Shown in pieces: positions 1 through 64,000 of a stretch of DNA of 64,000 bases (its first letter is position 1; every line of letters starts with the position of its first letter). The notes under the pieces were generated by a model, which did no database searches, had not been told where the DNA came from, and saw only the letters and a list, made by a program, of their open reading frames with translations. The stretch comes from Gammaproteobacteria bacterium. Lineage in GTDB: Bacteria > Pseudomonadota > Gammaproteobacteria > Tenderiales > Tenderiaceae. Both the position numbers and the translations under genes were made by a program. The stretch spans positions 940-64,939 of the forward strand of contig JAKFXL010000018.1 of the NCBI GenBank assembly GCA_021731365.1, in the 5' to 3' direction.

Positions 1-1063
1 ACAGCAGCGCCTTAAAGAAGGCGTGAGTCATGAGATGAAAAATACCCGCGGCATAGGCCGAGGCACCCAAAGCAACCGTCATATAACCGAGCTGTGAGAG
101 CGTCGAATAGGCAACCACACGTTTGATATCATTCTGAATCAGACCAAGGAACCCCATAAACAGCGCCGTTATTGCGCCAATCACCAACACTACACTCAAC
201 GCGGTAGTGGACAACTCAAACAGTGGGGACATACGTGCCACCATAAATATACCGGCAGTTACCATCGTTGCCGCATGAATCAATGCAGATATTGGGGTAG
301 GGCCCTCCATTGAGTCAGGCAACCAGACATGCAGAGGAACCTGCGCCGATTTACCCATTGCACCAATAAAAAGCAGTATGCAGATAACGGTCATCAACGA
401 CCAATCAATCCCAGGTAACACCTGGATAGTCAGCCCCGCCATCTCTGGAGCGGCTTTAAATACATCCGCATAATCAAGACTGTTGAAGTACATCAGCACC
501 GCAGCAATTCCAAGCAGAAAACCAAAGTCTCCCACACGGTTAACCAAAAATGCCTTCATGTTTGCATAGATGGCGGTCTCTTTTTTGTACCAAAAGCCGA
601 TGAGCAGGTATGAAACCAACCCCACTGCCTCCCAACCAAAAAACAGCTGCATGAAATTATTGGCCATAACCAACATTAACATCGAGAAAGTAAAGAGCGA
701 GATATAGCTGAAAAAACGTTGATAACCTGGATCGTCCCGCATATAACCAACGGTATAGATATGCACCATAAGGGATACAAACGTCACCACCATCATCATG
801 GTAGCTGTCAGCTCATCAATTAAAAAACCAACTTCAAACGCGATACCATCGCTAACAGCCCAGCTATAGACCGTTGCATTGTAGATTTCACCATTATTAA
901 GAATGATGTCATTAAATACGAGCGCAGAGAGACCAAACGCAACAGCCACACCTATAATAGTCACCCAATGGGCACCACTACGACCCACCTGCCGGCCAAA
1001 CAGACCCGCAATAATGGCCCCCAGTAACGGGGCAAGCACAATACCGAGATAGATGTTTTCCAT
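1..1063 (-). CDS. nuoL: NADH-quinone oxidoreductase subunit L, N-terminal part (3' end lies beyond window start)
   Basis: Minus-strand ORF starts at the ATG at 1063 (MENIYLGIVLAPLLGAIIAGLF...). It aligns with NuoL/ND5 N-termini (..GWEAVGLVSYLLIGFWY.., ..ALIHAATMVTAGIF.., ..HAFFKALL) and sits directly downstream of nuoK in the nuo operon. Confidence 0.9.
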   Translation of the reverse strand, partial: MENIYLGIVLAPLLGAIIAGLFGRQVGRSGAHWVTIIGVAVAFGLSALVFNDIILNNGEIYNATVYSWAVSDGIAFEVGFLIDELTATMMMVVTFVSLMVHIYTVGYMRDDPGYQRFFSYISLFTFSMLMLVMANNFMQLFFGWEAVGLVSYLLIGFWYKKETAIYANMKAFLVNRVGDFGFLLGIAAVLMYFNSLDYADVFKAAPEMAGLTIQVLPGIDWSLMTVICILLFIGAMGKSAQVPLHVWLPDSMEGPTPISALIHAATMVTAGIFMVARMSPLFELSTTALSVVLVIGAITALFMGFLGLIQNDIKRVVAYSTLSQLGYMTVALGASAYAAGIFHLMTHAFFKALL

Positions 1064-1072
1064 AATTATTTC

Positions 1073-1378
1073 CTATCCCTTCAACGTATCAAGTTGTTCT
1101 ACATTGATAGTACGGCGATTACGGAACCACACCACCAAAATTGCCAAACCAATCGCTGCTTCAGCTGCCGCCACTGTCAATATAAAAAACACAAATACCT
1201 GTCCTGACAGATCACTTAAAAAATATGAGAAGGCTACAAAATTCATGTTAACCGCCAGCAACATCAACTCAATTGCCATCAACAAAACAATGACATTTTT
1301 TCTATTCAGGAAAATACCCGCCACACCTATACAAAAGAGGATGGCGCCCAGCACTAAGAAATGTGACAGTGAAATCAT
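1073..1378 (-). CDS. nuoK: NADH-quinone oxidoreductase subunit K
   Basis: The track ORF 1073..1396 begins with TTG. The ATG at 1378 ([15 protein letters not shown]...) has a GAGGGA Shine-Dalgarno and gives a 101-aa NuoK-like protein (..[13 protein letters not shown]..). Confidence 0.9.
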
Positions 1379-1411
1379 GCTTCCCTCTAACCCCAATCTA
1401 TTGTGGATCGC

Positions 1412-2026
1412 TTATGTAGCAGAACCATCATTCTTCTTTTCAGACGCCATTTTTACAATGCGTACTCGGTCATCCCGACGAACAGCAACCTGCTCTCCGA
1501 TATTTTGAACCTTGGTATTAGGACGACGGCGCATTGTCAAAATAATCGCAGCAATAATTGCAACCACCAGAACCACCGCAGCCAACTCAAAGGCATACAC
1601 ATAATCGGTATAAAGCACACGCCCCAACTCTTTGGTATTACTATAATCTGCCGCATGCCTGACGGGGGCCGGCATCTGTTCCAGACCAAACTCTTTTCTG
1701 CCAACAACCGCTATCAACTCAAGAAGAACTATCAACGCCACTGGCACGCCTACATAGGCATTTTTGACAAACCCCTCGCGAAGCACAGAAATATTAATGT
1801 CCAGCATCATAACCACAAATAGAAACAGTACCATCACGGCCCCAACGTAGACCAGCACCAGGGTAATGGCAAGAAACTCAGCCTCCATCATTAACCAAAT
1901 GGCTGCACAGGTAAAAAAGGCCAACACCAGAAACAATACTGCATGCACCGGATTACGGACTGTAATCACCGCCAAGGATGACGCCACCAACACGGCAGAA
2001 AAGAGATAAAAAATTACTGATTCCAT
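1412..2026 (-). CDS. nuoJ: NADH-quinone oxidoreductase subunit J
   Basis: 204-aa hydrophobic protein between nuoK and nuoI, with NuoJ-like composition and position. Confidence 0.85.
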   Translation of the reverse strand: MESVIFYLFSAVLVASSLAVITVRNPVHAVLFLVLAFFTCAAIWLMMEAEFLAITLVLVYVGAVMVLFLFVVMMLDINISVLREGFVKNAYVGVPVALIVLLELIAVVGRKEFGLEQMPAPVRHAADYSNTKELGRVLYTDYVYAFELAAVVLVVAIIAAIILTMRRRPNTKVQNIGEQVAVRRDDRVRIVKMASEKKNDGSAT

Positions 2027-2040
2027 ATAGTATCGCTCAC

Positions 2041-2529
2041 TTAACGGTAAGGTGCATCTTCGGCACGGTCCGCAGCAATCTGCGATTCAAGACGATCACC
2101 CACAACCAACAATTTATCTTTGGTCATGATCTGCTCACCACGCTTTTCAAAGTGATACTCAAATTCCCGTGTCTCAACAATAGCATCCACAGGACACGCC
2201 TCCTCACATAGCCCACAATAGACGCACTTAAAAAGATCAATGTCATAACGGGTAGTGCGACGAGTACCATCATCACGCTGGTCAGATTCGATGGTAATGG
2301 CAAGCGCTGGGCAGGTCGCTTCACACAGCTTACATGCAATACAGCGCTCTTCGCCATTAGGATAACGCCGCAAAGCGTGCAGACCGCGAAAACGGGCCGA
2401 CTGCGGTGTTTTCTCTTCTGGATACTGTACCGTAATCTTTCTTGCAAAGAAGTACTTGCCTGTCAATTTCAGACCCAGCAACAACTCCCACAACATAAAG
2501 CTCTTAACATAGTGGCGCATCATATTCAT
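2041..2529 (-). CDS. nuoI: NADH-quinone oxidoreductase subunit I (2x[4Fe-4S] ferredoxin)
   Basis: 162 aa with two CxxCxxCxxxCP motifs ([12 protein letters not shown] and [12 protein letters not shown]), typical of NuoI. Confidence 0.92.
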
Positions 2530-2546
2530 ATCAGGCCGCTCCTTAC

Positions 2547-3611
2547 TTAATCGAACCAGGGGCCAACTTGACCCATAATGAACAGGCCAACCACCACTAT
2601 CCAGACAATGGTCACAGGTATAAAGACCTTCCAGCCCAAACGCATGATCTGGTCATAACGGTAACGTGGAAAAGTTGCCCGGAACCACAAAAACAGGAAC
2701 AAGAAAAACGCTGTTTTAAGCAATAGCCATACGATTCCCGGCACCCACGAGAATAGAGCCCCAAGGACTGGAATACCCTCAAATGGCGAAAGCCAACCGC
2801 CCATAAACATAATGGACGTCAGCACCGCAATCAGAATCATATTGGCATATTCCGCCAGGAAAAATACCGCAAAGGTCATCCCTGAATATTCAACATGAAA
2901 ACCAGCCACGATTTCAGACTCACCCTCAGCAACATCAAACGGGGCGCGGTTGGTCTCAGCAACACCGGAGATAAAATAGACTACAAACAGGGGCAATAGC
3001 GGCAGCATAAACCAGTTAACAATACCCCACTCCCCTTTTTGCGCCAGCACAATCTCCTGTAGATTCAAGCTGCCCGCCGCCATTAGCACACCGACCAAGG
3101 CAAAACCCATGGCAATTTCATACGAAACAACCTGTGCTGAAGAGCGTAATGCACCAAGAAACGCGTATTTTGAGTTAGAGGACCAACCCGCAATAATGAC
3201 ACCGTAGACACCCATGGAGGTCATGGCCAGAATATACAGCAGACCCGCATCCACGTTAGCCAGCACCATTCCCTCATCAAAGGGGATAACAGCCCAGGCT
3301 GCCAATGCTGGTCCCAGCGTAAGAATCGGCCCCAGAATAAAAAGTATCCGGTTGGCGTTGGTCGGGATAATGATCTCTTTGAGAGCCAGCTTCAATCCGT
3401 CGGCAATCGGCTGCAACAGACCTTTAGGACCAACTCGATTAGGGCCAATACGTACCTGTATGTAACCAATCACCTTACGTTCAGCCAAGGTCAAATAGGC
3501 AACAGAAAGCATGATGGGAACCACAATGGCCACAATCTTGACAACCGTCAAAATAATTGTCTGCAACAGCTCAGGGAGCTGGTTCCACATTGTCAGCAAA
3601 GCATCAATCAT
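2547..3611 (-). CDS. nuoH: NADH-quinone oxidoreductase subunit H
   Basis: 354-aa polytopic membrane protein with NuoH/ND1-like motifs (..[12 protein letters not shown].., ..[12 protein letters not shown]..). Confidence 0.92.
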
Positions 3612-3636
3612 TCTTTATATTCTCGTCTTCGCTCTT

Positions 3637-5997
3637 TTACACAGGTTTAATAGCGATGGCCGCCGCATTAACACCAAAACCGGCCACACCCGGCAGACCG
3701 GTAGGCAGCCAAACGGCACCATCAGCGACACGATTGTCGATCGTCAGAGGCAATACACAGCACTCATCACCCTGACGTATCTCTACATTCACCGCATCCC
3801 CTACCCCCAACGCGGAAGCTACACTGGCATTAATACGCACAGTGGCGGCATCACCATGGACCGTCGCCTGCAGAGCAGGGGCACGACGAACTGTGGCATC
3901 AGCAGCATAGGCAGCCAGCTCAGCAATACGTACCAGCGCGCTGCTTTTGTCAGTCAACGCTGCTGGAGCAATCCATCCGGTTGACTCAAAGGTCGCGTCT
4001 TTAACAAGCGCCTTGAGTTCATCACGCACCTCCTCTGAAGAGATATATTCAAAACCATCCACTTCAAACAAATTACCCAACACACGTAATACTTTCCAGG
4101 CTGGACGGGTCTCACCCAGAGGTTTTATTGCCCCATTAAAACTTTGCCAGCAACCTTCTACATTGACGTATGTGCCCGATGTCTCTGTAAACGGAGCAAC
4201 AGGTAAAATCACATCAGAATAGGTCAGCGCTGCATCGTTTTTATATGCTGACAAAGTAACAACAAAGTCCGCACTATTAAGGGCATTCAACGCAACCGAT
4301 GGGATGGCTGTATCAAACTCAGGCTCAACACCCAACAACAGATAACCCGCCAGTTTTTCTTTCAACATTGCAGCTGCATTTAAACCAAAAGTCTCGCCTT
4401 TTCCAGCAGCGGCGCGATACGGTAACACGCCCGCCAAATAACCACCCGCACTGTTTGCGCCAGTAGTCAAAGAGCCAAAAGTTGCCCCACTCATCGTGGC
4501 AATCGCCTGTGCCAAAGCACGGAGCACCGCCGCATTAGGCAGTGACTCTGCATACGAACCAAGCAGTACTGTCGATTTTGTGGATGTTTTTAACGCAACC
4601 GCCATCTGGCGCGCAGCATCGCTCACTTCAACATCCGCAAATAGTTTTTCAAGCTCCAAAGGTGCGGTGATACCCGATTCCTGTAACGCCTTGGCTATTG
4701 CCACCAGCACATCTTCCATATCAAGAGGAGCTGCAATAGTTTTAGCATGAACCTTAAAAGTGAAGTCATAATCAACCGGATTAACAAACATCACTTTGGC
4801 ACCATTCATGGCAGCCTTACGAATCCGCAAACCAATAATGGGCTGTTCCATACGCACATTAGAACCAATGAATAACGCCGCGTTTAAAGTATCAATATCG
4901 GCAATGGGGTGACCTAGCGCCGGATAAAGTGGCATCTGTTCCTGATCCGAGAAATCCTGCTGCTGCAGACGAAAATCAACATTGGCACTACCCAAACCAC
5001 GTACCAACTTCTGCAACAGGTACATCTCTTCTGTCGTAGCACTGGCAGTACAGAGCGCACCCAGCTGTGTAGCGCCTTTACTATCAACCACACTTTTCAA
5101 ACCATTGACTGCAAACTCCAGTGCCGTCTGCCAGTCACACTCTACCCAGTCATCACCGTGTTTAATCATCGGCACAGCAATTCGCTCAGGACTATTCACA
5201 CCTTCATAACTAAAACGATCACGATCAGAGAGCCAAGTCTCATTCAGAGACTCATTCTCTTCTGGAACAACACGGCGCACCTGACCACGCAACGACTCAA
5301 TGTGGATATTGGAGCCAACACAATCATGGGGAGCAATAGAACTCACCTTATCCATCTCCCAACCACGGGCATGAAAACGGAAAGGCTTGGATGTTAATGC
5401 ACCCACCGGGCAGAGATCGATGATGTTGCCGGAGAGTTCAGAGGTCATCGCCTTAGCAACGTAGGTACCAATCTGCATATGTTCACCACGCCCGGTAGCA
5501 CCCAGCTCACGGATACCGGCAATCTCCTGACCAAAACGGACACAGCGGGTACAGTGGATACAGCGAGTCATATCGGTCGCAACCAACGGGCCGATATCCT
5601 TATCCTTCACAACACGCTTCTGCTCACTGTATTCGGAGTGCGAGCTACCGTATCCCATCGCCAAGTCCTGCAGGTCGCACTCACCCCCCTGATCACAAAT
5701 TGGGCAATCGAGCGGATGATTAATCAGAAGAAACTCCATGACCCCCTTCTGGGCAGCCACCGCTTTTCTGGAGCGGGTATAGACCTTCATGCCATCGGTA
5801 ATAGGTGTGGCACAAGCAGGCAACGGCTTAGCGGCTTTTTCCACCTCCACCAGACACATCCGGCAGTTAGCGGCAACGGAGAGTTTTTTGTGGTAACAAA
5901 AACGGGGGATGGGGATGCCTGCGTCATCGGCGGCTTCAATAATCATTGAGCCATCTTTAGCATCGATTGTCCTACCGTCGATCTCTATTTTTACCAT
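3637..5997 (-). CDS. nuoG: NADH-quinone oxidoreductase subunit G
   Basis: The track ORF starts with TTG at 6036. The family N-terminus begins at the ATG at 5997 (MVKIEIDGRTIDAKDGSMIIEAA...CYHKKLSVAANCRMCLVEV). It has 2Fe-2S and 4Fe-4S cysteine clusters and a molybdopterin-like domain. Confidence 0.9.
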   Translation of the reverse strand: MVKIEIDGRTIDAKDGSMIIEAADDAGIPIPRFCYHKKLSVAANCRMCLVEVEKAAKPLPACATPITDGMKVYTRSRKAVAAQKGVMEFLLINHPLDCPICDQGGECDLQDLAMGYGSSHSEYSEQKRVVKDKDIGPLVATDMTRCIHCTRCVRFGQEIAGIRELGATGRGEHMQIGTYVAKAMTSELSGNIIDLCPVGALTSKPFRFHARGWEMDKVSSIAPHDCVGSNIHIESLRGQVRRVVPEENESLNETWLSDRDRFSYEGVNSPERIAVPMIKHGDDWVECDWQTALEFAVNGLKSVVDSKGATQLGALCTASATTEEMYLLQKLVRGLGSANVDFRLQQQDFSDQEQMPLYPALGHPIADIDTLNAALFIGSNVRMEQPIIGLRIRKAAMNGAKVMFVNPVDYDFTFKVHAKTIAAPLDMEDVLVAIAKALQESGITAPLELEKLFADVEVSDAARQMAVALKTSTKSTVLLGSYAESLPNAAVLRALAQAIATMSGATFGSLTTGANSAGGYLAGVLPYRAAAGKGETFGLNAAAMLKEKLAGYLLLGVEPEFDTAIPSVALNALNSADFVVTLSAYKNDAALTYSDVILPVAPFTETSGTYVNVEGCWQSFNGAIKPLGETRPAWKVLRVLGNLFEVDGFEYISSEEVRDELKALVKDATFESTGWIAPAALTDKSSALVRIAELAAYAADATVRRAPALQATVHGDAATVRINASVASALGVGDAVNVEIRQGDECCVLPLTIDNRVADGAVWLPTGLPGVAGFGVNAAAIAIKPV

Positions 5998-6075
5998 CTG
6001 GCGTCCCGTTACCCTTATCTGATTCAACACATTCAATTCGCTGAGTTAAGCCACACTAGCCTGCACAACTCGAGG

Positions 6076-7341
6076 TCAAACCATACATTTGCCGTGGTCG
6101 ATATGATATTGAAACTCATCGCGGAAATGTTTGATAAAACTTGCTACTGGCATGGCCGCAGCATCACCGAGCGCACATATAGTTCGCCCCATAATCTTCG
6201 CTGCAACGTCATCAAGCTTGTCAAGATCATCCTGCCTGCCATGCCCATGTTCAATACGGTGCACAACACGCGACAGCCAGCCCGTGCCTTCGCGACACGG
6301 CGTACACTGGCCACAGGACTCTTCATAATAAAAGTGCGAAAGCCTGGACAACGCCTTAACCATACACATACTGTCATCGATAACAATAACCGAACCTGCG
6401 CCCAGCATAGAACCCGCTTTGCTGATGGAATCATAATCCATCGTCAAGTCCATCATAATATGTGCGGGCAACACCGGTGTTGAAGAGCCACCCGGTATAA
6501 CCGCCTTAAGTTTATGCCCCGTCCGAACACCTCCCGCCATCTCTAACATTTCTGCAAAAGGAGTTCCCATCGGAATCTCATAATTACCTGGTTTATTCAC
6601 GTGGCCAGTCACTGAAAACAGTTTGGGGCCACCATTATTGGGCTTACCAATCTCCAAAAACCATTGACCACCGTTGGCGAGTATCTGCGGGATTGATGCC
6701 AGTGTCTCAGTATTATTAATCGTCGTCGGACGACCATAAAGTCCATAACTGGCGGGGAACGGCGGCTTAAAACGGGGCTGCCCTTTTTTGCCTTCCAATG
6801 ATTCCAGCAGCGCAGTCTCTTCACCACAGATGTAAGCCCCTGCGCCCAGATGTGTATCGAGATCAAAATCGATACCACTGCCCATGATATTTTTACCCAG
6901 AAGTCCGGCGGCACGCGCATCTTCAATAGCACTCTGAAAACGCTCATAGGGCTCCCAGAATTCACCACGAATGTAGTTATAACCTTTGGTAGCACCGATG
7001 GTATAACCAGCAATCGCCATGCCTTCAATCAGCTGATGGGGATTAAAACGAAGTATGTCACGATCTTTACAGGTACCCGGCTCACCTTCATCAGAGTTAC
7101 AGACAATATATTTCTGGCCCGCTGAGTTACGAGGCATAAAACTCCACTTGAGCCCCGTAGGGAAACCCGCACCACCACGACCACGCAGCGCCGATATTTT
7201 CACCTGATCGATAATCGTTTCAGCAGGCGTTTTCTCTTTAAGAATTTTTTTCCACTGCTCATAACCACCTGTACTCTGGTAGACATCCAGCGTCCAGGGC
7301 TTATCAAGATGATTATTGCGAAAACAGATTTCATTGGCCAT
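6076..7341 (-). CDS. nuoF: NADH-quinone oxidoreductase subunit F (NADH/FMN-binding)
   Basis: 421 aa with ..[13 protein letters not shown].. (FMN/NADH site) and a C-terminal CxxCxxC..C cluster ([12 protein letters not shown]). Confidence 0.95.
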
Positions 7342-7347
7342 AAGATT

Positions 7348-7854
7348 CTACTCGAGACTATCCAAAATGGAGTCTATCTTCTCCGGTGTCAGATCTTCGT
7401 AATATACCCGTCCAATCTGCATCATTGGCGCACCGGCACAAGCACCCAAGCACTCCACCTCTTTCATGCTGAACTTACCATCAGCACTCATCTCGCCAAA
7501 CTTGATACCCAATCGCTTTTGCAGATGGCCTACCACTTCCTCTGAACCGCGCAACAGACATGAAATATTGGTACAAACGCACACCTTATGACGCCCCACA
7601 GGTTTAAGCTCATACATCGAGTAAAATGTGGCCACTTCATAAACAGCAATCGCAGGCATATCCAGATACTCTGCCACTGCATCCATCAAATCATTTGTCA
7701 ACCAGCCACCATTTTGATCTTGCAGAATCCGCAAAGCAGCCATAGACGCAGACTGCTTCTGATCAGCCGGATACTTGGCAATCCACATATCAATTTCAGC
7801 GCGGGACGCTGGGGTGATCAAATCCAGTTTACTTTGGGACATCTGTTGGGACAT
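7348..7854 (-). CDS. nuoE: NADH-quinone oxidoreductase subunit E
   Basis: 168 aa with thioredoxin-like 2Fe-2S motifs (..CVCTNISCLLRG.., ..CLGACAGAPMM..). Confidence 0.93.
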   Translation of the reverse strand: MSQQMSQSKLDLITPASRAEIDMWIAKYPADQKQSASMAALRILQDQNGGWLTNDLMDAVAEYLDMPAIAVYEVATFYSMYELKPVGRHKVCVCTNISCLLRGSEEVVGHLQKRLGIKFGEMSADGKFSMKEVECLGACAGAPMMQIGRVYYEDLTPEKIDSILDSLE

Positions 7855-9107
7855 CAGCGATCCACCTCTCCAAACACGATATCTTGTGTACCGATAATTG
7901 TGACAACATCAGCAATCATATGGCCACGGGACATCTCATCCAGACCAGCCATATGAGCAAACCCGGGCGCTCTAATCTTCATGCGATACGGTTTATTAGC
8001 ACCGTCGGAGACCAAGTAGACACCAAACTCTCCCTTTGGATGTTCAACTGCCGCATACGCCTCACCCACCGGCAGACAATACCCTTCGGTATAAAGCTTA
8101 AAGTGGTGAATCAACGCCTCCATATCGCCCTTCATAAGCTCGCGGTTTGGTGCAGACACCTTGTAATTATCCACCTTCACTGGACCAGGATTTTTACGCA
8201 ACCAATCAACACACTGCTTGATAATATGGTTAGATTGACGCATCTCTTCAACACGCACCAGATAACGATCGTAGCTGTCACCTTCAACACCCACTGGAAT
8301 ATCAAAATCAAGACGGTCATACACTTCGTAAGGCTGTTTTTTACGCAAATCCCACTCAATGCCAGAACCGCGCAGCATTGGGCCAGTAAACCCCATCTGC
8401 AAAGCACGCTCCGGGGAGACAACACCAATACCTACCGTGCGCTGCTTCCAGATACGATTATCTGTCAGGAGTGTTTCATACTCATCCACGTACGTTGGAA
8501 AACGTTGTGTAAAGTCTTCGATAAAGTCGAGCAACGAACCCTGTCGATTACGGTTCATGCGATCCACATCACGGGCATTATGCCACTTGGATGGCTGATA
8601 ATGAGGCATCCGATCCGGCAAATCACGTGCTACACCGCCTGGGCGATAATAAGTAGCGTGCATGCGCGCACCCGAAACAGCTTCGTAAGCGTCGAGCAGA
8701 TCCTCACGTTCACGGAAGGCATACAAAAAGACCGTCATCGCGCCAATATCAAGTGCATGGGCACCGAGCCAGAGCAGATGATTTAGAATACGGGTCATCT
8801 CATCAAACATGACACGAATGTATTGGGCGCGCAGCGGGATCTCCATCCCAAGAAGTTTTTCAATGGCCAATACATAACCATGCTCATTGCACATCATGGA
8901 GACATAATCGAGACGGTCCATATAACCAATGTTTTGATTATAAGGCTTGCCTTCAGCAAGCTTTTCGGTAGCGCGATGCAAAAGGCCGATATGCGGATCC
9001 GCACGCTCAATCACCTCGCCATCAAGCTCCAACACCAGACGCAGCACTCCATGCGCCGATGGATGCTGTGGACCAAAGTTCATAGTGTAATTACGAATTT
9101 CAGCCAC
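7854..9107 (-). CDS. nuoD: NADH-quinone oxidoreductase subunit D (not fused to NuoC)
   Basis: 417 aa beginning M(GTG)[23 protein letters not shown], the conserved NuoD/49-kDa N-terminus. It is a separate gene from nuoC. Confidence 0.92.
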
Positions 9108-9109
9108 GA

Positions 9110-9718
9110 TTATCTACCCTTTGCCATTTTTTCGTAACGGTTATCATCACGAATCACACGCGGGACATTAACGCGCAACTCTATTGATACCGGCTCATAC
9201 ACAACACGTTTACGTTCAGGGTCATAGCGCATCTCCACATGACCTATCAACGGAAAGTCCTTTCGGAAAGGATGGCCAATAAAGCCATAGTCAGTCAAGA
9301 GCCTGCGTAAATCAGGATGATCCTCAAAGAGTATGCCAAACAGGTCAAACGCCTCACGCTCATACCAGTTTGCCGCGCTCCATATGTTAACAACCGAGCT
9401 GATCTTAGGCTCGTCATCATCCACAAAAACACGCACCCTCAAACGCACATTATTCTTGATAGAGAGCAGGTGGTAGACAACAGCAAAACGTGATCCCTGC
9501 CAGCGGCTAGAGCCATATTCAAGGTAATCCACGCCACACAGGTCTATCAGCTGCTCAAAATGAAACTCAGGATCATCGCGCAGGAGAGTGCATACATCAA
9601 CCACTTGGGCGGCGGCAATCTCAACAGTGACTTCATCTACCGCAACACGACAGCTCTGCAAAATCTCGCCAAAACGGGCGTGAAGGGATTCAACCAATTT
9701 CTCAAGCGTAATAGACAT
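9110..9718 (-). CDS. nuoC: NADH-quinone oxidoreductase subunit C
   Basis: 202-aa 30-kDa subunit family, ATG start, immediately upstream of nuoD. Confidence 0.9.
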
Positions 9719-9728
9719 TAATCAACTC

Positions 9729-10205
9729 TCAACGCGCAATGGTATTAGTACGGCGGATTTTATTCTGCAACTGAATTATCCCGTAGAGCAGAGCTTCTGC
9801 CGTTGGGGGACAACCCGGCACATAAATATCCACAGGCACAATCCTGTCGCAACCGCGAACCACAGCATAAGAGTAGTGGTAGTATCCACCACCATTAGCG
9901 CATGATCCCATGGAGATAACCCAACGCGGTTCCGACATCTGGTCATACACCTTACGTAGCGCAGGTGCCATTTTATTGACCAGCGTCCCGGCCACAATCA
10001 TCACATCTGACTGACGGGGACTGGGGCGAAAAACCACACCAAAACGATCCAGATCGTAACGGGCTGCACCTGCATGCATCATTTCAACAGCACAACAGGC
10101 CAAACCAAATGTCATTGGCCAAAGCGAACCTGTACGCGCCCAGTTAATAAGCTTGTCGGCAGTTGTGGTAACAACCCCCTTCTCGAGAATGCCTTCTATT
10201 CCCAC
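9729..10205 (-). CDS. nuoB: NADH-quinone oxidoreductase subunit B
   Basis: The track ORF starts with GTG at 10226. An internal GTG at 10205 gives the typical N-terminus (M)[13 protein letters not shown]...[16 protein letters not shown]...CPGCPP. It overlaps the 3' end of nuoA by about 10 nt. Confidence 0.85.
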
Positions 10206-10552
10206 TCCAAAGCCCCTTTTTTCCACTCATATATAAAGCCTACAACCAGAATGCCAAGAAACACCATCATGGAGAGAAAGCCAAACATCCCGATCTCCTT
10301 AAGCACCACTGCCCAAGGAAAGAGAAAAGCAATTTCGAGATCAAATATTATGAAAAGAATAGCGACCAGGTAGTAGCGCACATCAAACTTCATGCGCGAA
10401 TCCTCAAACGCCTCAAAACCGCACTCATACGGCGACAGCTTTGCACTGTCTGGACGATGGGGTGCCAACACAAAACCGGCAACAACAGGTCCCACACCAA
10501 ATAAAATGGCAAGTACGAGGAAGATCAAAACCGGCAAGTAATTTTCTAACAT
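10196..10552 (-). CDS. nuoA: NADH-quinone oxidoreductase subunit A
   Basis: 118-aa small membrane subunit ([19 protein letters not shown]...), the first gene of the nuo operon. Confidence 0.9.
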
Positions 10553-10811
10553 TTAAGTCGCCCTCCCATTACTCGACTCTTGATTAACTTCAAGACCGGA
10601 ACATAAAAACTCAACAAACATGGCCGCTACTGTTATTTTATTTATAGCGTTGGAGGGGCAGTCTAGGCTAGTTATTCGCGCAGTGTCAACCCAAATAACC
10701 CGGACAGAAGCCGCTGCATTCATGAGGTTAGCGATGCTCTTATTTTCGCACTAGATCAAACAACACAAACTTATCATTTTTATTATTTAAGCAGTCTTGC
10801 TGCCTTTAATT

Positions 10812-10896
10812 TGGTGCCGATGGCCGGACTCGAACCGGCACAGCTTGCGCCACTACCCCCTCAAGATAGCGTGTCTACCAATTTCACCACATCGGC
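10812..10896 (-). tRNA. tRNA-Leu (anticodon GAG)
   Basis: Minus-strand read is GCCGATGTGGTGAAATTGGTAGACACGCTATCTTGAGGGGGTAGTGGCGCAAGCTGTGCCGGTTCGAGTCCGGCCATCGGCACCA. It has a cloverleaf with a long variable arm, the anticodon loop cuuGAGgg, an encoded CCA end and a TTCGAGT T-loop. Its position after secG matches E. coli leuU. Confidence 0.9.
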
Positions 10897-10918
10897 AATT
10901 CTTTACAAATCAAAAATC

Positions 10919-11245
10919 TTAATTGGCCGGAAGCACTGGCTTATCTGACGGCAAATCCAGTGATGGCTTATCAGTCACTGATTGAGTCGACTCAATCACG
11001 CTTTTATGCTCCCCGCGGTGCCCGCCAAAGTAACTCAGCGTAAGGCTGGTCACAAAAAAGAGCGTCGCAACTAACGCTGTAGCGCGAGTCAAAAACGAAG
11101 CTGAACCCTGACTACCAAACACAGTTGACGAGGCGCCGCTACCAAAAGCCGCGCCCACATCTGCACCCTTACCGCGCTGAACAAGCACCAATACAATCAG
11201 TGTAATCGTCAACACAATATGAATCACAGTAAATACTGCAACCAT
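10919..11245 (-). CDS. secG: preprotein translocase subunit SecG
   Basis: ATG start at 11245 (MVAVFTVIHIVLTITLIVLVLVQRGKGADVGAAFGSGASSTVFG...), a close match to SecG. Confidence 0.92.
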   Translation of the reverse strand: MVAVFTVIHIVLTITLIVLVLVQRGKGADVGAAFGSGASSTVFGSQGSASFLTRATALVATLFFVTSLTLSYFGGHRGEHKSVIESTQSVTDKPSLDLPSDKPVLPAN

Positions 11246-11276
11246 CAAACCTTCCCCTGATTACCAGCCACAGCGC

Positions 11277-12029
11277 TTATGTTGCCGCCCTGCAAATTGT
11301 CAAAAATTCTTCAGCATCGAGCGAGGCACCACCTATCAACCCGCCATCGATGTCAACCTGGGCAAACAGCTCTTCAGCGTTGCCACCCTTCACGCTACCA
11401 CCATAAAGGAGCTGGATTCTAGCAGCTAACGAGGGGTCTTTCATAGCTATTCTTTGGCGAATAAACGCGTGTACGCTCTGAGCCTGCTCAGGTGTCGCTG
11501 TCATGCCCGTACCAATGGCCCACACCGGCTCATAGGCAATAACAGCACTTTGCAACGCCGCCAGCCCGGCCTCGCTGCTTAACAGCGCATCAAGCTGGCA
11601 AGAGATGACCGCTTCGGTCGTGCCTTGCTCACGCTCCGCCAGTAGCTCACCAATACACAGTATCGGGAGCAGACCGGCTTTGCTGGCAGCAACCACCTTT
11701 TCCGCCACAATCGCATCACTCTCCCCACACTGGGCGCGACGCTCTGAATGGCCAAGAATGACATATTTGCAACCGACATCCAGTAACATGCCAGCAGAGA
11801 GCTCACCCGTGTAGGCCCCCCCAACATGCTGAGACATATTCTGGGCACCTAGAGAGACTGGCGAACCTCGCAATACCCTTTCCACCATCGGCAAATAGAC
11901 AAATGGCGGACAAAGAACCACATCAGCGACGGATGACTTCAGCCCGACTTTAATCGCACTCACTAAAGCCTCACCATCTGCCGCGTTACAGTTCATCTTC
12001 CAATTACCGGCGACTAGTGACTTACGCAT
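11277..12029 (-). CDS. tpiA: triose-phosphate isomerase
   Basis: Start at the internal ATG (MRKSLVAGNWKMN...), with catalytic-region motifs ..ILGHSERR.. and ..AYEPVWAIGTG.. Confidence 0.93.
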   Translation of the reverse strand: MRKSLVAGNWKMNCNAADGEALVSAIKVGLKSSVADVVLCPPFVYLPMVERVLRGSPVSLGAQNMSQHVGGAYTGELSAGMLLDVGCKYVILGHSERRAQCGESDAIVAEKVVAASKAGLLPILCIGELLAEREQGTTEAVISCQLDALLSSEAGLAALQSAVIAYEPVWAIGTGMTATPEQAQSVHAFIRQRIAMKDPSLAARIQLLYGGSVKGGNAEELFAQVDIDGGLIGGASLDAEEFLTICRAAT

Positions 12030-12140
12030 CCAACTTAACTCCGGGCTTTGAAAATAATGGTCCCAGATATTACAGAGCGGGAGCCAATAAATCAAACGTT
12101 TTTAAGCAGTTGGATGAGGCAGACTCAGCCTGGACATGCA

Positions 12141-13496
12141 TTATAGCTGTGCGTATGCAAGCTCAACCTGCCGGGCCAGATACTCAGCACATTGGCGCAC
12201 CAACTCACCACTTTGGCCTTCTACCATCACCCTAATCACTGGCTCGGTACCCGATGCCCGCAATAAAACACGGCCATTGCCGCTGAGCCGCAGGTCTATC
12301 TCTCGCAACGCATCACTCACAATAACCGACTTGGCATAATCAAACGGACGTTCTGTACGGACATTGATCAGGGTTTGTGGGTATTTTTCCATTCCGGACT
12401 TTAATTCGCTCAAAGATTTACCTGACTCGACCACGGCAGCCAGCACCTGTAACGCAGCAACTATACCGTCCCCCGTGGTCGCATGGTCCAGACAAATAAT
12501 ATGGCCAGATGACTCCCCACCCAATGCCAAATCGCCTTGCCGCAACAAATCCATTACATAGCGATCCCCTACCGCAGCACGATGCAACTCAATGCCTAAC
12601 GTTCCCAGGGCATGCTCAAGCCCCAGGTTACTCATCACCGTCCCCACCACTCCTCGTTTGAATCCGGGACGCCCCATTCTGGCGACCGCTATGATAAAAA
12701 GCAGCTCATCACCGTCGAGCACCTCTCCTTTATGATCAACCATAATCAGCCGGTCACCATCACCGTCAAGCGCAATGCCCAAATCAGCGCGGTGATGAAC
12801 AACCGCTACCTGCAACAACTCTGGGTGAGTCGATCCACAGTTGTCATTAATATTTAAACCATTTGGCTCGGCACCAATGGAAATTACTTCCGCGCCCAAC
12901 TCTTCAAGCACCAACGGGGCCATCCCGTACGTGGCACCATTCGCACAATCCACCACTATTTTGAAGCCGCTAAAGGAGAGTCGCGATGGAATGGTACTCT
13001 TGCAAAACTCTATGTACCGGCCTGCCGCATCCACAACCCGTTCTGCCTTACCCAAGGCATCCGGTGCCACCGTCTCCATCGGCTTATCTAGCTCTGCTTC
13101 AATAGCAAGCTCAATGTCATCAGGCAGCTTGGTACCATCCCCGGAGAAAAACTTTATCCCATTATCGTAATAGGGGTTATGGGAGGCGCTGATGACAATA
13201 CCTGCGTCCGCACGAAACGTACGTGTAAGATAAGCCACCCCCGGCGTTGGCATCGGCCCCAGCAACAATATATCCACACCCGCCGCAGATAGCCCTGCCT
13301 CCAATGCGGATTCAAACATATAGCCGGAGATGCGGGTATCTTTACCTATCAACACCCTGCTCTGCCTGCCTTTGCCTTGTGCCAATACACGACCAGCCGC
13401 CCAGCCGAGCTTCATCACAAATTCTGGCGTAATAGGATATTGCCCCACCTTTCCACGCACACCGTCAGTACCGAAGTATTTTCTTTTCCCCGACAT
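12141..13496 (-). CDS. glmM: phosphoglucosamine mutase
   Basis: [18 protein letters not shown]..., active-site ..ISASHNP.., full-length GlmM homolog. The track start at 13502 is a GTG two codons upstream. Confidence 0.93.
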
Positions 13497-13520
13497 ACTC
13501 ACTACCTCACACTCATATAT

Positions 13521-14342
13521 TTAAGAGTACTCATATCCTGCATTCTGCACGGCATGACAGAGCCTCATAATATCGACCGTTGCGGCCACATCATGCACAC
13601 GAATAATAGCGGCACCGTGCCATAACGCCAGCGTTGCGGCTGCAAGACTACCCATCAACCGCTCATTCACAGGCTTATTCAACACAGCACCAATAAACGA
13701 TTTGCGCGACAACCCTACCAACATTGGCACACCTAACGTCTTGAAATGACTCAATCCATTAAGCAGTATAAGATTATGCTGTGTCGTTTTACCAAAACCA
13801 AAACCGGGATCGACTATAAGACGCTCCATTGGGATGCCCGCCTCAACACACACACCAATACGCTGCCGTAAAAAATCGGCCACCTCTGCCACAACATCAT
13901 CATAGGCAGGCTGGTTTTGCATCACATATGGCTTACCCTGCATATGCATCAAACAGACACGTACCTGAAGTTTCTGCGCCATCTCCAGTGCACCATCCTC
14001 ACACAACGCACGCACATCATTAATGATTGTTGCACCTGCAGCTACGGCTGCGGCCATCACAGTCGGTTTGCTTGTATCAATCGAAACAACAACACTGAAA
14101 CGGTCAGTAATCGCATCGACAATTGAGGCGGCCCGATCAATCTCCTCAGCCGCCGTCACAGGCAAAGCACCCGGGCGAGTTGATTCTGCACCCACATCGA
14201 TAATGTCAGCACCTTCAGCAACCATCTGCTCCGCCCGCCTCAAAGCTGCGTCCCGAAACATATAACGGCCACCATCAGAAAAAGAGTCAGGCGTGACGTT
14301 CAGAATGCCCATCACCTCTGGAGGCGCACACTCTCCCACCAT
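13521..14342 (-). CDS. folP: dihydropteroate synthase
   Basis: ..VMGILNVTPDSFSDGG.. pterin-binding motif. The ATG at 14342 has a GAGGA SD and an in-frame stop immediately upstream. Confidence 0.9.
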   Translation of the reverse strand: MVGECAPPEVMGILNVTPDSFSDGGRYMFRDAALRRAEQMVAEGADIIDVGAESTRPGALPVTAAEEIDRAASIVDAITDRFSVVVSIDTSKPTVMAAAVAAGATIINDVRALCEDGALEMAQKLQVRVCLMHMQGKPYVMQNQPAYDDVVAEVADFLRQRIGVCVEAGIPMERLIVDPGFGFGKTTQHNLILLNGLSHFKTLGVPMLVGLSRKSFIGAVLNKPVNERLMGSLAAATLALWHGAAIIRVHDVAATVDIMRLCHAVQNAGYEYS

Positions 14343-14433
14343 CTAATAATATCCTCAATCAATGCCAACTAGATCCACCAAGAAAAACGCCCTGCACAGG
14401 CAGGGCGTTTTAATAACAACCACAATCAAACCA

Positions 14434-16356
14434 TCAGTGAGACTCAGCCGGACCACCCACCTCTTTTTCAGATGCTTTATCTGCCGCATCATCACCAGAC
14501 TTCAGCCCACTGCCAGCACCATCATGAGGCTCGTGATCACTCCAATCCTGAGGTGGACGAGGTACACGCCCCTCCATGATGTCATCTATTTGTTTGCTAT
14601 CAATAGTCTCATACTTGATCAGCGCCTCCGCCATGCGGTGCATTTTTTCCAGATTATCAACCAGGATTTTCTTGGCGCGCTGGTAGTTACGATCAATGAT
14701 CACCCGGACTTCCTGATCAATGGTATGGGCAGTTACGTCGGAAACACTCTTAGACTGAGCTACGGAGTGACCAAGAAAGACCTCGCCCTGCTCTTCACTA
14801 TAAGTCAGCGGCCCCAATACATCGGAAAGGCCCCATTTGGTCACCATATTACGCGCCAGCTCGGTCGTGCGCTGAATGTCATTAGAGGCACCTGTGGTCA
14901 CCTTATCCGCACCAAATATCAACTCCTCGGCAATTCGACCACCATAAAGAGTACTGATCTGGCTCTCAAGACGCTCTTTGCTATAGCTATAACGATCTTC
15001 CTCGGGCAGGAACATTGTTACACCAAGAGCACGGCCACGCGGGATAATAGACACTTTATAAACAGGGTCATGCGATGGAACAAGACGCCCAACAATGGCG
15101 TGACCCGCTTCGTGATACGCAGTGAGTTTTTTCTCTTCATCATTCATCACCATGGATTTGCGCTCCGCGCCCATCATGATTTTGTCCTTCGCCTTCTCAA
15201 ACTCCTCCATTCCCACCATGCGTTTATTCTGTCGCGCCGCAAACAAAGCGGCCTCATTAACAAGGTTGGCTAAATCCGCACCAGAAAACCCAGGAGTACC
15301 ACGAGCAATAAGATTAGGTTTAACATCATCACCTAATGGCACTTTACGCATATGCACACGCAAAATCTGCTCACGACCACGCACATCGGGCAACGGTACC
15401 ACCACCTGCCGATCAAAACGGCCAGGGCGCAACAACGCCGGATCAAGCACATCGGGACGATTGGTAGCCGCAATCACTATTACACCTTCGCTGCCTTCAA
15501 AACCGTCCATCTCAACCAACAGCTGGTTAAGTGTTTGCTCACGCTCATCGTGTCCACCACCAAGGCCAGCACCACGATGACGCCCCACAGCATCAATTTC
15601 ATCAATAAATATGATACAAGGGGCATGTTTTTTTGCCTGCTCAAACATGTCGCGGACACGGGACGCACCAACACCCACAAACATCTCTACAAAATCAGAA
15701 CCTGAAATTGAGAAAAACGGCACCTTCGCCTCACCGGCAATCGCCTTGGCCAGCAGTGTTTTACCTGTGCCAGGGGAGCCAACCATCAACACCCCACGAG
15801 GAATTTTACCGCCTAATTTCTGGAATTTACTCGGGTCACGAAGGAACTCAACCAGCTCACTCACCTCATCTTTTGCCTCTTCAACACCGGCAACATCAGC
15901 AAAGGTGATCTTAACTTGGTCTTCACTCAGCAGTTTGGCACGGCTCTTACCAAAAGACATGGCACCCCGGCCACCGCCACCACCACCCTGCATCTGGCGC
16001 ATGAAAAAGATCCAGACACCGATCAATAACAGCATCGGAAACCAGGAGATAAAGATCTGCGTCAGAAAACCCTGCTGCTCTTGTGGCCGGGCATTAATCT
16101 CGACCCCGCTCGCCAACAGGTCGCCCACCAATCCACGATCATCAGGACTATACGTAATAAAACGTTCCCCAGAAGTAGTGACACCCTGAATAGAGCGCCC
16201 CTCAATTATCACCTTTTCTACCCTGCCACTTTTCACATCGCTAATAAATTGCGAATATGGCGTCGCCTGTGAGGTCGACTGTGATGGGCCGAAGTTGCTG
16301 AAAACCGACATCAGCACAATCGCTATCACCACCCATAAAATCAAATTTTTTGCCAT
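14434..16356 (-). CDS. ftsH: ATP-dependent zinc metalloprotease FtsH
   Basis: Start chosen at [19 protein letters not shown] (E. coli-like N-terminus). It has Walker A GPPGTGKT-like ([13 protein letters not shown]), an SRH motif and HEAGH zinc site (HEAGHAIV). Confidence 0.93.
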
Positions 16357-16456
16357 ATCGCTCAACGTTAATCCCTCTCCAGAGTCAGGAAGGCTTTGGT
16401 CGCCCACGTCAGATCAAATGTGTCCGACGCAGATCAATCCTCTATTCGAAAAAATA

Positions 16457-17077
16457 CTACACTTTAAGTTCGCGCGCTACCAGATAAACCTCACGACTAC
16501 GTGGACGTGAAGCCTTAGGTTTACGTACCAACACCTTGCCAAAACTGGCACGAACATCGTTTACATATTCGTCAAAACCGCTACCCTGAAACACTTTAGC
16601 CACAAAAACACCTTTGGGACCCAGCACCTGTCTGGCAAAATCAAGGGCCAGCTCAACCAGATACATCGCCTTGGGCTGGTCCATCGCCGCCATCCCGCTT
16701 ATATTGGGGGCAATATCCGAGATTACAAGGTCAATCTTGCGGCCAGCAACCAACCCCAGCAACTGATCCATCACCACCTGCTCACGAAAATCGCCCTGGA
16801 TAAAGTCAACATCGGCCAATACGTCCATGGGTAAAATATCCAGCGCAAAGACGCGTCCCTTGTCACCTATGGTTTTCGCCGCAACCTGGGACCAGCTACC
16901 TGGTGCCGCCCCCAAATCTACCACAAGCATTCCCGGCTTTAGCAATTTGTCACGCTCATTCAGCTCCAGAAGCTTATATGCTGCCCGTGAGCGGTAACCA
17001 TCCTGCCGTGCTTTGAGCACATACTGATCCGACTCATGCTCCTGCAACCAGCGGTTGCTGCTTTTACTCTTGGCCAT
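16457..17077 (-). CDS. rlmE: 23S rRNA (uridine2552-2'-O)-methyltransferase RlmE/FtsJ
   Basis: [20 protein letters not shown]...[13 protein letters not shown], a close match to the RlmE N-terminus and SAM motif. Confidence 0.93.
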
Positions 17078-17342
17078 GAAAAGAGTCCGCCTTTGCGCGC
17101 TGCGCCTGCTCTATGCGCCGTGTTTTTACCATCAACCAGATCATGGCAGACACACCGTACCCCGCAAGAAACAACGTTTGCCCTAAGCCATTGTCAATCA
17201 GACGATCATGTATTAGCCAGACGACCACGCCCACAACAACAATCAGCGCCAGATCAAACTTCACGCCATTAAACGGGCTGGCAGCAACGGTGAAACTACG
17301 CCGCTGGCGTGGTAAACTTGGCTCCCTTTTTGAATGGGCCAT
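17064..17342 (-). CDS. small hypothetical membrane protein (92 aa)
   Basis: ATG ORF with two predicted TM helices ([14 protein letters not shown].., ..[16 protein letters not shown]). It overlaps the rlmE start by 14 nt and is divergent from yhbY. No family recognised. Confidence 0.5.
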
Positions 17343-17361
17343 GATGGAGTTACCCTAGATA

Positions 17362-17652
17362 ATGTCTCTCAACGAAGATAAAAAACGCCAGTTACGTAAA
17401 CTTGGTCATACACTCAAGCCGCTGGTCACCATTGGCAACAATGGCCTGACAGATGCCGTCTATGCTGAATTTGACAGCACGATTGCCCACCATGAGCTAA
17501 TCAAGGTCAAAGTTCATGCTGACGAACGTGAAAACCGTGACACCATGATTGCGGAGCTGTGCCAGCGCACCGGTTCTGAACTGATACAACGTGTCGGGCA
17601 TATCGCACTAATCTTTCGCCGCAACCCACAGAAACCCAAAATTCACATCTGA
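17362..17652 (+). CDS. yhbY: RNA-binding protein YhbY (CRS1/YhbY domain)
   Basis: 96 aa, ..LRKLGHTLKPLVTIGNNGLTDAV..HELIKVKV.. typical of the CRM domain. Its position next to rlmE-ftsH matches E. coli. Confidence 0.9.
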   Translation: MSLNEDKKRQLRKLGHTLKPLVTIGNNGLTDAVYAEFDSTIAHHELIKVKVHADERENRDTMIAELCQRTGSELIQRVGHIALIFRRNPQKPKIHI

Positions 17653-17657
17653 TTTAA

Positions 17658-18119
17658 TCAGGCCTGCTCGCTGGTGCGGGCCTGCATCATCACCAGATAC
17701 ACACCTAAAAGTGAGGTTGCCAGGTACAGCAGCGATGAGATGCCGTGCAGACGGCCAAACTGCACCGCAGCTTCACTGCCCGGCTGATAACCAATGGCCT
17801 TAAGCGTCTGCATCATCGGCTGCAACACAAAGAAGCCAATCGCTACCAGACACAACATTATCAGCAATACCTGCACCCGCCGCGTTTTTAACCAGCGGCT
17901 ACCAGACGCGACTAACGCACTCAGTAACAGCGCACCACCACAAATAAACCCGACAATGCTCATGGCTGAAAACATGCTGCCCGCTACTGCACCTGCCAGA
18001 CGGCGGTCATCCAGCGTCTGAAAAAGGATCGGCACGGCCAGATAACCGACCACCAGCAGACCGCCTATCCAGACAGTCTGGAGCAGCTGCTCACCTTTAA
18101 ATAGCCACTGTCTATTCAT
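17658..18119 (-). CDS. hypothetical inner-membrane protein (153 aa, 4 TM)
   Basis: Hydrophobic helices (WIGGLLVVGYLAVPILF; IVGFICGGALLLSALVA; VLLIMLCLVAIGFFVL; LLYLATSLLGVYLVMM). It lies between greA and yhbY. Confidence 0.6.
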   Translation of the reverse strand: MNRQWLFKGEQLLQTVWIGGLLVVGYLAVPILFQTLDDRRLAGAVAGSMFSAMSIVGFICGGALLLSALVASGSRWLKTRRVQVLLIMLCLVAIGFFVLQPMMQTLKAIGYQPGSEAAVQFGRLHGISSLLYLATSLLGVYLVMMQARTSEQA

Positions 18120-18595
18120 CAGATGTAGTGTACAGCAAGGATTTCATACTCTTTGTCGCCAACCGGAGCCTTGACAACCACCGTGTCACCCTCCTCCTTG
18201 CCTATCAATGCCCGTGCGATAGGGGAACTGATGGAGATGCGACTTTTACTGATGTCCGCCTCAAGATCACCCACAATCTGGTAGGTCACTTTTTGACCTG
18301 TTTCATCGTCCACCAGGTCAACGGTCGTGCCAAAAACCACACGCCCGGTGGGTTCCATTTTGGTGACATCAATCACCTGGGCCTGGGATAACTGCCCCTC
18401 CAGGTCTGAGAGACGCCCCTCAATAAACCCCTGCTGCTCACGGGCAGCGTGATACTCGGCATTCTCTTTTAAATCACCGTGGGCGCGCGCTTCCGCGATG
18501 GCCAGGATTACCCGTGGGCGATCTACTGTTTTAAGGTGATGCAACTCTTCGCGCAGACGTTCTGCCCCTTGCGCGGTCATTGGAATGGTACTCAT
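18119..18595 (-). CDS. greA: transcription elongation factor GreA
   Basis: [18 protein letters not shown]...[19 protein letters not shown].., a close match to GreA. Its start overlaps the carB stop. Confidence 0.95.
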
Positions 18596-21500
18596 GCAGA
18601 AATCTCCTTGTGTAAATCCTGCAAACGGTTAACACCATGGTCGACATTATGTTTTAGGGCCATACACGTTGCTCTGGCACCCGACATGGTGGTGGTGTAG
18701 TTTACTTTATGCTGCAATGCCTGACGCCGAATCATATAGGAGTCAGTGCTTGCCTGGCGACCTTCGACAGTATTAATAATCAGATCAATCTCATCATTTT
18801 TGATCATATCAACGATATGGGGCTGCCCCTCGGCAACTTTATTCACCCGCTTGCAAGGCACGCCCGCCTCTTCCAGAATCTTGGCTGTCCCCCGGGTGGC
18901 GCACAACTCAAAACCGATCTCCACCAGATCTTTGCCAACCCCCACCAGATGCACCTTGTCAGCATCACGCACGCTGATAAAGGCACGACCACTGCGGGGC
19001 ATATCCACACCCGCACCAATCTGGGATTTGGCAAAGGCCTCAGCGAAGGTTGGTGCAACGCCCATCACCTCACCGGTAGACTTCATCTCTGGCCCCAAAA
19101 TAGGGTCTACACCCGGAAACTTGGCAAACGGGAAAACCGCCTCTTTAACACAATAATAAGGTGGCACGATCTCTTTGGTCATGCCCTGCTGTGCCAACGT
19201 CTGGCCCGCCATGCAACGCGCCGCAATCTTCGCCAGTGGTTTACCAATCGCCTTGGAGACAAACGGCACGGTACGTGAGGCCCGTGGGTTCACCTCGATC
19301 ACGTAAATCTGATCATCCTGGATTGCAAACTGCACATTCATCAACCCCACAACATTCAGACCACGGGCCATCTTCACTACCTGATCACGCAGCTCAGCCT
19401 GATGCTCTGCGGAGACGCTGTACGGTGGCAATGAACAGGCCGAGTCACCGGAATGTACTCCCGCCTGCTCGATATGCTCCATCACCCCGCCAATCACCAC
19501 ATCAACACCGTCACTGATGGCATCCACATCCAGCTCAACGGCGTTATCAAGAAAGCGGTCCAGTAAAATAGGCGAGTCGTTTGAGATCTTGACCGCTGTT
19601 TTCATATAGCGCAGCAGGTTCTCTTCATTATAAACAACCTCCATCGCACGCCCACCCAAGACGTAAGAGGGGCGTACCACCAGCGGAAAGCCCATCTCCC
19701 GGGCACGTTCAACCGCCTCTTCAGAACTACGGACAGTGCAGTTAGGCGGCTGACGCAGCTCCAGTTTCTGTAACAGTTTCTGGAACCGCTCGCGATCCTC
19801 GGCCAAGTCGATAGAGTCCGGGCTTGTACCGATGATCGGCGCGCCTGCGGCCTCCAGGGCACGGGCCAGCTTCAGTGGTGTCTGGCCGCCGTACTGAACA
19901 ATGATGCCTTTAGGTTTCTCTTTGTGCACAATCTCCAGCACATCTTCCAGCGTCAACGGCTCGAAATAGAGGCGATCAGAGATGTCGTAGTCAGTAGAGA
20001 CCGTCTCTGGATTACAGTTAACCATAATGGTCTCATAACCATCTTCGCGCAGCGCCAACGCCGCATGAACACAGCAGTAGTCGAACTCAATCCCCTGGCC
20101 GATACGGTTAGGTCCACCACCCAGCACCATGATTTTCTGCTTATTGGTGGGGGCAGCCTCACACTCCTCTTCATAGGTGGAGTACATGTAGGCAGTGGCG
20201 GTTGAAAACTCGGCGGCACAGGAGTCGACCCGTTTGTAGACCGGGCGCACCCCTAGGGCATGGCGCTTGTTGCGCACCTCACCCTCACTGATATTCAGTA
20301 GCCTGGCCAGGCGACGATCCGAGAACCCCTTGCGTTTGAGCTCAAACATACGCCCTTTGATCAGCGCTGCCACACCCTTGGCACGAACCTCGTTTTCGCA
20401 CTTAACAAGATCCTCCAGCTGCACCAGAAACCAGGGGTCAATACGGCTGAACTCATGCACATCCTCCACCGTCCACCCCTGGCGGAAGGCATCAGCCACG
20501 TACCAGAGGCGGTCCGGGCCGGGAATCCGCAGCTCGTGTCGCAGTTTGTTTTTGATCCCTTCGGAATCCATGCTGGTATCCAGCACCTCATCCAGGCCAT
20601 CAACACCGGTCTCCAGACCACGTAAGGCCTTTTGCAGTGACTCCTGGAAGGTACGACCCATGGCCATCACCTCCCCCACCGACTTCATCTGGGTGCCCAG
20701 CGTCGGCACCGCCTGGGGGAATTTTTCAAAGGTAAAACGCGGCACCTTGGTGACCACGTAATCCAGGCTCGGCTCAAACGATGCAGGTGTAGCGCCGCCG
20801 GTGATCTCGTTTTTCAGTTCATTCAGTGTATAACCCACTGCCAACTTGGCCGCCACCTTGGCGATGGGGAAACCGGTGGCCTTGGAGGCGAGCGCCGATG
20901 ACCGCGAGACCCGTGGGTTCATCTCAATGACAATCATGCGGCCATCTTCCGGGTTGATGGCAAACTGAACGTTTGAACCACCAGTATCAACGCCAATCTC
21001 CCGCAGCACCGCCAGCGAGGCGTTACGCATGATCTGATACTCCTTATCAGTCATCGTCTGGGCCGGGGCCACGGTGATCGAGTCACCGGTATGGACCCCC
21101 ATCGGGTCCAGATTCTCTATCGAACAGACGATGATGCAGTTATCTTCGTGGTCACGCACCACCTCCATCTCGTACTCTTTCCAGCCGATGATGGACTCTT
21201 CAACCAACAGCTCCTTGGTGGGCGAGAGATCAAGACCACGCTCACAGATCTCCAGGAACTCCTCTTTGTTATAAGCGATACCACCACCGCTGCCACCCAT
21301 CGTAAATGAAGGACGGATGATGGTGGGATAACCGACACGGGCCTGAACCTGCAACGCCTCCTCAATACTGTGGGCCACCGATGAGTCCGGCATATCCAGG
21401 CCGATCTTGATCATCGCCTTACGGAACAGGTCACGATCCTCTGCCTTATTAATAGCATCACGACGGGCACCGATCATCTCAACATTAAACTTTTCCAGCA

Positions 21501-21819
21501 CCCCCTGTTTGGCCAGATCCAGGGCGCAGTTGAGCGCGGTCTGCCCGCCCATGGTGGGCAGCAGCGCATCGGGGCGCTCCTTCTCAATAATTTTGGCCAC
21601 GGTCTGCCAGGTCACTGGCTCAATATAGGTAGCATCCGCCATATCCGGGTCGGTCATAATCGTGGCGGGGTTGGAGTTAACCAGAATGACGCGGTACCCC
21701 TCTTCGCGCAGCGCCTTACACGCCTGGGCACCCGAATAATCGAACTCACACGCCTGACCGATCACAATCGGGCCAGCACCAATAATCAGTATGCTTTTAA
21801 TATCGTTACGTTTTGGCAT
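18592..21819 (-). CDS. carB: carbamoyl-phosphate synthase large subunit
   Basis: 1075 aa with duplicated ATP-grasp halves and conserved N-terminus [30 protein letters not shown]. Confidence 0.97.
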
Positions 21820-21860
21820 CGCTTACTCAATCACTCGTCGTGTTGTTCTTGGAGGGCAAC

Positions 21861-23009
21861 CTACTTTGAAGCCGCTTTGATCAGCTCAATAAAATGGTCA
21901 AAGAGCGGCGCTGCATCATGGGGACCAGGGCTTGCCTCCGGATGCCCCTGAAAGCTAAAGGCGGGCAGATCTGTACGTTGAATACCTTGCAAAGAGCCAT
22001 CAAAAAGCGAACGGTGGGTCGCCTCCAGATTGGCAGGCAGGGTGGCATCATCCACCGCAAAACCGTGATTCTGGCTGGTGATCATCACCCGCTTGGTGGC
22101 CAACGCCTCCACCGGATGGTTAGCACCGTGGTGGCCAAACTTCATCTTTAGTGTCTTGGCACCACTCGCCAGCGCCAACAGCTGATGACCCAGGCAGATA
22201 CCAAACGTCGGCATGCCACTGGCCACAATCTTTTGGATCGCCTCAATCGCATAATCACAAGGGGCGGGATCACCGGGACCATTAGAAAGGAATACACCAT
22301 CAGGTTTCATCGCCAGCACCTCTTCAGCAGAGGTCTGGGCAGGCACCACCGTCAGGCGGCAGCCACGATCCACCAACATCCGCAGAATATTTTGCTTAAC
22401 ACCGTAGTCATACGCCACCACATGGTACGGCAAATCAGCGTCGGCTCGCGATACATGGCCGTGACCCAAACGCCAGCTCCCCTCATTCCAGGTGTAGCGC
22501 TCTTTAACGGTCACCTCTTTTGCCAGATCCATACCCGCCAATCCGGCAAAACCCTTGGCAGCTGCCAGTGCCTCCGCCTCATCCAGCGCCAATCCGGCAA
22601 TAATGCAACCATTCTGGGCACCTGTCTCACGCAGGATACGGGTCAACTTACGGGTATCAATATTGGCAATGCCCACCACATTGTGGCGTTTAAGATAGGT
22701 ATCCAGGCTCTCCTGCATGCGCCAATTGCTGGCAACCAGCGGCAGGTCGCGGATAACAAGACCACTGGCAACGATATGAGGCGACTCCTCATCCTCGCTA
22801 TTAGTACCCGTATTACCAATATGGGGGTAGGTCAATGTCACAATCTGTCTACAGTAGGAAGGATCGGTCAGAATTTCCTGATAGCCGGTCATGGAGGTAT
22901 TAAAGACCACCTCCCCCACAGTACGCCCCACCGCGCCGATGGATTTCCCATAAAACAGCGCGCCATCTTCCAGAACTAAAAGGGCAGACTTTTCCAACTC
23001 ATCCTCCAA
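21861..23009 (-). CDS. carA: carbamoyl-phosphate synthase small subunit (glutamine amidotransferase)
   Basis: ..[11 protein letters not shown]...[18 protein letters not shown].. and the GATase triad region (..[13 protein letters not shown]..). Confidence 0.95.
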
Positions 23010-23305
23010 GCTTTAGCTGCAACAAAGCGGGATGGCTCTCACGACCCACCCCGCCATGCACACTAAACAATGCGGTACTCAACGATTGCGCGAATTCTAC
23101 TGCACTACCGCCCTCCCTGTCCATGGCGATTTTCCGGGAATAGTTGTCAAATAACAAACACTTAGCCATTACCAAACACACAATAGCCCAGTATCAGAGA
23201 CACTAACCACCCCTCAACTCCTTGATATTCCAGCAATTAGAAAAGCCATTCCACCTAAGAGACAACAACAGCAACAAAAGAGGGATGAATAACCACAACA
23301 CATCT

Positions 23306-23347
23306 CTAAAGACACAAAAGCCGCCCCTTGTGACAAGAGGCGGCCTT
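23306..23347 (-). terminator. putative rho-independent terminator downstream of the RTX gene
   Basis: Minus-strand read is AAGGCCGCCTCTTGTCACAAGGGGCGGCTTTTGTGTCTTT. It forms a GC-rich stem (about 11 bp, 1 mismatch) with a 3-nt loop, followed by a T-run. It lies between the RTX stop (23530) and the carA start. Confidence 0.55.
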
Positions 23348-23529
23348 GTTGATGAAGCTCCGAATAAGACCTTTCGTACTGAGCCTGTCAAAGGAGAAGT
23401 GACGTAACACACTGATCGTTAAGTGCCATCCACCCATGATTCGACAAACTCCCCACGAAGAGCGTTGGGCACGGAGGATCGTCATAAACGCCTTAGGCCC
23501 ACGTCAAATCAAGCCCTTCTTAGCCAGCA

Positions 23530-26500
23530 CTACTGCCAATTGGCGGTAATCACCGGGGTCAGTGCCGCGTCATATTCAGGTGACAACGACGTCTGCCCAG
23601 CAGCAGGCGGGGCAAATGAAGCCATCGCACTCACCAGATTCTCTACCCGGGTATCCAGTAATGTTTTGCCATCAGCGGTCGTAAACTCCTCAATTCGATA
23701 AGCATTACCAGAATACCAATTACTGATGGTGCTTCTATCACTCGTCCCAATAATACTGACTTCTAAATCAGAACCCATCCGGCGGAACCAAAGCTGATTA
23801 ATATCAACGCCGCCCCCAACTGATAACCGATCGCTGTTACCAAGAGTAGTATCGTAATCGTTAATGACATCAGCACTCGAACCACGTCCAAACAGGTAGG
23901 TGTCGTTGCCAGTGCCACCGTTGAGGGTGTCGTTGTCGGCACCACCGTTGAGGATGTCATTGCCTGCCCCGCCGTTGAGGGTGTCCATGCCTGCGCCGCC
24001 CAGTAGGGTATCGTTGCCGGCATTGCCGTTGAGGCTGTCGTTACCAATACCACCATCGATCTGGTCGGCCAGCGCACCCCCATAGAGATAGTCGTTACCG
24101 TCGAGGCCGAAGATGCGGTTGGTACCATCGTTGTAGCCGCTGATCGAGTCACCGTTCACAGTGCCGTTGGTGATGACGCGGGCCTTGATGGCGGCTTCGT
24201 CCCAGGTGACGCCGTCGCTAAACTTGAACTGTTCAATCTTGTAACCGGGGTAGCCGGAGTTGAAGTATTCATTGACGGTCAGTTGGTCTGCCGTACCGTA
24301 TTTGATGACGAGGTGGTTGCCACTGCGTTCCAGCGCCGTCAGGGCGGTGGAGGCGACGTTGCTGAACTGGACGACGTCGCTGTTGCCGGCGGTGGTGTCG
24401 TAGTCGGTGATGGTGTCGACGCCCGACCCAAGGGCAAGCAGGTAGGTGTCGTTGCCTACGTCACCGTTGAGGGTGTCGTTGTCGGCACCGCCATTGAGGA
24501 TGTCATTGCCTGCCCCGCCATTGAGGATGTCGGTACCAGCACCGCCCAACAGGGTGTCGTTGCCGGCATTGCCGTTGAGGCTGTCGTTACCGTTGCCACC
24601 TTCGATCCAGTCAGCCAGCGCGCCACCGTAGAGATAGTCGTTACCGTCGAGGCCGAAGATGCGGTTGGTACCATCGTTGTAACCACTGATCGAGTCATTG
24701 CCTACGGTGCCGTTGGTGATGACGCGGGCCTTGATGGCGGCTTCGTCCCAGGTGACGCCGTCGCTAAACTTGAACTGTTCAATCTTGTAACCGGGGTAGC
24801 CGGAGTTGAAGTATTCATTGACAGTCAGTTGGTCTGCCGTACCGTATTTGATGACGAGGTGGTTGCCACTGCGTTCCAGCGCCGTCAGGGCGGTGGAGGC
24901 GACGTTGCTGAACTGGACGACGTCGCTGTTGCCGGTGGTGGTGTCGTAGTCGGTGATGGTGTCGACGCCCGACCCAAGGGCAAGCAGGTAGGTGTCGTTG
25001 CCTACGTCACCGTTGAGGGTGTCGTTGCCTGACCCGCCATCAAGAATGTCGTCGCCATTATCACCATTAAGATTGTCGTTACCATCGCCGCCAAACAGGG
25101 CATCCATACCCCCGCCACCATAAAGGGTGTCATTACCCGCCTGACCATCAATAAGATCATTGCCGTCACCAGCACTAAACACATTGCCAGAGGCATTACC
25201 CACAAACGCATCATCACCACTTGTTCCAGAAGTAGCCACTGCTGAAAGTGAATTAATCCCAGTGGCGACAAAAGCATTACGAACATCCTGTTCCGTCCCC
25301 CACCGTTGCTTCAACGAACGTAATTGCTCCGTACCATCCCATCCCATCTGGTTAAACCTCTCACCATAGATTCGATTCAGATCAAGGAACAGCGCCGCGC
25401 CTTCTTGAGTATTTGCGGCCATGGCCTCTGATACGCTTGCATTCAATCCATCAAACCCAACAGTAACGCCAGTGGCTGATATGTTCAGGTCAACCAAATC
25501 AAGATATTGCGACAGGCGTAGCGAAGGCATCAGGTTATTAGTGGCATCGTCAACCAGTCTGTCCCATAGATTTTCAAAATACGAGACGCCATTTGGCATG
25601 GGTGGAATGGTCACTCGAATGTAATCGTCATAGAGCAGCACACCATTGCGTTGTTCAGCTATTAATTGCGAAAGCGGCACCACAACTTCAACCGGCACTA
25701 ACCTCACCCCCTCTTCATAAACCGGCAAGCCAAGACGTGGGACATAGTGTGCGTCATTGTAGACCTGCCCCCAATCCAGAAAGGTGTGCCCCGTAAATGC
25801 CTCATAGGCATAAAGCTTTTCAAGTCCGCCCACCATGCGTTCACGCATGGCATCGAATTTACTGAGATCATCGGCCAACAATGTGGCCCGGAATGCGTTA
25901 CGGTCCACTTCGCTGGCTTTGATGCCCACATCCATCCAGCCACGCTCCTGGTCATCCAAAGGTCCACTCAGAATAAGACCATAGCCTGCGGCCAAAGCCT
26001 CTCTGCCAGCACTGAGGTATTCGGAACCATCGCCCCACTCACGCATTAATTGCTCAACAGAGGATTCAAACTCTGCCCGTGTTGGGGCATTTTTAGCCTG
26101 ATTAACCAAGGCGACCAAATCCGGATTGAGTGTTGCCGCCTCACGCAAATCTCGCACCCAACCGCTGCCATTAATATCCGGCAGCGCCATAGCTGCCTCG
26201 CCCACAATAACTGGGACGTACTCACGAATAGTGTCGTTTTGCGCAAACAGAAAACTGCCCGCCTGGCCACTACTACCATCGGTACGGGTAAAGGTGCTCT
26301 CTAGCACCATCACGGAGTCACCATAAACGGTACCGGATACACTGCTGTTGAGCTTTATGCTAGCAATGCCACTTGCCGCCAATGTCTGTAGTTCGTTTGC
26401 CTGACTAATACCGTCTTGATTCAGGTCGCGCCAAACGCGCACTTCTGAATAAAAATCATCCTGGGCATCAAAATTAAAATCAGGGTGACTGTTAAGTTGA

Positions 26501-27342
26501 GCCAACGCATCAAAACCATTACCTGCCTTTCGCCCATTAGACAACAACATCTCATCGCCAAAAATCTCAGCGCCTGAATCGATAATGCCGTTGCCATTAC
26601 GATCCCACACCAAAATGCCATCATCAGCGCCGGCCCAAGCGGTGGCTGTTTTTATGGTATCGCCGTTGGTGTCGAACATGACACCACTACTGAGCGGGGT
26701 GATCTCGATGCCATCGCCGTCCAGATCGAGGATCAATGGATCGCGGTAGGGAATGAGGCGGGTAATGGTGACCATGGGGTCAGGGGCGTTGATGATGGCG
26801 TCAGAGATGGCAGACCCACTTTGGGAGTCATTACTTGGCGGGCTATCGTTCCATGGCTTGCTTGGGTCAGTCGGATTTGCCCATCCTCCATCTGGAGGAT
26901 AAATCCTGTTCCCGTCTATGTCATAGTATTTATTTGTTGAAATATTAGTGCCTTCAGGCACTAGCTGCGATGGTCCTTGCGAAAATTCCTTCCCATCAGG
27001 GGAAACAGTAATGGTGGGTTGCCATATCATGCCAGGAGGTGGAGTTGTCTGATTTGCGGGAGCAAATCCAGGCACCCCATCGGCTTCAGCCGCCGCTTGT
27101 ATTCGCTGATTTGCTTCACGAATTTTTTCGCCCGTTGTTCTTAAGTCAGTTGCCCATGTGTCAACAATATCCCTTACTACATAGCCAACAGCGGGTGGCA
27201 TAAGGCGACTAGCCGCATCGAATATAGCATTCACGTACTCAACGGCCTGAAGTGGGTCACTTCTATTTTCAATGGCATCTCCCGCGTTAATTAAATCATG
27301 GATTATTTGATTGGTTTTATTTGCTGTCCCTAGTAATGACAT
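23530..27342 (-). CDS. large RTX-family calcium-binding protein, probable type I secretion substrate (1270 aa)
   Basis: Many GGxGxDxL/I nonapeptides (GGAGNDILNGGADNDTLNG...). The C-terminal region (..DVINDYDTTLGNSDRLSVGGGVDINQLWFRRMGSDLEVSI..SNWY..RIEEFTTADGKTL..) matches a T1SS C-terminal target domain. The N-terminal half has EF-hand-like loops (DLNQDGISQANE). It is adjacent to hlyD. Confidence 0.85.
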   Translation of the reverse strand: MSLLGTANKTNQIIHDLINAGDAIENRSDPLQAVEYVNAIFDAASRLMPPAVGYVVRDIVDTWATDLRTTGEKIREANQRIQAAAEADGVPGFAPANQTTPPPGMIWQPTITVSPDGKEFSQGPSQLVPEGTNISTNKYYDIDGNRIYPPDGGWANPTDPSKPWNDSPPSNDSQSGSAISDAIINAPDPMVTITRLIPYRDPLILDLDGDGIEITPLSSGVMFDTNGDTIKTATAWAGADDGILVWDRNGNGIIDSGAEIFGDEMLLSNGRKAGNGFDALAQLNSHPDFNFDAQDDFYSEVRVWRDLNQDGISQANELQTLAASGIASIKLNSSVSGTVYGDSVMVLESTFTRTDGSSGQAGSFLFAQNDTIREYVPVIVGEAAMALPDINGSGWVRDLREAATLNPDLVALVNQAKNAPTRAEFESSVEQLMREWGDGSEYLSAGREALAAGYGLILSGPLDDQERGWMDVGIKASEVDRNAFRATLLADDLSKFDAMRERMVGGLEKLYAYEAFTGHTFLDWGQVYNDAHYVPRLGLPVYEEGVRLVPVEVVVPLSQLIAEQRNGVLLYDDYIRVTIPPMPNGVSYFENLWDRLVDDATNNLMPSLRLSQYLDLVDLNISATGVTVGFDGLNASVSEAMAANTQEGAALFLDLNRIYGERFNQMGWDGTEQLRSLKQRWGTEQDVRNAFVATGINSLSAVATSGTSGDDAFVGNASGNVFSAGDGNDLIDGQAGNDTLYGGGGMDALFGGDGNDNLNGDNGDDILDGGSGNDTLNGDVGNDTYLLALGSGVDTITDYDTTTGNSDVVQFSNVASTALTALERSGNHLVIKYGTADQLTVNEYFNSGYPGYKIEQFKFSDGVTWDEAAIKARVITNGTVGNDSISGYNDGTNRIFGLDGNDYLYGGALADWIEGGNGNDSLNGNAGNDTLLGGAGTDILNGGAGNDILNGGADNDTLNGDVGNDTYLLALGSGVDTITDYDTTAGNSDVVQFSNVASTALTALERSGNHLVIKYGTADQLTVNEYFNSGYPGYKIEQFKFSDGVTWDEAAIKARVITNGTVNGDSISGYNDGTNRIFGLDGNDYLYGGALADQIDGGIGNDSLNGNAGNDTLLGGAGMDTLNGGAGNDILNGGADNDTLNGGTGNDTYLFGRGSSADVINDYDTTLGNSDRLSVGGGVDINQLWFRRMGSDLEVSIIGTSDRSTISNWYSGNAYRIEEFTTADGKTLLDTRVENLVSAMASFAPPAAGQTSLSPEYDAALTPVITANWQ
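23885..25026. repeat. tandem direct repeat, about 2.1 copies of a 546-bp unit (about 97-99% identity), inside the RTX gene
   Basis: 24241-24480 is nearly identical to 24787-25026 (2 mismatches in 240 nt), and 23885-24240 resembles 24431-24786. The unit encodes a 182-aa module (..DVGNDTYLLALGSGVDTITDYDTT.GNSDVVQFSNVASTALTALERSGNHLVIKYGTADQLTVNEYF..IEQFKFSDGVTWD.. plus RTX nonapeptides). Confidence 0.9.
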
Positions 27343-27410
27343 GGCATATCCTTTTTGGTTATTAAATAATTAATCTATGCAACATAAAAAATTTAATCCG
27401 CGAATGACTA

Positions 27411-27683
27411 TCATGGAACAGTCGGAGGATTAACCCAGTTTTCAGGAACTTTTATTATCAGCCTTTCAATAGAGCTCTGTTTACGCCTAACACAAGTAAA
27501 TATTTTTGATGTTATTTTAAGTTTTTCATTGTTGCTTAAATTGCTTTTATCACTGATCTTTTCTCTATCAATAGGACTCGCACACTTCAACGTTAAATAA
27601 CCCAATCTAACCACCACAATATAATCAAACCCGAAATATCCCGTTATGAGTAGCAATACGCCAATAATTAGTTTTTTATTCAT
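27411..27683 (-). CDS. small AT-rich membrane-anchored hypothetical protein (about 90 aa)
   Basis: ATG at 27683 (MNKKLIIGVLLLITGYFGFDYIVVV...), one N-terminal TM segment. Its codon composition is clearly AT-rich relative to its neighbours. It lies between the RTX gene and hlyD. Confidence 0.45.
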   Translation of the reverse strand: MNKKLIIGVLLLITGYFGFDYIVVVRLGYLTLKCASPIDREKISDKSNLSNNEKLKITSKIFTCVRRKQSSIERLIIKVPENWVNPPTVP

Positions 27684-27841
27684 GCCGACAATAACTCGTG
27701 CACACAAATAATCATAATAAATTTTCGTGGAATTCCATAATGTCCGCTCCCATAAAGATGAGCAGTAAAATTCACGCACGAAGCTGTTTTGAGATATCTC
27801 ATCAATTTATTCAAACTAACTTTATCTCTATTCAAACTCAT

Positions 27842-29185
27842 TTAACGTTCCCTCCCACTCTCATCCGCATACTGCATCAACGGGCTCAGCACATACTCAA
27901 TCAACTTTCTCTTACCTGTTTTAACCTCTACCGTCACTGACATACCAGGACTAAGATTAATCATCTTATCCTCTACACGAATGGTGTTCTGTTTTAGCAA
28001 AACTCTGGCAGTGTAGATCAACCCCAGTTTCTCATCGGCCACGGCGTCATTGGATACGTTGATCAGTTCTGCGTCAATGGCGCCGTATTTGGTGTAAGGA
28101 AAGGCATCCACCTTCACTTCTGCTATTTGTCCTTCACGCACAAAGCCGATGTCTCTGTTGACGATGATGGCTTCGACTTCAATGCCTTCGTCTTGGGGCA
28201 CAATAACCATCAGTTGTTGCGCCGGTGTGACGACGCCGCCGATGGTGTGCACCGCAAGTTGTTGCACGATGCCATCGACCGGGGCGGTGAGGCGCAGCAG
28301 TTGGTTGCGCTGGTCGGCTTTGATTGATTCCTGGTTTAATCCTTGGCCACGACGTTTGGCATCGGTGAGTTCGGCCAGGGCATTGTTGAGGGCGTTGGCC
28401 TCTTCTACTTTTCGTTGTTCTTTGAGTTGGGCGAGATTGGCAATGAGCTCCTGGCGGCGCTGTTTTTGGATGGCGAGGTCTTGGGTCTGTTCGATGCGTT
28501 GTTGTTCGAGTTCGAGATAGGTGTGGCGTGGGGCGAGCTGTTTGTCGGCGAGTGTTTTGAGTGATTCGGCGCGTTCGGTGATGATCGGCAGTGTGGCTGC
28601 GAGTTTTTTGATCTGCTCTTCGGTGCCGATGAGTTCGGCTTCACGACGCAGCTTTTCGTTATCCAGACTGCTTAGCGTGGCTTGATGCTGTTGCCACTGG
28701 CTGGCGAGCAGTTGCTTTTGCGGTTCGAGCACATCGATGCTGGTGGTGTTTGGCCAGTGGGCGATGGGGGCGGTGTGGCTTTGCATGGCGATGATGAGGG
28801 CAGTGGCGCGGGCGAGTTCTGCCTGGGCGGTGCTGTATTCGTTGCCGAGCCGGGTGGCATCGGCCTGGGTGCCGGTGGTGTCGAGGTCGATCAGTGGGTC
28901 ACCCTTTTTTACACTCTGTCCCTCGCGCACATGGATGACACTGACGCTGCCGATCTCCAGTGGTTGAATAATTTTGGTGCGGTCGCTGGGGATCACTTTT
29001 CCTTGGGCGGTGGCGACGATGTCGACCTTGCCGAAACAGGCCCAGAGGATGGCGATGGTAAACAGAATCACGATGCTCCAGGTGATGGCGCGACCGATGG
29101 GCGATGGTGGGGTCTCCTGGATCTCCAGTGCGGCGGGCAGGAATTGGAGTTCATGTTTGTTGCGTTCGATGGTTAGGTTTTGCAT
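27842..29185 (-). CDS. hlyD: type I secretion periplasmic adaptor (HlyD family)
   Basis: 447 aa: N-terminal TM (ITWSIVILFTIAILWACF), long coiled coil, and a C-terminal region (..APVDGIVQQLAVHTIGGVVTPAQQLMVIVPQD..LSPGMSVTVEVKTGKRKLIEYVLSPL) that tracks E. coli HlyD closely. Confidence 0.9.
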   Translation of the reverse strand: MQNLTIERNKHELQFLPAALEIQETPPSPIGRAITWSIVILFTIAILWACFGKVDIVATAQGKVIPSDRTKIIQPLEIGSVSVIHVREGQSVKKGDPLIDLDTTGTQADATRLGNEYSTAQAELARATALIIAMQSHTAPIAHWPNTTSIDVLEPQKQLLASQWQQHQATLSSLDNEKLRREAELIGTEEQIKKLAATLPIITERAESLKTLADKQLAPRHTYLELEQQRIEQTQDLAIQKQRRQELIANLAQLKEQRKVEEANALNNALAELTDAKRRGQGLNQESIKADQRNQLLRLTAPVDGIVQQLAVHTIGGVVTPAQQLMVIVPQDEGIEVEAIIVNRDIGFVREGQIAEVKVDAFPYTKYGAIDAELINVSNDAVADEKLGLIYTARVLLKQNTIRVEDKMINLSPGMSVTVEVKTGKRKLIEYVLSPLMQYADESGRER

Positions 29186-29187
29186 GG

Positions 29188-29760
29188 TTAGTTCACCACT
29201 GCCATGCCGTCGCGGGCATCGCCGCGCTGGTACTGATAGAGCTTGGCGTAGTGGCCATGCAGGTTGATAAGTTGGGCGTGGGTGCCCTCTTCGACAATCT
29301 GGCCATGATCTATCACGATGATTCGATCGGCATTGCGCACGGCGCTAAGGCGGTGGGCGATGATGAAGACGGTGCGGTCTTTACAGATGCGCTGCATGTT
29401 GTCTTGAATGATGCGTTCTGATTCGTAGTCGAGGGCGCTGGTGGCTTCATCAAAGATGAGGATGCGGGGGTTGCTGATAAGCGCCCTGGCGATGGCGATG
29501 CGTTGGCGCTGACCACCGGAGAGGTTGCTGCCGTGTTCACCGACCAGTGAGTCGTAACCTTCTGAGAGTTCAAGAATGAATTCATGGGCGCCTGCAAGTT
29601 TGGCGGCCTGGATGACACGCTCCATCGGCAGGCCGGGATCACTCAGGGCGATATTGGCACGCACGCTGCGGTTGAAGAGCACGTTCTCTTGCAGTACGAC
29701 GCCGACCTGCCTTCTTAACCAGGTGGGGTCGATCATGATTCTGCCACTTTCAGGGACCTA
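29188..29760 (-). pseudogene. hlyB: C-terminal remnant of a HlyB-type T1SS ABC exporter (part of the NBD only)
   Basis: ..[32 protein letters not shown]...[34 protein letters not shown].. equals the last roughly 185 residues of HlyB (signature, Walker B, H-loop). It is preceded in frame by a stop at 29758-29760. No Walker A or TMD lies upstream. Confidence 0.85.
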
Positions 29761-29822
29761 GAGAGATCGCACTAATTTGATACAGATATTCATATTTAAA
29801 GTGCACCAAGCTGACACCGGTC

Positions 29823-30323
29823 TTAATCTCTGTAGAATTTTATTTCTAAAATAACAACATCGTCAGAAACTCTATACGAAAAATAAAACTCTGAATACTC
29901 TTCTCCAGCCAGGTTGTGTCTATTCTTATCAGAAGAGATAGCTATTACATTTTTATTTAGCTCTTTTTTTACAACTTTAAGCTCTTCGCCATCTAAAGCC
30001 AGGTTCGCCAACTTTAAGAACTCTTTATTGACATTACTACTATCTAATTCCATATATGGCCCAAGAAATAGAAGCGCATGGGTTCCATAGTGATCACATG
30101 ACCAATGTTTTATCGAAAACATAGCACCATCATTTGTTATGCCCTTAACCTCTTTGGCACTATCCGCCCAAACAAACTTAGAAATCGCACTGTTTTTCTC
30201 ATACCTATCCTTTGTAAAGCTGCCCTCATCAAACACACAGCTTGACTGCTGTGCACATGCCGTGCTTGACAGAACCAGAACCACCAATCCAAAAAAAACA
30301 CATCTTTCACGAAAAATTCTCAT
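29823..30323 (-). CDS. hypothetical secreted protein (166 aa), AT-rich, carried on the insert within hlyB
   Basis: N-terminal signal peptide (MRIFRERCVFFGLVVLVLSSTACAQQ). By eye the region is about 35-40% GC against a background of about 55%. No recognisable domain. Confidence 0.55.
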   Translation of the reverse strand: MRIFRERCVFFGLVVLVLSSTACAQQSSCVFDEGSFTKDRYEKNSAISKFVWADSAKEVKGITNDGAMFSIKHWSCDHYGTHALLFLGPYMELDSSNVNKEFLKLANLALDGEELKVVKKELNKNVIAISSDKNRHNLAGEEYSEFYFSYRVSDDVVILEIKFYRD

Positions 30324-30338
30324 GTGACTTTTCTCATT

Positions 30339-30836
30339 CTAGGGCTGAGGTATCTCTACGTGATAGGCTGGATCCGCAGGTGGAGTTAAAAACTTTGACA
30401 CCCTTGCATCACCATTTACGGCGGATTCGAATTTCTTTCTCAATGCTAAATTTATACTACTCGGCGCAATATCTACAACGTTAATCTTCTTGGGATCACC
30501 AACGTGTAGGGAAACATTTCCTGGACCAATATTAGTTATCTTCACACTCATGCCATTGATAATGTCAGCCACGGATTTTCCTTGTGATTTGAGCAAGGAA
30601 TACTCGTCTATCACTTTGTCTCCATAGGAACTATATAACCTTTTCTGATGAAGAACACCATGGCGCTCGATATTTTCATACATGATTCGAGCTTGATCAT
30701 ATACGGTACGCGCGGTACTGGTCACTGTAATCAGCGGAACGCCAGCCTTTTTCATAATGTCTTCCAGCACTTTTTTACTATAGGCTGATACTTTCGACGA
30801 ATCTCTAGCTGGATCCAGATATTTTATCAATGGCAT
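30339..30836 (-). CDS. hypothetical protein (about 165 aa), AT-rich, carried on the insert within hlyB
   Basis: Likely start is MPLIKYLDPARDSS.. (the track ORF starts 12 codons earlier). It is cytoplasmic-type and contains ..ITVTSTARTVYDQA.. and ..SLHVGDPKKINVVDIAP... These faintly resemble LAS/M15-type peptidase motifs, but that is not established. Confidence 0.5.
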   Translation of the reverse strand: MPLIKYLDPARDSSKVSAYSKKVLEDIMKKAGVPLITVTSTARTVYDQARIMYENIERHGVLHQKRLYSSYGDKVIDEYSLLKSQGKSVADIINGMSVKITNIGPGNVSLHVGDPKKINVVDIAPSSINLALRKKFESAVNGDARVSKFLTPPADPAYHVEIPQP

Positions 30837-30889
30837 GTCAAATTCCCCTTTATTGAATCTCGCTGCAACCAAGCTTACGCCTGATCAAA

Positions 30890-31424
30890 GTAGAAAAACC
30901 CTCATACATCAATACCTCGACCACACTATCGATAACAAAAAAGCCCGCAGCGCTTCACCAAAGAGTTTGTGGTGTTTATATCGCAGGGATAAACCTCTTG
31001 AAATCGAATTTTCGATCACCATTCAACAGACTGGCGCGTTTGGTGATCAGGATCAATTCACCTGACCACTGTTTTTCAAACTCTTCCCGTGGGAGAACCT
31101 TCGGGCGCTGTTCGAGTGGATCTTGAATCAGGACAGAGGCACCTCTTTAAGACCACCAACAATAAAATAGTGGCCATCAGTGTGGCGGGCAATAGCGGGG
31201 AGTTGAATGCGTTCGAGACGAGAGATATCCGATTTAATCTGCCGGGCCTTGAGGCCAAGCAGTTTGGTGGCACGGAGGATTTCGGTCGGGCCGAAGTGCT
31301 GTTCGGTCTGGCCAAACTGGTGGCGTAGCTGATCGGCCTCTGCGGCAACACCGTGAAAGCGGGCAAGGATCACCAGGCAGGTTAGGCCTGTGTCAGGCCC
31401 AACAACATCCTTGTTGTTATCCAT
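30890..31424 (-). pseudogene. hlyB: N-terminal remnant of a HlyB-type T1SS ABC exporter (C39-like domain plus start of TMD), with frameshifts and stops
   Basis: The 98-aa ORF 31128..31424 (MDNNKDVVGPDTGLTCLVILARFHGVAAEADQLRHQFG..LRATKLLGLKARQIKSDISRLERIQLPAIARHTDGHYFIVGGL) matches the HlyB N-terminal C39-like domain. Homology continues in other frames with stops (..RPKVLPREEFEKQWSGELILITKRASLLNGDRKFDFKRFIPAI*, ..KHHKLFGEALRAFLLSIVW.., ..VLMYEGFSTL..), roughly up to HlyB residue 190. Confidence 0.8.
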
Positions 31425-31669
31425 TCATCCAACCCTACAGATTTTTATTTTGTCGTCACCATCAAGCTTGTGGCACACGCGACCGCAACTGGCGACAGTT
31501 TTTTGCCTATGTTAGCCGTAGACCTGCTATCTGGGCAAATAAAATATAGGGGAGAGGCAAACGTCGGGGGGGCAGGTAATGGTTTTACGTCTAATGGGGG
31601 GGCTGAATAGCCGCACACCCAAAGCCCGCCATGAGCAGCGGGCGGATGTAGCGCGGCCCTAAAGGTTGG

Positions 31670-32494
<825 letters not shown>

Positions 32495-33649
32495 TTATGA
32501 CTTTGGCTGTGTCATGTCTTCAAAGAATTTTTTTACGCCGGCAAACCAGTTGCTGGAGCGTGGGCTATGTTTACCATCCCCCTCCTCCATGGCGCGCTGA
32601 AACTCTTCCAGCAGCTCTTTTTGTTTGCGCCCCAGGTTGATGGGGGTCTCCACCTCCACCTTGCAGATCAGGTCGCCAATGCCACCGCCGTGCACTGACT
32701 TAACACCCTTGCCACGTAAGCGGAACGATTTTCCTGTCTGTGTCTCGGCGGGGATTTTAAGTTTGACACGACCATCCAGGGTCGGCACATCCAGCTCCCC
32801 CCCGAGTACCGCATTGGCAAAGCTGATCGGTACAACGCAGTGAAGATTGCTCTCCTCACGGGTAAAGATGGCGTGTGGTCGAACCTTAATCTGGACATAA
32901 AGATCGCCCGAGGGACCGCCGCTTTCACCGGCCTCACCTTCTCCCGCCAGACGAATGCGATCACCGCTATCCACGCCGGCTGGAATTTTGACCGACAAGG
33001 TTTTTTGCTCATTAACACGTCCTTGCCCACGACAATCAGGGCATGGATCTTTGATGATGTGACCACTGCCCTGACAATGGGGGCACGCTTGCTGTAGCGA
33101 GAAAAACCCCTGCTGGATACGAACCTGACCACGACCACCACACGTAGTGCAGCTGACCGGGCTGGTCCCTTTTTTGGCGCCGGAGCCTTCACACGGGTTG
33201 CACTTAACCATGGTGGGTATGCGAATTTTGACCGTAGCACCACGCACTGCCTCTTCAAGATCAAGGTCGAGGTTGTAACGCAGATCAGCGCCACGATAGA
33301 CACGCTGGCCTCCGCCACCGCCACGTGCACCACCAAAAATGTCGCCAAACACATCACCAAAGACGTCGCCGAAATTACCGCCACCGGCTGCGCCACCAAA
33401 ACCGCCACCACCGCCCGCCGACTGATCTACACCGGCATGGCCAAACTGGTCGTAAGCGGCGCGCTTCTGGGCGTTGGAGAGTATCTCGTAGGCCTCTTTG
33501 GCCTCTTTGAATTTCTCTTCAGACTCTTTGTTATCGGGGTTACGGTCGGGGTGGTGTTTCTGCGCGGCACGGCGATAGGCCTTTTTGATATCCGCTTCGC
33601 TGGCGTTTTTTGCCACACCTAATATTTCGTAAAAATCTCGTTTGGCCAT
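32495..33649 (-). CDS. dnaJ: chaperone DnaJ
   Basis: J-domain [19 protein letters not shown]-rich linker, four CxxCxG zinc-finger repeats. Confidence 0.97.
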
Positions 33650-33771
33650 GGGTCCAAGCTTTTAGTTGTTAAATTCTTAATTTGCACAAACAACAACAGG
33701 CGCACCGTGAGGTTGCGCCTGCTGTTCACCTCACATCAGAGACCAGTATCTAACGGCTGGCCCTGTCATGA

Positions 33772-35703
33772 TCAGCGTTTGTCATCCTTCACTTCCTCGA
33801 ACTCAGCGTCAACCACATCATCCTTGGAGTTATCACCTTGGGCATCAGCCTGAGAGGAGCCGTCAGGGCCACCCTCTGCAGCAGCTTTTTGTGCATAGAC
33901 ACGTTCGGCCAGTTTGCCAGAGAGTGTGGCCAGGGCTTCAGTCTTGGCTTCGATCTCACTCTTGTCTTCGCCCTTCATGGCTGTTTTCAGCTCTTCAACA
34001 GCCGCTTCGATGGCACTCTTCTCTTCCGCCTCAACCTGATCACCCAGCTCCTTCAAAGAGGCGGTAGTGGAATGAATCATGTTATCCGCCGCGTTACGGG
34101 CCCCTACCATCTCGTGGAACTTACGATCCTCGTCTTTGTGGGCTTCGGCATCACTCACCATCTTGGCAACCTCTTCATCACTCAGGCCAGAAGAGGCCTT
34201 GATGACAATGGAGGTGTGTTTGCCGGTGGCCTTGTCCTTGGCAGAGACATTCAGGATACCGTTGGCGTCGATGTCAAACGTCACTTCGATCTGTGGCACA
34301 CCACGGCGGGCCGGGGTGATGTCACCCAGGTCAAAACGACCCAGTGATTTATTGGCAGCGGCTATTTCGCGCTCACCCTGCAACACATGTACGGTCACGG
34401 CACTCTGGTTATCTTCAGCGGTGGAGAACACCTGGTTGGCCTTGGTCGGAATAGTGGTGTTCTTTTCGATCAGTTTGGTCATCACACCACCCATGGTCTC
34501 GATACCCAGCGACAGCGGCGTAACGTCCAGCAGCAGTACATCCTTCACCTCACCACCCAATACACCGCCCTGAATCGCGGCACCTACGGCCACAGCCTCA
34601 TCAGGGTTGACATCTTTACGTGGCTCTTTGCCAAAGATCTCTTGCACCTTGGCTTGCACCATGGGCATGCGGGTCTGACCACCGACCATCAATACATCAT
34701 CCACATCAGATGCGGAGAGACCGGCATCCTTCAGCGCCATACGGCACGGCTCAACGGTGCGATTAACCAGCTCTTCCACCAGCGACTCCAGCTTGGCGCG
34801 GGTCACCTTTATATTAAGGTGCTTCGGACCTTTGGCATCGGCAGTGATGTAGGGCAGATTAACGTCAGTCTGCTGTGAAGAGGAGAGTTCGATCTTGGCC
34901 TTCTCGGCCGCCTCTTTCAGACGCTGTAGCGCCAATGGATCATTGTGTAGATCAATGCCACTCTCTTTCTTGAACTCATCGGCAAGATAGTCGATCAAAC
35001 GCAAGTCAAAATCTTCACCACCGAGGAAGGTATCACCGTTGGTGGAGAGCACTTCTATCTGCTGCTCACCTTCAACTTCAGCGATTTCGATGATGGAGAT
35101 ATCAAACGTACCACCACCCAAGTCATAGACCGCCACCTTGCGATCGCCACGACGTTTGTCCATGCCGTAGGCCAGGGCAGCAGCTGTGGGTTCGTTGATA
35201 ATACGTTTTACTTCCAGACCGGCGATTCGCCCGGCATCCTTGGTGGCCTGACGCTGTGAGTCGTTGAAATAGGCTGGCACGGTGATGACCGCTTCTGTGA
35301 CTGGCTCGCCCAGGTAATCCTCAGCGGTCTTTTTCATCTTCATCAAGACGCGGGCAGAGATTTCTGGCGGCGCCATCTTCTTGCCATTGACATCGATCCA
35401 GGCATCGCCATTTTCGGCCTGGGCGATGGTATAGGGGACCATCTTGATGTCCTTCTGTACTTCGGCATCCTTGAAGCGGCGACCGATCAGACGTTTGACC
35501 GCAAACAGGGTGTTTTTTGGATTAGTGACCGCCTGACGTTTGGCCGACTGGCCAACCAGCACCTCACCATCATCGGCATAGGCGACGATAGATGGGGTTG
35601 TACGATCCCCTTCACTGTTTTCAATGACGCGGGGCTTGCCGTCTTCCATCACTGCGACGCAAGAGTTGGTGGTTCCCAAGTCAATACCGATAATTCTGCC
35701 CAT
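33772..35703 (-). CDS. dnaK: chaperone DnaK (Hsp70)
   Basis: [18 protein letters not shown].., ..DLGGGTFD.. and further motifs, full-length Hsp70. Confidence 0.98.
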
Positions 35704-35795
35704 TACTCCAATCTCCGTAGTTAAGTCTTATGTTCATGTTTTGTGCAGCATGGTGGCTGCCGCTTATCCCTTTAATGGGGACGACAGCGTATTTA

Positions 35796-36422
35796 TCAAG
35801 CCTGAAAGTCTATCGTGCCGGTCAAATCGCCCTCAGACTTCAGGTTGGCACCCGATTTGGCGCTGGCAACCACCACCATGGCGGGGCGGACCAGACGATC
35901 ATTGAGCTGATACCCTTTCTGGTAAACCGCAACCACAGTATTAGGGATCGCATCGGGCAGATCCTGCATCGCCATCGCCTGATGGCGCTCGGCGTTGAAC
36001 TTCTCACCCATCGGGTTAAGCTCCACCACACCAAACTTTGCCACGGCGGCGGCCAACATCTTACCGGTCAACTCCAGCCCTTCACGCACTTTTGCCAAAT
36101 CGGCCCCTTCAGCACTGGCCGCGGCCTCGCCCATCTCCAGGCTGTCTTTCACCGGCAGCAGCTCGTTTACAAACCGCTCCAGGGCGTACTTATGGGCGTT
36201 TTCAACATCACGTTCAGCGCGGCGACGGCTGTTATCAGACTCCGCCTGTACCCTTAGCACCTGATTCCAATGCTCTTCAGCCTTGGCCTGTGCCTCTGTC
36301 AACATCTGCTGAAGCTCTTCATAGGTGGGCGCAGGCAGCTCATTCTGAATCTCCGGGCTGGCCTCTACCACCACCTCTCCATCAATGGCTTCGCTGTTTT
36401 CACTTTTTTTATCCGTCATCAC
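35796..36422 (-). CDS. grpE: nucleotide exchange factor GrpE
   Basis: 208 aa, coiled-coil N-terminus and a GrpE C-terminal region (..GMEL..GQEFDPNLHQAM-like ..NPMGEKFNAERHQAMAMQ..). It lies upstream of dnaK. Confidence 0.9.
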   Translation of the reverse strand: MMTDKKSENSEAIDGEVVVEASPEIQNELPAPTYEELQQMLTEAQAKAEEHWNQVLRVQAESDNSRRRAERDVENAHKYALERFVNELLPVKDSLEMGEAAASAEGADLAKVREGLELTGKMLAAAVAKFGVVELNPMGEKFNAERHQAMAMQDLPDAIPNTVVAVYQKGYQLNDRLVRPAMVVVASAKSGANLKSEGDLTGTIDFQA

Positions 36423-36719
36423 TCAATCCTGGGTTGTCAATGGGATATACAACAGTAGCCGTAGATGGGGATGATCAATACAGATTCAAGGCGTGGTCTG
36501 ATATTTTTGCCGGGCTGGCGGTAGCAGGAAGCACCTGCCAAACGCATTCACAAGATATTGCAAATATTCACCAAGATCATTGGCCATGATGGTTTACAAC
36601 TCCTGTATGATGCAAAAAACTGTCACTGCGCTATCATCAGCAACCCAAACGTCGGTCTAAGATAGCCGTCCCCAACATCAAAATGTCAAAATAGGGCTTC
36701 ATCCCAACAGGTTATACAG

Positions 36720-37589
36720 ATGACAACTAAATTCCGCCGTATCGGCATTGTCAGCAAATTCAGTGACACCTCCATCGGCACCACCATCGAAATACTCGCC
36801 AACTTCTTAAGCGCACGTAATCATCAGGTTGTGCTGGAGGAGAGCGCTGCCAAGACCCTGTCCAATACAACGTTGGAGACAACCTCCATCGATCAGATCG
36901 GCAAACACTGTGATCTGGTGATTGTTGTTGGTGGTGATGGCACCCTGCTGCACACTGCCCGTTCACTGGCAGACCACAACATCCCACTGGTTGGCATCAA
37001 TCTTGGTCGCCTGGGCTTTCTAACCGATATTTCGCCTGACGACATGCTCTCCCGCCTGGATGAGATACTCAGTGGTGTCTACCACGAAGAGAAGCGCTTT
37101 CTGCTACAGGCGCTGGTAATCCGCGATGGTGAAACTGTCCAAACAGGCAGCGCGCTCAACGACGTGGTGATTCATAAATGGAATTCGGTGCGGATGATCG
37201 AGTTCGAAACCCACGTCGATGGCCTGCTGGTCAACAGCCAGCGTTCCGACGGTCTGATCGTCTCCACCCCCACCGGCTCCACCGCCTACGCACTCTCGGG
37301 CGGCGGCCCCATCATGCACCCCGCCCTGGATGCCATCGTGCTGGTGCCCATCTGCCCCCACACCCTGAGCAACCGGCCGCTGGTTATCGCCGCCAGCAGT
37401 GTGATCGAGCTGCGGGTGACCCGGACTGACATCGCCCACGTACGTATCACCCTGGATGGCCAGACTATTCTCTCCCTGGCCGAGGGTGATCACGTTCGAA
37501 TCGTTAAAAAAGAGCCCCCTGTGCGGCTCTTCCACCCCAAAGGCCACGACCATTTCCAGATCCTGCGCGCCAAACTGCGCTGGGGTTAG
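36720..37589 (+). CDS. nadK: NAD(+) kinase
   Basis: ..DLVIVVGGDGTLLHTAR.. GGDG motif and ..STPTGSTAYALSGGGPI.. Confidence 0.93.
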   Translation: MTTKFRRIGIVSKFSDTSIGTTIEILANFLSARNHQVVLEESAAKTLSNTTLETTSIDQIGKHCDLVIVVGGDGTLLHTARSLADHNIPLVGINLGRLGFLTDISPDDMLSRLDEILSGVYHEEKRFLLQALVIRDGETVQTGSALNDVVIHKWNSVRMIEFETHVDGLLVNSQRSDGLIVSTPTGSTAYALSGGGPIMHPALDAIVLVPICPHTLSNRPLVIAASSVIELRVTRTDIAHVRITLDGQTILSLAEGDHVRIVKKEPPVRLFHPKGHDHFQILRAKLRWG

Positions 37590-37604
37590 CGAGTCCAATA
37601 CACC

Positions 37605-39284
37605 ATGCTGAATCAGATCAACATCCGTAACTTTGCCATTATTGACGCCCTGGAGCTGGAGTTTCGCCCCGGCATGACCGTGCTCACCGGTGAAACCGGG
37701 GCCGGCAAATCGATTCTGGTAGACGCCCTGGGGCTGGTCCTGGGCGACCGTGCCGACAGCGACGTGGTGCGCCACGGCGAAACACGCGCCGAGATCAGCG
37801 CCGAGTTCAATATCGATACACTGCCCACCGTGCTCAGCTGGCTTCAACAGAACGACCTGGATGAAGAGCACGACTGCATCCTGCGCCGGGTTGTCTCCGC
37901 CGAAGGGCGCTCAAAATGTTACATCAACGGTCGCCCCGCCTCACTGCAACTGATCAAAACGGTCGGCGAGATGTTGGTGGATATCCATGGCCAGCACCAG
38001 CACCAATCACTACTCAAAAGTGAAGTACAACGCCAGCTGCTCGACGACTACGGCAACAATCAACCCCTCGCAGACGAGACCCGCACACTGCAACAGCGCT
38101 GGAAAAGCGGCCTCGACAAGCTCGAACAGCTGCGCCAGAGTGGTCGTGACCGTAATGCCCGACTCGACCTGCTGCGCTACCACGTGCAAGAGCTGGAGGG
38201 GCTGGCACTGGAACCCGGCGAGTTTCAGGCACTGGAAGAGGAGCAGCGTCGCCTCGCCCACGGCGGCCGTCTGCTGGAGCAGTGCGCCGCCGCCCTGAAC
38301 GCCCTCTACGACAGTGACGAGTTGAGCGCCCAGGGCATCATCACCCACTCACTGACCGAACTACAACAACTCAGCGAGATTGATCCGCAGCTAAATAACA
38401 TCTGCACCCTGATCAACGAGGCCAGCATCCAGGTACAGGAGGCCGGCAACGAACTGCGCCACTATGTGGAGCGGCTGGAGCTTGACCCGGCCCGGCTGGA
38501 GTGGGTCGATCAGCGCCTGGGGGCAATCCACGACCTGGCACGCAAACACCACGTCGACCCCGAGGCACTACCAGCGCTGCTGCAAAACTTCAGCGACGAA
38601 CTTCAGCGCCTGGAAAACGCCGACGTACTGCTCGACCAGCTCCAGGCCGAACTTAAACAGCTACTCAGCCAATACCAGGGCAGCGCAACCAAGCTAAGCC
38701 AGGCGCGGCAAAAGAGCGCCAAAAAACTCTCCACCGCTGTCACCGGCATCATCCGCCAGCTGGGCATGCCCGCCGGAGAGTTCACCGTCGCCCTACAGCC
38801 ACGGGAAGAGCAGACACCCCACCGCCACGGTCTGGAACAGATCAGTTTTGAAGTAGCCGCCAACCCCGGTCAACCCGCCAAACCGTTGAGCAAAGTCGCC
38901 TCCGGTGGTGAACTGTCACGCATCTCACTGGCGATACAGGTGCTGCTCGCCAATAATCAGAAGATACCAACACTGATCTTTGATGAGGTGGATACCGGCA
39001 TTGGGGGCGCAGTTGCTGAAACTGTCGGCCGCCAGCTGCGGGCCCTTGGTGTCAGCCATCAGGTGATGTGTGTTACCCACCTGCCACAAGTGGCGGCACT
39101 GGGGCACCAACACCTGCAGGTGAGCAAAAAGATCGAAGGGAAAAGTACCCGGACCCAGATCCAGCTGCTGGCAAATGAGCAGCGTCAGGAGGAGATTGCC
39201 CGCATGATGAGCGGCATGGAGATCACACCACAGACCCGCGCCCACGCCAGAGAGATGATTGACCAGGCCGAAGCACTGGCATAA
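37605..39284 (+). CDS. recN: DNA repair protein RecN
   Basis: MLNQINIRNFAIIDALELEF..GMTVLTGETGAGKSILVDAL (Walker A), long coiled coil, and C-terminal ..SGGELSRISLAIQV..LIFDEVDTGIGG.. Confidence 0.95.
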   Translation: MLNQINIRNFAIIDALELEFRPGMTVLTGETGAGKSILVDALGLVLGDRADSDVVRHGETRAEISAEFNIDTLPTVLSWLQQNDLDEEHDCILRRVVSAEGRSKCYINGRPASLQLIKTVGEMLVDIHGQHQHQSLLKSEVQRQLLDDYGNNQPLADETRTLQQRWKSGLDKLEQLRQSGRDRNARLDLLRYHVQELEGLALEPGEFQALEEEQRRLAHGGRLLEQCAAALNALYDSDELSAQGIITHSLTELQQLSEIDPQLNNICTLINEASIQVQEAGNELRHYVERLELDPARLEWVDQRLGAIHDLARKHHVDPEALPALLQNFSDELQRLENADVLLDQLQAELKQLLSQYQGSATKLSQARQKSAKKLSTAVTGIIRQLGMPAGEFTVALQPREEQTPHRHGLEQISFEVAANPGQPAKPLSKVASGGELSRISLAIQVLLANNQKIPTLIFDEVDTGIGGAVAETVGRQLRALGVSHQVMCVTHLPQVAALGHQHLQVSKKIEGKSTRTQIQLLANEQRQEEIARMMSGMEITPQTRAHAREMIDQAEALA

Positions 39285-39290
39285 ACAGGG

Positions 39291-39737
39291 CTACTTCTCC
39301 TGAGCCTGGCAGGCCGGACAGATACCATATATATAGAGACTGTGGTCGGTAATGCGGTACCCGGCATTAGCGGCGATTACCCGCTGACGCTCCTCGATCG
39401 TCTCATCAACAAACTCCTCCACACTGCCACAAGAGGTACACAACATATGGTCATGATGCACGCCATGGTCCAGCTCAAATACTGAATACCCCCCCTCAAA
39501 ATGGTGACGCGCCACCAAACCGGCCGCCTCAAACTGGGTCAAGACACGGTAAACAGTTGCCAGACCGATATCTTCATTGCTTTCCAGCAGCGCCTTATAC
39601 ACATCCTCAGCACGCATGTGCTGGTCCCGATTGTTTTCCAGGATCTCTAAAATCTTAAGTCGCGGCACCGTCGCTTTCAGCCCGGCCTTTTTCAAGTCTT
39701 GTGTTTGAGTCAAGCTATTCGCTCCGTGAATGTCCAA
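39291..39737 (-). CDS. fur: ferric uptake regulator
   Basis: ..LKKAGLKATVPRLKILEIL.. DNA-binding helix, ..HHDHMLCTSCG..C.. metal sites. It is convergent with recN. Confidence 0.93.
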   Translation of the reverse strand: MDIHGANSLTQTQDLKKAGLKATVPRLKILEILENNRDQHMRAEDVYKALLESNEDIGLATVYRVLTQFEAAGLVARHHFEGGYSVFELDHGVHHDHMLCTSCGSVEEFVDETIEERQRVIAANAGYRITDHSLYIYGICPACQAQEK

Positions 39738-39808
39738 AAATGGCGATTTACCCCAAAACTGGTGTAATATTCCCGCCCATCTCTGGCCAATAGTTGATCG
39801 TACTGCTA

Positions 39809-40129
39809 ATGCAAAAGCTTCTCATCTCCACCCTACTATGTGCAAGCCTTCTTTCCGCGTGCAGCGTCCATAAGCTTGAAATCCAGCAAGGCAACGTTAT
39901 CGCCCCGGAGATGGTGGAAAAACTCAAACCGGGCATGACCACCCGGCAGGTGAAGTTTGTCATGGGATCACCCCAGCTTACAGACCCGTTCCACAAGGAT
40001 CGCTGGGACTACCTCTACATCCTCAGAAGTGACGGCAAAATCGCCGAAAAGAGACATCTGATCCTCTTTTTTGAAGGTGACGTGCTCAGCCGCATCGACG
40101 ACCAGACCGCCACCACACCGCCTCTCTAA
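39809..40129 (+). CDS. bamE: outer-membrane protein assembly factor BamE (SmpA/OmlA lipoprotein)
   Basis: MQKLLISTLLCASLLSAC lipobox, then ..KLKPGMTTRQVKFVMGSP.. BamE fold motif. Confidence 0.88.
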   Translation: MQKLLISTLLCASLLSACSVHKLEIQQGNVIAPEMVEKLKPGMTTRQVKFVMGSPQLTDPFHKDRWDYLYILRSDGKIAEKRHLILFFEGDVLSRIDDQTATTPPL

Positions 40130-40446
40130 ACGTCACCGCCCCCTTTTTTCATCTTCTTCCCCTCTGCCGCACGCTGACGACGCACCTCTTTAGGGTCAGC
40201 AATCAGCTTGCGGTAGATCTCAATACGATCCCCCTCACGCAGACCACTGGCAGTTAACTTGGTCAACTTGCCAAAAATACCCACTTTGCTGTCGGCCAGA
40301 TCGATCTCCGGAAACTTATCCAGAATCCCGGACGCCTTAACAGCATCCTCCACCGTTCCATCCTTAGCCACATTAGCCGTCAAAATAAGCTGCGTATCCG
40401 GCCGTGCATACGCCACCTCAACCTTAATCATTTCACCGTTTTCCAT
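40126..40446 (-). CDS. RnfH-family ubiquitin-like protein (YfjF/RatB-like)
   Basis: ..MIKVEVAYARPDTQ..V..GTVEDAVKASGIL..IDL...VGIFGK...REGDRIEIYRKLIADPKE.RRQRA, characteristic of RnfH/YfjF. The start is ambiguous between M17 and M22 of the track ORF. It overlaps the ratA 3' end. Confidence 0.8.
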   Translation of the reverse strand: MENGEMIKVEVAYARPDTQLILTANVAKDGTVEDAVKASGILDKFPEIDLADSKVGIFGKLTKLTASGLREGDRIEIYRKLIADPKEVRRQRAAEGKKMKKGGGDV

Positions 40447-40870
40447 AGACCTCCACCGCCCGCTGACAAAAAGCATCCACCAAAGAGTTGGCAATCTGGC
40501 TAAATACCGGCCCCACCGTCAAACCCAGAAACTTGTTCGAAAACTCAAACTCCATCATCAACGACACCTTGCACGACACCTCGTCCAACACATCAAAGCG
40601 CCAAAACCCCTCCAGATGGTGGAACGGCCCCTCTTCCAGACGCATCTCAATCATCTTATTGATCTGCATCCGGTTACAGGTTGTAAACGTTTTATTAATA
40701 CCGCCCTTACTCAACTCCAGGCAACCCCGCACCTCATCATCACCCCGACTCAATACCCGGCTGCTCTTGCACCAAGGCAAAAAAGCTTGATACGAATCGA
40801 TATCATCCACCAGCGCATACATCTCCGCCACAGAATAAGGCACCAAAGCACTACGATTAATCGCTGTCAT
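40433..40870 (-). CDS. ratA: SRPBCC-family ribosome-association protein RatA/YfjG-like
   Basis: Start at MTAINRSALVPYSVAEMYALVDDIDSYQAFLPWC.., which tracks E. coli RatA (..SRTALVPYSAEQMY..). Confidence 0.85.
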   Translation of the reverse strand: MTAINRSALVPYSVAEMYALVDDIDSYQAFLPWCKSSRVLSRGDDEVRGCLELSKGGINKTFTTCNRMQINKMIEMRLEEGPFHHLEGFWRFDVLDEVSCKVSLMMEFEFSNKFLGLTVGPVFSQIANSLVDAFCQRAVEVYGKR

Positions 40871-41031
40871 ACCACTCCAAAATCCCAAATAACACTGCGA
40901 GCACAGCCGCCTGCGTTAAAAACCGCTGTAAACGATAGCCGAAGGCAGCGCCCCCCCGCAACCCATGCTAAAAATAACCAGCAACAATTTTACACCGGAA
41001 ACTCACACATCGATTAGCACTACCATTATAA

Positions 41032-41523
41032 TTGGCACCCATGAGCAAAAACGCACAAACAAAGACAGGCCAGGGCGGCGGCACCATTACCCTCAACAAA
41101 AAAGCCAAACACGAGTTTTTTATTGAGGACAAATTTGAAGCGGGCATCGTACTCGAAGGCTGGGAGGTCAAAAGCCTGCGCGCCGGAAAGGTGCAGATGC
41201 GCGACAGCTACGTCCTGATCAAAAATGGCGAGGCGTTCCTGATCGGAACCCTGATCTCGCCACTGAACACCGCCTCCACCCATATCCACCCCAGCGCCGA
41301 ACGGACCCGCAAACTGCTGCTCAACCGCCACGAACTGAGCAAACTGATCGGGGCTGTCGAGCGCCAGGGCTATACCGTCATCCCCATTGCCATGTACTGG
41401 AGCAAAAACCGGGTCAAACTCGAAATTGGCCTTGCCAAGGGCAAACAGGAACACGACAAACGCAATACCGAACGTGACCGCGAATGGGCACGCGACAAAC
41501 AGCGCATCATGAAACGTGGCTAA
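41032..41523 (+). CDS. smpB: SsrA-binding protein SmpB
   Basis: ..TITLNKKAKHEFFIEDKFEAGIVLEGWEVKSLRAGK.., a near-canonical SmpB. Confidence 0.95.
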   Translation: MAPMSKNAQTKTGQGGGTITLNKKAKHEFFIEDKFEAGIVLEGWEVKSLRAGKVQMRDSYVLIKNGEAFLIGTLISPLNTASTHIHPSAERTRKLLLNRHELSKLIGAVERQGYTVIPIAMYWSKNRVKLEIGLAKGKQEHDKRNTERDREWARDKQRIMKRG

Positions 41524-41578
41524 ATCATCGCTGGCCGGGAACCTCCCGGTCAGATACAATGATCCACTTGAACCAAAG

Positions 41579-41937
41579 GGGGCGATCTGGCTTCGACGTG
41601 GATTGCGAAACCCAAGGTGCATGCCGAGGTGTAGGTCCCCTCGTAAAACAATCTACAAACTTATAGTTGCCAACGAAGACAACTACGCACTCGCTGCTTA
41701 ATACCCAGTAGGGTGCCCTCGGCCCAAGTCTGTGCTTGTGCACTTGGTAACCGGGGTCGACTCACACAAGCTCGCGATGAAGTTAGTCTGGCACCGATTC
41801 GTTAAATTCTTACAGACTCGCTGTTTGTCTTCCCTGCCAATCGGGTAGCATGCAGTTAAATTAATAGATTGGATAAGCATGTAGAGCTGAAGGCAGAGGA
41901 TTTGCGGACGCGGGTTCGATTCCCGCCGCCTCCACCA
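41579..41937 (+). ncRNA. ssrA: transfer-messenger RNA (tmRNA, SsrA)
   Basis: Starts GGGGCGATCTGGCTTCGACGTGGATTGCGAAACCCAAGGTGCATGCCGAGG, which parallels E. coli ssrA. The tag reading frame is GCC AAC GAA GAC AAC TAC GCA CTC GCT GCT TAA (ANEDNYALAA). The 3' end is tRNA-like: GGACGCGGGTTCGATTCCCGCCGCCTCCACCA. Confidence 0.95.
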
Positions 41938-41980
41938 CTTAACAGGTTTGCTGATTACCACGGCAAACCACTAGAAATTG

Positions 41981-42012
41981 GCCTGTTACGAAAGTTTCAG
42001 GCTATTTTTTTG
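41981..42012 (+). terminator. putative rho-independent terminator after ssrA
   Basis: GCCTGTTACGAAAGTTTCAGGC hairpin (5-bp GC stem) followed by TATTTTTTTGTCTTT. Confidence 0.5.
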
Positions 42013-42141
42013 TCTTTGATTCCCTATTGTCATCTCTTGTTATTCGTTTTACAGCCCCCTACTTATCAATCGCAACATGTATCCCTTAAGCCCTCTGCAT
42101 TACAAAGCATGGAGCATGTAAATAGGGTAAGAGACCACCTC

Positions 42142-45100
42142 TCACCGCACCGGCATATCGCCACTGAACTTCAACAGATCAAACACAATCCGGGCGAAGT
42201 TGGCCGCCTTGGTTGGATCAGAGAGCAGCTGCATCATCTGATTTTGCTGTGCTTCGCTGCTGTCCAGCACCGCATCATCAATCGCCTTATTAAAGTCACC
42301 CAACAGCGCCTGTTCAGTTGTGTTGTTGGCCATCTGCTTCATTACCCGTTGGTTTTCACTCACTTTATCGCGGATGGTGTAGGCGTAGTTCACCATGTCT
42401 TTCTCTGATAAATGATCGGTGATAAATACCTCATTCAGACGGCTGATGATCTGGGAAAGAAATTCTTCTTTTTTATCTTTTGCCTTGGCAGTGCCTAAGC
42501 CATCGCCAGGCACTAAATACTCGTCCGCATCTTCTCGTAAGTTCAGATCCTGCTGACGGATTTTTGCCAGGCGGTAGTGACTGAGCGCGATGTTATCCAG
42601 ATCGATGTCATCTTCATCCATAATCGTCTCACGTAACATCGGCCGCAGGTTACGGGCGTAGAGGCTGAGCTTCTCCAGGTTTTTGTCATCGTAATCGACA
42701 ATCTGTGACATAAATTCATAGAAGCGCACAAAGGTGCCCAAATCTTTCTTGAAAATCTCCAGCGCATCCTTCTCCTGCTTACACTCCTTAAGGCTGTTTT
42801 CAGCATTGGCCAGCAATACCGCATCACCTGTTTTCTTGGTCCGATCAAACATCTCCTTGGCATATTTAAACGCATCAATGGCCGACTTATAACGCTTCTG
42901 CCAACGCTCGACCGCCGGTTTGCAAATATTGGCAATGGCGGCGTTGCTTTTGTTACGCACAAAAAATGCTGCGCAAAACTGCTCCACCTCATGCCACAGA
43001 AATATTCCGCTTGCTCGCAGCTTGTCGTAGAGATCAAAAATCAGATCCGGATCACTCACATCATCCAGCTCGGCGGTTTGGTAATAGGGTTGGAACGCCG
43101 CCAGAATTTCATCCGGTTCATTGAAGAAGTCCAGCACAAAGGTGCCAGTCTCGGCCTTCCCGAGATAGGTACGATTGAGGCGCGACAGCGTCTGTACACA
43201 CTCCACACCGCCCAGTTTTTTATCCACATACATGGCGCAGAGTTTGGGTTGATCAAAGCCGGTCTGGAATTTATTGGCAACGATCATCACCTGATAATCC
43301 TCAGAGTCAAAGGCCTTGCGCAGGTCACGACCCTTGAGGTTGGGATTCATATTGCTCTCGGTAAACTTCACGCCCAACAGCCCCTCACTATTAGGATCAC
43401 GTTCGTCAAATTCCACCTCACCCGAAAAGGCCACCATCGCATGAATCTTATGGTAGCCCTGCTGCGTGATGTATTTATCAAAACCCAGCTTGTACCGCAC
43501 CGCCTCCTTGCGTGAACTGGCCACCACCATCGCCTTGGCCTGTCCGCCCAGCAGCCCCATCACATTGTGTTTAAAGTGCTCCACAATCACCTGCACCTTC
43601 TGCGCGATGTTGTAGTCGTGCAGCCGCACCCACTGGTTGAGTTTCACCTTCGCCCTCTTACTCTCCACCTCCTGATCACCTGCCTCGATATTCAGCGCCA
43701 GCTGGTAGGCCACCTTGTAGTTGGTGTAGTTTTTGAGCACATCAAGGATGAATCCCTCCTCGATTGCCTGCCTCATGCTGTAAACGTGATAGGAGACCGG
43801 CTTATTGGTTTTTGAGGCCGGCAAGGTTGGATCAGGCAGACGACCAAACAGCTCCAGCGTCTTGGTCTTGGGTGTAGCGGTAAAGGCAAAATAGCTCAGA
43901 TTGGGTGACGCACGGCGGCTGGCCACCGCCGCATCGAGAATATCCTCCGAACTCAGCTCCGCCTCATCATCGCCTTTGGCGTCCACCATCAACACCTCTT
44001 TCAACTGCCGGGCGGTGGAACCACTTTGTGATGAGTGCGCCTCGTCGGCAATAATGGCGTAGTGGCGTGTTTTCAAACTCACACTGTTCTCGATCGCCTG
44101 CAATACAAACGGAAAGGTCTGAATGGTAACGATGATAATCGGCTGCGAACTCTCCAGCGCCGCCGCCAACTTCTCCGACTTGGAGCCATCGCCCTCACTG
44201 TTATTGATGCGCCCCACCACACCATCTACATGCTCGAACTGGTAGATGGTCTCCTGCAACTGCGCATCCAGCACCGTGCGGTCGGTAATAATAATCACCG
44301 AATCAAACTGCTTGTGGCCCGCCTGATCATAGAGCGATGAGAGCTGATGCGCCGTCCAGGCGATGGAGTTGGATTTGCCCGAACCGGCACTGTGTTGGAT
44401 CAGATATTTATGCCCCGGCCCTTCACTGCGCGCCGCCCCCACCAGCTTATTCACCACATCCCACTGGTGATAACGGGGGAAGATCAGCGACTCTTTTTTA
44501 TACTTGCGCCCCTCCCAAGTCTCGCGCTCCTCAATTTGCAAATGGACAAAACGGGCCAGAATCTTCAACAGATTATTCGGCAGCAGCACCTCATTCCACA
44601 GATAGTCCGTGGCGTATTGATTCACATCCTCCGGCACATCGTTACCAGCACCACCGCCAGCAGTGCCCTTGTTAAACGGCAGGAAACGAGACTCCTCCCC
44701 CTCCAGCCGTGTTGCCATGTAGACCTCATACTGGCTCACCGCAAAATGCACCAGCGCACCACGTTTAAAAGTGAGTAACGGTTCCGGTTTTTTAGTCACA
44801 GGGTCAACCGCCAGGCGCGTGGTTTTGTACTGTTTGATGGCGTTGTGCACCGCCTGTTTGAATTCCGACTTCAGCTCCAGCGTCGCCACCGGCAGGCCAT
44901 TTACAAACAGCACCAGATCGATACGCCACGTCTTTGCCCGGCTACCACTCTCGGCCAGATGTGCCTCCGTCGCCCACGGGCTATAGACCAGCTCCGGCAC
45001 CACCCGCAGGCGGTTCTGCTGGTAACGCGCCAACGTATCGGGGTTCAAATCATGTTCGGGTTTGAATTGACACAGACTAAAACGGGTACCGCGATCACGC

Positions 45101-45405
45101 AGCTCATGGCGCAACAGACCCAGCGTGCCAAAGGTGCGCAGCTCTTTATTGGCCGCATTGGGATCGGCCTTATTCAGCTGTGAGGCGACACGTTCCAGAA
45201 ACGTCTGTTCGGGATTGTTGGGATAAAGGGCGCAAAACTTCTGCCACTGCGCATCCTGCGACTCTTTTACAAAACCGAGCAGGTCGTCAGGGTACAACGC
45301 CAATTCACGATTGTAGTTTTCCGGTTTACCCAACAGCCAGCCATTGGCCAACAGCTGTTGAATGATGTCGTCCTGAAATACTCGCTCAATCGCCTTATCA
45401 ACCAT
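42142..45405 (-). CDS. hsdR: type I restriction enzyme R subunit
   Basis: 1087 aa; N-terminal ..WRIDLVLFVNGLPVATLELKSE.. nuclease motif, SF2 helicase motifs (..HSAGSGKSNSIAW.., ..IIADEAHSSQ..), and a typical HsdR C-terminus. Confidence 0.93.
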   Translation of the reverse strand: MVDKAIERVFQDDIIQQLLANGWLLGKPENYNRELALYPDDLLGFVKESQDAQWQKFCALYPNNPEQTFLERVASQLNKADPNAANKELRTFGTLGLLRHELRDRGTRFSLCQFKPEHDLNPDTLARYQQNRLRVVPELVYSPWATEAHLAESGSRAKTWRIDLVLFVNGLPVATLELKSEFKQAVHNAIKQYKTTRLAVDPVTKKPEPLLTFKRGALVHFAVSQYEVYMATRLEGEESRFLPFNKGTAGGGAGNDVPEDVNQYATDYLWNEVLLPNNLLKILARFVHLQIEERETWEGRKYKKESLIFPRYHQWDVVNKLVGAARSEGPGHKYLIQHSAGSGKSNSIAWTAHQLSSLYDQAGHKQFDSVIIITDRTVLDAQLQETIYQFEHVDGVVGRINNSEGDGSKSEKLAAALESSQPIIIVTIQTFPFVLQAIENSVSLKTRHYAIIADEAHSSQSGSTARQLKEVLMVDAKGDDEAELSSEDILDAAVASRRASPNLSYFAFTATPKTKTLELFGRLPDPTLPASKTNKPVSYHVYSMRQAIEEGFILDVLKNYTNYKVAYQLALNIEAGDQEVESKRAKVKLNQWVRLHDYNIAQKVQVIVEHFKHNVMGLLGGQAKAMVVASSRKEAVRYKLGFDKYITQQGYHKIHAMVAFSGEVEFDERDPNSEGLLGVKFTESNMNPNLKGRDLRKAFDSEDYQVMIVANKFQTGFDQPKLCAMYVDKKLGGVECVQTLSRLNRTYLGKAETGTFVLDFFNEPDEILAAFQPYYQTAELDDVSDPDLIFDLYDKLRASGIFLWHEVEQFCAAFFVRNKSNAAIANICKPAVERWQKRYKSAIDAFKYAKEMFDRTKKTGDAVLLANAENSLKECKQEKDALEIFKKDLGTFVRFYEFMSQIVDYDDKNLEKLSLYARNLRPMLRETIMDEDDIDLDNIALSHYRLAKIRQQDLNLREDADEYLVPGDGLGTAKAKDKKEEFLSQIISRLNEVFITDHLSEKDMVNYAYTIRDKVSENQRVMKQMANNTTEQALLGDFNKAIDDAVLDSSEAQQNQMMQLLSDPTKAANFARIVFDLLKFSGDMPVR

Positions 45406-45409
45406 CCGC

Positions 45410-46330
45410 CTACTCCCCCACCCCTAATAACGCCTCAAGCCCGGCAATCGCTGCGGCATGTTTTTTCTTATCCATTCGTTGCAGGTTATGCAACTTCCAC
45501 TTAATCGCTGGGAGATGCTCAACACCCTGCAAACCCAGCAACGGCCACTCAGGCGCACATTTTTTAAACGACAACAGAAAGCATCGTTCTTCTGCAGTCA
45601 GTGATGTAGCGAGCTGTTCTATCAATGCCTCTCGCACTGCCAGCAGCTCTACAAGGCCAACCTCAAGCTCCGCCATATTCGAGAACTCACCATGATAGAG
45701 ATCAGCAATCTCTTTGCGCGCCGGATTTAACAGCTCTGTCAACGGGCGGTTATGGCTAATCAGATAGACAATGACCGCCTTGCGCAGATCACTACTGATT
45801 CCCTCATTTTCCAGCAGCAGTTTGACATCAAAGAGATCCCTCGGGTGTTGGCGATCAAGTGCAGCACATATCTTCCCCGCATAAAGATCGGGCAACGAGA
45901 CAAGCGCCATCTCAACATAACCGAACTCATCTTCTACTTTTTCTGTTACCGCTCGTCTCTCCACATCGAACACCGTGCCACGCAACACAGGTGAAAGTTC
46001 GATTTTTATCTGCACACCGGCACGCTGAACAATCAACCGCAACGCATCGCTTTTATCATCGAAGGCCTTATGAATAGAGGTGCTGGGGAGCGCACGTGTA
46101 ATCTGCAGGCTTATTTCAAGAAGTGCCGCCTTAATCTCCGCCAGCGCCTCATCCCGCTCACTCACAGGCAAATAGATCAGATCGATATCCACCGACAATC
46201 TGGGCAGATCACGTATGAACAGGTTAATCGCCGTCCCGCCCTTTAAGGCAAAGCAACGCTGCTGCGCCACCATCGGCAGCGTCTGAACCAGCAACTGAAC
46301 TTGCCGGTAGTAGCTGCTCTGCCTATCCAT
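45410..46330 (-). CDS. nucleotidyltransferase, AbiEii/DUF1814-like toxin component
   Basis: 306 aa with ..FALKGGTAINLFIRDLPRLSVDIDLIY.. (GG..N....D.D nucleotidyltransferase-fold motif typical of AbiEii/AbiGii). It is paired with the upstream AbiEi-like gene, with a 4-nt overlap. Confidence 0.65.
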   Translation of the reverse strand: MDRQSSYYRQVQLLVQTLPMVAQQRCFALKGGTAINLFIRDLPRLSVDIDLIYLPVSERDEALAEIKAALLEISLQITRALPSTSIHKAFDDKSDALRLIVQRAGVQIKIELSPVLRGTVFDVERRAVTEKVEDEFGYVEMALVSLPDLYAGKICAALDRQHPRDLFDVKLLLENEGISSDLRKAVIVYLISHNRPLTELLNPARKEIADLYHGEFSNMAELEVGLVELLAVREALIEQLATSLTAEERCFLLSFKKCAPEWPLLGLQGVEHLPAIKWKLHNLQRMDKKKHAAAIAGLEALLGVGE

Positions 46331-47126
46331 GCATATGTGCCGGTACAGTGATTTGATACTTCCCGTCCAGCTTGCCCCCTTTACACAACACCCGTTTACC
46401 CGCGCCGAAGTTAACCCGCTCAGCGTTCAGCTTGTTCAACCAGGCATAGCCATGGCGCTCAGCCAGCCAAAAGAACAAGCGACTCACTTTTACACTCTGA
46501 CAATGCTCAAGCAAAAACTGAAGCCTGCGTGGCGACAAACTGGTAAGCCCCTGCATGATCTCATCCGCATGTTCAAAAGAGACCTTCTCAGGCACATCCG
46601 CCAACAGTTCAAGATAGGCGCGCTCAGTGGCAGACAACAGCAACACCGGCAGATCTTCACGCCACAGATGAGTAACAACCAGCTTCTCATCCGCAGCCAA
46701 CTCATCCCATGCCGCCATCGAGGTGTGCCAGACAAACTCAACCTCCAGTGGCAGCCTGTTGAGCCATGATGGTGCCTTCACCTGCGAATAAAGATGCACC
46801 GTTTTTTTAGCCGAAACGGAGAGATAGTGCCCCAACCCCAGCAGCTCCAGCGCCGTAACCCCGCCCACCAGAACCGGAACAGCCATCATCCGTTGTAAGG
46901 AGCAGACCACCCCTTGCCAGGTCAGCAGTACATTCGCCTTGCTATAGACCCCACTTGTTACCGCCACCAGCTGCCCGCTTTTAACGTGGTTATCCAGCGT
47001 ATGGCGGCTAAAGCCCTGCTCCAATAACCACTTTTTGCTGGCGATCAGTCCGTGGGGCAGCCACCTCTCCAACATCTCCGACTGCTCTTTTTTTGCGCTC
47101 ATTGGTTTAACTATCCAAATATCCAC
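46323..47126 (-). CDS. AbiEi-like antitoxin / transcriptional regulator (type IV TA)
   Basis: 267 aa. The N-terminal region (..HGLIASKKWLLEQGFSRHTLDNHVKSGQLVAVTSGVYS..) resembles the AbiEi wHTH domain. It is located directly upstream of, and overlapping, the DUF1814 gene. Confidence 0.55.
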   Translation of the reverse strand: MDIWIVKPMSAKKEQSEMLERWLPHGLIASKKWLLEQGFSRHTLDNHVKSGQLVAVTSGVYSKANVLLTWQGVVCSLQRMMAVPVLVGGVTALELLGLGHYLSVSAKKTVHLYSQVKAPSWLNRLPLEVEFVWHTSMAAWDELAADEKLVVTHLWREDLPVLLLSATERAYLELLADVPEKVSFEHADEIMQGLTSLSPRRLQFLLEHCQSVKVSRLFFWLAERHGYAWLNKLNAERVNFGAGKRVLCKGGKLDGKYQITVPAHMHG

Positions 47127-47299
47127 GGCGCTATTCGCCGCATATCTTTATTATACTAAACCATAGTGCAAAAATAGACGGTTTACAATACCTGTTTTTT
47201 ACGGCAGCAGACACCGCATTATCCGTGGAATATAAACCCAGCCAATCCCATCACCTGCGACCTTGCAGACACGCGGGATGTGGCGGAGGACGGAGCGCT

Positions 47300-47445
47300 G
47301 GTTTTATGTGGCGCTTGCCTGGTTTCCACGGTCCTCCGTGGGCTTGTGCCCGATCTGGGGGTAAATCCATACCTCACTTCACTCATCACCCTCCGTCTGC
47401 ATTCCCATACCCACAGGGCACAAGCGCCGGAGCGTGGGAACGAAA
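47300..47445. repeat. hairpin-rich palindromic repeat element, locus A (about 1 unit)
   Basis: GGTTTCCACGGTCCTCCGTGGGCTTGTGCCC...CATACC.CACTTCACTCATCACCCTCCGTCTGCATTCCCATACCCACAGGGCACAAGCGCCGGAGCGTGGGAACGA. It shares the CCCACGGTCCTCCGTGGG and TTCCCAC...GTGGGAA hairpins with loci B and C. Confidence 0.8.
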
Positions 47446-47498
47446 GAAATTTTCAACACACACTGATCAAGCCTGTTTATATACAGTGCTTAACAACG

Positions 47499-48243
47499 CT
47501 ACGTTACAGGCAATCGGATAAATGCACGGGCAATATGAAGTAAACGATTTTTCCGTGCTACCTCAACACCCTCACGACTACCGGCACTGTTGGTATTCCC
47601 CTCTATAGAGGTAAATGAATTACCCTGCGCCGACTCAACAATGCCGATATGCGAAAAGGTGAACACCACAATATCACCCTTGCGAGGCCGGTACAGCTCA
47701 CTTTTAGCATTAAAAACAATACACTTTTTGCGTCTTGGCCCAAATATTTAAAAAACGATTTACTGACGCCTCACGAGGTGCTGTCACCCCATGAAAACTA
47801 GAAGACTGTTTTATCAACAGTTGAGTACAGTGAGATACAAATGCCGCGCACCACGGATACCCATCCGTCGTCGTCGGGGTTAACTTAAGATCATCTGCGG
47901 AAAAAATCTCTTGTAGACTTTTAGATGTGCCAGCACGATTATCCCACGTCTCCCTAACACCAATATACTTCGCCGCAATATCAGCCAGAACACTCTGAGC
48001 TGAATTGACTGACGTAGTGTTGGTAACCGGCTTAGCGGAGATCAAATGTGCATTAGTCGCTGGACCAACCACACCATCCACAGCAATACCAGCACTCATC
48101 TGAAACTGCTTTACAGCTTTTTCAGTAGCTTGACCAAAACTACCATCAACAACCATTGGCGGTGACAGCTTAAGCAGCCCATTCAAAAGTACTTGCAACT
48201 TTTTAACAGCCTCTCCTCTCATTCCCCTTTTTAATATTGCCAC
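47499..48243 (-). pseudogene. peptidoglycan-binding-domain / TIGR02594-like cell-wall hydrolase gene, apparently frameshifted
   Basis: The 177-aa ORF 47710..48243 has a PG_binding_1-like N-terminus (..LKRGMRGEAVKKLQVLLN..VDGSFGQATEKAVKQFQ..GIAVDGVVGPATNAHL) and ..GYPWCAAFVSHC... The family C-terminus (..AKSELYRPRKGDIVVFTFSHIGIVESAQGNSFTSIEGNTNSAGSREGVEVARKNR..) continues in another frame, down to a stop near 47499. The shift lies near the A/T homopolymers around 47700-47715. Confidence 0.6.
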
Positions 48244-48258
48244 AGTTGACTCCTAATC

Positions 48259-48741
48259 CTATTTATTCGCGCTGTAGAGCATCCATAAATCACCGGGGAT
48301 GCCTTCAACCTCACTGTGATTTTCCAAAATCAGCAATCCATCATTCGTCGCAGAACCGGTTATACCCGGCCCTTGAAATTGATGATCATCAATACAGGTA
48401 ATCGAGTATGTTTTTTCTGATATTGGCAATCCCGGCTCATTGAAGCTACGGCTAAGCTGCCATGTTTTATTTTTTTGAACCAAATTTACACTGGAAACTG
48501 CGCCACCCATTTCAATACGGTAAACCCCAGCAGCCATTACTTTGGCCACCTTAAAAGTGGAAAAAGAGACAACGTCAGTCCCCACCAACACATCATCGAT
48601 CTGAGCGCCTTCATTTGTAGGGTTGCACACCACAGCCTGAGGAGCACTCAATGCCACTATCGGTGACTCAAGTTCAGAGGAACATCCCGATACCAGAGCA
48701 AGACCCAACAGCATCGAACACAAATATCCACACCGTCTCAT
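48259..48741 (-). CDS. hypothetical lipoprotein (160 aa)
   Basis: MRRCGYLCSMLLGLALVSGC (lipobox L-V-S-G-C). It lies directly upstream of the hydrolase gene on the same strand. No recognisable domain. Confidence 0.6.
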   Translation of the reverse strand: MRRCGYLCSMLLGLALVSGCSSELESPIVALSAPQAVVCNPTNEGAQIDDVLVGTDVVSFSTFKVAKVMAAGVYRIEMGGAVSSVNLVQKNKTWQLSRSFNEPGLPISEKTYSITCIDDHQFQGPGITGSATNDGLLILENHSEVEGIPGDLWMLYSANK

Positions 48742-48828
48742 AAAACACTCCCAACAACGCCAATACTGTTCATAACAGCTCCTATAAAATCCTAATAGAG
48801 ATCAAAAAACCAATACCAACGAAGAGTA

Positions 48829-49057
48829 ACCCTGGTACCCACGGTCCCCCGTGGGCTTGTGCCAAATCTGGGGGTAAACCCATACCGCGCTTCACTCATC
48901 ACCCGTCGTCTGCATTCCCACGCCGGAGCGTGGGAACGAGAGGCTTCGGTTTAGCTGCCGTGGTGGCTGAAACCACCCTGGTTCCCACGGTCCTCCGTGG
49001 GAACCCATACCGCACGTCACTCATCACCCACCGTCTACACTCCCATACCCACACGGA
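48829..49057. repeat. hairpin-rich palindromic repeat element, locus B (about 2 units)
   Basis: ACCCTGGTACCCACGGTCCCCCGTGGGCTTGTGCC...GCCGGAGCGTGGGAACGAGAGGCTTCGGTTTAGCTGCCGTGGTGGCTGAAACCACCCTGGTTCCCACGGTCCTCCGTGGGAACCCATACCGCACGTCACTCATCACCC... is nearly identical to parts of locus C. Confidence 0.85.
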
Positions 49058-49177
49058 ATATAAATACAAGTGTTTGGAAACAATAACTTAATACACCCTA
49101 CCCACCACCTACCTGTATTTTCACTAGGGACTAATATATCCTTATCCTTCATACCAATATATTCGGAGTCATCTCAA

Positions 49178-50287
49178 ATGGATAACTATCAAATAGTAGG
49201 TACATTTTCAGTACAAGCCAAAAAAACCGAGGACGGCAAACACAGTTTCACTGCTACATCTAAGAACCCCCCCACCAAACAGCCAGTATCCAATCAACCA
49301 CTGGATATCACCTCATCATATACATGCTATCAACCAATCAATCTGCACAGCACCTACTCTGAATACAGAGGCATGATATGGGGGAAGATCGATCTCGCTG
49401 CAGGTGATATCTGGCCCGACTGGGATGGTCAGAGAATCATCATAGAGGCCAGCCCAAGTCGCATTATATATATGAAATACGGAGGGACCAGCAGCCAAAG
49501 CATTTATATACAACCCCCAAAAGACTTTATTACCAACGTAACAACCGACACATTTAATCGAAAAGCCGCAGAAAAAACCAAACTAACCAAAAGACTCGCC
49601 GAATGGGAAGTCCATTTCCTCACTGGTTTTTTAGGGGCCGCACACTGGGCCGGACTTGCTACTGTACTGGGCACGGATATATTGCAACAAGTCATAAGCG
49701 AAAGAAAACGTAATACAAGTTATCGTGAAGCCGCCAACGACATCATTGATGTTGATAAAGATTTAAAAGAAATAGCCCCTGTATTTAGAGGAAAAATATA
49801 TGAAGCCCTTATCGGAGGTATAAAAAGCAGGCCTGGAGAAAAAACCAAAACCCTCATACAAACACTTCCACCACTCATCTTAAAGGATGACAAAACCACC
49901 GGAAGGATTGCGGGCGCAATTGCGGCAAAATTCATGTTCGGCACTAACAACAAAATAGTGACCTTTTTTGTCTTACAAACCATCACCACACAAATTGCAC
50001 TAAAGAGTCCATCAAAACTACCCCCAGCTGTTGGCTTAACACTTCAGGACTCATTAAAAAAGCTGCTGCCTGATATTGATAAACTGGATTCAACCAACCC
50101 CAATGACCAAAAAATATTAATAGATCAGATGGTTGACCTGTTTCAACAGCTGGGCGTCACTGTCAGCGCACATGAATCCACGACCATTGCAGACGAGATC
50201 CGCAGAAACCCTGAACGCATATCAAACAACATGAAAAAACTTGGCAACGCATTTGAAAAAATTGTTAATGCAGATCAAGCCAAATGA
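49178..50287 (+). CDS. hypothetical protein (about 369 aa), AT-rich, no recognisable domain
   Basis: ATG at 49178 with a GGAG SD (MDNYQIVGTFSVQAKK...). It has amphipathic or hydrophobic helical segments (FLTGFLGAAHWAGLATVLG; GRIAGAIAAKFMFG; VTFFVLQTITTQIAL). It is the first gene of a three-gene same-strand cassette. Confidence 0.55.
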   Translation: MDNYQIVGTFSVQAKKTEDGKHSFTATSKNPPTKQPVSNQPLDITSSYTCYQPINLHSTYSEYRGMIWGKIDLAAGDIWPDWDGQRIIIEASPSRIIYMKYGGTSSQSIYIQPPKDFITNVTTDTFNRKAAEKTKLTKRLAEWEVHFLTGFLGAAHWAGLATVLGTDILQQVISERKRNTSYREAANDIIDVDKDLKEIAPVFRGKIYEALIGGIKSRPGEKTKTLIQTLPPLILKDDKTTGRIAGAIAAKFMFGTNNKIVTFFVLQTITTQIALKSPSKLPPAVGLTLQDSLKKLLPDIDKLDSTNPNDQKILIDQMVDLFQQLGVTVSAHESTTIADEIRRNPERISNNMKKLGNAFEKIVNADQAK

Positions 50288-50664
50288 GGACAACACCAAC
50301 ATTGCTGTCACTCTTACTGTCCGCCCTAATCACTCTACCCATCGTATGTGCTGCCGGTCAGGCTCAAAAAGATACCACGCTATTTATACAAGAGTCTGAG
50401 CGATTCTGCATGTTATTTAAGCCAAACGTCTGGACTGACATGAAAAAAGATCATCAAGGTGCAGCACTCATGGATGAATTTCTCAGACGCGTCGACGAAG
50501 CTGTCAATACACCCGAGTTTGAGGCCATACTTGACCAACAATACAAACAAGAAAAAACACCGACTGCACTCTATCAATACTATATAAAAGAGATCTCGGC
50601 GCTCACCGCCATACCATTTTCCTGCCCCGATTTAAAAACATATTTTGAAGAATCGATCAGATAA
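50284..50664 (+). CDS. hypothetical secreted/periplasmic protein (126 aa)
   Basis: The start overlaps the previous stop (ATGA). It has a signal peptide MRTTPTLLSLLLSALITLPIVCAAGQA. Confidence 0.5.
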   Translation: MRTTPTLLSLLLSALITLPIVCAAGQAQKDTTLFIQESERFCMLFKPNVWTDMKKDHQGAALMDEFLRRVDEAVNTPEFEAILDQQYKQEKTPTALYQYYIKEISALTAIPFSCPDLKTYFEESIR

Positions 50665-50679
50665 CCACAACCCCTCTCA

Positions 50680-51030
50680 TTGACTAAAAAAATGACACAG
50701 AACCATTCGAACTTATTATCAAAAACCGCCATCTTCTTGTTAACAGCGGCCAACATTGCATTGGGCATACTGGTGGCAATTTTGATGATGGGCGGTGAGT
50801 TTCTCAACATAGCACTTGACGTACACAGCCAGGAGACTAAAAGCACGTTTGACGTTTTTTTTACAACCTACGTTCTTCATCCCGCATCGGGGATAGTCTA
50901 TGTATCCATGTTCATCGGCTTGGCCGTGTATCAATATAAAATTAAGTCACGTTTCTATCAGATTATGGCAAACATTGTGATGTTAGCTCTATCACTCATT
51001 ATTTTACTCAAGATATTTTATTTATATTAG
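50680..51030 (+). CDS. hypothetical small membrane protein (116 aa, about 3 TM)
   Basis: TM helices (AIFLLTAANIALGILVAILMMGG; IVYVSMFIGLAVY; IMANIVMLALSLIILLKIFYLY). It is the last gene of the cassette. Confidence 0.5.
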   Translation: MTKKMTQNHSNLLSKTAIFLLTAANIALGILVAILMMGGEFLNIALDVHSQETKSTFDVFFTTYVLHPASGIVYVSMFIGLAVYQYKIKSRFYQIMANIVMLALSLIILLKIFYLY

Positions 51031-51091
51031 TAAGTTGGGGTTCGTGCCATCACCAACACACCCAGCATCAACCCAACCTACAAGCTGATAC

Positions 51092-64000: not shown

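What the first reader, a model, noticed from the sequence alone, without database searches (positions are those of the whole stretch)
29761..30890. Foreign two-gene insert inside hlyB: a signal-peptide protein plus a cytoplasmic protein with weak peptidase-like motifs (possible toxin/immunity or selfish module)
The insert is by eye roughly 35-40% GC against about 55% around it. It encodes a 166-aa protein with a clear signal peptide (MRIFRERCVFFGLVVLVLSSTACAQQ) and, upstream on the same strand, a roughly 165-aa protein. The second protein contains ..ITVTSTARTVYDQA.. and ..SLHVGDPKKINVVDIAP.. These are faintly reminiscent of LAS/M15-type (H-x-G-D ... V-D-I) zinc-peptidase signatures, but I cannot establish that. 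A small two-gene AT-rich module that has precisely replaced the core of a secretion gene suggests a mobile effector/immunity pair or an addiction cassette. An inert deletion scar seems less likely.
Basis: inference. Interest (0 to 1): 0.55.

Follow-up and report, generated by a model that had tools for sequence, protein, structure and literature searches.

The report
Cell-wall peptidase and immunity gene pair
A 1.2-kb piece of foreign DNA has replaced the middle of a toxin-export gene; it carries a probable cell-wall-cutting zinc peptidase from a large unnamed family and a periplasmic partner that is most likely its immunity protein, i.e. a probable bacterial weapon/antidote pair.

Summary
About 1,184 bp (window ~29762-30945, GC 0.39 against 0.55 in the flanks) is the lowest-GC stretch of that length in the window. 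It replaces roughly residues 145-515 of a type I secretion hlyB gene. It carries two minus-strand genes that are probably translationally coupled. A (30339-30836) is 165 aa with no signal peptide. B (29823-30323) is 166 aa with a signal peptide.

A belongs to a large family with no Pfam, NCBIfam, PHROG or PDB match. Its invariant residues (R, SxH, D, DxxxH) correspond one-to-one to those of T5-type M15/LAS endolysins, and profile-profile comparison supports remote homology. In other phyla the A domain is fused to peptidoglycan-binding and peptidoglycan-lytic domains and to toxin-delivery domains (eCIS core, WXG100). In a gut phage it sits beside a holin.

B occurs directly downstream of A in all 26 proteobacterial loci that had sequence downstream of A, always with a signal peptide. 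It diverges much faster than A. Both genes are under purifying selection.

The best reading is a peptidoglycan-peptidase effector with a periplasmic immunity protein, acquired horizontally. The delivery route is unknown. No transposon or integron signature was found. I class it as a new variant of a known kind, of moderate interest.

The parts
29762..30945 (-). Foreign low-GC segment carrying the two-gene cassette, inserted in place of hlyB codons ~145-515.
   Evidence: GC is 0.394, the minimum for this length in the window. The junctions were placed by HlyB profile coordinates and by alignment to L013. The same insertion at the same site is present in L013, L103 and L001-L003.
30339..30836 (-). 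Gene A: 165 aa, no signal peptide, putative LAS/M15-like zinc peptidoglycan peptidase. Invariant residues are R43, Q48, S109, H111, D122, D155 and H159; E161 is conserved in at least 90% of sequences.
   Evidence: family and invariant residues; remote homology to M15_4; fusion partners; dN/dS 0.10. A GGGGA ribosome-binding site lies 7 nt upstream of the ATG (read directly from the sequence).
29823..30323 (-). Gene B: 166 aa with a Sec signal peptide (predicted cleavage ...ACA|QQ), putative periplasmic immunity/inhibitor protein. Invariant residues are C29, W74, C76, H78, F146 and Y147.
   Evidence: family; always directly downstream of A, gap -4 to +22 nt, signal peptide in all 16 distinct pairs; AF2 pLDDT 87; dN/dS 0.06.
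30946..31424 (-). hlyB 5' remnant (C39-like domain, HlyB positions ~1-145). In this window it is frameshifted by 10-bp and 11-bp deletions, and the open ORF is 31128-31424.
29188..29736 (-). hlyB 3' remnant: a 182-aa ORF covering the C-terminal part of the ATPase domain (HlyB positions 524-693). It lacks Walker A and the whole membrane domain.
   Evidence: dN/dS against L013 is 0.03, which is unexplained.
27842..29185 (-). hlyD membrane-fusion gene of the same type I secretion operon, intact.
   Evidence: dN/dS 0.10.
23530..27342 (-). RTX repeat protein (1270 aa), the presumed cargo of the disabled type I secretion system.

Best explanation
The insert is a horizontally acquired two-gene cassette that encodes a peptidoglycan-hydrolase effector (A) and its cognate periplasmic immunity protein (B).

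A is a leaderless 18-kDa enzyme. Its core is a divergent LAS/M15-type zinc peptidase. By analogy with T5 endolysin, H111, D122 and H159 are the proposed zinc ligands, D155 the catalytic acid/base, and R43/Q48/S109 the substrate-binding residues. The core is interrupted by a 46-residue helical insert. A would cut the peptide stems of murein.

B is exported by Sec. It probably carries a C29-C76 disulfide and would bind and block A in the periplasm. This would protect the producer and its kin from A arriving from outside. B's invariant W-x-C-x-H loop is a candidate active-site plug.

The cassette lies in the same orientation as the type I secretion operon (hlyB'-A-B-'hlyB-hlyD-RTX) and is probably transcribed from the operon's promoter. 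Its arrival deleted the membrane domain and Walker A region of hlyB and so disabled that exporter.

Shown: the insertion, the gene pair, their conservation and co-inheritance, the domain contexts, and the remote M15 homology. Inferred: the enzymatic activity, the immunity function, and any delivery route (T6SS Hcp-type cargo, eCIS or lysis-dependent release).
For: 1) A-B is a conserved module. B is directly downstream of A in all 26 gamma- and beta-proteobacterial loci that had sequence downstream of A. In the 16 distinct pairs the gap is -4 to +22 nt. Every B has a signal peptide followed by an invariant Cys. Pairwise identities of A and B correlate (r = 0.91), while B diverges much faster (mean identity 26% against 61%).

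2) Both genes are under purifying selection between the window and L013: dN/dS is 0.10 for A and 0.06 for B.

3) The invariant residues of A match one-to-one those of T5-type M15_4 endolysins. A has R43 / S109-x-H111 / D122 / D155-x3-H159; T5 has R42 / S64-x-H66 / D73 / D130-x2-H133. hhalign scores 30.5 (P 2.6e-4) against shuffles of 12.7 +/- 2.9. With the insert removed it scores 42 (P 9e-7, probability 91%) against shuffles of 11.9 +/- 2.5.

4) The A domain is found in 1,651 clusters at 50% identity. Among 95 multi-domain representatives it is fused to PG_binding_1 (9), PG_binding_3 (5), Phage_lysozyme (4), SLT (4), SH3_3 (4), Amidase_2/3, NlpC/P60, M23, CHAP and LysM. It is also fused to the delivery modules eCIS_core (5) and WXG100 (2).

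5) A phage homologue lies next to a holin, and there is a BFVD structural match with TM 0.82.

6) In L107/L022 the pair sits in an islet with a lysozyme fragment plus lipoprotein. In L107 there is also a Tlde1_dom gene (a type VI peptidoglycan-effector family) followed by a membrane protein.

7) The cassette is AT-rich relative to its hosts in several genomes and sits at unrelated chromosomal sites, as expected for horizontally moving effector/immunity islets.
Against: - No Pfam, NCBIfam or PHROG model matches A or B.
- Foldseek finds no PDB relative of the pLDDT-95 model of A, not even LAS enzymes. HMMER profile searches against PDB sequences are also empty.
- B's best PDB hits are Tsi3 immunity proteins, but they are not significant (E 0.07, TM 0.26).
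- No T6SS, eCIS or holin gene lies in the 64-kb window or next to most of the pairs, so there is no known way out of the cell for A.
- In Acidobacteriota many stand-alone A genes have no B and sometimes no partner at all. This is compatible with a housekeeping cell-wall role.
- Removing the insert before running hhalign was guided by the first alignment, so that test is partly circular.
Confidence: 0.58

Rival explanations
1. A is a cell-wall remodelling or recycling enzyme of the host itself (an autolysin or muropeptide peptidase), and B is a periplasmic regulator or partner. On this reading the pair is not a weapon.
For: Stand-alone A genes without B are common in Acidobacteriota, and Thermoanaerobaculia loci share conserved neighbouring genes. 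Most proteobacterial pairs are solitary among housekeeping genes. Fusions to peptidoglycan-binding and peptidoglycan-lytic domains also fit autolysins.
Against: A has no export signal, whereas B is periplasmic. The pair is patchy: 142 of about 185,000 species representatives carry it. It is AT-rich and sits at different loci in each host. The A domain also occurs fused to eCIS_core and WXG100 toxin-delivery modules. B evolves as fast as immunity proteins typically do.
Confidence: 0.2
2. The pair is a remnant of a phage or tailocin lysis module, with A as an endolysin.
For: A is remotely related to T5-type endolysins. A phage homologue lies next to a holin. In L009 the pair is a few kb from a GH108 endolysin and a GTA-type holin.
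Against: There is no holin, spanin or other phage gene in or around the insert. B is not a holin or spanin: it is a soluble, signal-peptide protein. The two-gene unit is conserved on its own in 16 distinct loci and is under purifying selection.
Confidence: 0.1
3. The segment is anonymous horizontally acquired DNA or a decaying scar, with ORFs that no longer have a function.
For: A near-identical strain (L103) has a 2-bp deletion in A and a +1 T insertion in B. hlyB itself is a pseudogene here.
Against: dN/dS is 0.06-0.10 for the two genes. The ORFs are intact in the window, in L013 and in three Logan contigs. The families are large and conserved. The L103 indels lie in a TA repeat and a T-run and may be assembly errors.
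Confidence: 0.05
4. The pair is a classical toxin-antitoxin addiction module, or an integron or transposon cassette that targets hlyB.
For: It is a small two-gene AT-rich unit. An imperfect 14-19-nt direct repeat flanks it (29805-29818 and 30868-30881).
Against: B has a signal peptide, so it cannot neutralise a cytoplasmic toxin. No attC-like structure, terminal inverted repeats, target duplication or transposase is present. The flanking repeat is at chance level (my estimate is about 3 such matches expected in this stretch) and is absent from the other loci. No other locus has the pair inside a secretion gene.
Confidence: 0.04

Closest known systems
T5-type L-alanyl-D-glutamate endopeptidase endolysins (MEROPS M15C; Pfam Peptidase_M15_4; LAS/'Hedgehog-DD-peptidase' zinc enzymes)
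   Same: The invariant residues appear in the same order (Arg, S-x-H, Asp, Asp-x(2-3)-His-x-Glu). The secondary-structure order is the same, by my own reading of the model. The profile-profile match is significant against shuffles. Both have a peptidoglycan context.
   Different: A carries a 46-residue helical insert between the Arg helix and the SxH motif. The spacing from His to Asp is 11 residues instead of 7. No Pfam M15 model and no solved LAS structure is recovered. A is paired with a dedicated periplasmic protein instead of a holin.
Type VI secretion peptidoglycan effector-immunity pairs (Tae1-4/Tai1-4, Tse3/Tsi3, Tlde1/Tldi1)
   Same: The effector is small (~18 kDa), leaderless and acts on the cell wall. 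A small signal-peptide protein is encoded immediately downstream. The downstream partner diverges faster than the effector. The pairs are solitary 'islets'. In L107 the pair lies close to a Tlde1-domain gene.
   Different: The catalytic family is different: a metallopeptidase rather than the NlpC/P60-type cysteine amidases, muramidases or YkuD-like enzymes. No hcp, vgrG, PAAR or T6SS core gene lies near any pair examined. The similarity of B to Tsi3 is not significant.
Polymorphic toxin systems and eCIS-associated toxins (C-terminal toxin domains on varied delivery modules)
   Same: The A domain is the C-terminal module of long proteins with eCIS_core or WXG100 N-terminal parts, and also occurs as a stand-alone gene.
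   Different: Most fusions are to peptidoglycan-binding or peptidoglycan-lytic domains rather than to classical trafficking domains. B-type partners were found only in Proteobacteria.
Periplasmic lysozyme inhibitors (Ivy, PliC/MliC)
   Same: They are small Sec-exported proteins in which a conserved loop blocks a cell-wall hydrolase. In Ivy that loop is disulfide-constrained and contains a His (from my own knowledge, not tested here).
   Different: No sequence or fold match was detected. B is genetically tied to its own enzyme.

Membership tests
LAS / M15 zinc peptidases (MEROPS clan MD) | His...Asp...His metal triad with a catalytic acidic residue 2-3 positions before the last His | tested here: met
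   H111, D122, D155 and H159 are invariant in 55 and in 95 diverse sequences. This is a sequence-level test only; the geometry was not checked.
LAS / M15 zinc peptidases (MEROPS clan MD) | Conserved Arg after the first core strand and the S-x-H motif of M15B/C | tested here: met
   TST(A)R43 and S109-x-H111 align with R42 and S64-x-H66 of T5-type enzymes.
LAS / M15 zinc peptidases (MEROPS clan MD) | Match to a curated M15 profile (Pfam VanY, Peptidase_M15_x) | tested here: not met
   No hit above threshold. One member hit VanY at E 0.024. Weak DUF5715 hits were found in 5 of 55 members, and in 11 of 36 after removing the insert.
LAS / M15 zinc peptidases (MEROPS clan MD) | Profile-profile similarity to a bona fide M15 family | tested here: met
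   hhalign against 10 T5-type endolysins gives P 2.6e-4 to 5.7e-4 with the full domain and P 9e-7 (probability 91%) with the insert removed. Shuffles reach a maximum score of 22-23, against 30.5 and 42 for the real alignments.
LAS / M15 zinc peptidases (MEROPS clan MD) | Hedgehog/DD-peptidase fold by structure comparison | tested here: not met
   Foldseek of the pLDDT-94.8 model against the PDB gives a best E of 0.45 and no LAS enzyme. The helical insert may hide the core. The order of secondary-structure elements is compatible with the fold.
LAS / M15 zinc peptidases (MEROPS clan MD) | Zinc-dependent cleavage of peptidoglycan peptides | not testable with these tools
   Requires biochemistry.
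T6SS effector-immunity pair | Leaderless effector with an adjacent periplasmic immunity gene | tested here: met
T6SS effector-immunity pair | Genetic link to hcp, vgrG, PAAR or T6SS core genes | tested here: not met
   None in the window or in the flanks of loci L004-L024, L043, L107 and L108. The only link is a neighbouring Tlde1_dom gene in L107.
T6SS effector-immunity pair | T6SS-dependent export and immunity-dependent protection | not testable with these tools
   Requires genetics.
Polymorphic toxin domain | The same domain at the C-terminus of proteins with different delivery or anchoring N-terminal regions | tested here: met
   Fusion partners include eCIS_core, WXG100, PG_binding, SLT, Amidase_2 and DUF4347.
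Phage endolysin cassette | Adjacent holin or spanin genes, or a prophage context | tested here: not met
   Absent from the window. Present only for the distant homologue in phage MT835567.
Type II toxin-antitoxin module | Both partners are cytoplasmic and the antitoxin binds the toxin in the cytoplasm | tested here: not met
   B carries a signal peptide in all 16 distinct pairs.
Integron cassette / IS / transposon | attC site, terminal inverted repeats, target-site duplication, or a recombinase | tested here: not met
HlyB-type T1SS ABC transporter (the host gene) | Contiguous C39-like domain, six-helix membrane domain, and a complete ATPase domain | tested here: not met
   Only profile positions ~1-145 (frameshifted) and 524-693 remain. 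The gene is a pseudogene.

The most novel reading that the evidence does not exclude
A and B define a previously undescribed and widespread peptidoglycan-targeting effector/immunity system. A would be a new branch of LAS-type metallopeptidases with a helical insert and no solved structural relative. It would have been recruited as a stand-alone gene, as a phage lysin, and as the warhead of eCIS and type VII (WXG100) toxins. B would be a new family of periplasmic metallopeptidase inhibitors that plugs the active site with its disulfide-held W-x-C-x-H loop.
Probability: 0.45. Interest if true: 0.6.

Novelty: new variant of a known kind. Interest (0 to 1): 0.45.

Why it matters
If confirmed, this would give a function to a family of more than 1,600 sequence clusters now labelled 'hypothetical'. 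It would add a metallopeptidase class, with its own inhibitor family, to the known cell-wall-targeting weapons of bacteria. It would also provide a new enzyme/inhibitor pair for structural and antibacterial-enzyme work. For the host, an uncultivated electroautotroph of the Ca. Tenderia group, it shows that its RTX type I secretion operon has lost its ABC transporter.

Tried and rejected
- Pfam, NCBIfam and PHROGs scans of A and B gave nothing significant.
- HMMER profile searches against PDB sequences, with and without the helical insert, gave nothing.
- Foldseek of A against the PDB gave nothing.
- Foldseek of B against the PDB ranked Tsi3 first, but the match is not significant, so I do not use it as evidence.
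- hhalign of B against A, of B against M15, and of B against the acidobacterial downstream protein all gave background scores.
- The search for target-site duplications, inverted repeats and attC sites found only a chance-level 14-nt direct repeat that other loci do not share.
- I tested whether the C39-like domain is part of the module, because L004 has a C39 gene after B. That protein is unrelated to the HlyB N-terminus and occurs only in that one lineage.
- I tested whether the insert is younger than its flanks from its lower dS. Divergence along the whole region is mosaic, so this is not conclusive.
- Literature searches for an M15/LAS type VI effector, or for this family, found nothing relevant; the 'M15' hits were lacZ-delta-M15 strain genotypes.
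- A double-glycine leader in A was considered and rejected by inspection. Residues 1-34 are part of the folded domain and are present in the fusion proteins.
Full report
**1. The observation**

The minus strand of window 29188-31424 reads as follows: hlyB 5' piece, gene A, gene B, hlyB 3' piece.

- The 3' ORF (29188-29736, 182 aa) matches the HlyB model TIGR01846 at positions 524-693.
- The 5' ORF (31128-31424, 98 aa) matches positions 1-79 and Pfam Peptidase_C39.
- GC falls to 0.34-0.44. Over 29762-30945 it is 0.394, against 0.557 and 0.552 in the flanks.
- A sliding window of that length reaches its minimum for the whole 64 kb at 29759, 3 SD below the mean.

**2. Junctions and host**

A MAG of Candidatus Tenderia sp. 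(L013) is collinear with the window from dnaK to hlyD. It carries the same insert at the same site.

- In L013 the hlyB 5' piece is an open 178-aa ORF covering HlyB positions 1-142.
- The window has 10-bp and 11-bp deletions in that piece. The remnant is therefore frameshifted, but it extends to about 30945-30968.
- On the other side, HlyB-like sequence resumes at about 29760 ([19 protein letters not shown], by translation).
- About 370 codons are gone: the whole membrane domain and the Walker A region. They are replaced by 1,184 bp.
- Three Logan contigs and a third assembly (L103) show the same arrangement.
- The operon (hlyB'-A-B-'hlyB-hlyD-small ORF-RTX) sits between dapB and carA in a housekeeping block.
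- No target duplication, terminal inverted repeat, attC-like site or recombinase is present. A 14-19-nt imperfect direct repeat flanking the two genes is at chance level, and other loci do not share it.

**3. Gene A**

*Family size and annotation*
- A has 119 relatives in the word-indexed search, nearly all about 165 aa and all unnamed.
- It has 1,651 relatives at E <= 0.001 among the 50%-identity cluster representatives.
- It is found in 142 species-representative genomes. These span Gamma- and Betaproteobacteria, Acidobacteriota, Chloroflexota, Actinomycetota, Alphaproteobacteria, Bacteroidota and others.
- No Pfam, NCBIfam or PHROG model matches it.

*Structure*
- The AlphaFold model is confident (pLDDT 94.8).
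- It has no Foldseek relative in the PDB.
- It has one good match among viral predicted structures (TM 0.82).

*Conserved residues and remote homology*
- Invariant positions in 55 and in 95 diverse sequences are R43, Q48, S109, H111, D122, D155 and H159. E161 is nearly invariant.
- I recalled the phage T5 endolysin sequence and confirmed it against the phage collection (100% identity). I then built an alignment of ten T5-type M15_4 endolysins.
- The invariant residues of those endolysins are R42, S64-x-H66, D73 and D130-x-x-H133. They appear in the same order as in A.
- hhalign aligns exactly these motifs. It scores 30.5 (P 2.6e-4) against 12.7 +/- 2.9 for column shuffles with a maximum of 22.9.
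- A 255-sequence profile gives P 5.7e-4.
- With the 46-residue helical segment (residues 59-104) removed, the score is 42 (P 9e-7, probability 91%). Shuffles give 11.9 +/- 2.5.
- After the same removal, 11 of 36 members weakly hit Pfam DUF5715.

I conclude that A is most likely a divergent LAS/M15-type zinc peptidase carrying an insert. This rests on sequence-profile evidence and is not confirmed by fold search.

**4. What the A domain is found with**

In non-proteobacterial genomes the domain is usually the C-terminal part of longer proteins. Ten such proteins, and then 95 cluster representatives, were scanned against Pfam.

| Partner domain | Members (of 95) |
|---|---|
| PG_binding_1 | 9 |
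| PG_binding_3 | 5 |
| eCIS_core | 5 |
| SH3_3 | 4 |
| Phage_lysozyme | 4 |
| SLT | 4 |
| Amidase_2 | 2 |
| WXG100 | 2 |
| VanY | 2 |
| Pesticin | 2 |
| Amidase_3, NlpC/P60, M23, CHAP, LysM | 1 each |

These partners are cell-wall binding, cell-wall lysis and toxin delivery. A distant homologue in a human-gut phage (MT835567) lies beside a holin and a tail fibre gene.

**5. Gene B**

- B has only a handful of direct relatives. A profile search finds 23.
- In the fetched loci a B homologue lies immediately downstream of A in all 26 gamma- and beta-proteobacterial loci that had sequence downstream of A, and nowhere else.
- In the 16 distinct pairs the gap between the genes is -4 to +22 nt.
- Every B starts with a signal peptide followed within a few residues by an invariant Cys.
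- Pairwise identities of A and B are correlated (r = 0.91).
- B is far more divergent than A (mean identity 26% against 61%).
- Invariant residues are C29, W74, C76, H78, F146 and Y147.
- The model (pLDDT 87) is an alpha+beta domain. Its best PDB hits are Tsi3 immunity proteins, but at E 0.07 and TM 0.26. I treat this as no evidence.
- One acidobacterial locus has a non-homologous 168-aa signal-peptide protein after A. Another has no partner.

**6. Selection and context**

Between the window and L013, dN/dS is 0.10 for A and 0.06 for B, so both are maintained by selection.

The pairs sit at unrelated chromosomal sites and are often poorer in GC than their surroundings. In L107 (and partly in L022) the pair lies between two other small units. 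One is a lysozyme fragment with a lipoprotein. The other, seen in L107 only, is a Tlde1-domain gene with a membrane protein. Tlde1 is a type VI peptidoglycan-effector family. This looks like an islet of cell-wall effector/immunity pairs.

No type VI, eCIS or holin gene lies in the window. Its other contents are the nuo genes, glmM, ftsH, carAB, dnaKJ, recN, a type I restriction system with AbiE, and a PP2C-kinase.

**7. Interpretation**

The best-supported reading (confidence about 0.58) is a peptidoglycan-peptidase effector with a periplasmic immunity protein. The pair was acquired horizontally and landed in hlyB, which it destroyed.

The steps from 'LAS-like domain in cell-wall contexts plus obligate periplasmic partner' to 'antibacterial effector and immunity' are inference by analogy with Tae/Tai-type pairs. 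The export route of A is unknown.

The rivals are:
- a host cell-wall enzyme with a regulator (0.2);
- a lysis-module remnant (0.1);
- functionless DNA (0.05);
- a toxin-antitoxin or mobile cassette (0.04).

**8. Unexplained**

- The 182-aa HlyB 3' fragment has dN/dS 0.03 although it cannot be a working transporter. Divergence along the region is mosaic, so recombination may be the cause.
- The near-identical strain L103 has small indels in both A and B. These could be real decay or assembly error.

**9. Verdict**

The selfish-element idea is not.

The thing is a new variant (an unnamed family) of a known kind of system. It is of moderate interest, mainly because the A domain is abundant, unannotated and without a solved structural relative.

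Noticed in passing
window 27343-27841: A second AT-rich patch (GC 0.30-0.36) lies between hlyD and the RTX gene. It holds a 122-aa ORF (27411-27779, minus strand) with an N-terminal hydrophobic segment and no family match. From here on the related Tenderia MAG L013 is unalignable, so the two genomes have different downstream (RTX cargo) regions.
   Followed up: partly
window 29188-29736: The truncated HlyB ATPase fragment (no Walker A, no membrane domain) has dN/dS 0.03 (39 synonymous and 5 non-synonymous changes) against L013, even though both genomes carry the disrupting insert.
   Followed up: partly
window 23530-27342: The 1270-aa RTX protein contains a nearly exact internal duplication of a block of about 190 residues (GNDTYLLALGSGVDTITDYDTT...KARVITNGTV).
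   Followed up: no
window ~40000-59000: There is a defence-type island. It holds a type I restriction-modification system (hsdR 42142-45405, hsdM 52671-54992) with an AbiEii gene (45410-46330) nested in it, plus a PP2C-Ser/Thr kinase fusion (56885-58594). A low-GC patch lies at 48.9-51.2 kb.
   Followed up: no
L107 7981-11753 (and L022 5090-5858): An islet of three small units lies in a Limnobacter-like metagenome contig (L107): a Phage_lysozyme fragment with a lipoprotein, then A with B, then a Tlde1-domain protein with a multi-pass membrane protein. The lysozyme-fragment/lipoprotein unit upstream of A-B is also present in the Limnobacter MAG L022.
   Followed up: partly
L004 10546-10956 (also L005-L007): A stand-alone 136-aa Peptidase_C39 protein is encoded directly after B in one lineage. 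It is unrelated in sequence to the HlyB C39-like domain that precedes A in the window.
   Followed up: yes
L103 4150-5450: A near-identical strain (GCA_947085515.1) has a 2-bp deletion in A inside the conserved ARTVYDQ motif and an extra T in a T-run in B's signal-peptide region. This could be real inactivation or an assembly error.
   Followed up: partly
L009 957-16489: In a gammaproteobacterial MAG the A-B pair lies between a region with a GH108 endolysin and a GTA-type holin (plus three unknown proteins) and a gene for a protein of more than 3,599 aa with no family match.
   Followed up: no
window 24000-36800 vs L013: Divergence between the two Tenderia genomes is strongly mosaic (0 to 22% per 150 nt, even within dnaK, dnaJ and dapB). 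This suggests frequent recombination.
   Followed up: no

Follow-up and report, generated by a model that had tools for sequence, protein, structure and literature searches.

The cassette examined here consists of three plus-strand genes situated in an hsdMS...abiE-hsdR locus, with hsdS on one side and abiEi on the other, in the stretch of 64,000 nucleotides that was analyzed as a whole and is hereafter referred to as the window. The first gene, g1 (49178..50287), encodes a 369-aa protein without a signal peptide, which is a predicted effector or toxin. The second, g2 (50284..50664), encodes a 126-aa exported protein, putatively a periplasmic immunity protein given its signal peptide and linkage to g1, and the third, g3 (50680..51030), a 116-aa inner-membrane protein with three hydrophobic segments, which is predicted to play an accessory role or to provide a second immunity at the membrane level. 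The best start for g1 is the ATG at 49178, which is preceded by GGAG 10 nt to its 5' side and from which the homologues open with the same M-x-x-Y-R-I-V-G-T-F; a GTG at 49070, giving a protein of 405 aa, was rejected because it enters a repeat element and the starts of the homologues match the ATG. The stop of g1 is overlapped by the start of g2 through an ATGA, an arrangement that predicts translational coupling of both genes, and g3 begins 15 nt past the g2 stop at a TTG (50680), an alternative ATG at 50692 (112 aa) being in about equal agreement with the homologues. The original prediction of three tightly linked genes with this overlap and spacing matches the ORFs, provided that the TTG is taken as the start of g3. 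Since matches of g1 to its homologues reach E=1e-162 and the gene linkage is conserved, all three are considered real genes. Scans for promoters and terminators gave no improvement over shuffled sequences.

As originally proposed, the cassette is AT-rich when compared to the neighboring restriction-modification (R-M) genes, with a GC content of 0.420 against 0.517 in the window, 0.523 in hsdR and 0.561 in hsdM, and that of hsdS is also low (0.452). A repeat search likewise revealed the anticipated palindromic elements on both sides: a cluster of REP-like repeats at 48831..49045 forms the left boundary, and a second cluster of the same type lies downstream at 51039..51356, reaching the hsdS stop and displaying a fold more stable than that of shuffled sequences (z = -2.7). 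A third cluster of this type (47318..47450) marks the abiE-side boundary of an adjacent amidase/lipoprotein module, and in the 64 kb the core motifs of the repeats are confined to these clusters, with 7 and 6 matches versus 0.15 and 0.03 expected. The flanking repeats are absent from the 17 homologous loci searched and are therefore a feature of the host genome and not a component of the cassette; the possibility that they belong to a mobile cassette was rejected on the same ground. The adjacent module is encoded in the minus strand and comprises a PG_binding_1 and CHAP amidase without signal peptide (47499..48243), a candidate effector of a second module, and, directly upstream, a 160-aa lipoprotein (48259..48741; lipobox LVSGC), a candidate immunity protein for the amidase with no family match in Pfam, NCBIfam, PADLOC or PHROGs. 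The amidase frame is broken by a frameshift between 47710 and 47669, reflecting either a pseudogene or a sequencing error. When joined, it matches the Pfam families PG_binding_1 (E=1e-15) and CHAP (36.5 bits, cutoff 26), and through its PG-binding and catalytic parts it also matches endolysin PHROGs. The three genes and this apparently decayed module share a low-GC insert extending from hsdS to abiE.

The product of g1 displays an N-terminal beta domain (about residues 10-112) and an all-helical remainder. Within the latter, residues 147-167 form a hydrophobic helix free of charges, residues 241-250 a helix rich in Gly and Ala, and residues 260-278 a further hydrophobic helix. Three amphipathic or hydrophobic stretches had been named in the original prediction, and all of them were confirmed and proved to be conserved in 109 relatives. 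Residues 147-165 have a mean Kyte-Doolittle value of 1.70 and 1% charged residues, residues 260-278 a mean of 1.47, and residues 241-250 a value of 1.34 with 43% Gly/Ala/Ser. The conserved residues of the family are only glycines, prolines, R86, Q112 and E340, these three being nearly invariant, and E144, which is kept in 86%; conserved Cys, His, Ser or Asp residues were not found in the conservation analysis. The absence of a recognizable motif also stands, as g1, g2 and g3 have no match in Pfam, NCBIfam or PHROGs, and the sole match in PADLOC-DB v2, that of g1 to the candidate PDC-M10B (E=0.0034, 15.7 bits), falls well short of significance and spans the hydrophobic helix, g2 and g3 having none. 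A first AF2 model of g1, built on a 13-sequence alignment (pLDDT 60), was too poor and was discarded, its Foldseek matches being generic helical proteins, and a second model based on 109 sequences reached a pLDDT of 80.4. For the second model no Foldseek match was obtained in PDB or BFVD at E<0.001, with TM at most 0.16, and the alignment profiles of g1, g2 and g3 gave only chance-level matches to PDB sequences, so that neither the profile searches for the three proteins nor the structural search for g1 returned remote relatives.

With regard to its partners, the signal peptide attributed to g2 and the three transmembrane segments attributed to g3 were both recovered, as an N-terminal hydrophobic signal sequence in the former and three hydrophobic segments in the latter. 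All homologues of g2 possess a signal peptide or a lipobox, the lipobox Cys being present in most, and two cysteines (C42 and C114) are invariant across them. In contrast to g2, g3 is restricted to the close g1 subfamily: a homologue follows g2 in L001, L003/4/9, L005, L006, L007 and L019, a weak 74-aa remnant is found in L018, and none is seen in L008 or L010-L013, the sequence of L015 and L016 ending too early to judge.

Close relatives of g1 are rare, amounting in a profile search to 13 clusters in 5.8 billion, and a locus scan with the close alignment yielded 5 loci in 185,579 species genomes and 2 metagenome loci. The wider family comprises at least 202 representative clusters (50% identity; profile search) from several phyla, and follow-up alignment searches added P0159 and P0160, among the matches listed. 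With the close alignment no relative of g1 was detected in 2.9 million viral contigs, and a tblastn search against plasmids gave no match. In every locus with downstream sequence, about 14 independent loci in all (the window, L001/2, L003/4/9, L005-L008, L010-L013, L015, L016, L018 and L019), a g2 homologue follows g1, often overlapping it, and this adjacency persists down to 27% g1 identity; in a distant member with short context, P0138, an unrelated lipoprotein is found downstream. Concerning the linkage of all three genes in other genomes, on which the original prediction depended, the g1-g2 pair is thus kept everywhere it can be read, but g3 accompanies it only in the close subfamily. Additional and incomplete copies are also found: L012 harbors a truncated g1 C-terminus that shares 93% identity with the complete copy, together with a second g2 (47% identical), L011 fragments of g1 and an additional g2, L016 g2 copies in tandem, and L018 an orphan g2. 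Signs of transfer are provided by the GC content (0.42 vs 0.52) and by flanks of IS3 or REP elements.

Distant relatives carry additional modules N-terminal to the g1 domain of roughly 300 aa, namely PG_binding_1 in 12 of 109 relatives, eCIS_core/DUF4157 in 2 of 109, and a PG-binding-like module with the signature SVGxGGxN...PDGRIDP in 24 of 160; no signal peptide was found in the relatives with these modules. An N-terminal DUF4157 has been reported as a marker of toxins of extracellular contractile injection systems (eCIS) (PMC8213781). The N-termini of annotated cell-wall hydrolases share 40% identity with the PG-binding-like module (E=6e-10 to 1e-4). This module heads a papain-like protease of Sagittula that adjoins tssC-hcp-tssEFGH, with a downstream protein lacking an obvious signal peptide, a glycoside hydrolase of Pantoea adjoining tssEFGH, and a TIGR02594 amidase of Pseudoalteromonas in an Rhs/polymorphic-toxin island, the last two being followed by a signal-peptide protein.

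The genomic neighborhoods, whose inspection had also been suggested, gave a mixed picture. R-M, Mrr or AbiE genes adjoin the cassette in only two of about 14 independent contexts, that of the window and that of an Aurantivibrio (Cellvibrionaceae) homologue whose immediate neighbors are Mrr and a type I R-M system. Known or putative effectors also occur among the neighbors. The L012 copy adjoins a Tae4 effector (E=6e-17), the window copy the PG_binding_1-CHAP protein and its lipoprotein, and L018 a class-3 lipase and DUF6795, a pair also present in the Pseudoalteromonas toxin island, and Imm49 is located 4 kb from L005. No genes for a type VI secretion system (T6SS), eCIS, VgrG, PAAR or adaptors were found in the 64-kb window or within 8-10 kb around the close homologues, nor T6SS marker domains (PAAR, MIX, FIX, DUF4123 partner) in g1 or in the neighbors of the window, L001-L008, L018 and L019. 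The links of the family to T6SS are indirect, consisting of the Tae4 neighbor in L012 and of the module held in common with effectors that adjoin T6SS clusters. No g1 copy has phage structural or integrase genes nearby.

Based on these data, we consider that, with a slightly better than even chance, the cassette represents an antibacterial module of effector and immunity genes from a family not described before, in which g1 is membrane-active, that is, most likely a new toxin family in a module of an otherwise ordinary kind. The features expected of such modules are found here, namely a putative immunity gene directly downstream with conserved linkage, swapped N-terminal modules, and orphan immunity genes together with toxin fragments. 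A pore-forming or membrane-active effector with immunity partners had been put forward in the original prediction, and the g1-g2 linkage, the orphan copies, the fusions, the effector neighbors and the hydrophobic helices all argue for it. We infer the toxicity of g1, its target and delivery, and the roles of g2 and g3 from sequence. Because the hydrophobic and Gly/Ala-rich helices are kept and the family has no conserved Cys, His, Ser or Asp, g1 is likely to be a membrane-active toxin and not an enzyme. We hypothesize that g1, made without a signal peptide, would exit the cell by a non-Sec route, most likely a T6SS, with an eCIS or lysis as alternatives, and would attack the envelope of a competitor from the periplasmic side, inserting into the cytoplasmic membrane and permeabilizing or depolarizing it. 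As an exported (lipo)protein that probably contains a disulfide bond, g2 would bind g1 in the periplasm of producing cells and their kin, and g3, as a three-helix inner-membrane protein, may supplement the protection at the membrane level, in the manner of the immunity proteins of pore-forming colicins and of the ExiCD pair against EsxX.

Several observations count against the toxin reading, among them the absence of T6SS and eCIS genes around the window copy and the close homologues. The window g1 has neither a trafficking module nor an eCIS_core domain, and the contexts of the close subfamily are mostly neutral (siderophore genes, TldD/PmbA, a helicase). No cytoplasmic immunity is evident for a toxin whose hydrophobic helices are made in the cytoplasm. 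The second of these helices (260-278) bears about 1.6 Lys/Arg on average and is less clean than the first, the confidence of the model is moderate in the hydrophobic regions (pLDDT 53-76), and the new fold, with no Foldseek match, offers no functional anchor. Furthermore, the orphan toxin fragment of L012 is far more conserved than its g2 partner, unlike the usual co-variation of toxin tip and immunity protein.

The location of the cassette had been taken as an indication of an anti-phage module, and an involvement in defense or abortive infection, in which g1 would be a membrane-disrupting executioner restrained or triggered by g2 and g3, was accordingly weighed. Its position inside the hsdMS...abiE-hsdR locus and that of the Aurantivibrio homologue are in favor, given that defense systems such as TgvAB (PMC11411939) have been uncovered among genes lying within type I R-M operons, and that "guilt by embedding" serves as a usable predictor (bioRxiv 10.1101/2024.01.29.577857). 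The PDC-M10B match points in the same direction, but its score and its coverage of a hydrophobic helix deprive it of meaning, and the remaining contexts have no R-M association. In addition, an exported g2 with a conserved Cys pair would be an unusual sensor of cytoplasmic phage events, relatives are fused to PG-binding and eCIS_core toxin-trafficking modules, the orphan g2 copies and the neighboring Tae4, CHAP and lipase effectors fit interbacterial competition, and the insert itself is bounded by host REP elements and also holds an apparently decayed cell-wall amidase. Consequently, what speaks for this claim is the location, and we regard it as unlikely. A similarly low probability is given to g1 being a cell-wall enzyme of new fold, directed to peptidoglycan or to lipid-II/undecaprenyl, with g2 retained as periplasmic immunity. 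The periplasmic placement of the immunity, the near-invariance of R86, Q112 and E340 along with the well-kept E144, and the fact that the N-terminal PG-binding modules of the relatives elsewhere head hydrolases (papain-like, glycoside hydrolase, TIGR02594/CHAP) would suit an enzyme; the absence of conserved Cys, His, Ser or Asp, the strongly conserved charge-free helix of 20 residues and the Gly/Ala-rich helix, the membrane-protein partner g3 and a model without structural similarity to any hydrolase do not.

A non-toxic envelope complex, formed by g1 as a resident membrane protein, a lipoprotein and a small membrane protein with an accessory or stress function, seems slightly less probable still. 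One or two of the g1 helices could span the membrane, all three products are predicted to be at or near the envelope, and several contexts are metabolic or housekeeping. Nevertheless, such a role is difficult to reconcile with the extreme rarity and patchy distribution of the family, its low-GC and variable islands, and its truncated and orphan copies. In relatives, moreover, PG-binding domains of 100-250 aa precede the first hydrophobic helix and no signal peptide is present, a topology unreachable by normal Sec/YidC insertion. Less credible again is a remnant of a lysis or release cassette of a phage, tailocin or eCIS, in which g3 would be holin-like, g2 would be a lipoprotein of the spanin type and the neighboring amidase would be the endolysin. 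In fact, g3 resembles class I holins in size and shape, with three helices and about 112 aa, the PG_binding_1-CHAP protein has endolysin matches, and two g1 relatives carry eCIS_core, but the three genes have no PHROG match, no relative exists in the viral contigs or BFVD structures searched, and phage structural and integrase genes are missing near every copy. Moreover, the amidase is encoded on the other strand, in a unit with bounding repeats of its own, and a holin/spanin scheme leaves g1 unexplained.

The effector-immunity reading may be further assessed by comparison with known systems. Periplasm-acting cargo pairs of T6SS include the Tae/Tai amidases and the membrane-targeting Tse4/Tsi4, Ssp6/Sip6 and VasX/TsiV2. 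Like these, the cassette has a putative effector without signal peptide directly followed by a small gene for an exported or lipoprotein immunity candidate, orphan copies of the latter, a homologue beside Tae4 (L012), and distant relatives with a PG-binding-like module common to hydrolases beside T6SS clusters. In contrast, g1 resembles none of them in sequence or fold, its close subfamily has no vgrG, hcp, PAAR, adaptor or MIX/FIX-type marker in the vicinity, and the cassette includes g3 as a second, polytopic membrane partner. Pore-forming colicins of the E1/Ia type are protected against at the membrane by three-helix inner-membrane immunity proteins of roughly 110 aa. The resemblance to our cassette lies in a putative helical toxin encoded without signal peptide, and in an operon of three genes that includes a lipoprotein and a 112-116-aa three-helix membrane protein, g3. 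These colicins carry a buried hydrophobic helix or hairpin, and g1, with one clean charge-free helix (147-167) and a less clean one (260-278), may have a comparable element. However, neither g1 nor g3 matches colicin or colicin-immunity Pfam families, the g1 model has no Foldseek match to colicin structures, and g1 is devoid of receptor-binding or translocation domains. Likewise, mature g2, at about 100 aa and with its conserved Cys pair, far exceeds a colicin lysis protein in size, and it is g2 that is linked to g1 throughout, g3 being dispensable in more distant members.

A Gly/Ala-rich hydrophobic helix such as that of g1 also recalls glycine-zipper toxins, among which EsxX of Staphylococcus aureus depolarizes membranes and is countered by two unrelated immunity systems, ExiAB and ExiCD, in different compartments, one of them a polytopic membrane protein also found as orphan genes (PMC12744356). 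Immunity in two compartments with one polytopic membrane protein (g3) is likewise predicted here; however, EsxX, a T7SS/LXG toxin, comes from a Gram-positive bacterium and has no sequence relationship to g1, and the soluble pair that confers immunity to it resides in the cytoplasm, in contrast to the predicted periplasmic location of g2. PG-binding domains are present in 68 predicted eCIS toxins (PMC8213781; PMC11297309), and the N-terminal DUF4157/eCIS_core of two distant g1 relatives corresponds to an architecture described for such toxins (PMC8213781), but the window contains neither this domain in g1 nor any eCIS genes, and most eCIS toxins lack adjacent immunity genes while g1 always has g2. 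With PrrC and TgvAB (PMC11411939) the cassette has in common its position next to AbiE in a type I R-M locus, with the hsdMS part on one side and hsdR on the other. In contrast to them, it encodes no domain of the nuclease, NTPase or nucleic-acid-binding type, g1 is accompanied by exported or membrane proteins, and the R-M embedding is found in one genome only, in a REP-bounded insert that also holds a putative amidase pseudogene.

It is possible, at a little less than an even chance, that g1 founds a family of envelope-active toxins (at least 202 clusters, several phyla) with a fold lacking PDB relatives, delivered by T6SS or eCIS through swapped N-termini and countered in this subfamily by a double immunity in two compartments. 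If g1 is indeed toxic, it would represent a new effector domain family of about 200 sequence clusters, without relatives in Pfam, NCBIfam, PHROG or PDB, and would bring a new fold to the few known interbacterial toxins aimed at the membrane or envelope. Its pairing with both a periplasmic (lipo)protein and a small polytopic membrane protein would parallel, in a Gram-negative bacterium, the double immunity recently shown to act against EsxX in separate compartments. The cassette also calls for caution in "guilt-by-embedding" predictions of anti-phage function, as a set of genes embedded among R-M and AbiE genes resembles competition weaponry lodged in a REP-rich variable spot.

The three genes of the cassette, here called g1, g2 and g3, are real and lie on the plus strand between positions 49178 and 51030 of the window. 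Translation of g1 (369 aa) is best taken to begin at the ATG at 49178, with a GGAG 10 nt upstream, and all g1 homologues start at the same M-x-x-Y-R-I-V-G-T-F; an alternative GTG at 49070 would fall inside a repeat element and was rejected. The g2 gene (50284-50664, 126 aa) overlaps the stop of g1 through an ATGA and its product displays a classical N-terminal signal sequence, while g1 has none. The third gene, whose product contains three hydrophobic segments, starts either at a TTG 15 nt past the g2 stop (50680, 116 aa) or at an ATG at 50692 (112 aa). At 0.420, the GC content of the cassette is below that of the window (0.517), hsdR (0.523) and hsdM (0.561); that of hsdS is also low (0.452). 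Clusters of REP-like palindromic repeats flank the cassette at 48831-49045 and 51039-51356, and thus the linked genes, AT-richness, exported and three-TM partners and bounding repeats of the original prediction were all recovered.

The surrounding locus reads, on the minus strand, hsdM (54992-52671), hsdS, a low-GC insert, abiEi (47126-46323), abiEii and hsdR (45405-42142). A core-motif search confined the repeats, with cores GGAGCGTGGGAACGA and CCCACGGTCCTCCGTGGG, to three clusters in the 64 kb, the third at 47318-47450, and found none in 17 related loci. These clusters bracket two small units of the insert, the cassette and a divergent minus-strand pair, which comprises a gene for a 160-aa lipoprotein (48741-48259) and, just downstream, one for a PG_binding_1 and CHAP amidase (47499-48243) split by a frameshift at approximately 47669-47710. 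When the two frames are joined, PG_binding_1 is matched at E=1e-15 and CHAP at 36.5 bits (cutoff 26), and no signal peptide is found in the product; the frameshift is due to decay of an effector gene or to an error in the sequence. The locus is flanked, at 40259-41622 and 55562-56803, by three ORFs of 252, 198 and 413 aa with no Pfam match at E<1e-5, and a PP2C-phosphatase/Ser-Thr-kinase fusion gene lies just past hsdM (56885-58594). Beyond these genes the window is made up of core chromosome (nuo genes, glmM, ftsH, carAB, dnaK-dnaJ, nadK, recN, an MFS transporter and nitrite reductase).

HMMs were built for the three proteins and every fetched locus was scanned. A g2 homologue directly follows g1 at every locus with downstream sequence, down to 27% g1 identity, whereas g3 follows g2 in the close subfamily only (the window and loci L001, L003/4/9, L005, L006, L007 and L019), and L018 retains a weak remnant. 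Every g2 homologue is an exported protein with two invariant cysteines, and a lipobox is present in most. Both partners diverge faster than g1: between the window and L001 identity is 65% for g1, 50% for g2 and 41% for g3. No match to the three proteins was found in Pfam, NCBIfam or PHROGs, and their profiles found nothing among PDB sequences. An AlphaFold2 model of g1 based on 109 relatives (pLDDT 80.4, pTM 0.60) begins with a very confident beta domain (residues 10-112), continues into a long helix (114-154) and is helical throughout the remaining part; its confidence is lowest (pLDDT 53-76) near the hydrophobic segments. The protein is rare: clusters close to it number 13 in 5.8 billion, and the 185,579 species genomes contain five loci, all from Cellvibrionaceae; a metagenome collection adds two and viral contigs none. 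When 1.84 billion representatives were searched with a profile, a wider family of 202 clusters emerged, sharing a domain of about 300 aa (g1 residues 40-369).

Several features of this family are signatures of a toxin-immunity system, namely orphan copies, fusions, shared modules and neighbors. In L012 (Cellvibrionaceae MAG OZ252214.1, 6592-11925) an array opens with a gene for the amidase effector Tae4 (E=6e-17) and its putative immunity gene, continues with an orphan, truncated g1 C-terminus and the extra g2 that follows it, and closes with an intact g1-g2 pair. The truncated g1 shares 93% identity with the full copy, and the two g2 genes only 47% with each other; the g2-like proteins of this array are 300 aa long and have an additional C-terminal domain. 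Debris of g1 with an extra g2 is found in L011, tandem g2 copies in L016 and an orphan g2 in L018. The window cassette itself adjoins the PG_binding_1-CHAP and lipoprotein pair, Imm49 lies 4 kb from L005, and in L018 a class-3 lipase and a DUF6795 protein (1626-3972) precede g1. The latter pair recurs in L021 (12982-15223), within a Pseudoalteromonas Rhs/polymorphic-toxin island, which suggests that the lipase is an effector partnered by DUF6795.

Of 109 long family members, about 45 are extended at the N-terminus, always without a signal peptide. The extension includes canonical PG_binding_1 in 12 of the 109 and eCIS_core/DUF4157 in two, and a PG-binding-like module ('SVGxGGxN...DVxxVQ...PDGRIDPxGxT') in 24 of 160; an N-terminal DUF4157 joined to a C-terminal toxin domain is a published hallmark of eCIS toxins (PMC8213781), and PG-binding domains are present in many predicted eCIS toxins (PMC11297309). 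In three distant members (P0138, P0158 and P0160) the module is preceded by a conserved segment, 'YIPGxWSxxYxxLP...EVDxxFxxxTGVxRxLDP...WLRIRDEVM', with no Pfam match. When another family member, P0032, was compared with annotated plasmids (tblastn), it matched through the module only (about 40% identity, E down to 6e-10) a Sagittula papain-like protease encoded directly after tssC-hcp-tssE-tssF-tssG-tssH, a Pantoea glycoside hydrolase beside tssE-H and tagJ, and a Pseudoalteromonas TIGR02594 amidase in an Rhs/'polymorphic toxin type 15' island. A small signal-peptide protein is next downstream in the Pantoea and Pseudoalteromonas cases; the Sagittula one has no obvious signal peptide. Since the module is common to g1 relatives and hydrolases, the g1 domain fills the slot of known cell-envelope effector domains.

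We therefore somewhat favor the prediction that the cassette encodes an antibacterial effector of a new family together with one or two immunity proteins; in our best reading it and an adjacent amidase-immunity pair, now decayed, share a REP-bounded insert of low GC that happens to split the R-M locus. The original prediction had proposed an anti-phage or a toxin-immunity module, and linkage, orphan copies and fusions support the latter. An anti-phage role is suggested by location: a type I R-M/AbiE locus surrounds the cassette, an Aurantivibrio homologue adjoins Mrr and type I R-M, and genes embedded in type I R-M loci can be defence systems (PMC11411939; bioRxiv 10.1101/2024.01.29.577857). 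However, about 12 other contexts are unrelated to defence, the exported partner, toxin-type fusions and orphan copies better match competition, and nothing significant was found in PADLOC, where the sole match (E=0.0034, 15.7 bits), of g1 residues 155-222 (49640-49843) to PDC-M10B, a candidate for phage defence, lies over a hydrophobic helix and was judged to be chance. A resident envelope complex, a lysis-cassette remnant or a novel periplasmic enzyme fits less of the evidence. Among 109 relatives the strongly conserved g1 residues are G76, G84, R86, Q112, F117, E144, G150, P201, G246 and E340; no Cys, His, Ser or Asp is among them, which speaks against conventional hydrolase or transferase activity.

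What the g1 family conserves is hydrophobic character rather than catalytic residues. Over residues 147-165 the Kyte-Doolittle value averages 1.70 in the family (109 relatives) and 1% of residues are charged, residues 241-250 are Gly/Ala/Ser-rich and glycine-zipper-like, and residues 260-278 reach 1.47, yet with about 1.6 Lys/Arg on average. We tentatively hypothesize that g1, acting from the periplasmic side, may insert into the cytoplasmic membrane and depolarize or permeabilize it, in which case g2 would sequester g1 in the periplasm and g3 would block it inside the inner membrane. Pore-forming colicins are countered by small polytopic immunity proteins, a precedent for the role proposed for g3, and immunity in two compartments, as proposed for g2 and g3, has a precedent in the glycine-zipper toxin EsxX (PMC12744356). 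The window g1 has no trafficking module, there are no secretion genes nearby and the 64-kb window holds no T6SS or eCIS genes; elsewhere in it, an RTX-repeat protein of 1270 aa (HemolysinCabind, HCBP_related; 23530-29185, minus strand) near an HlyD-family membrane-fusion protein probably represents a type I secretion substrate with its exporter. As a kind of system the cassette is ordinary; the protein family and predicted fold of g1 are new.
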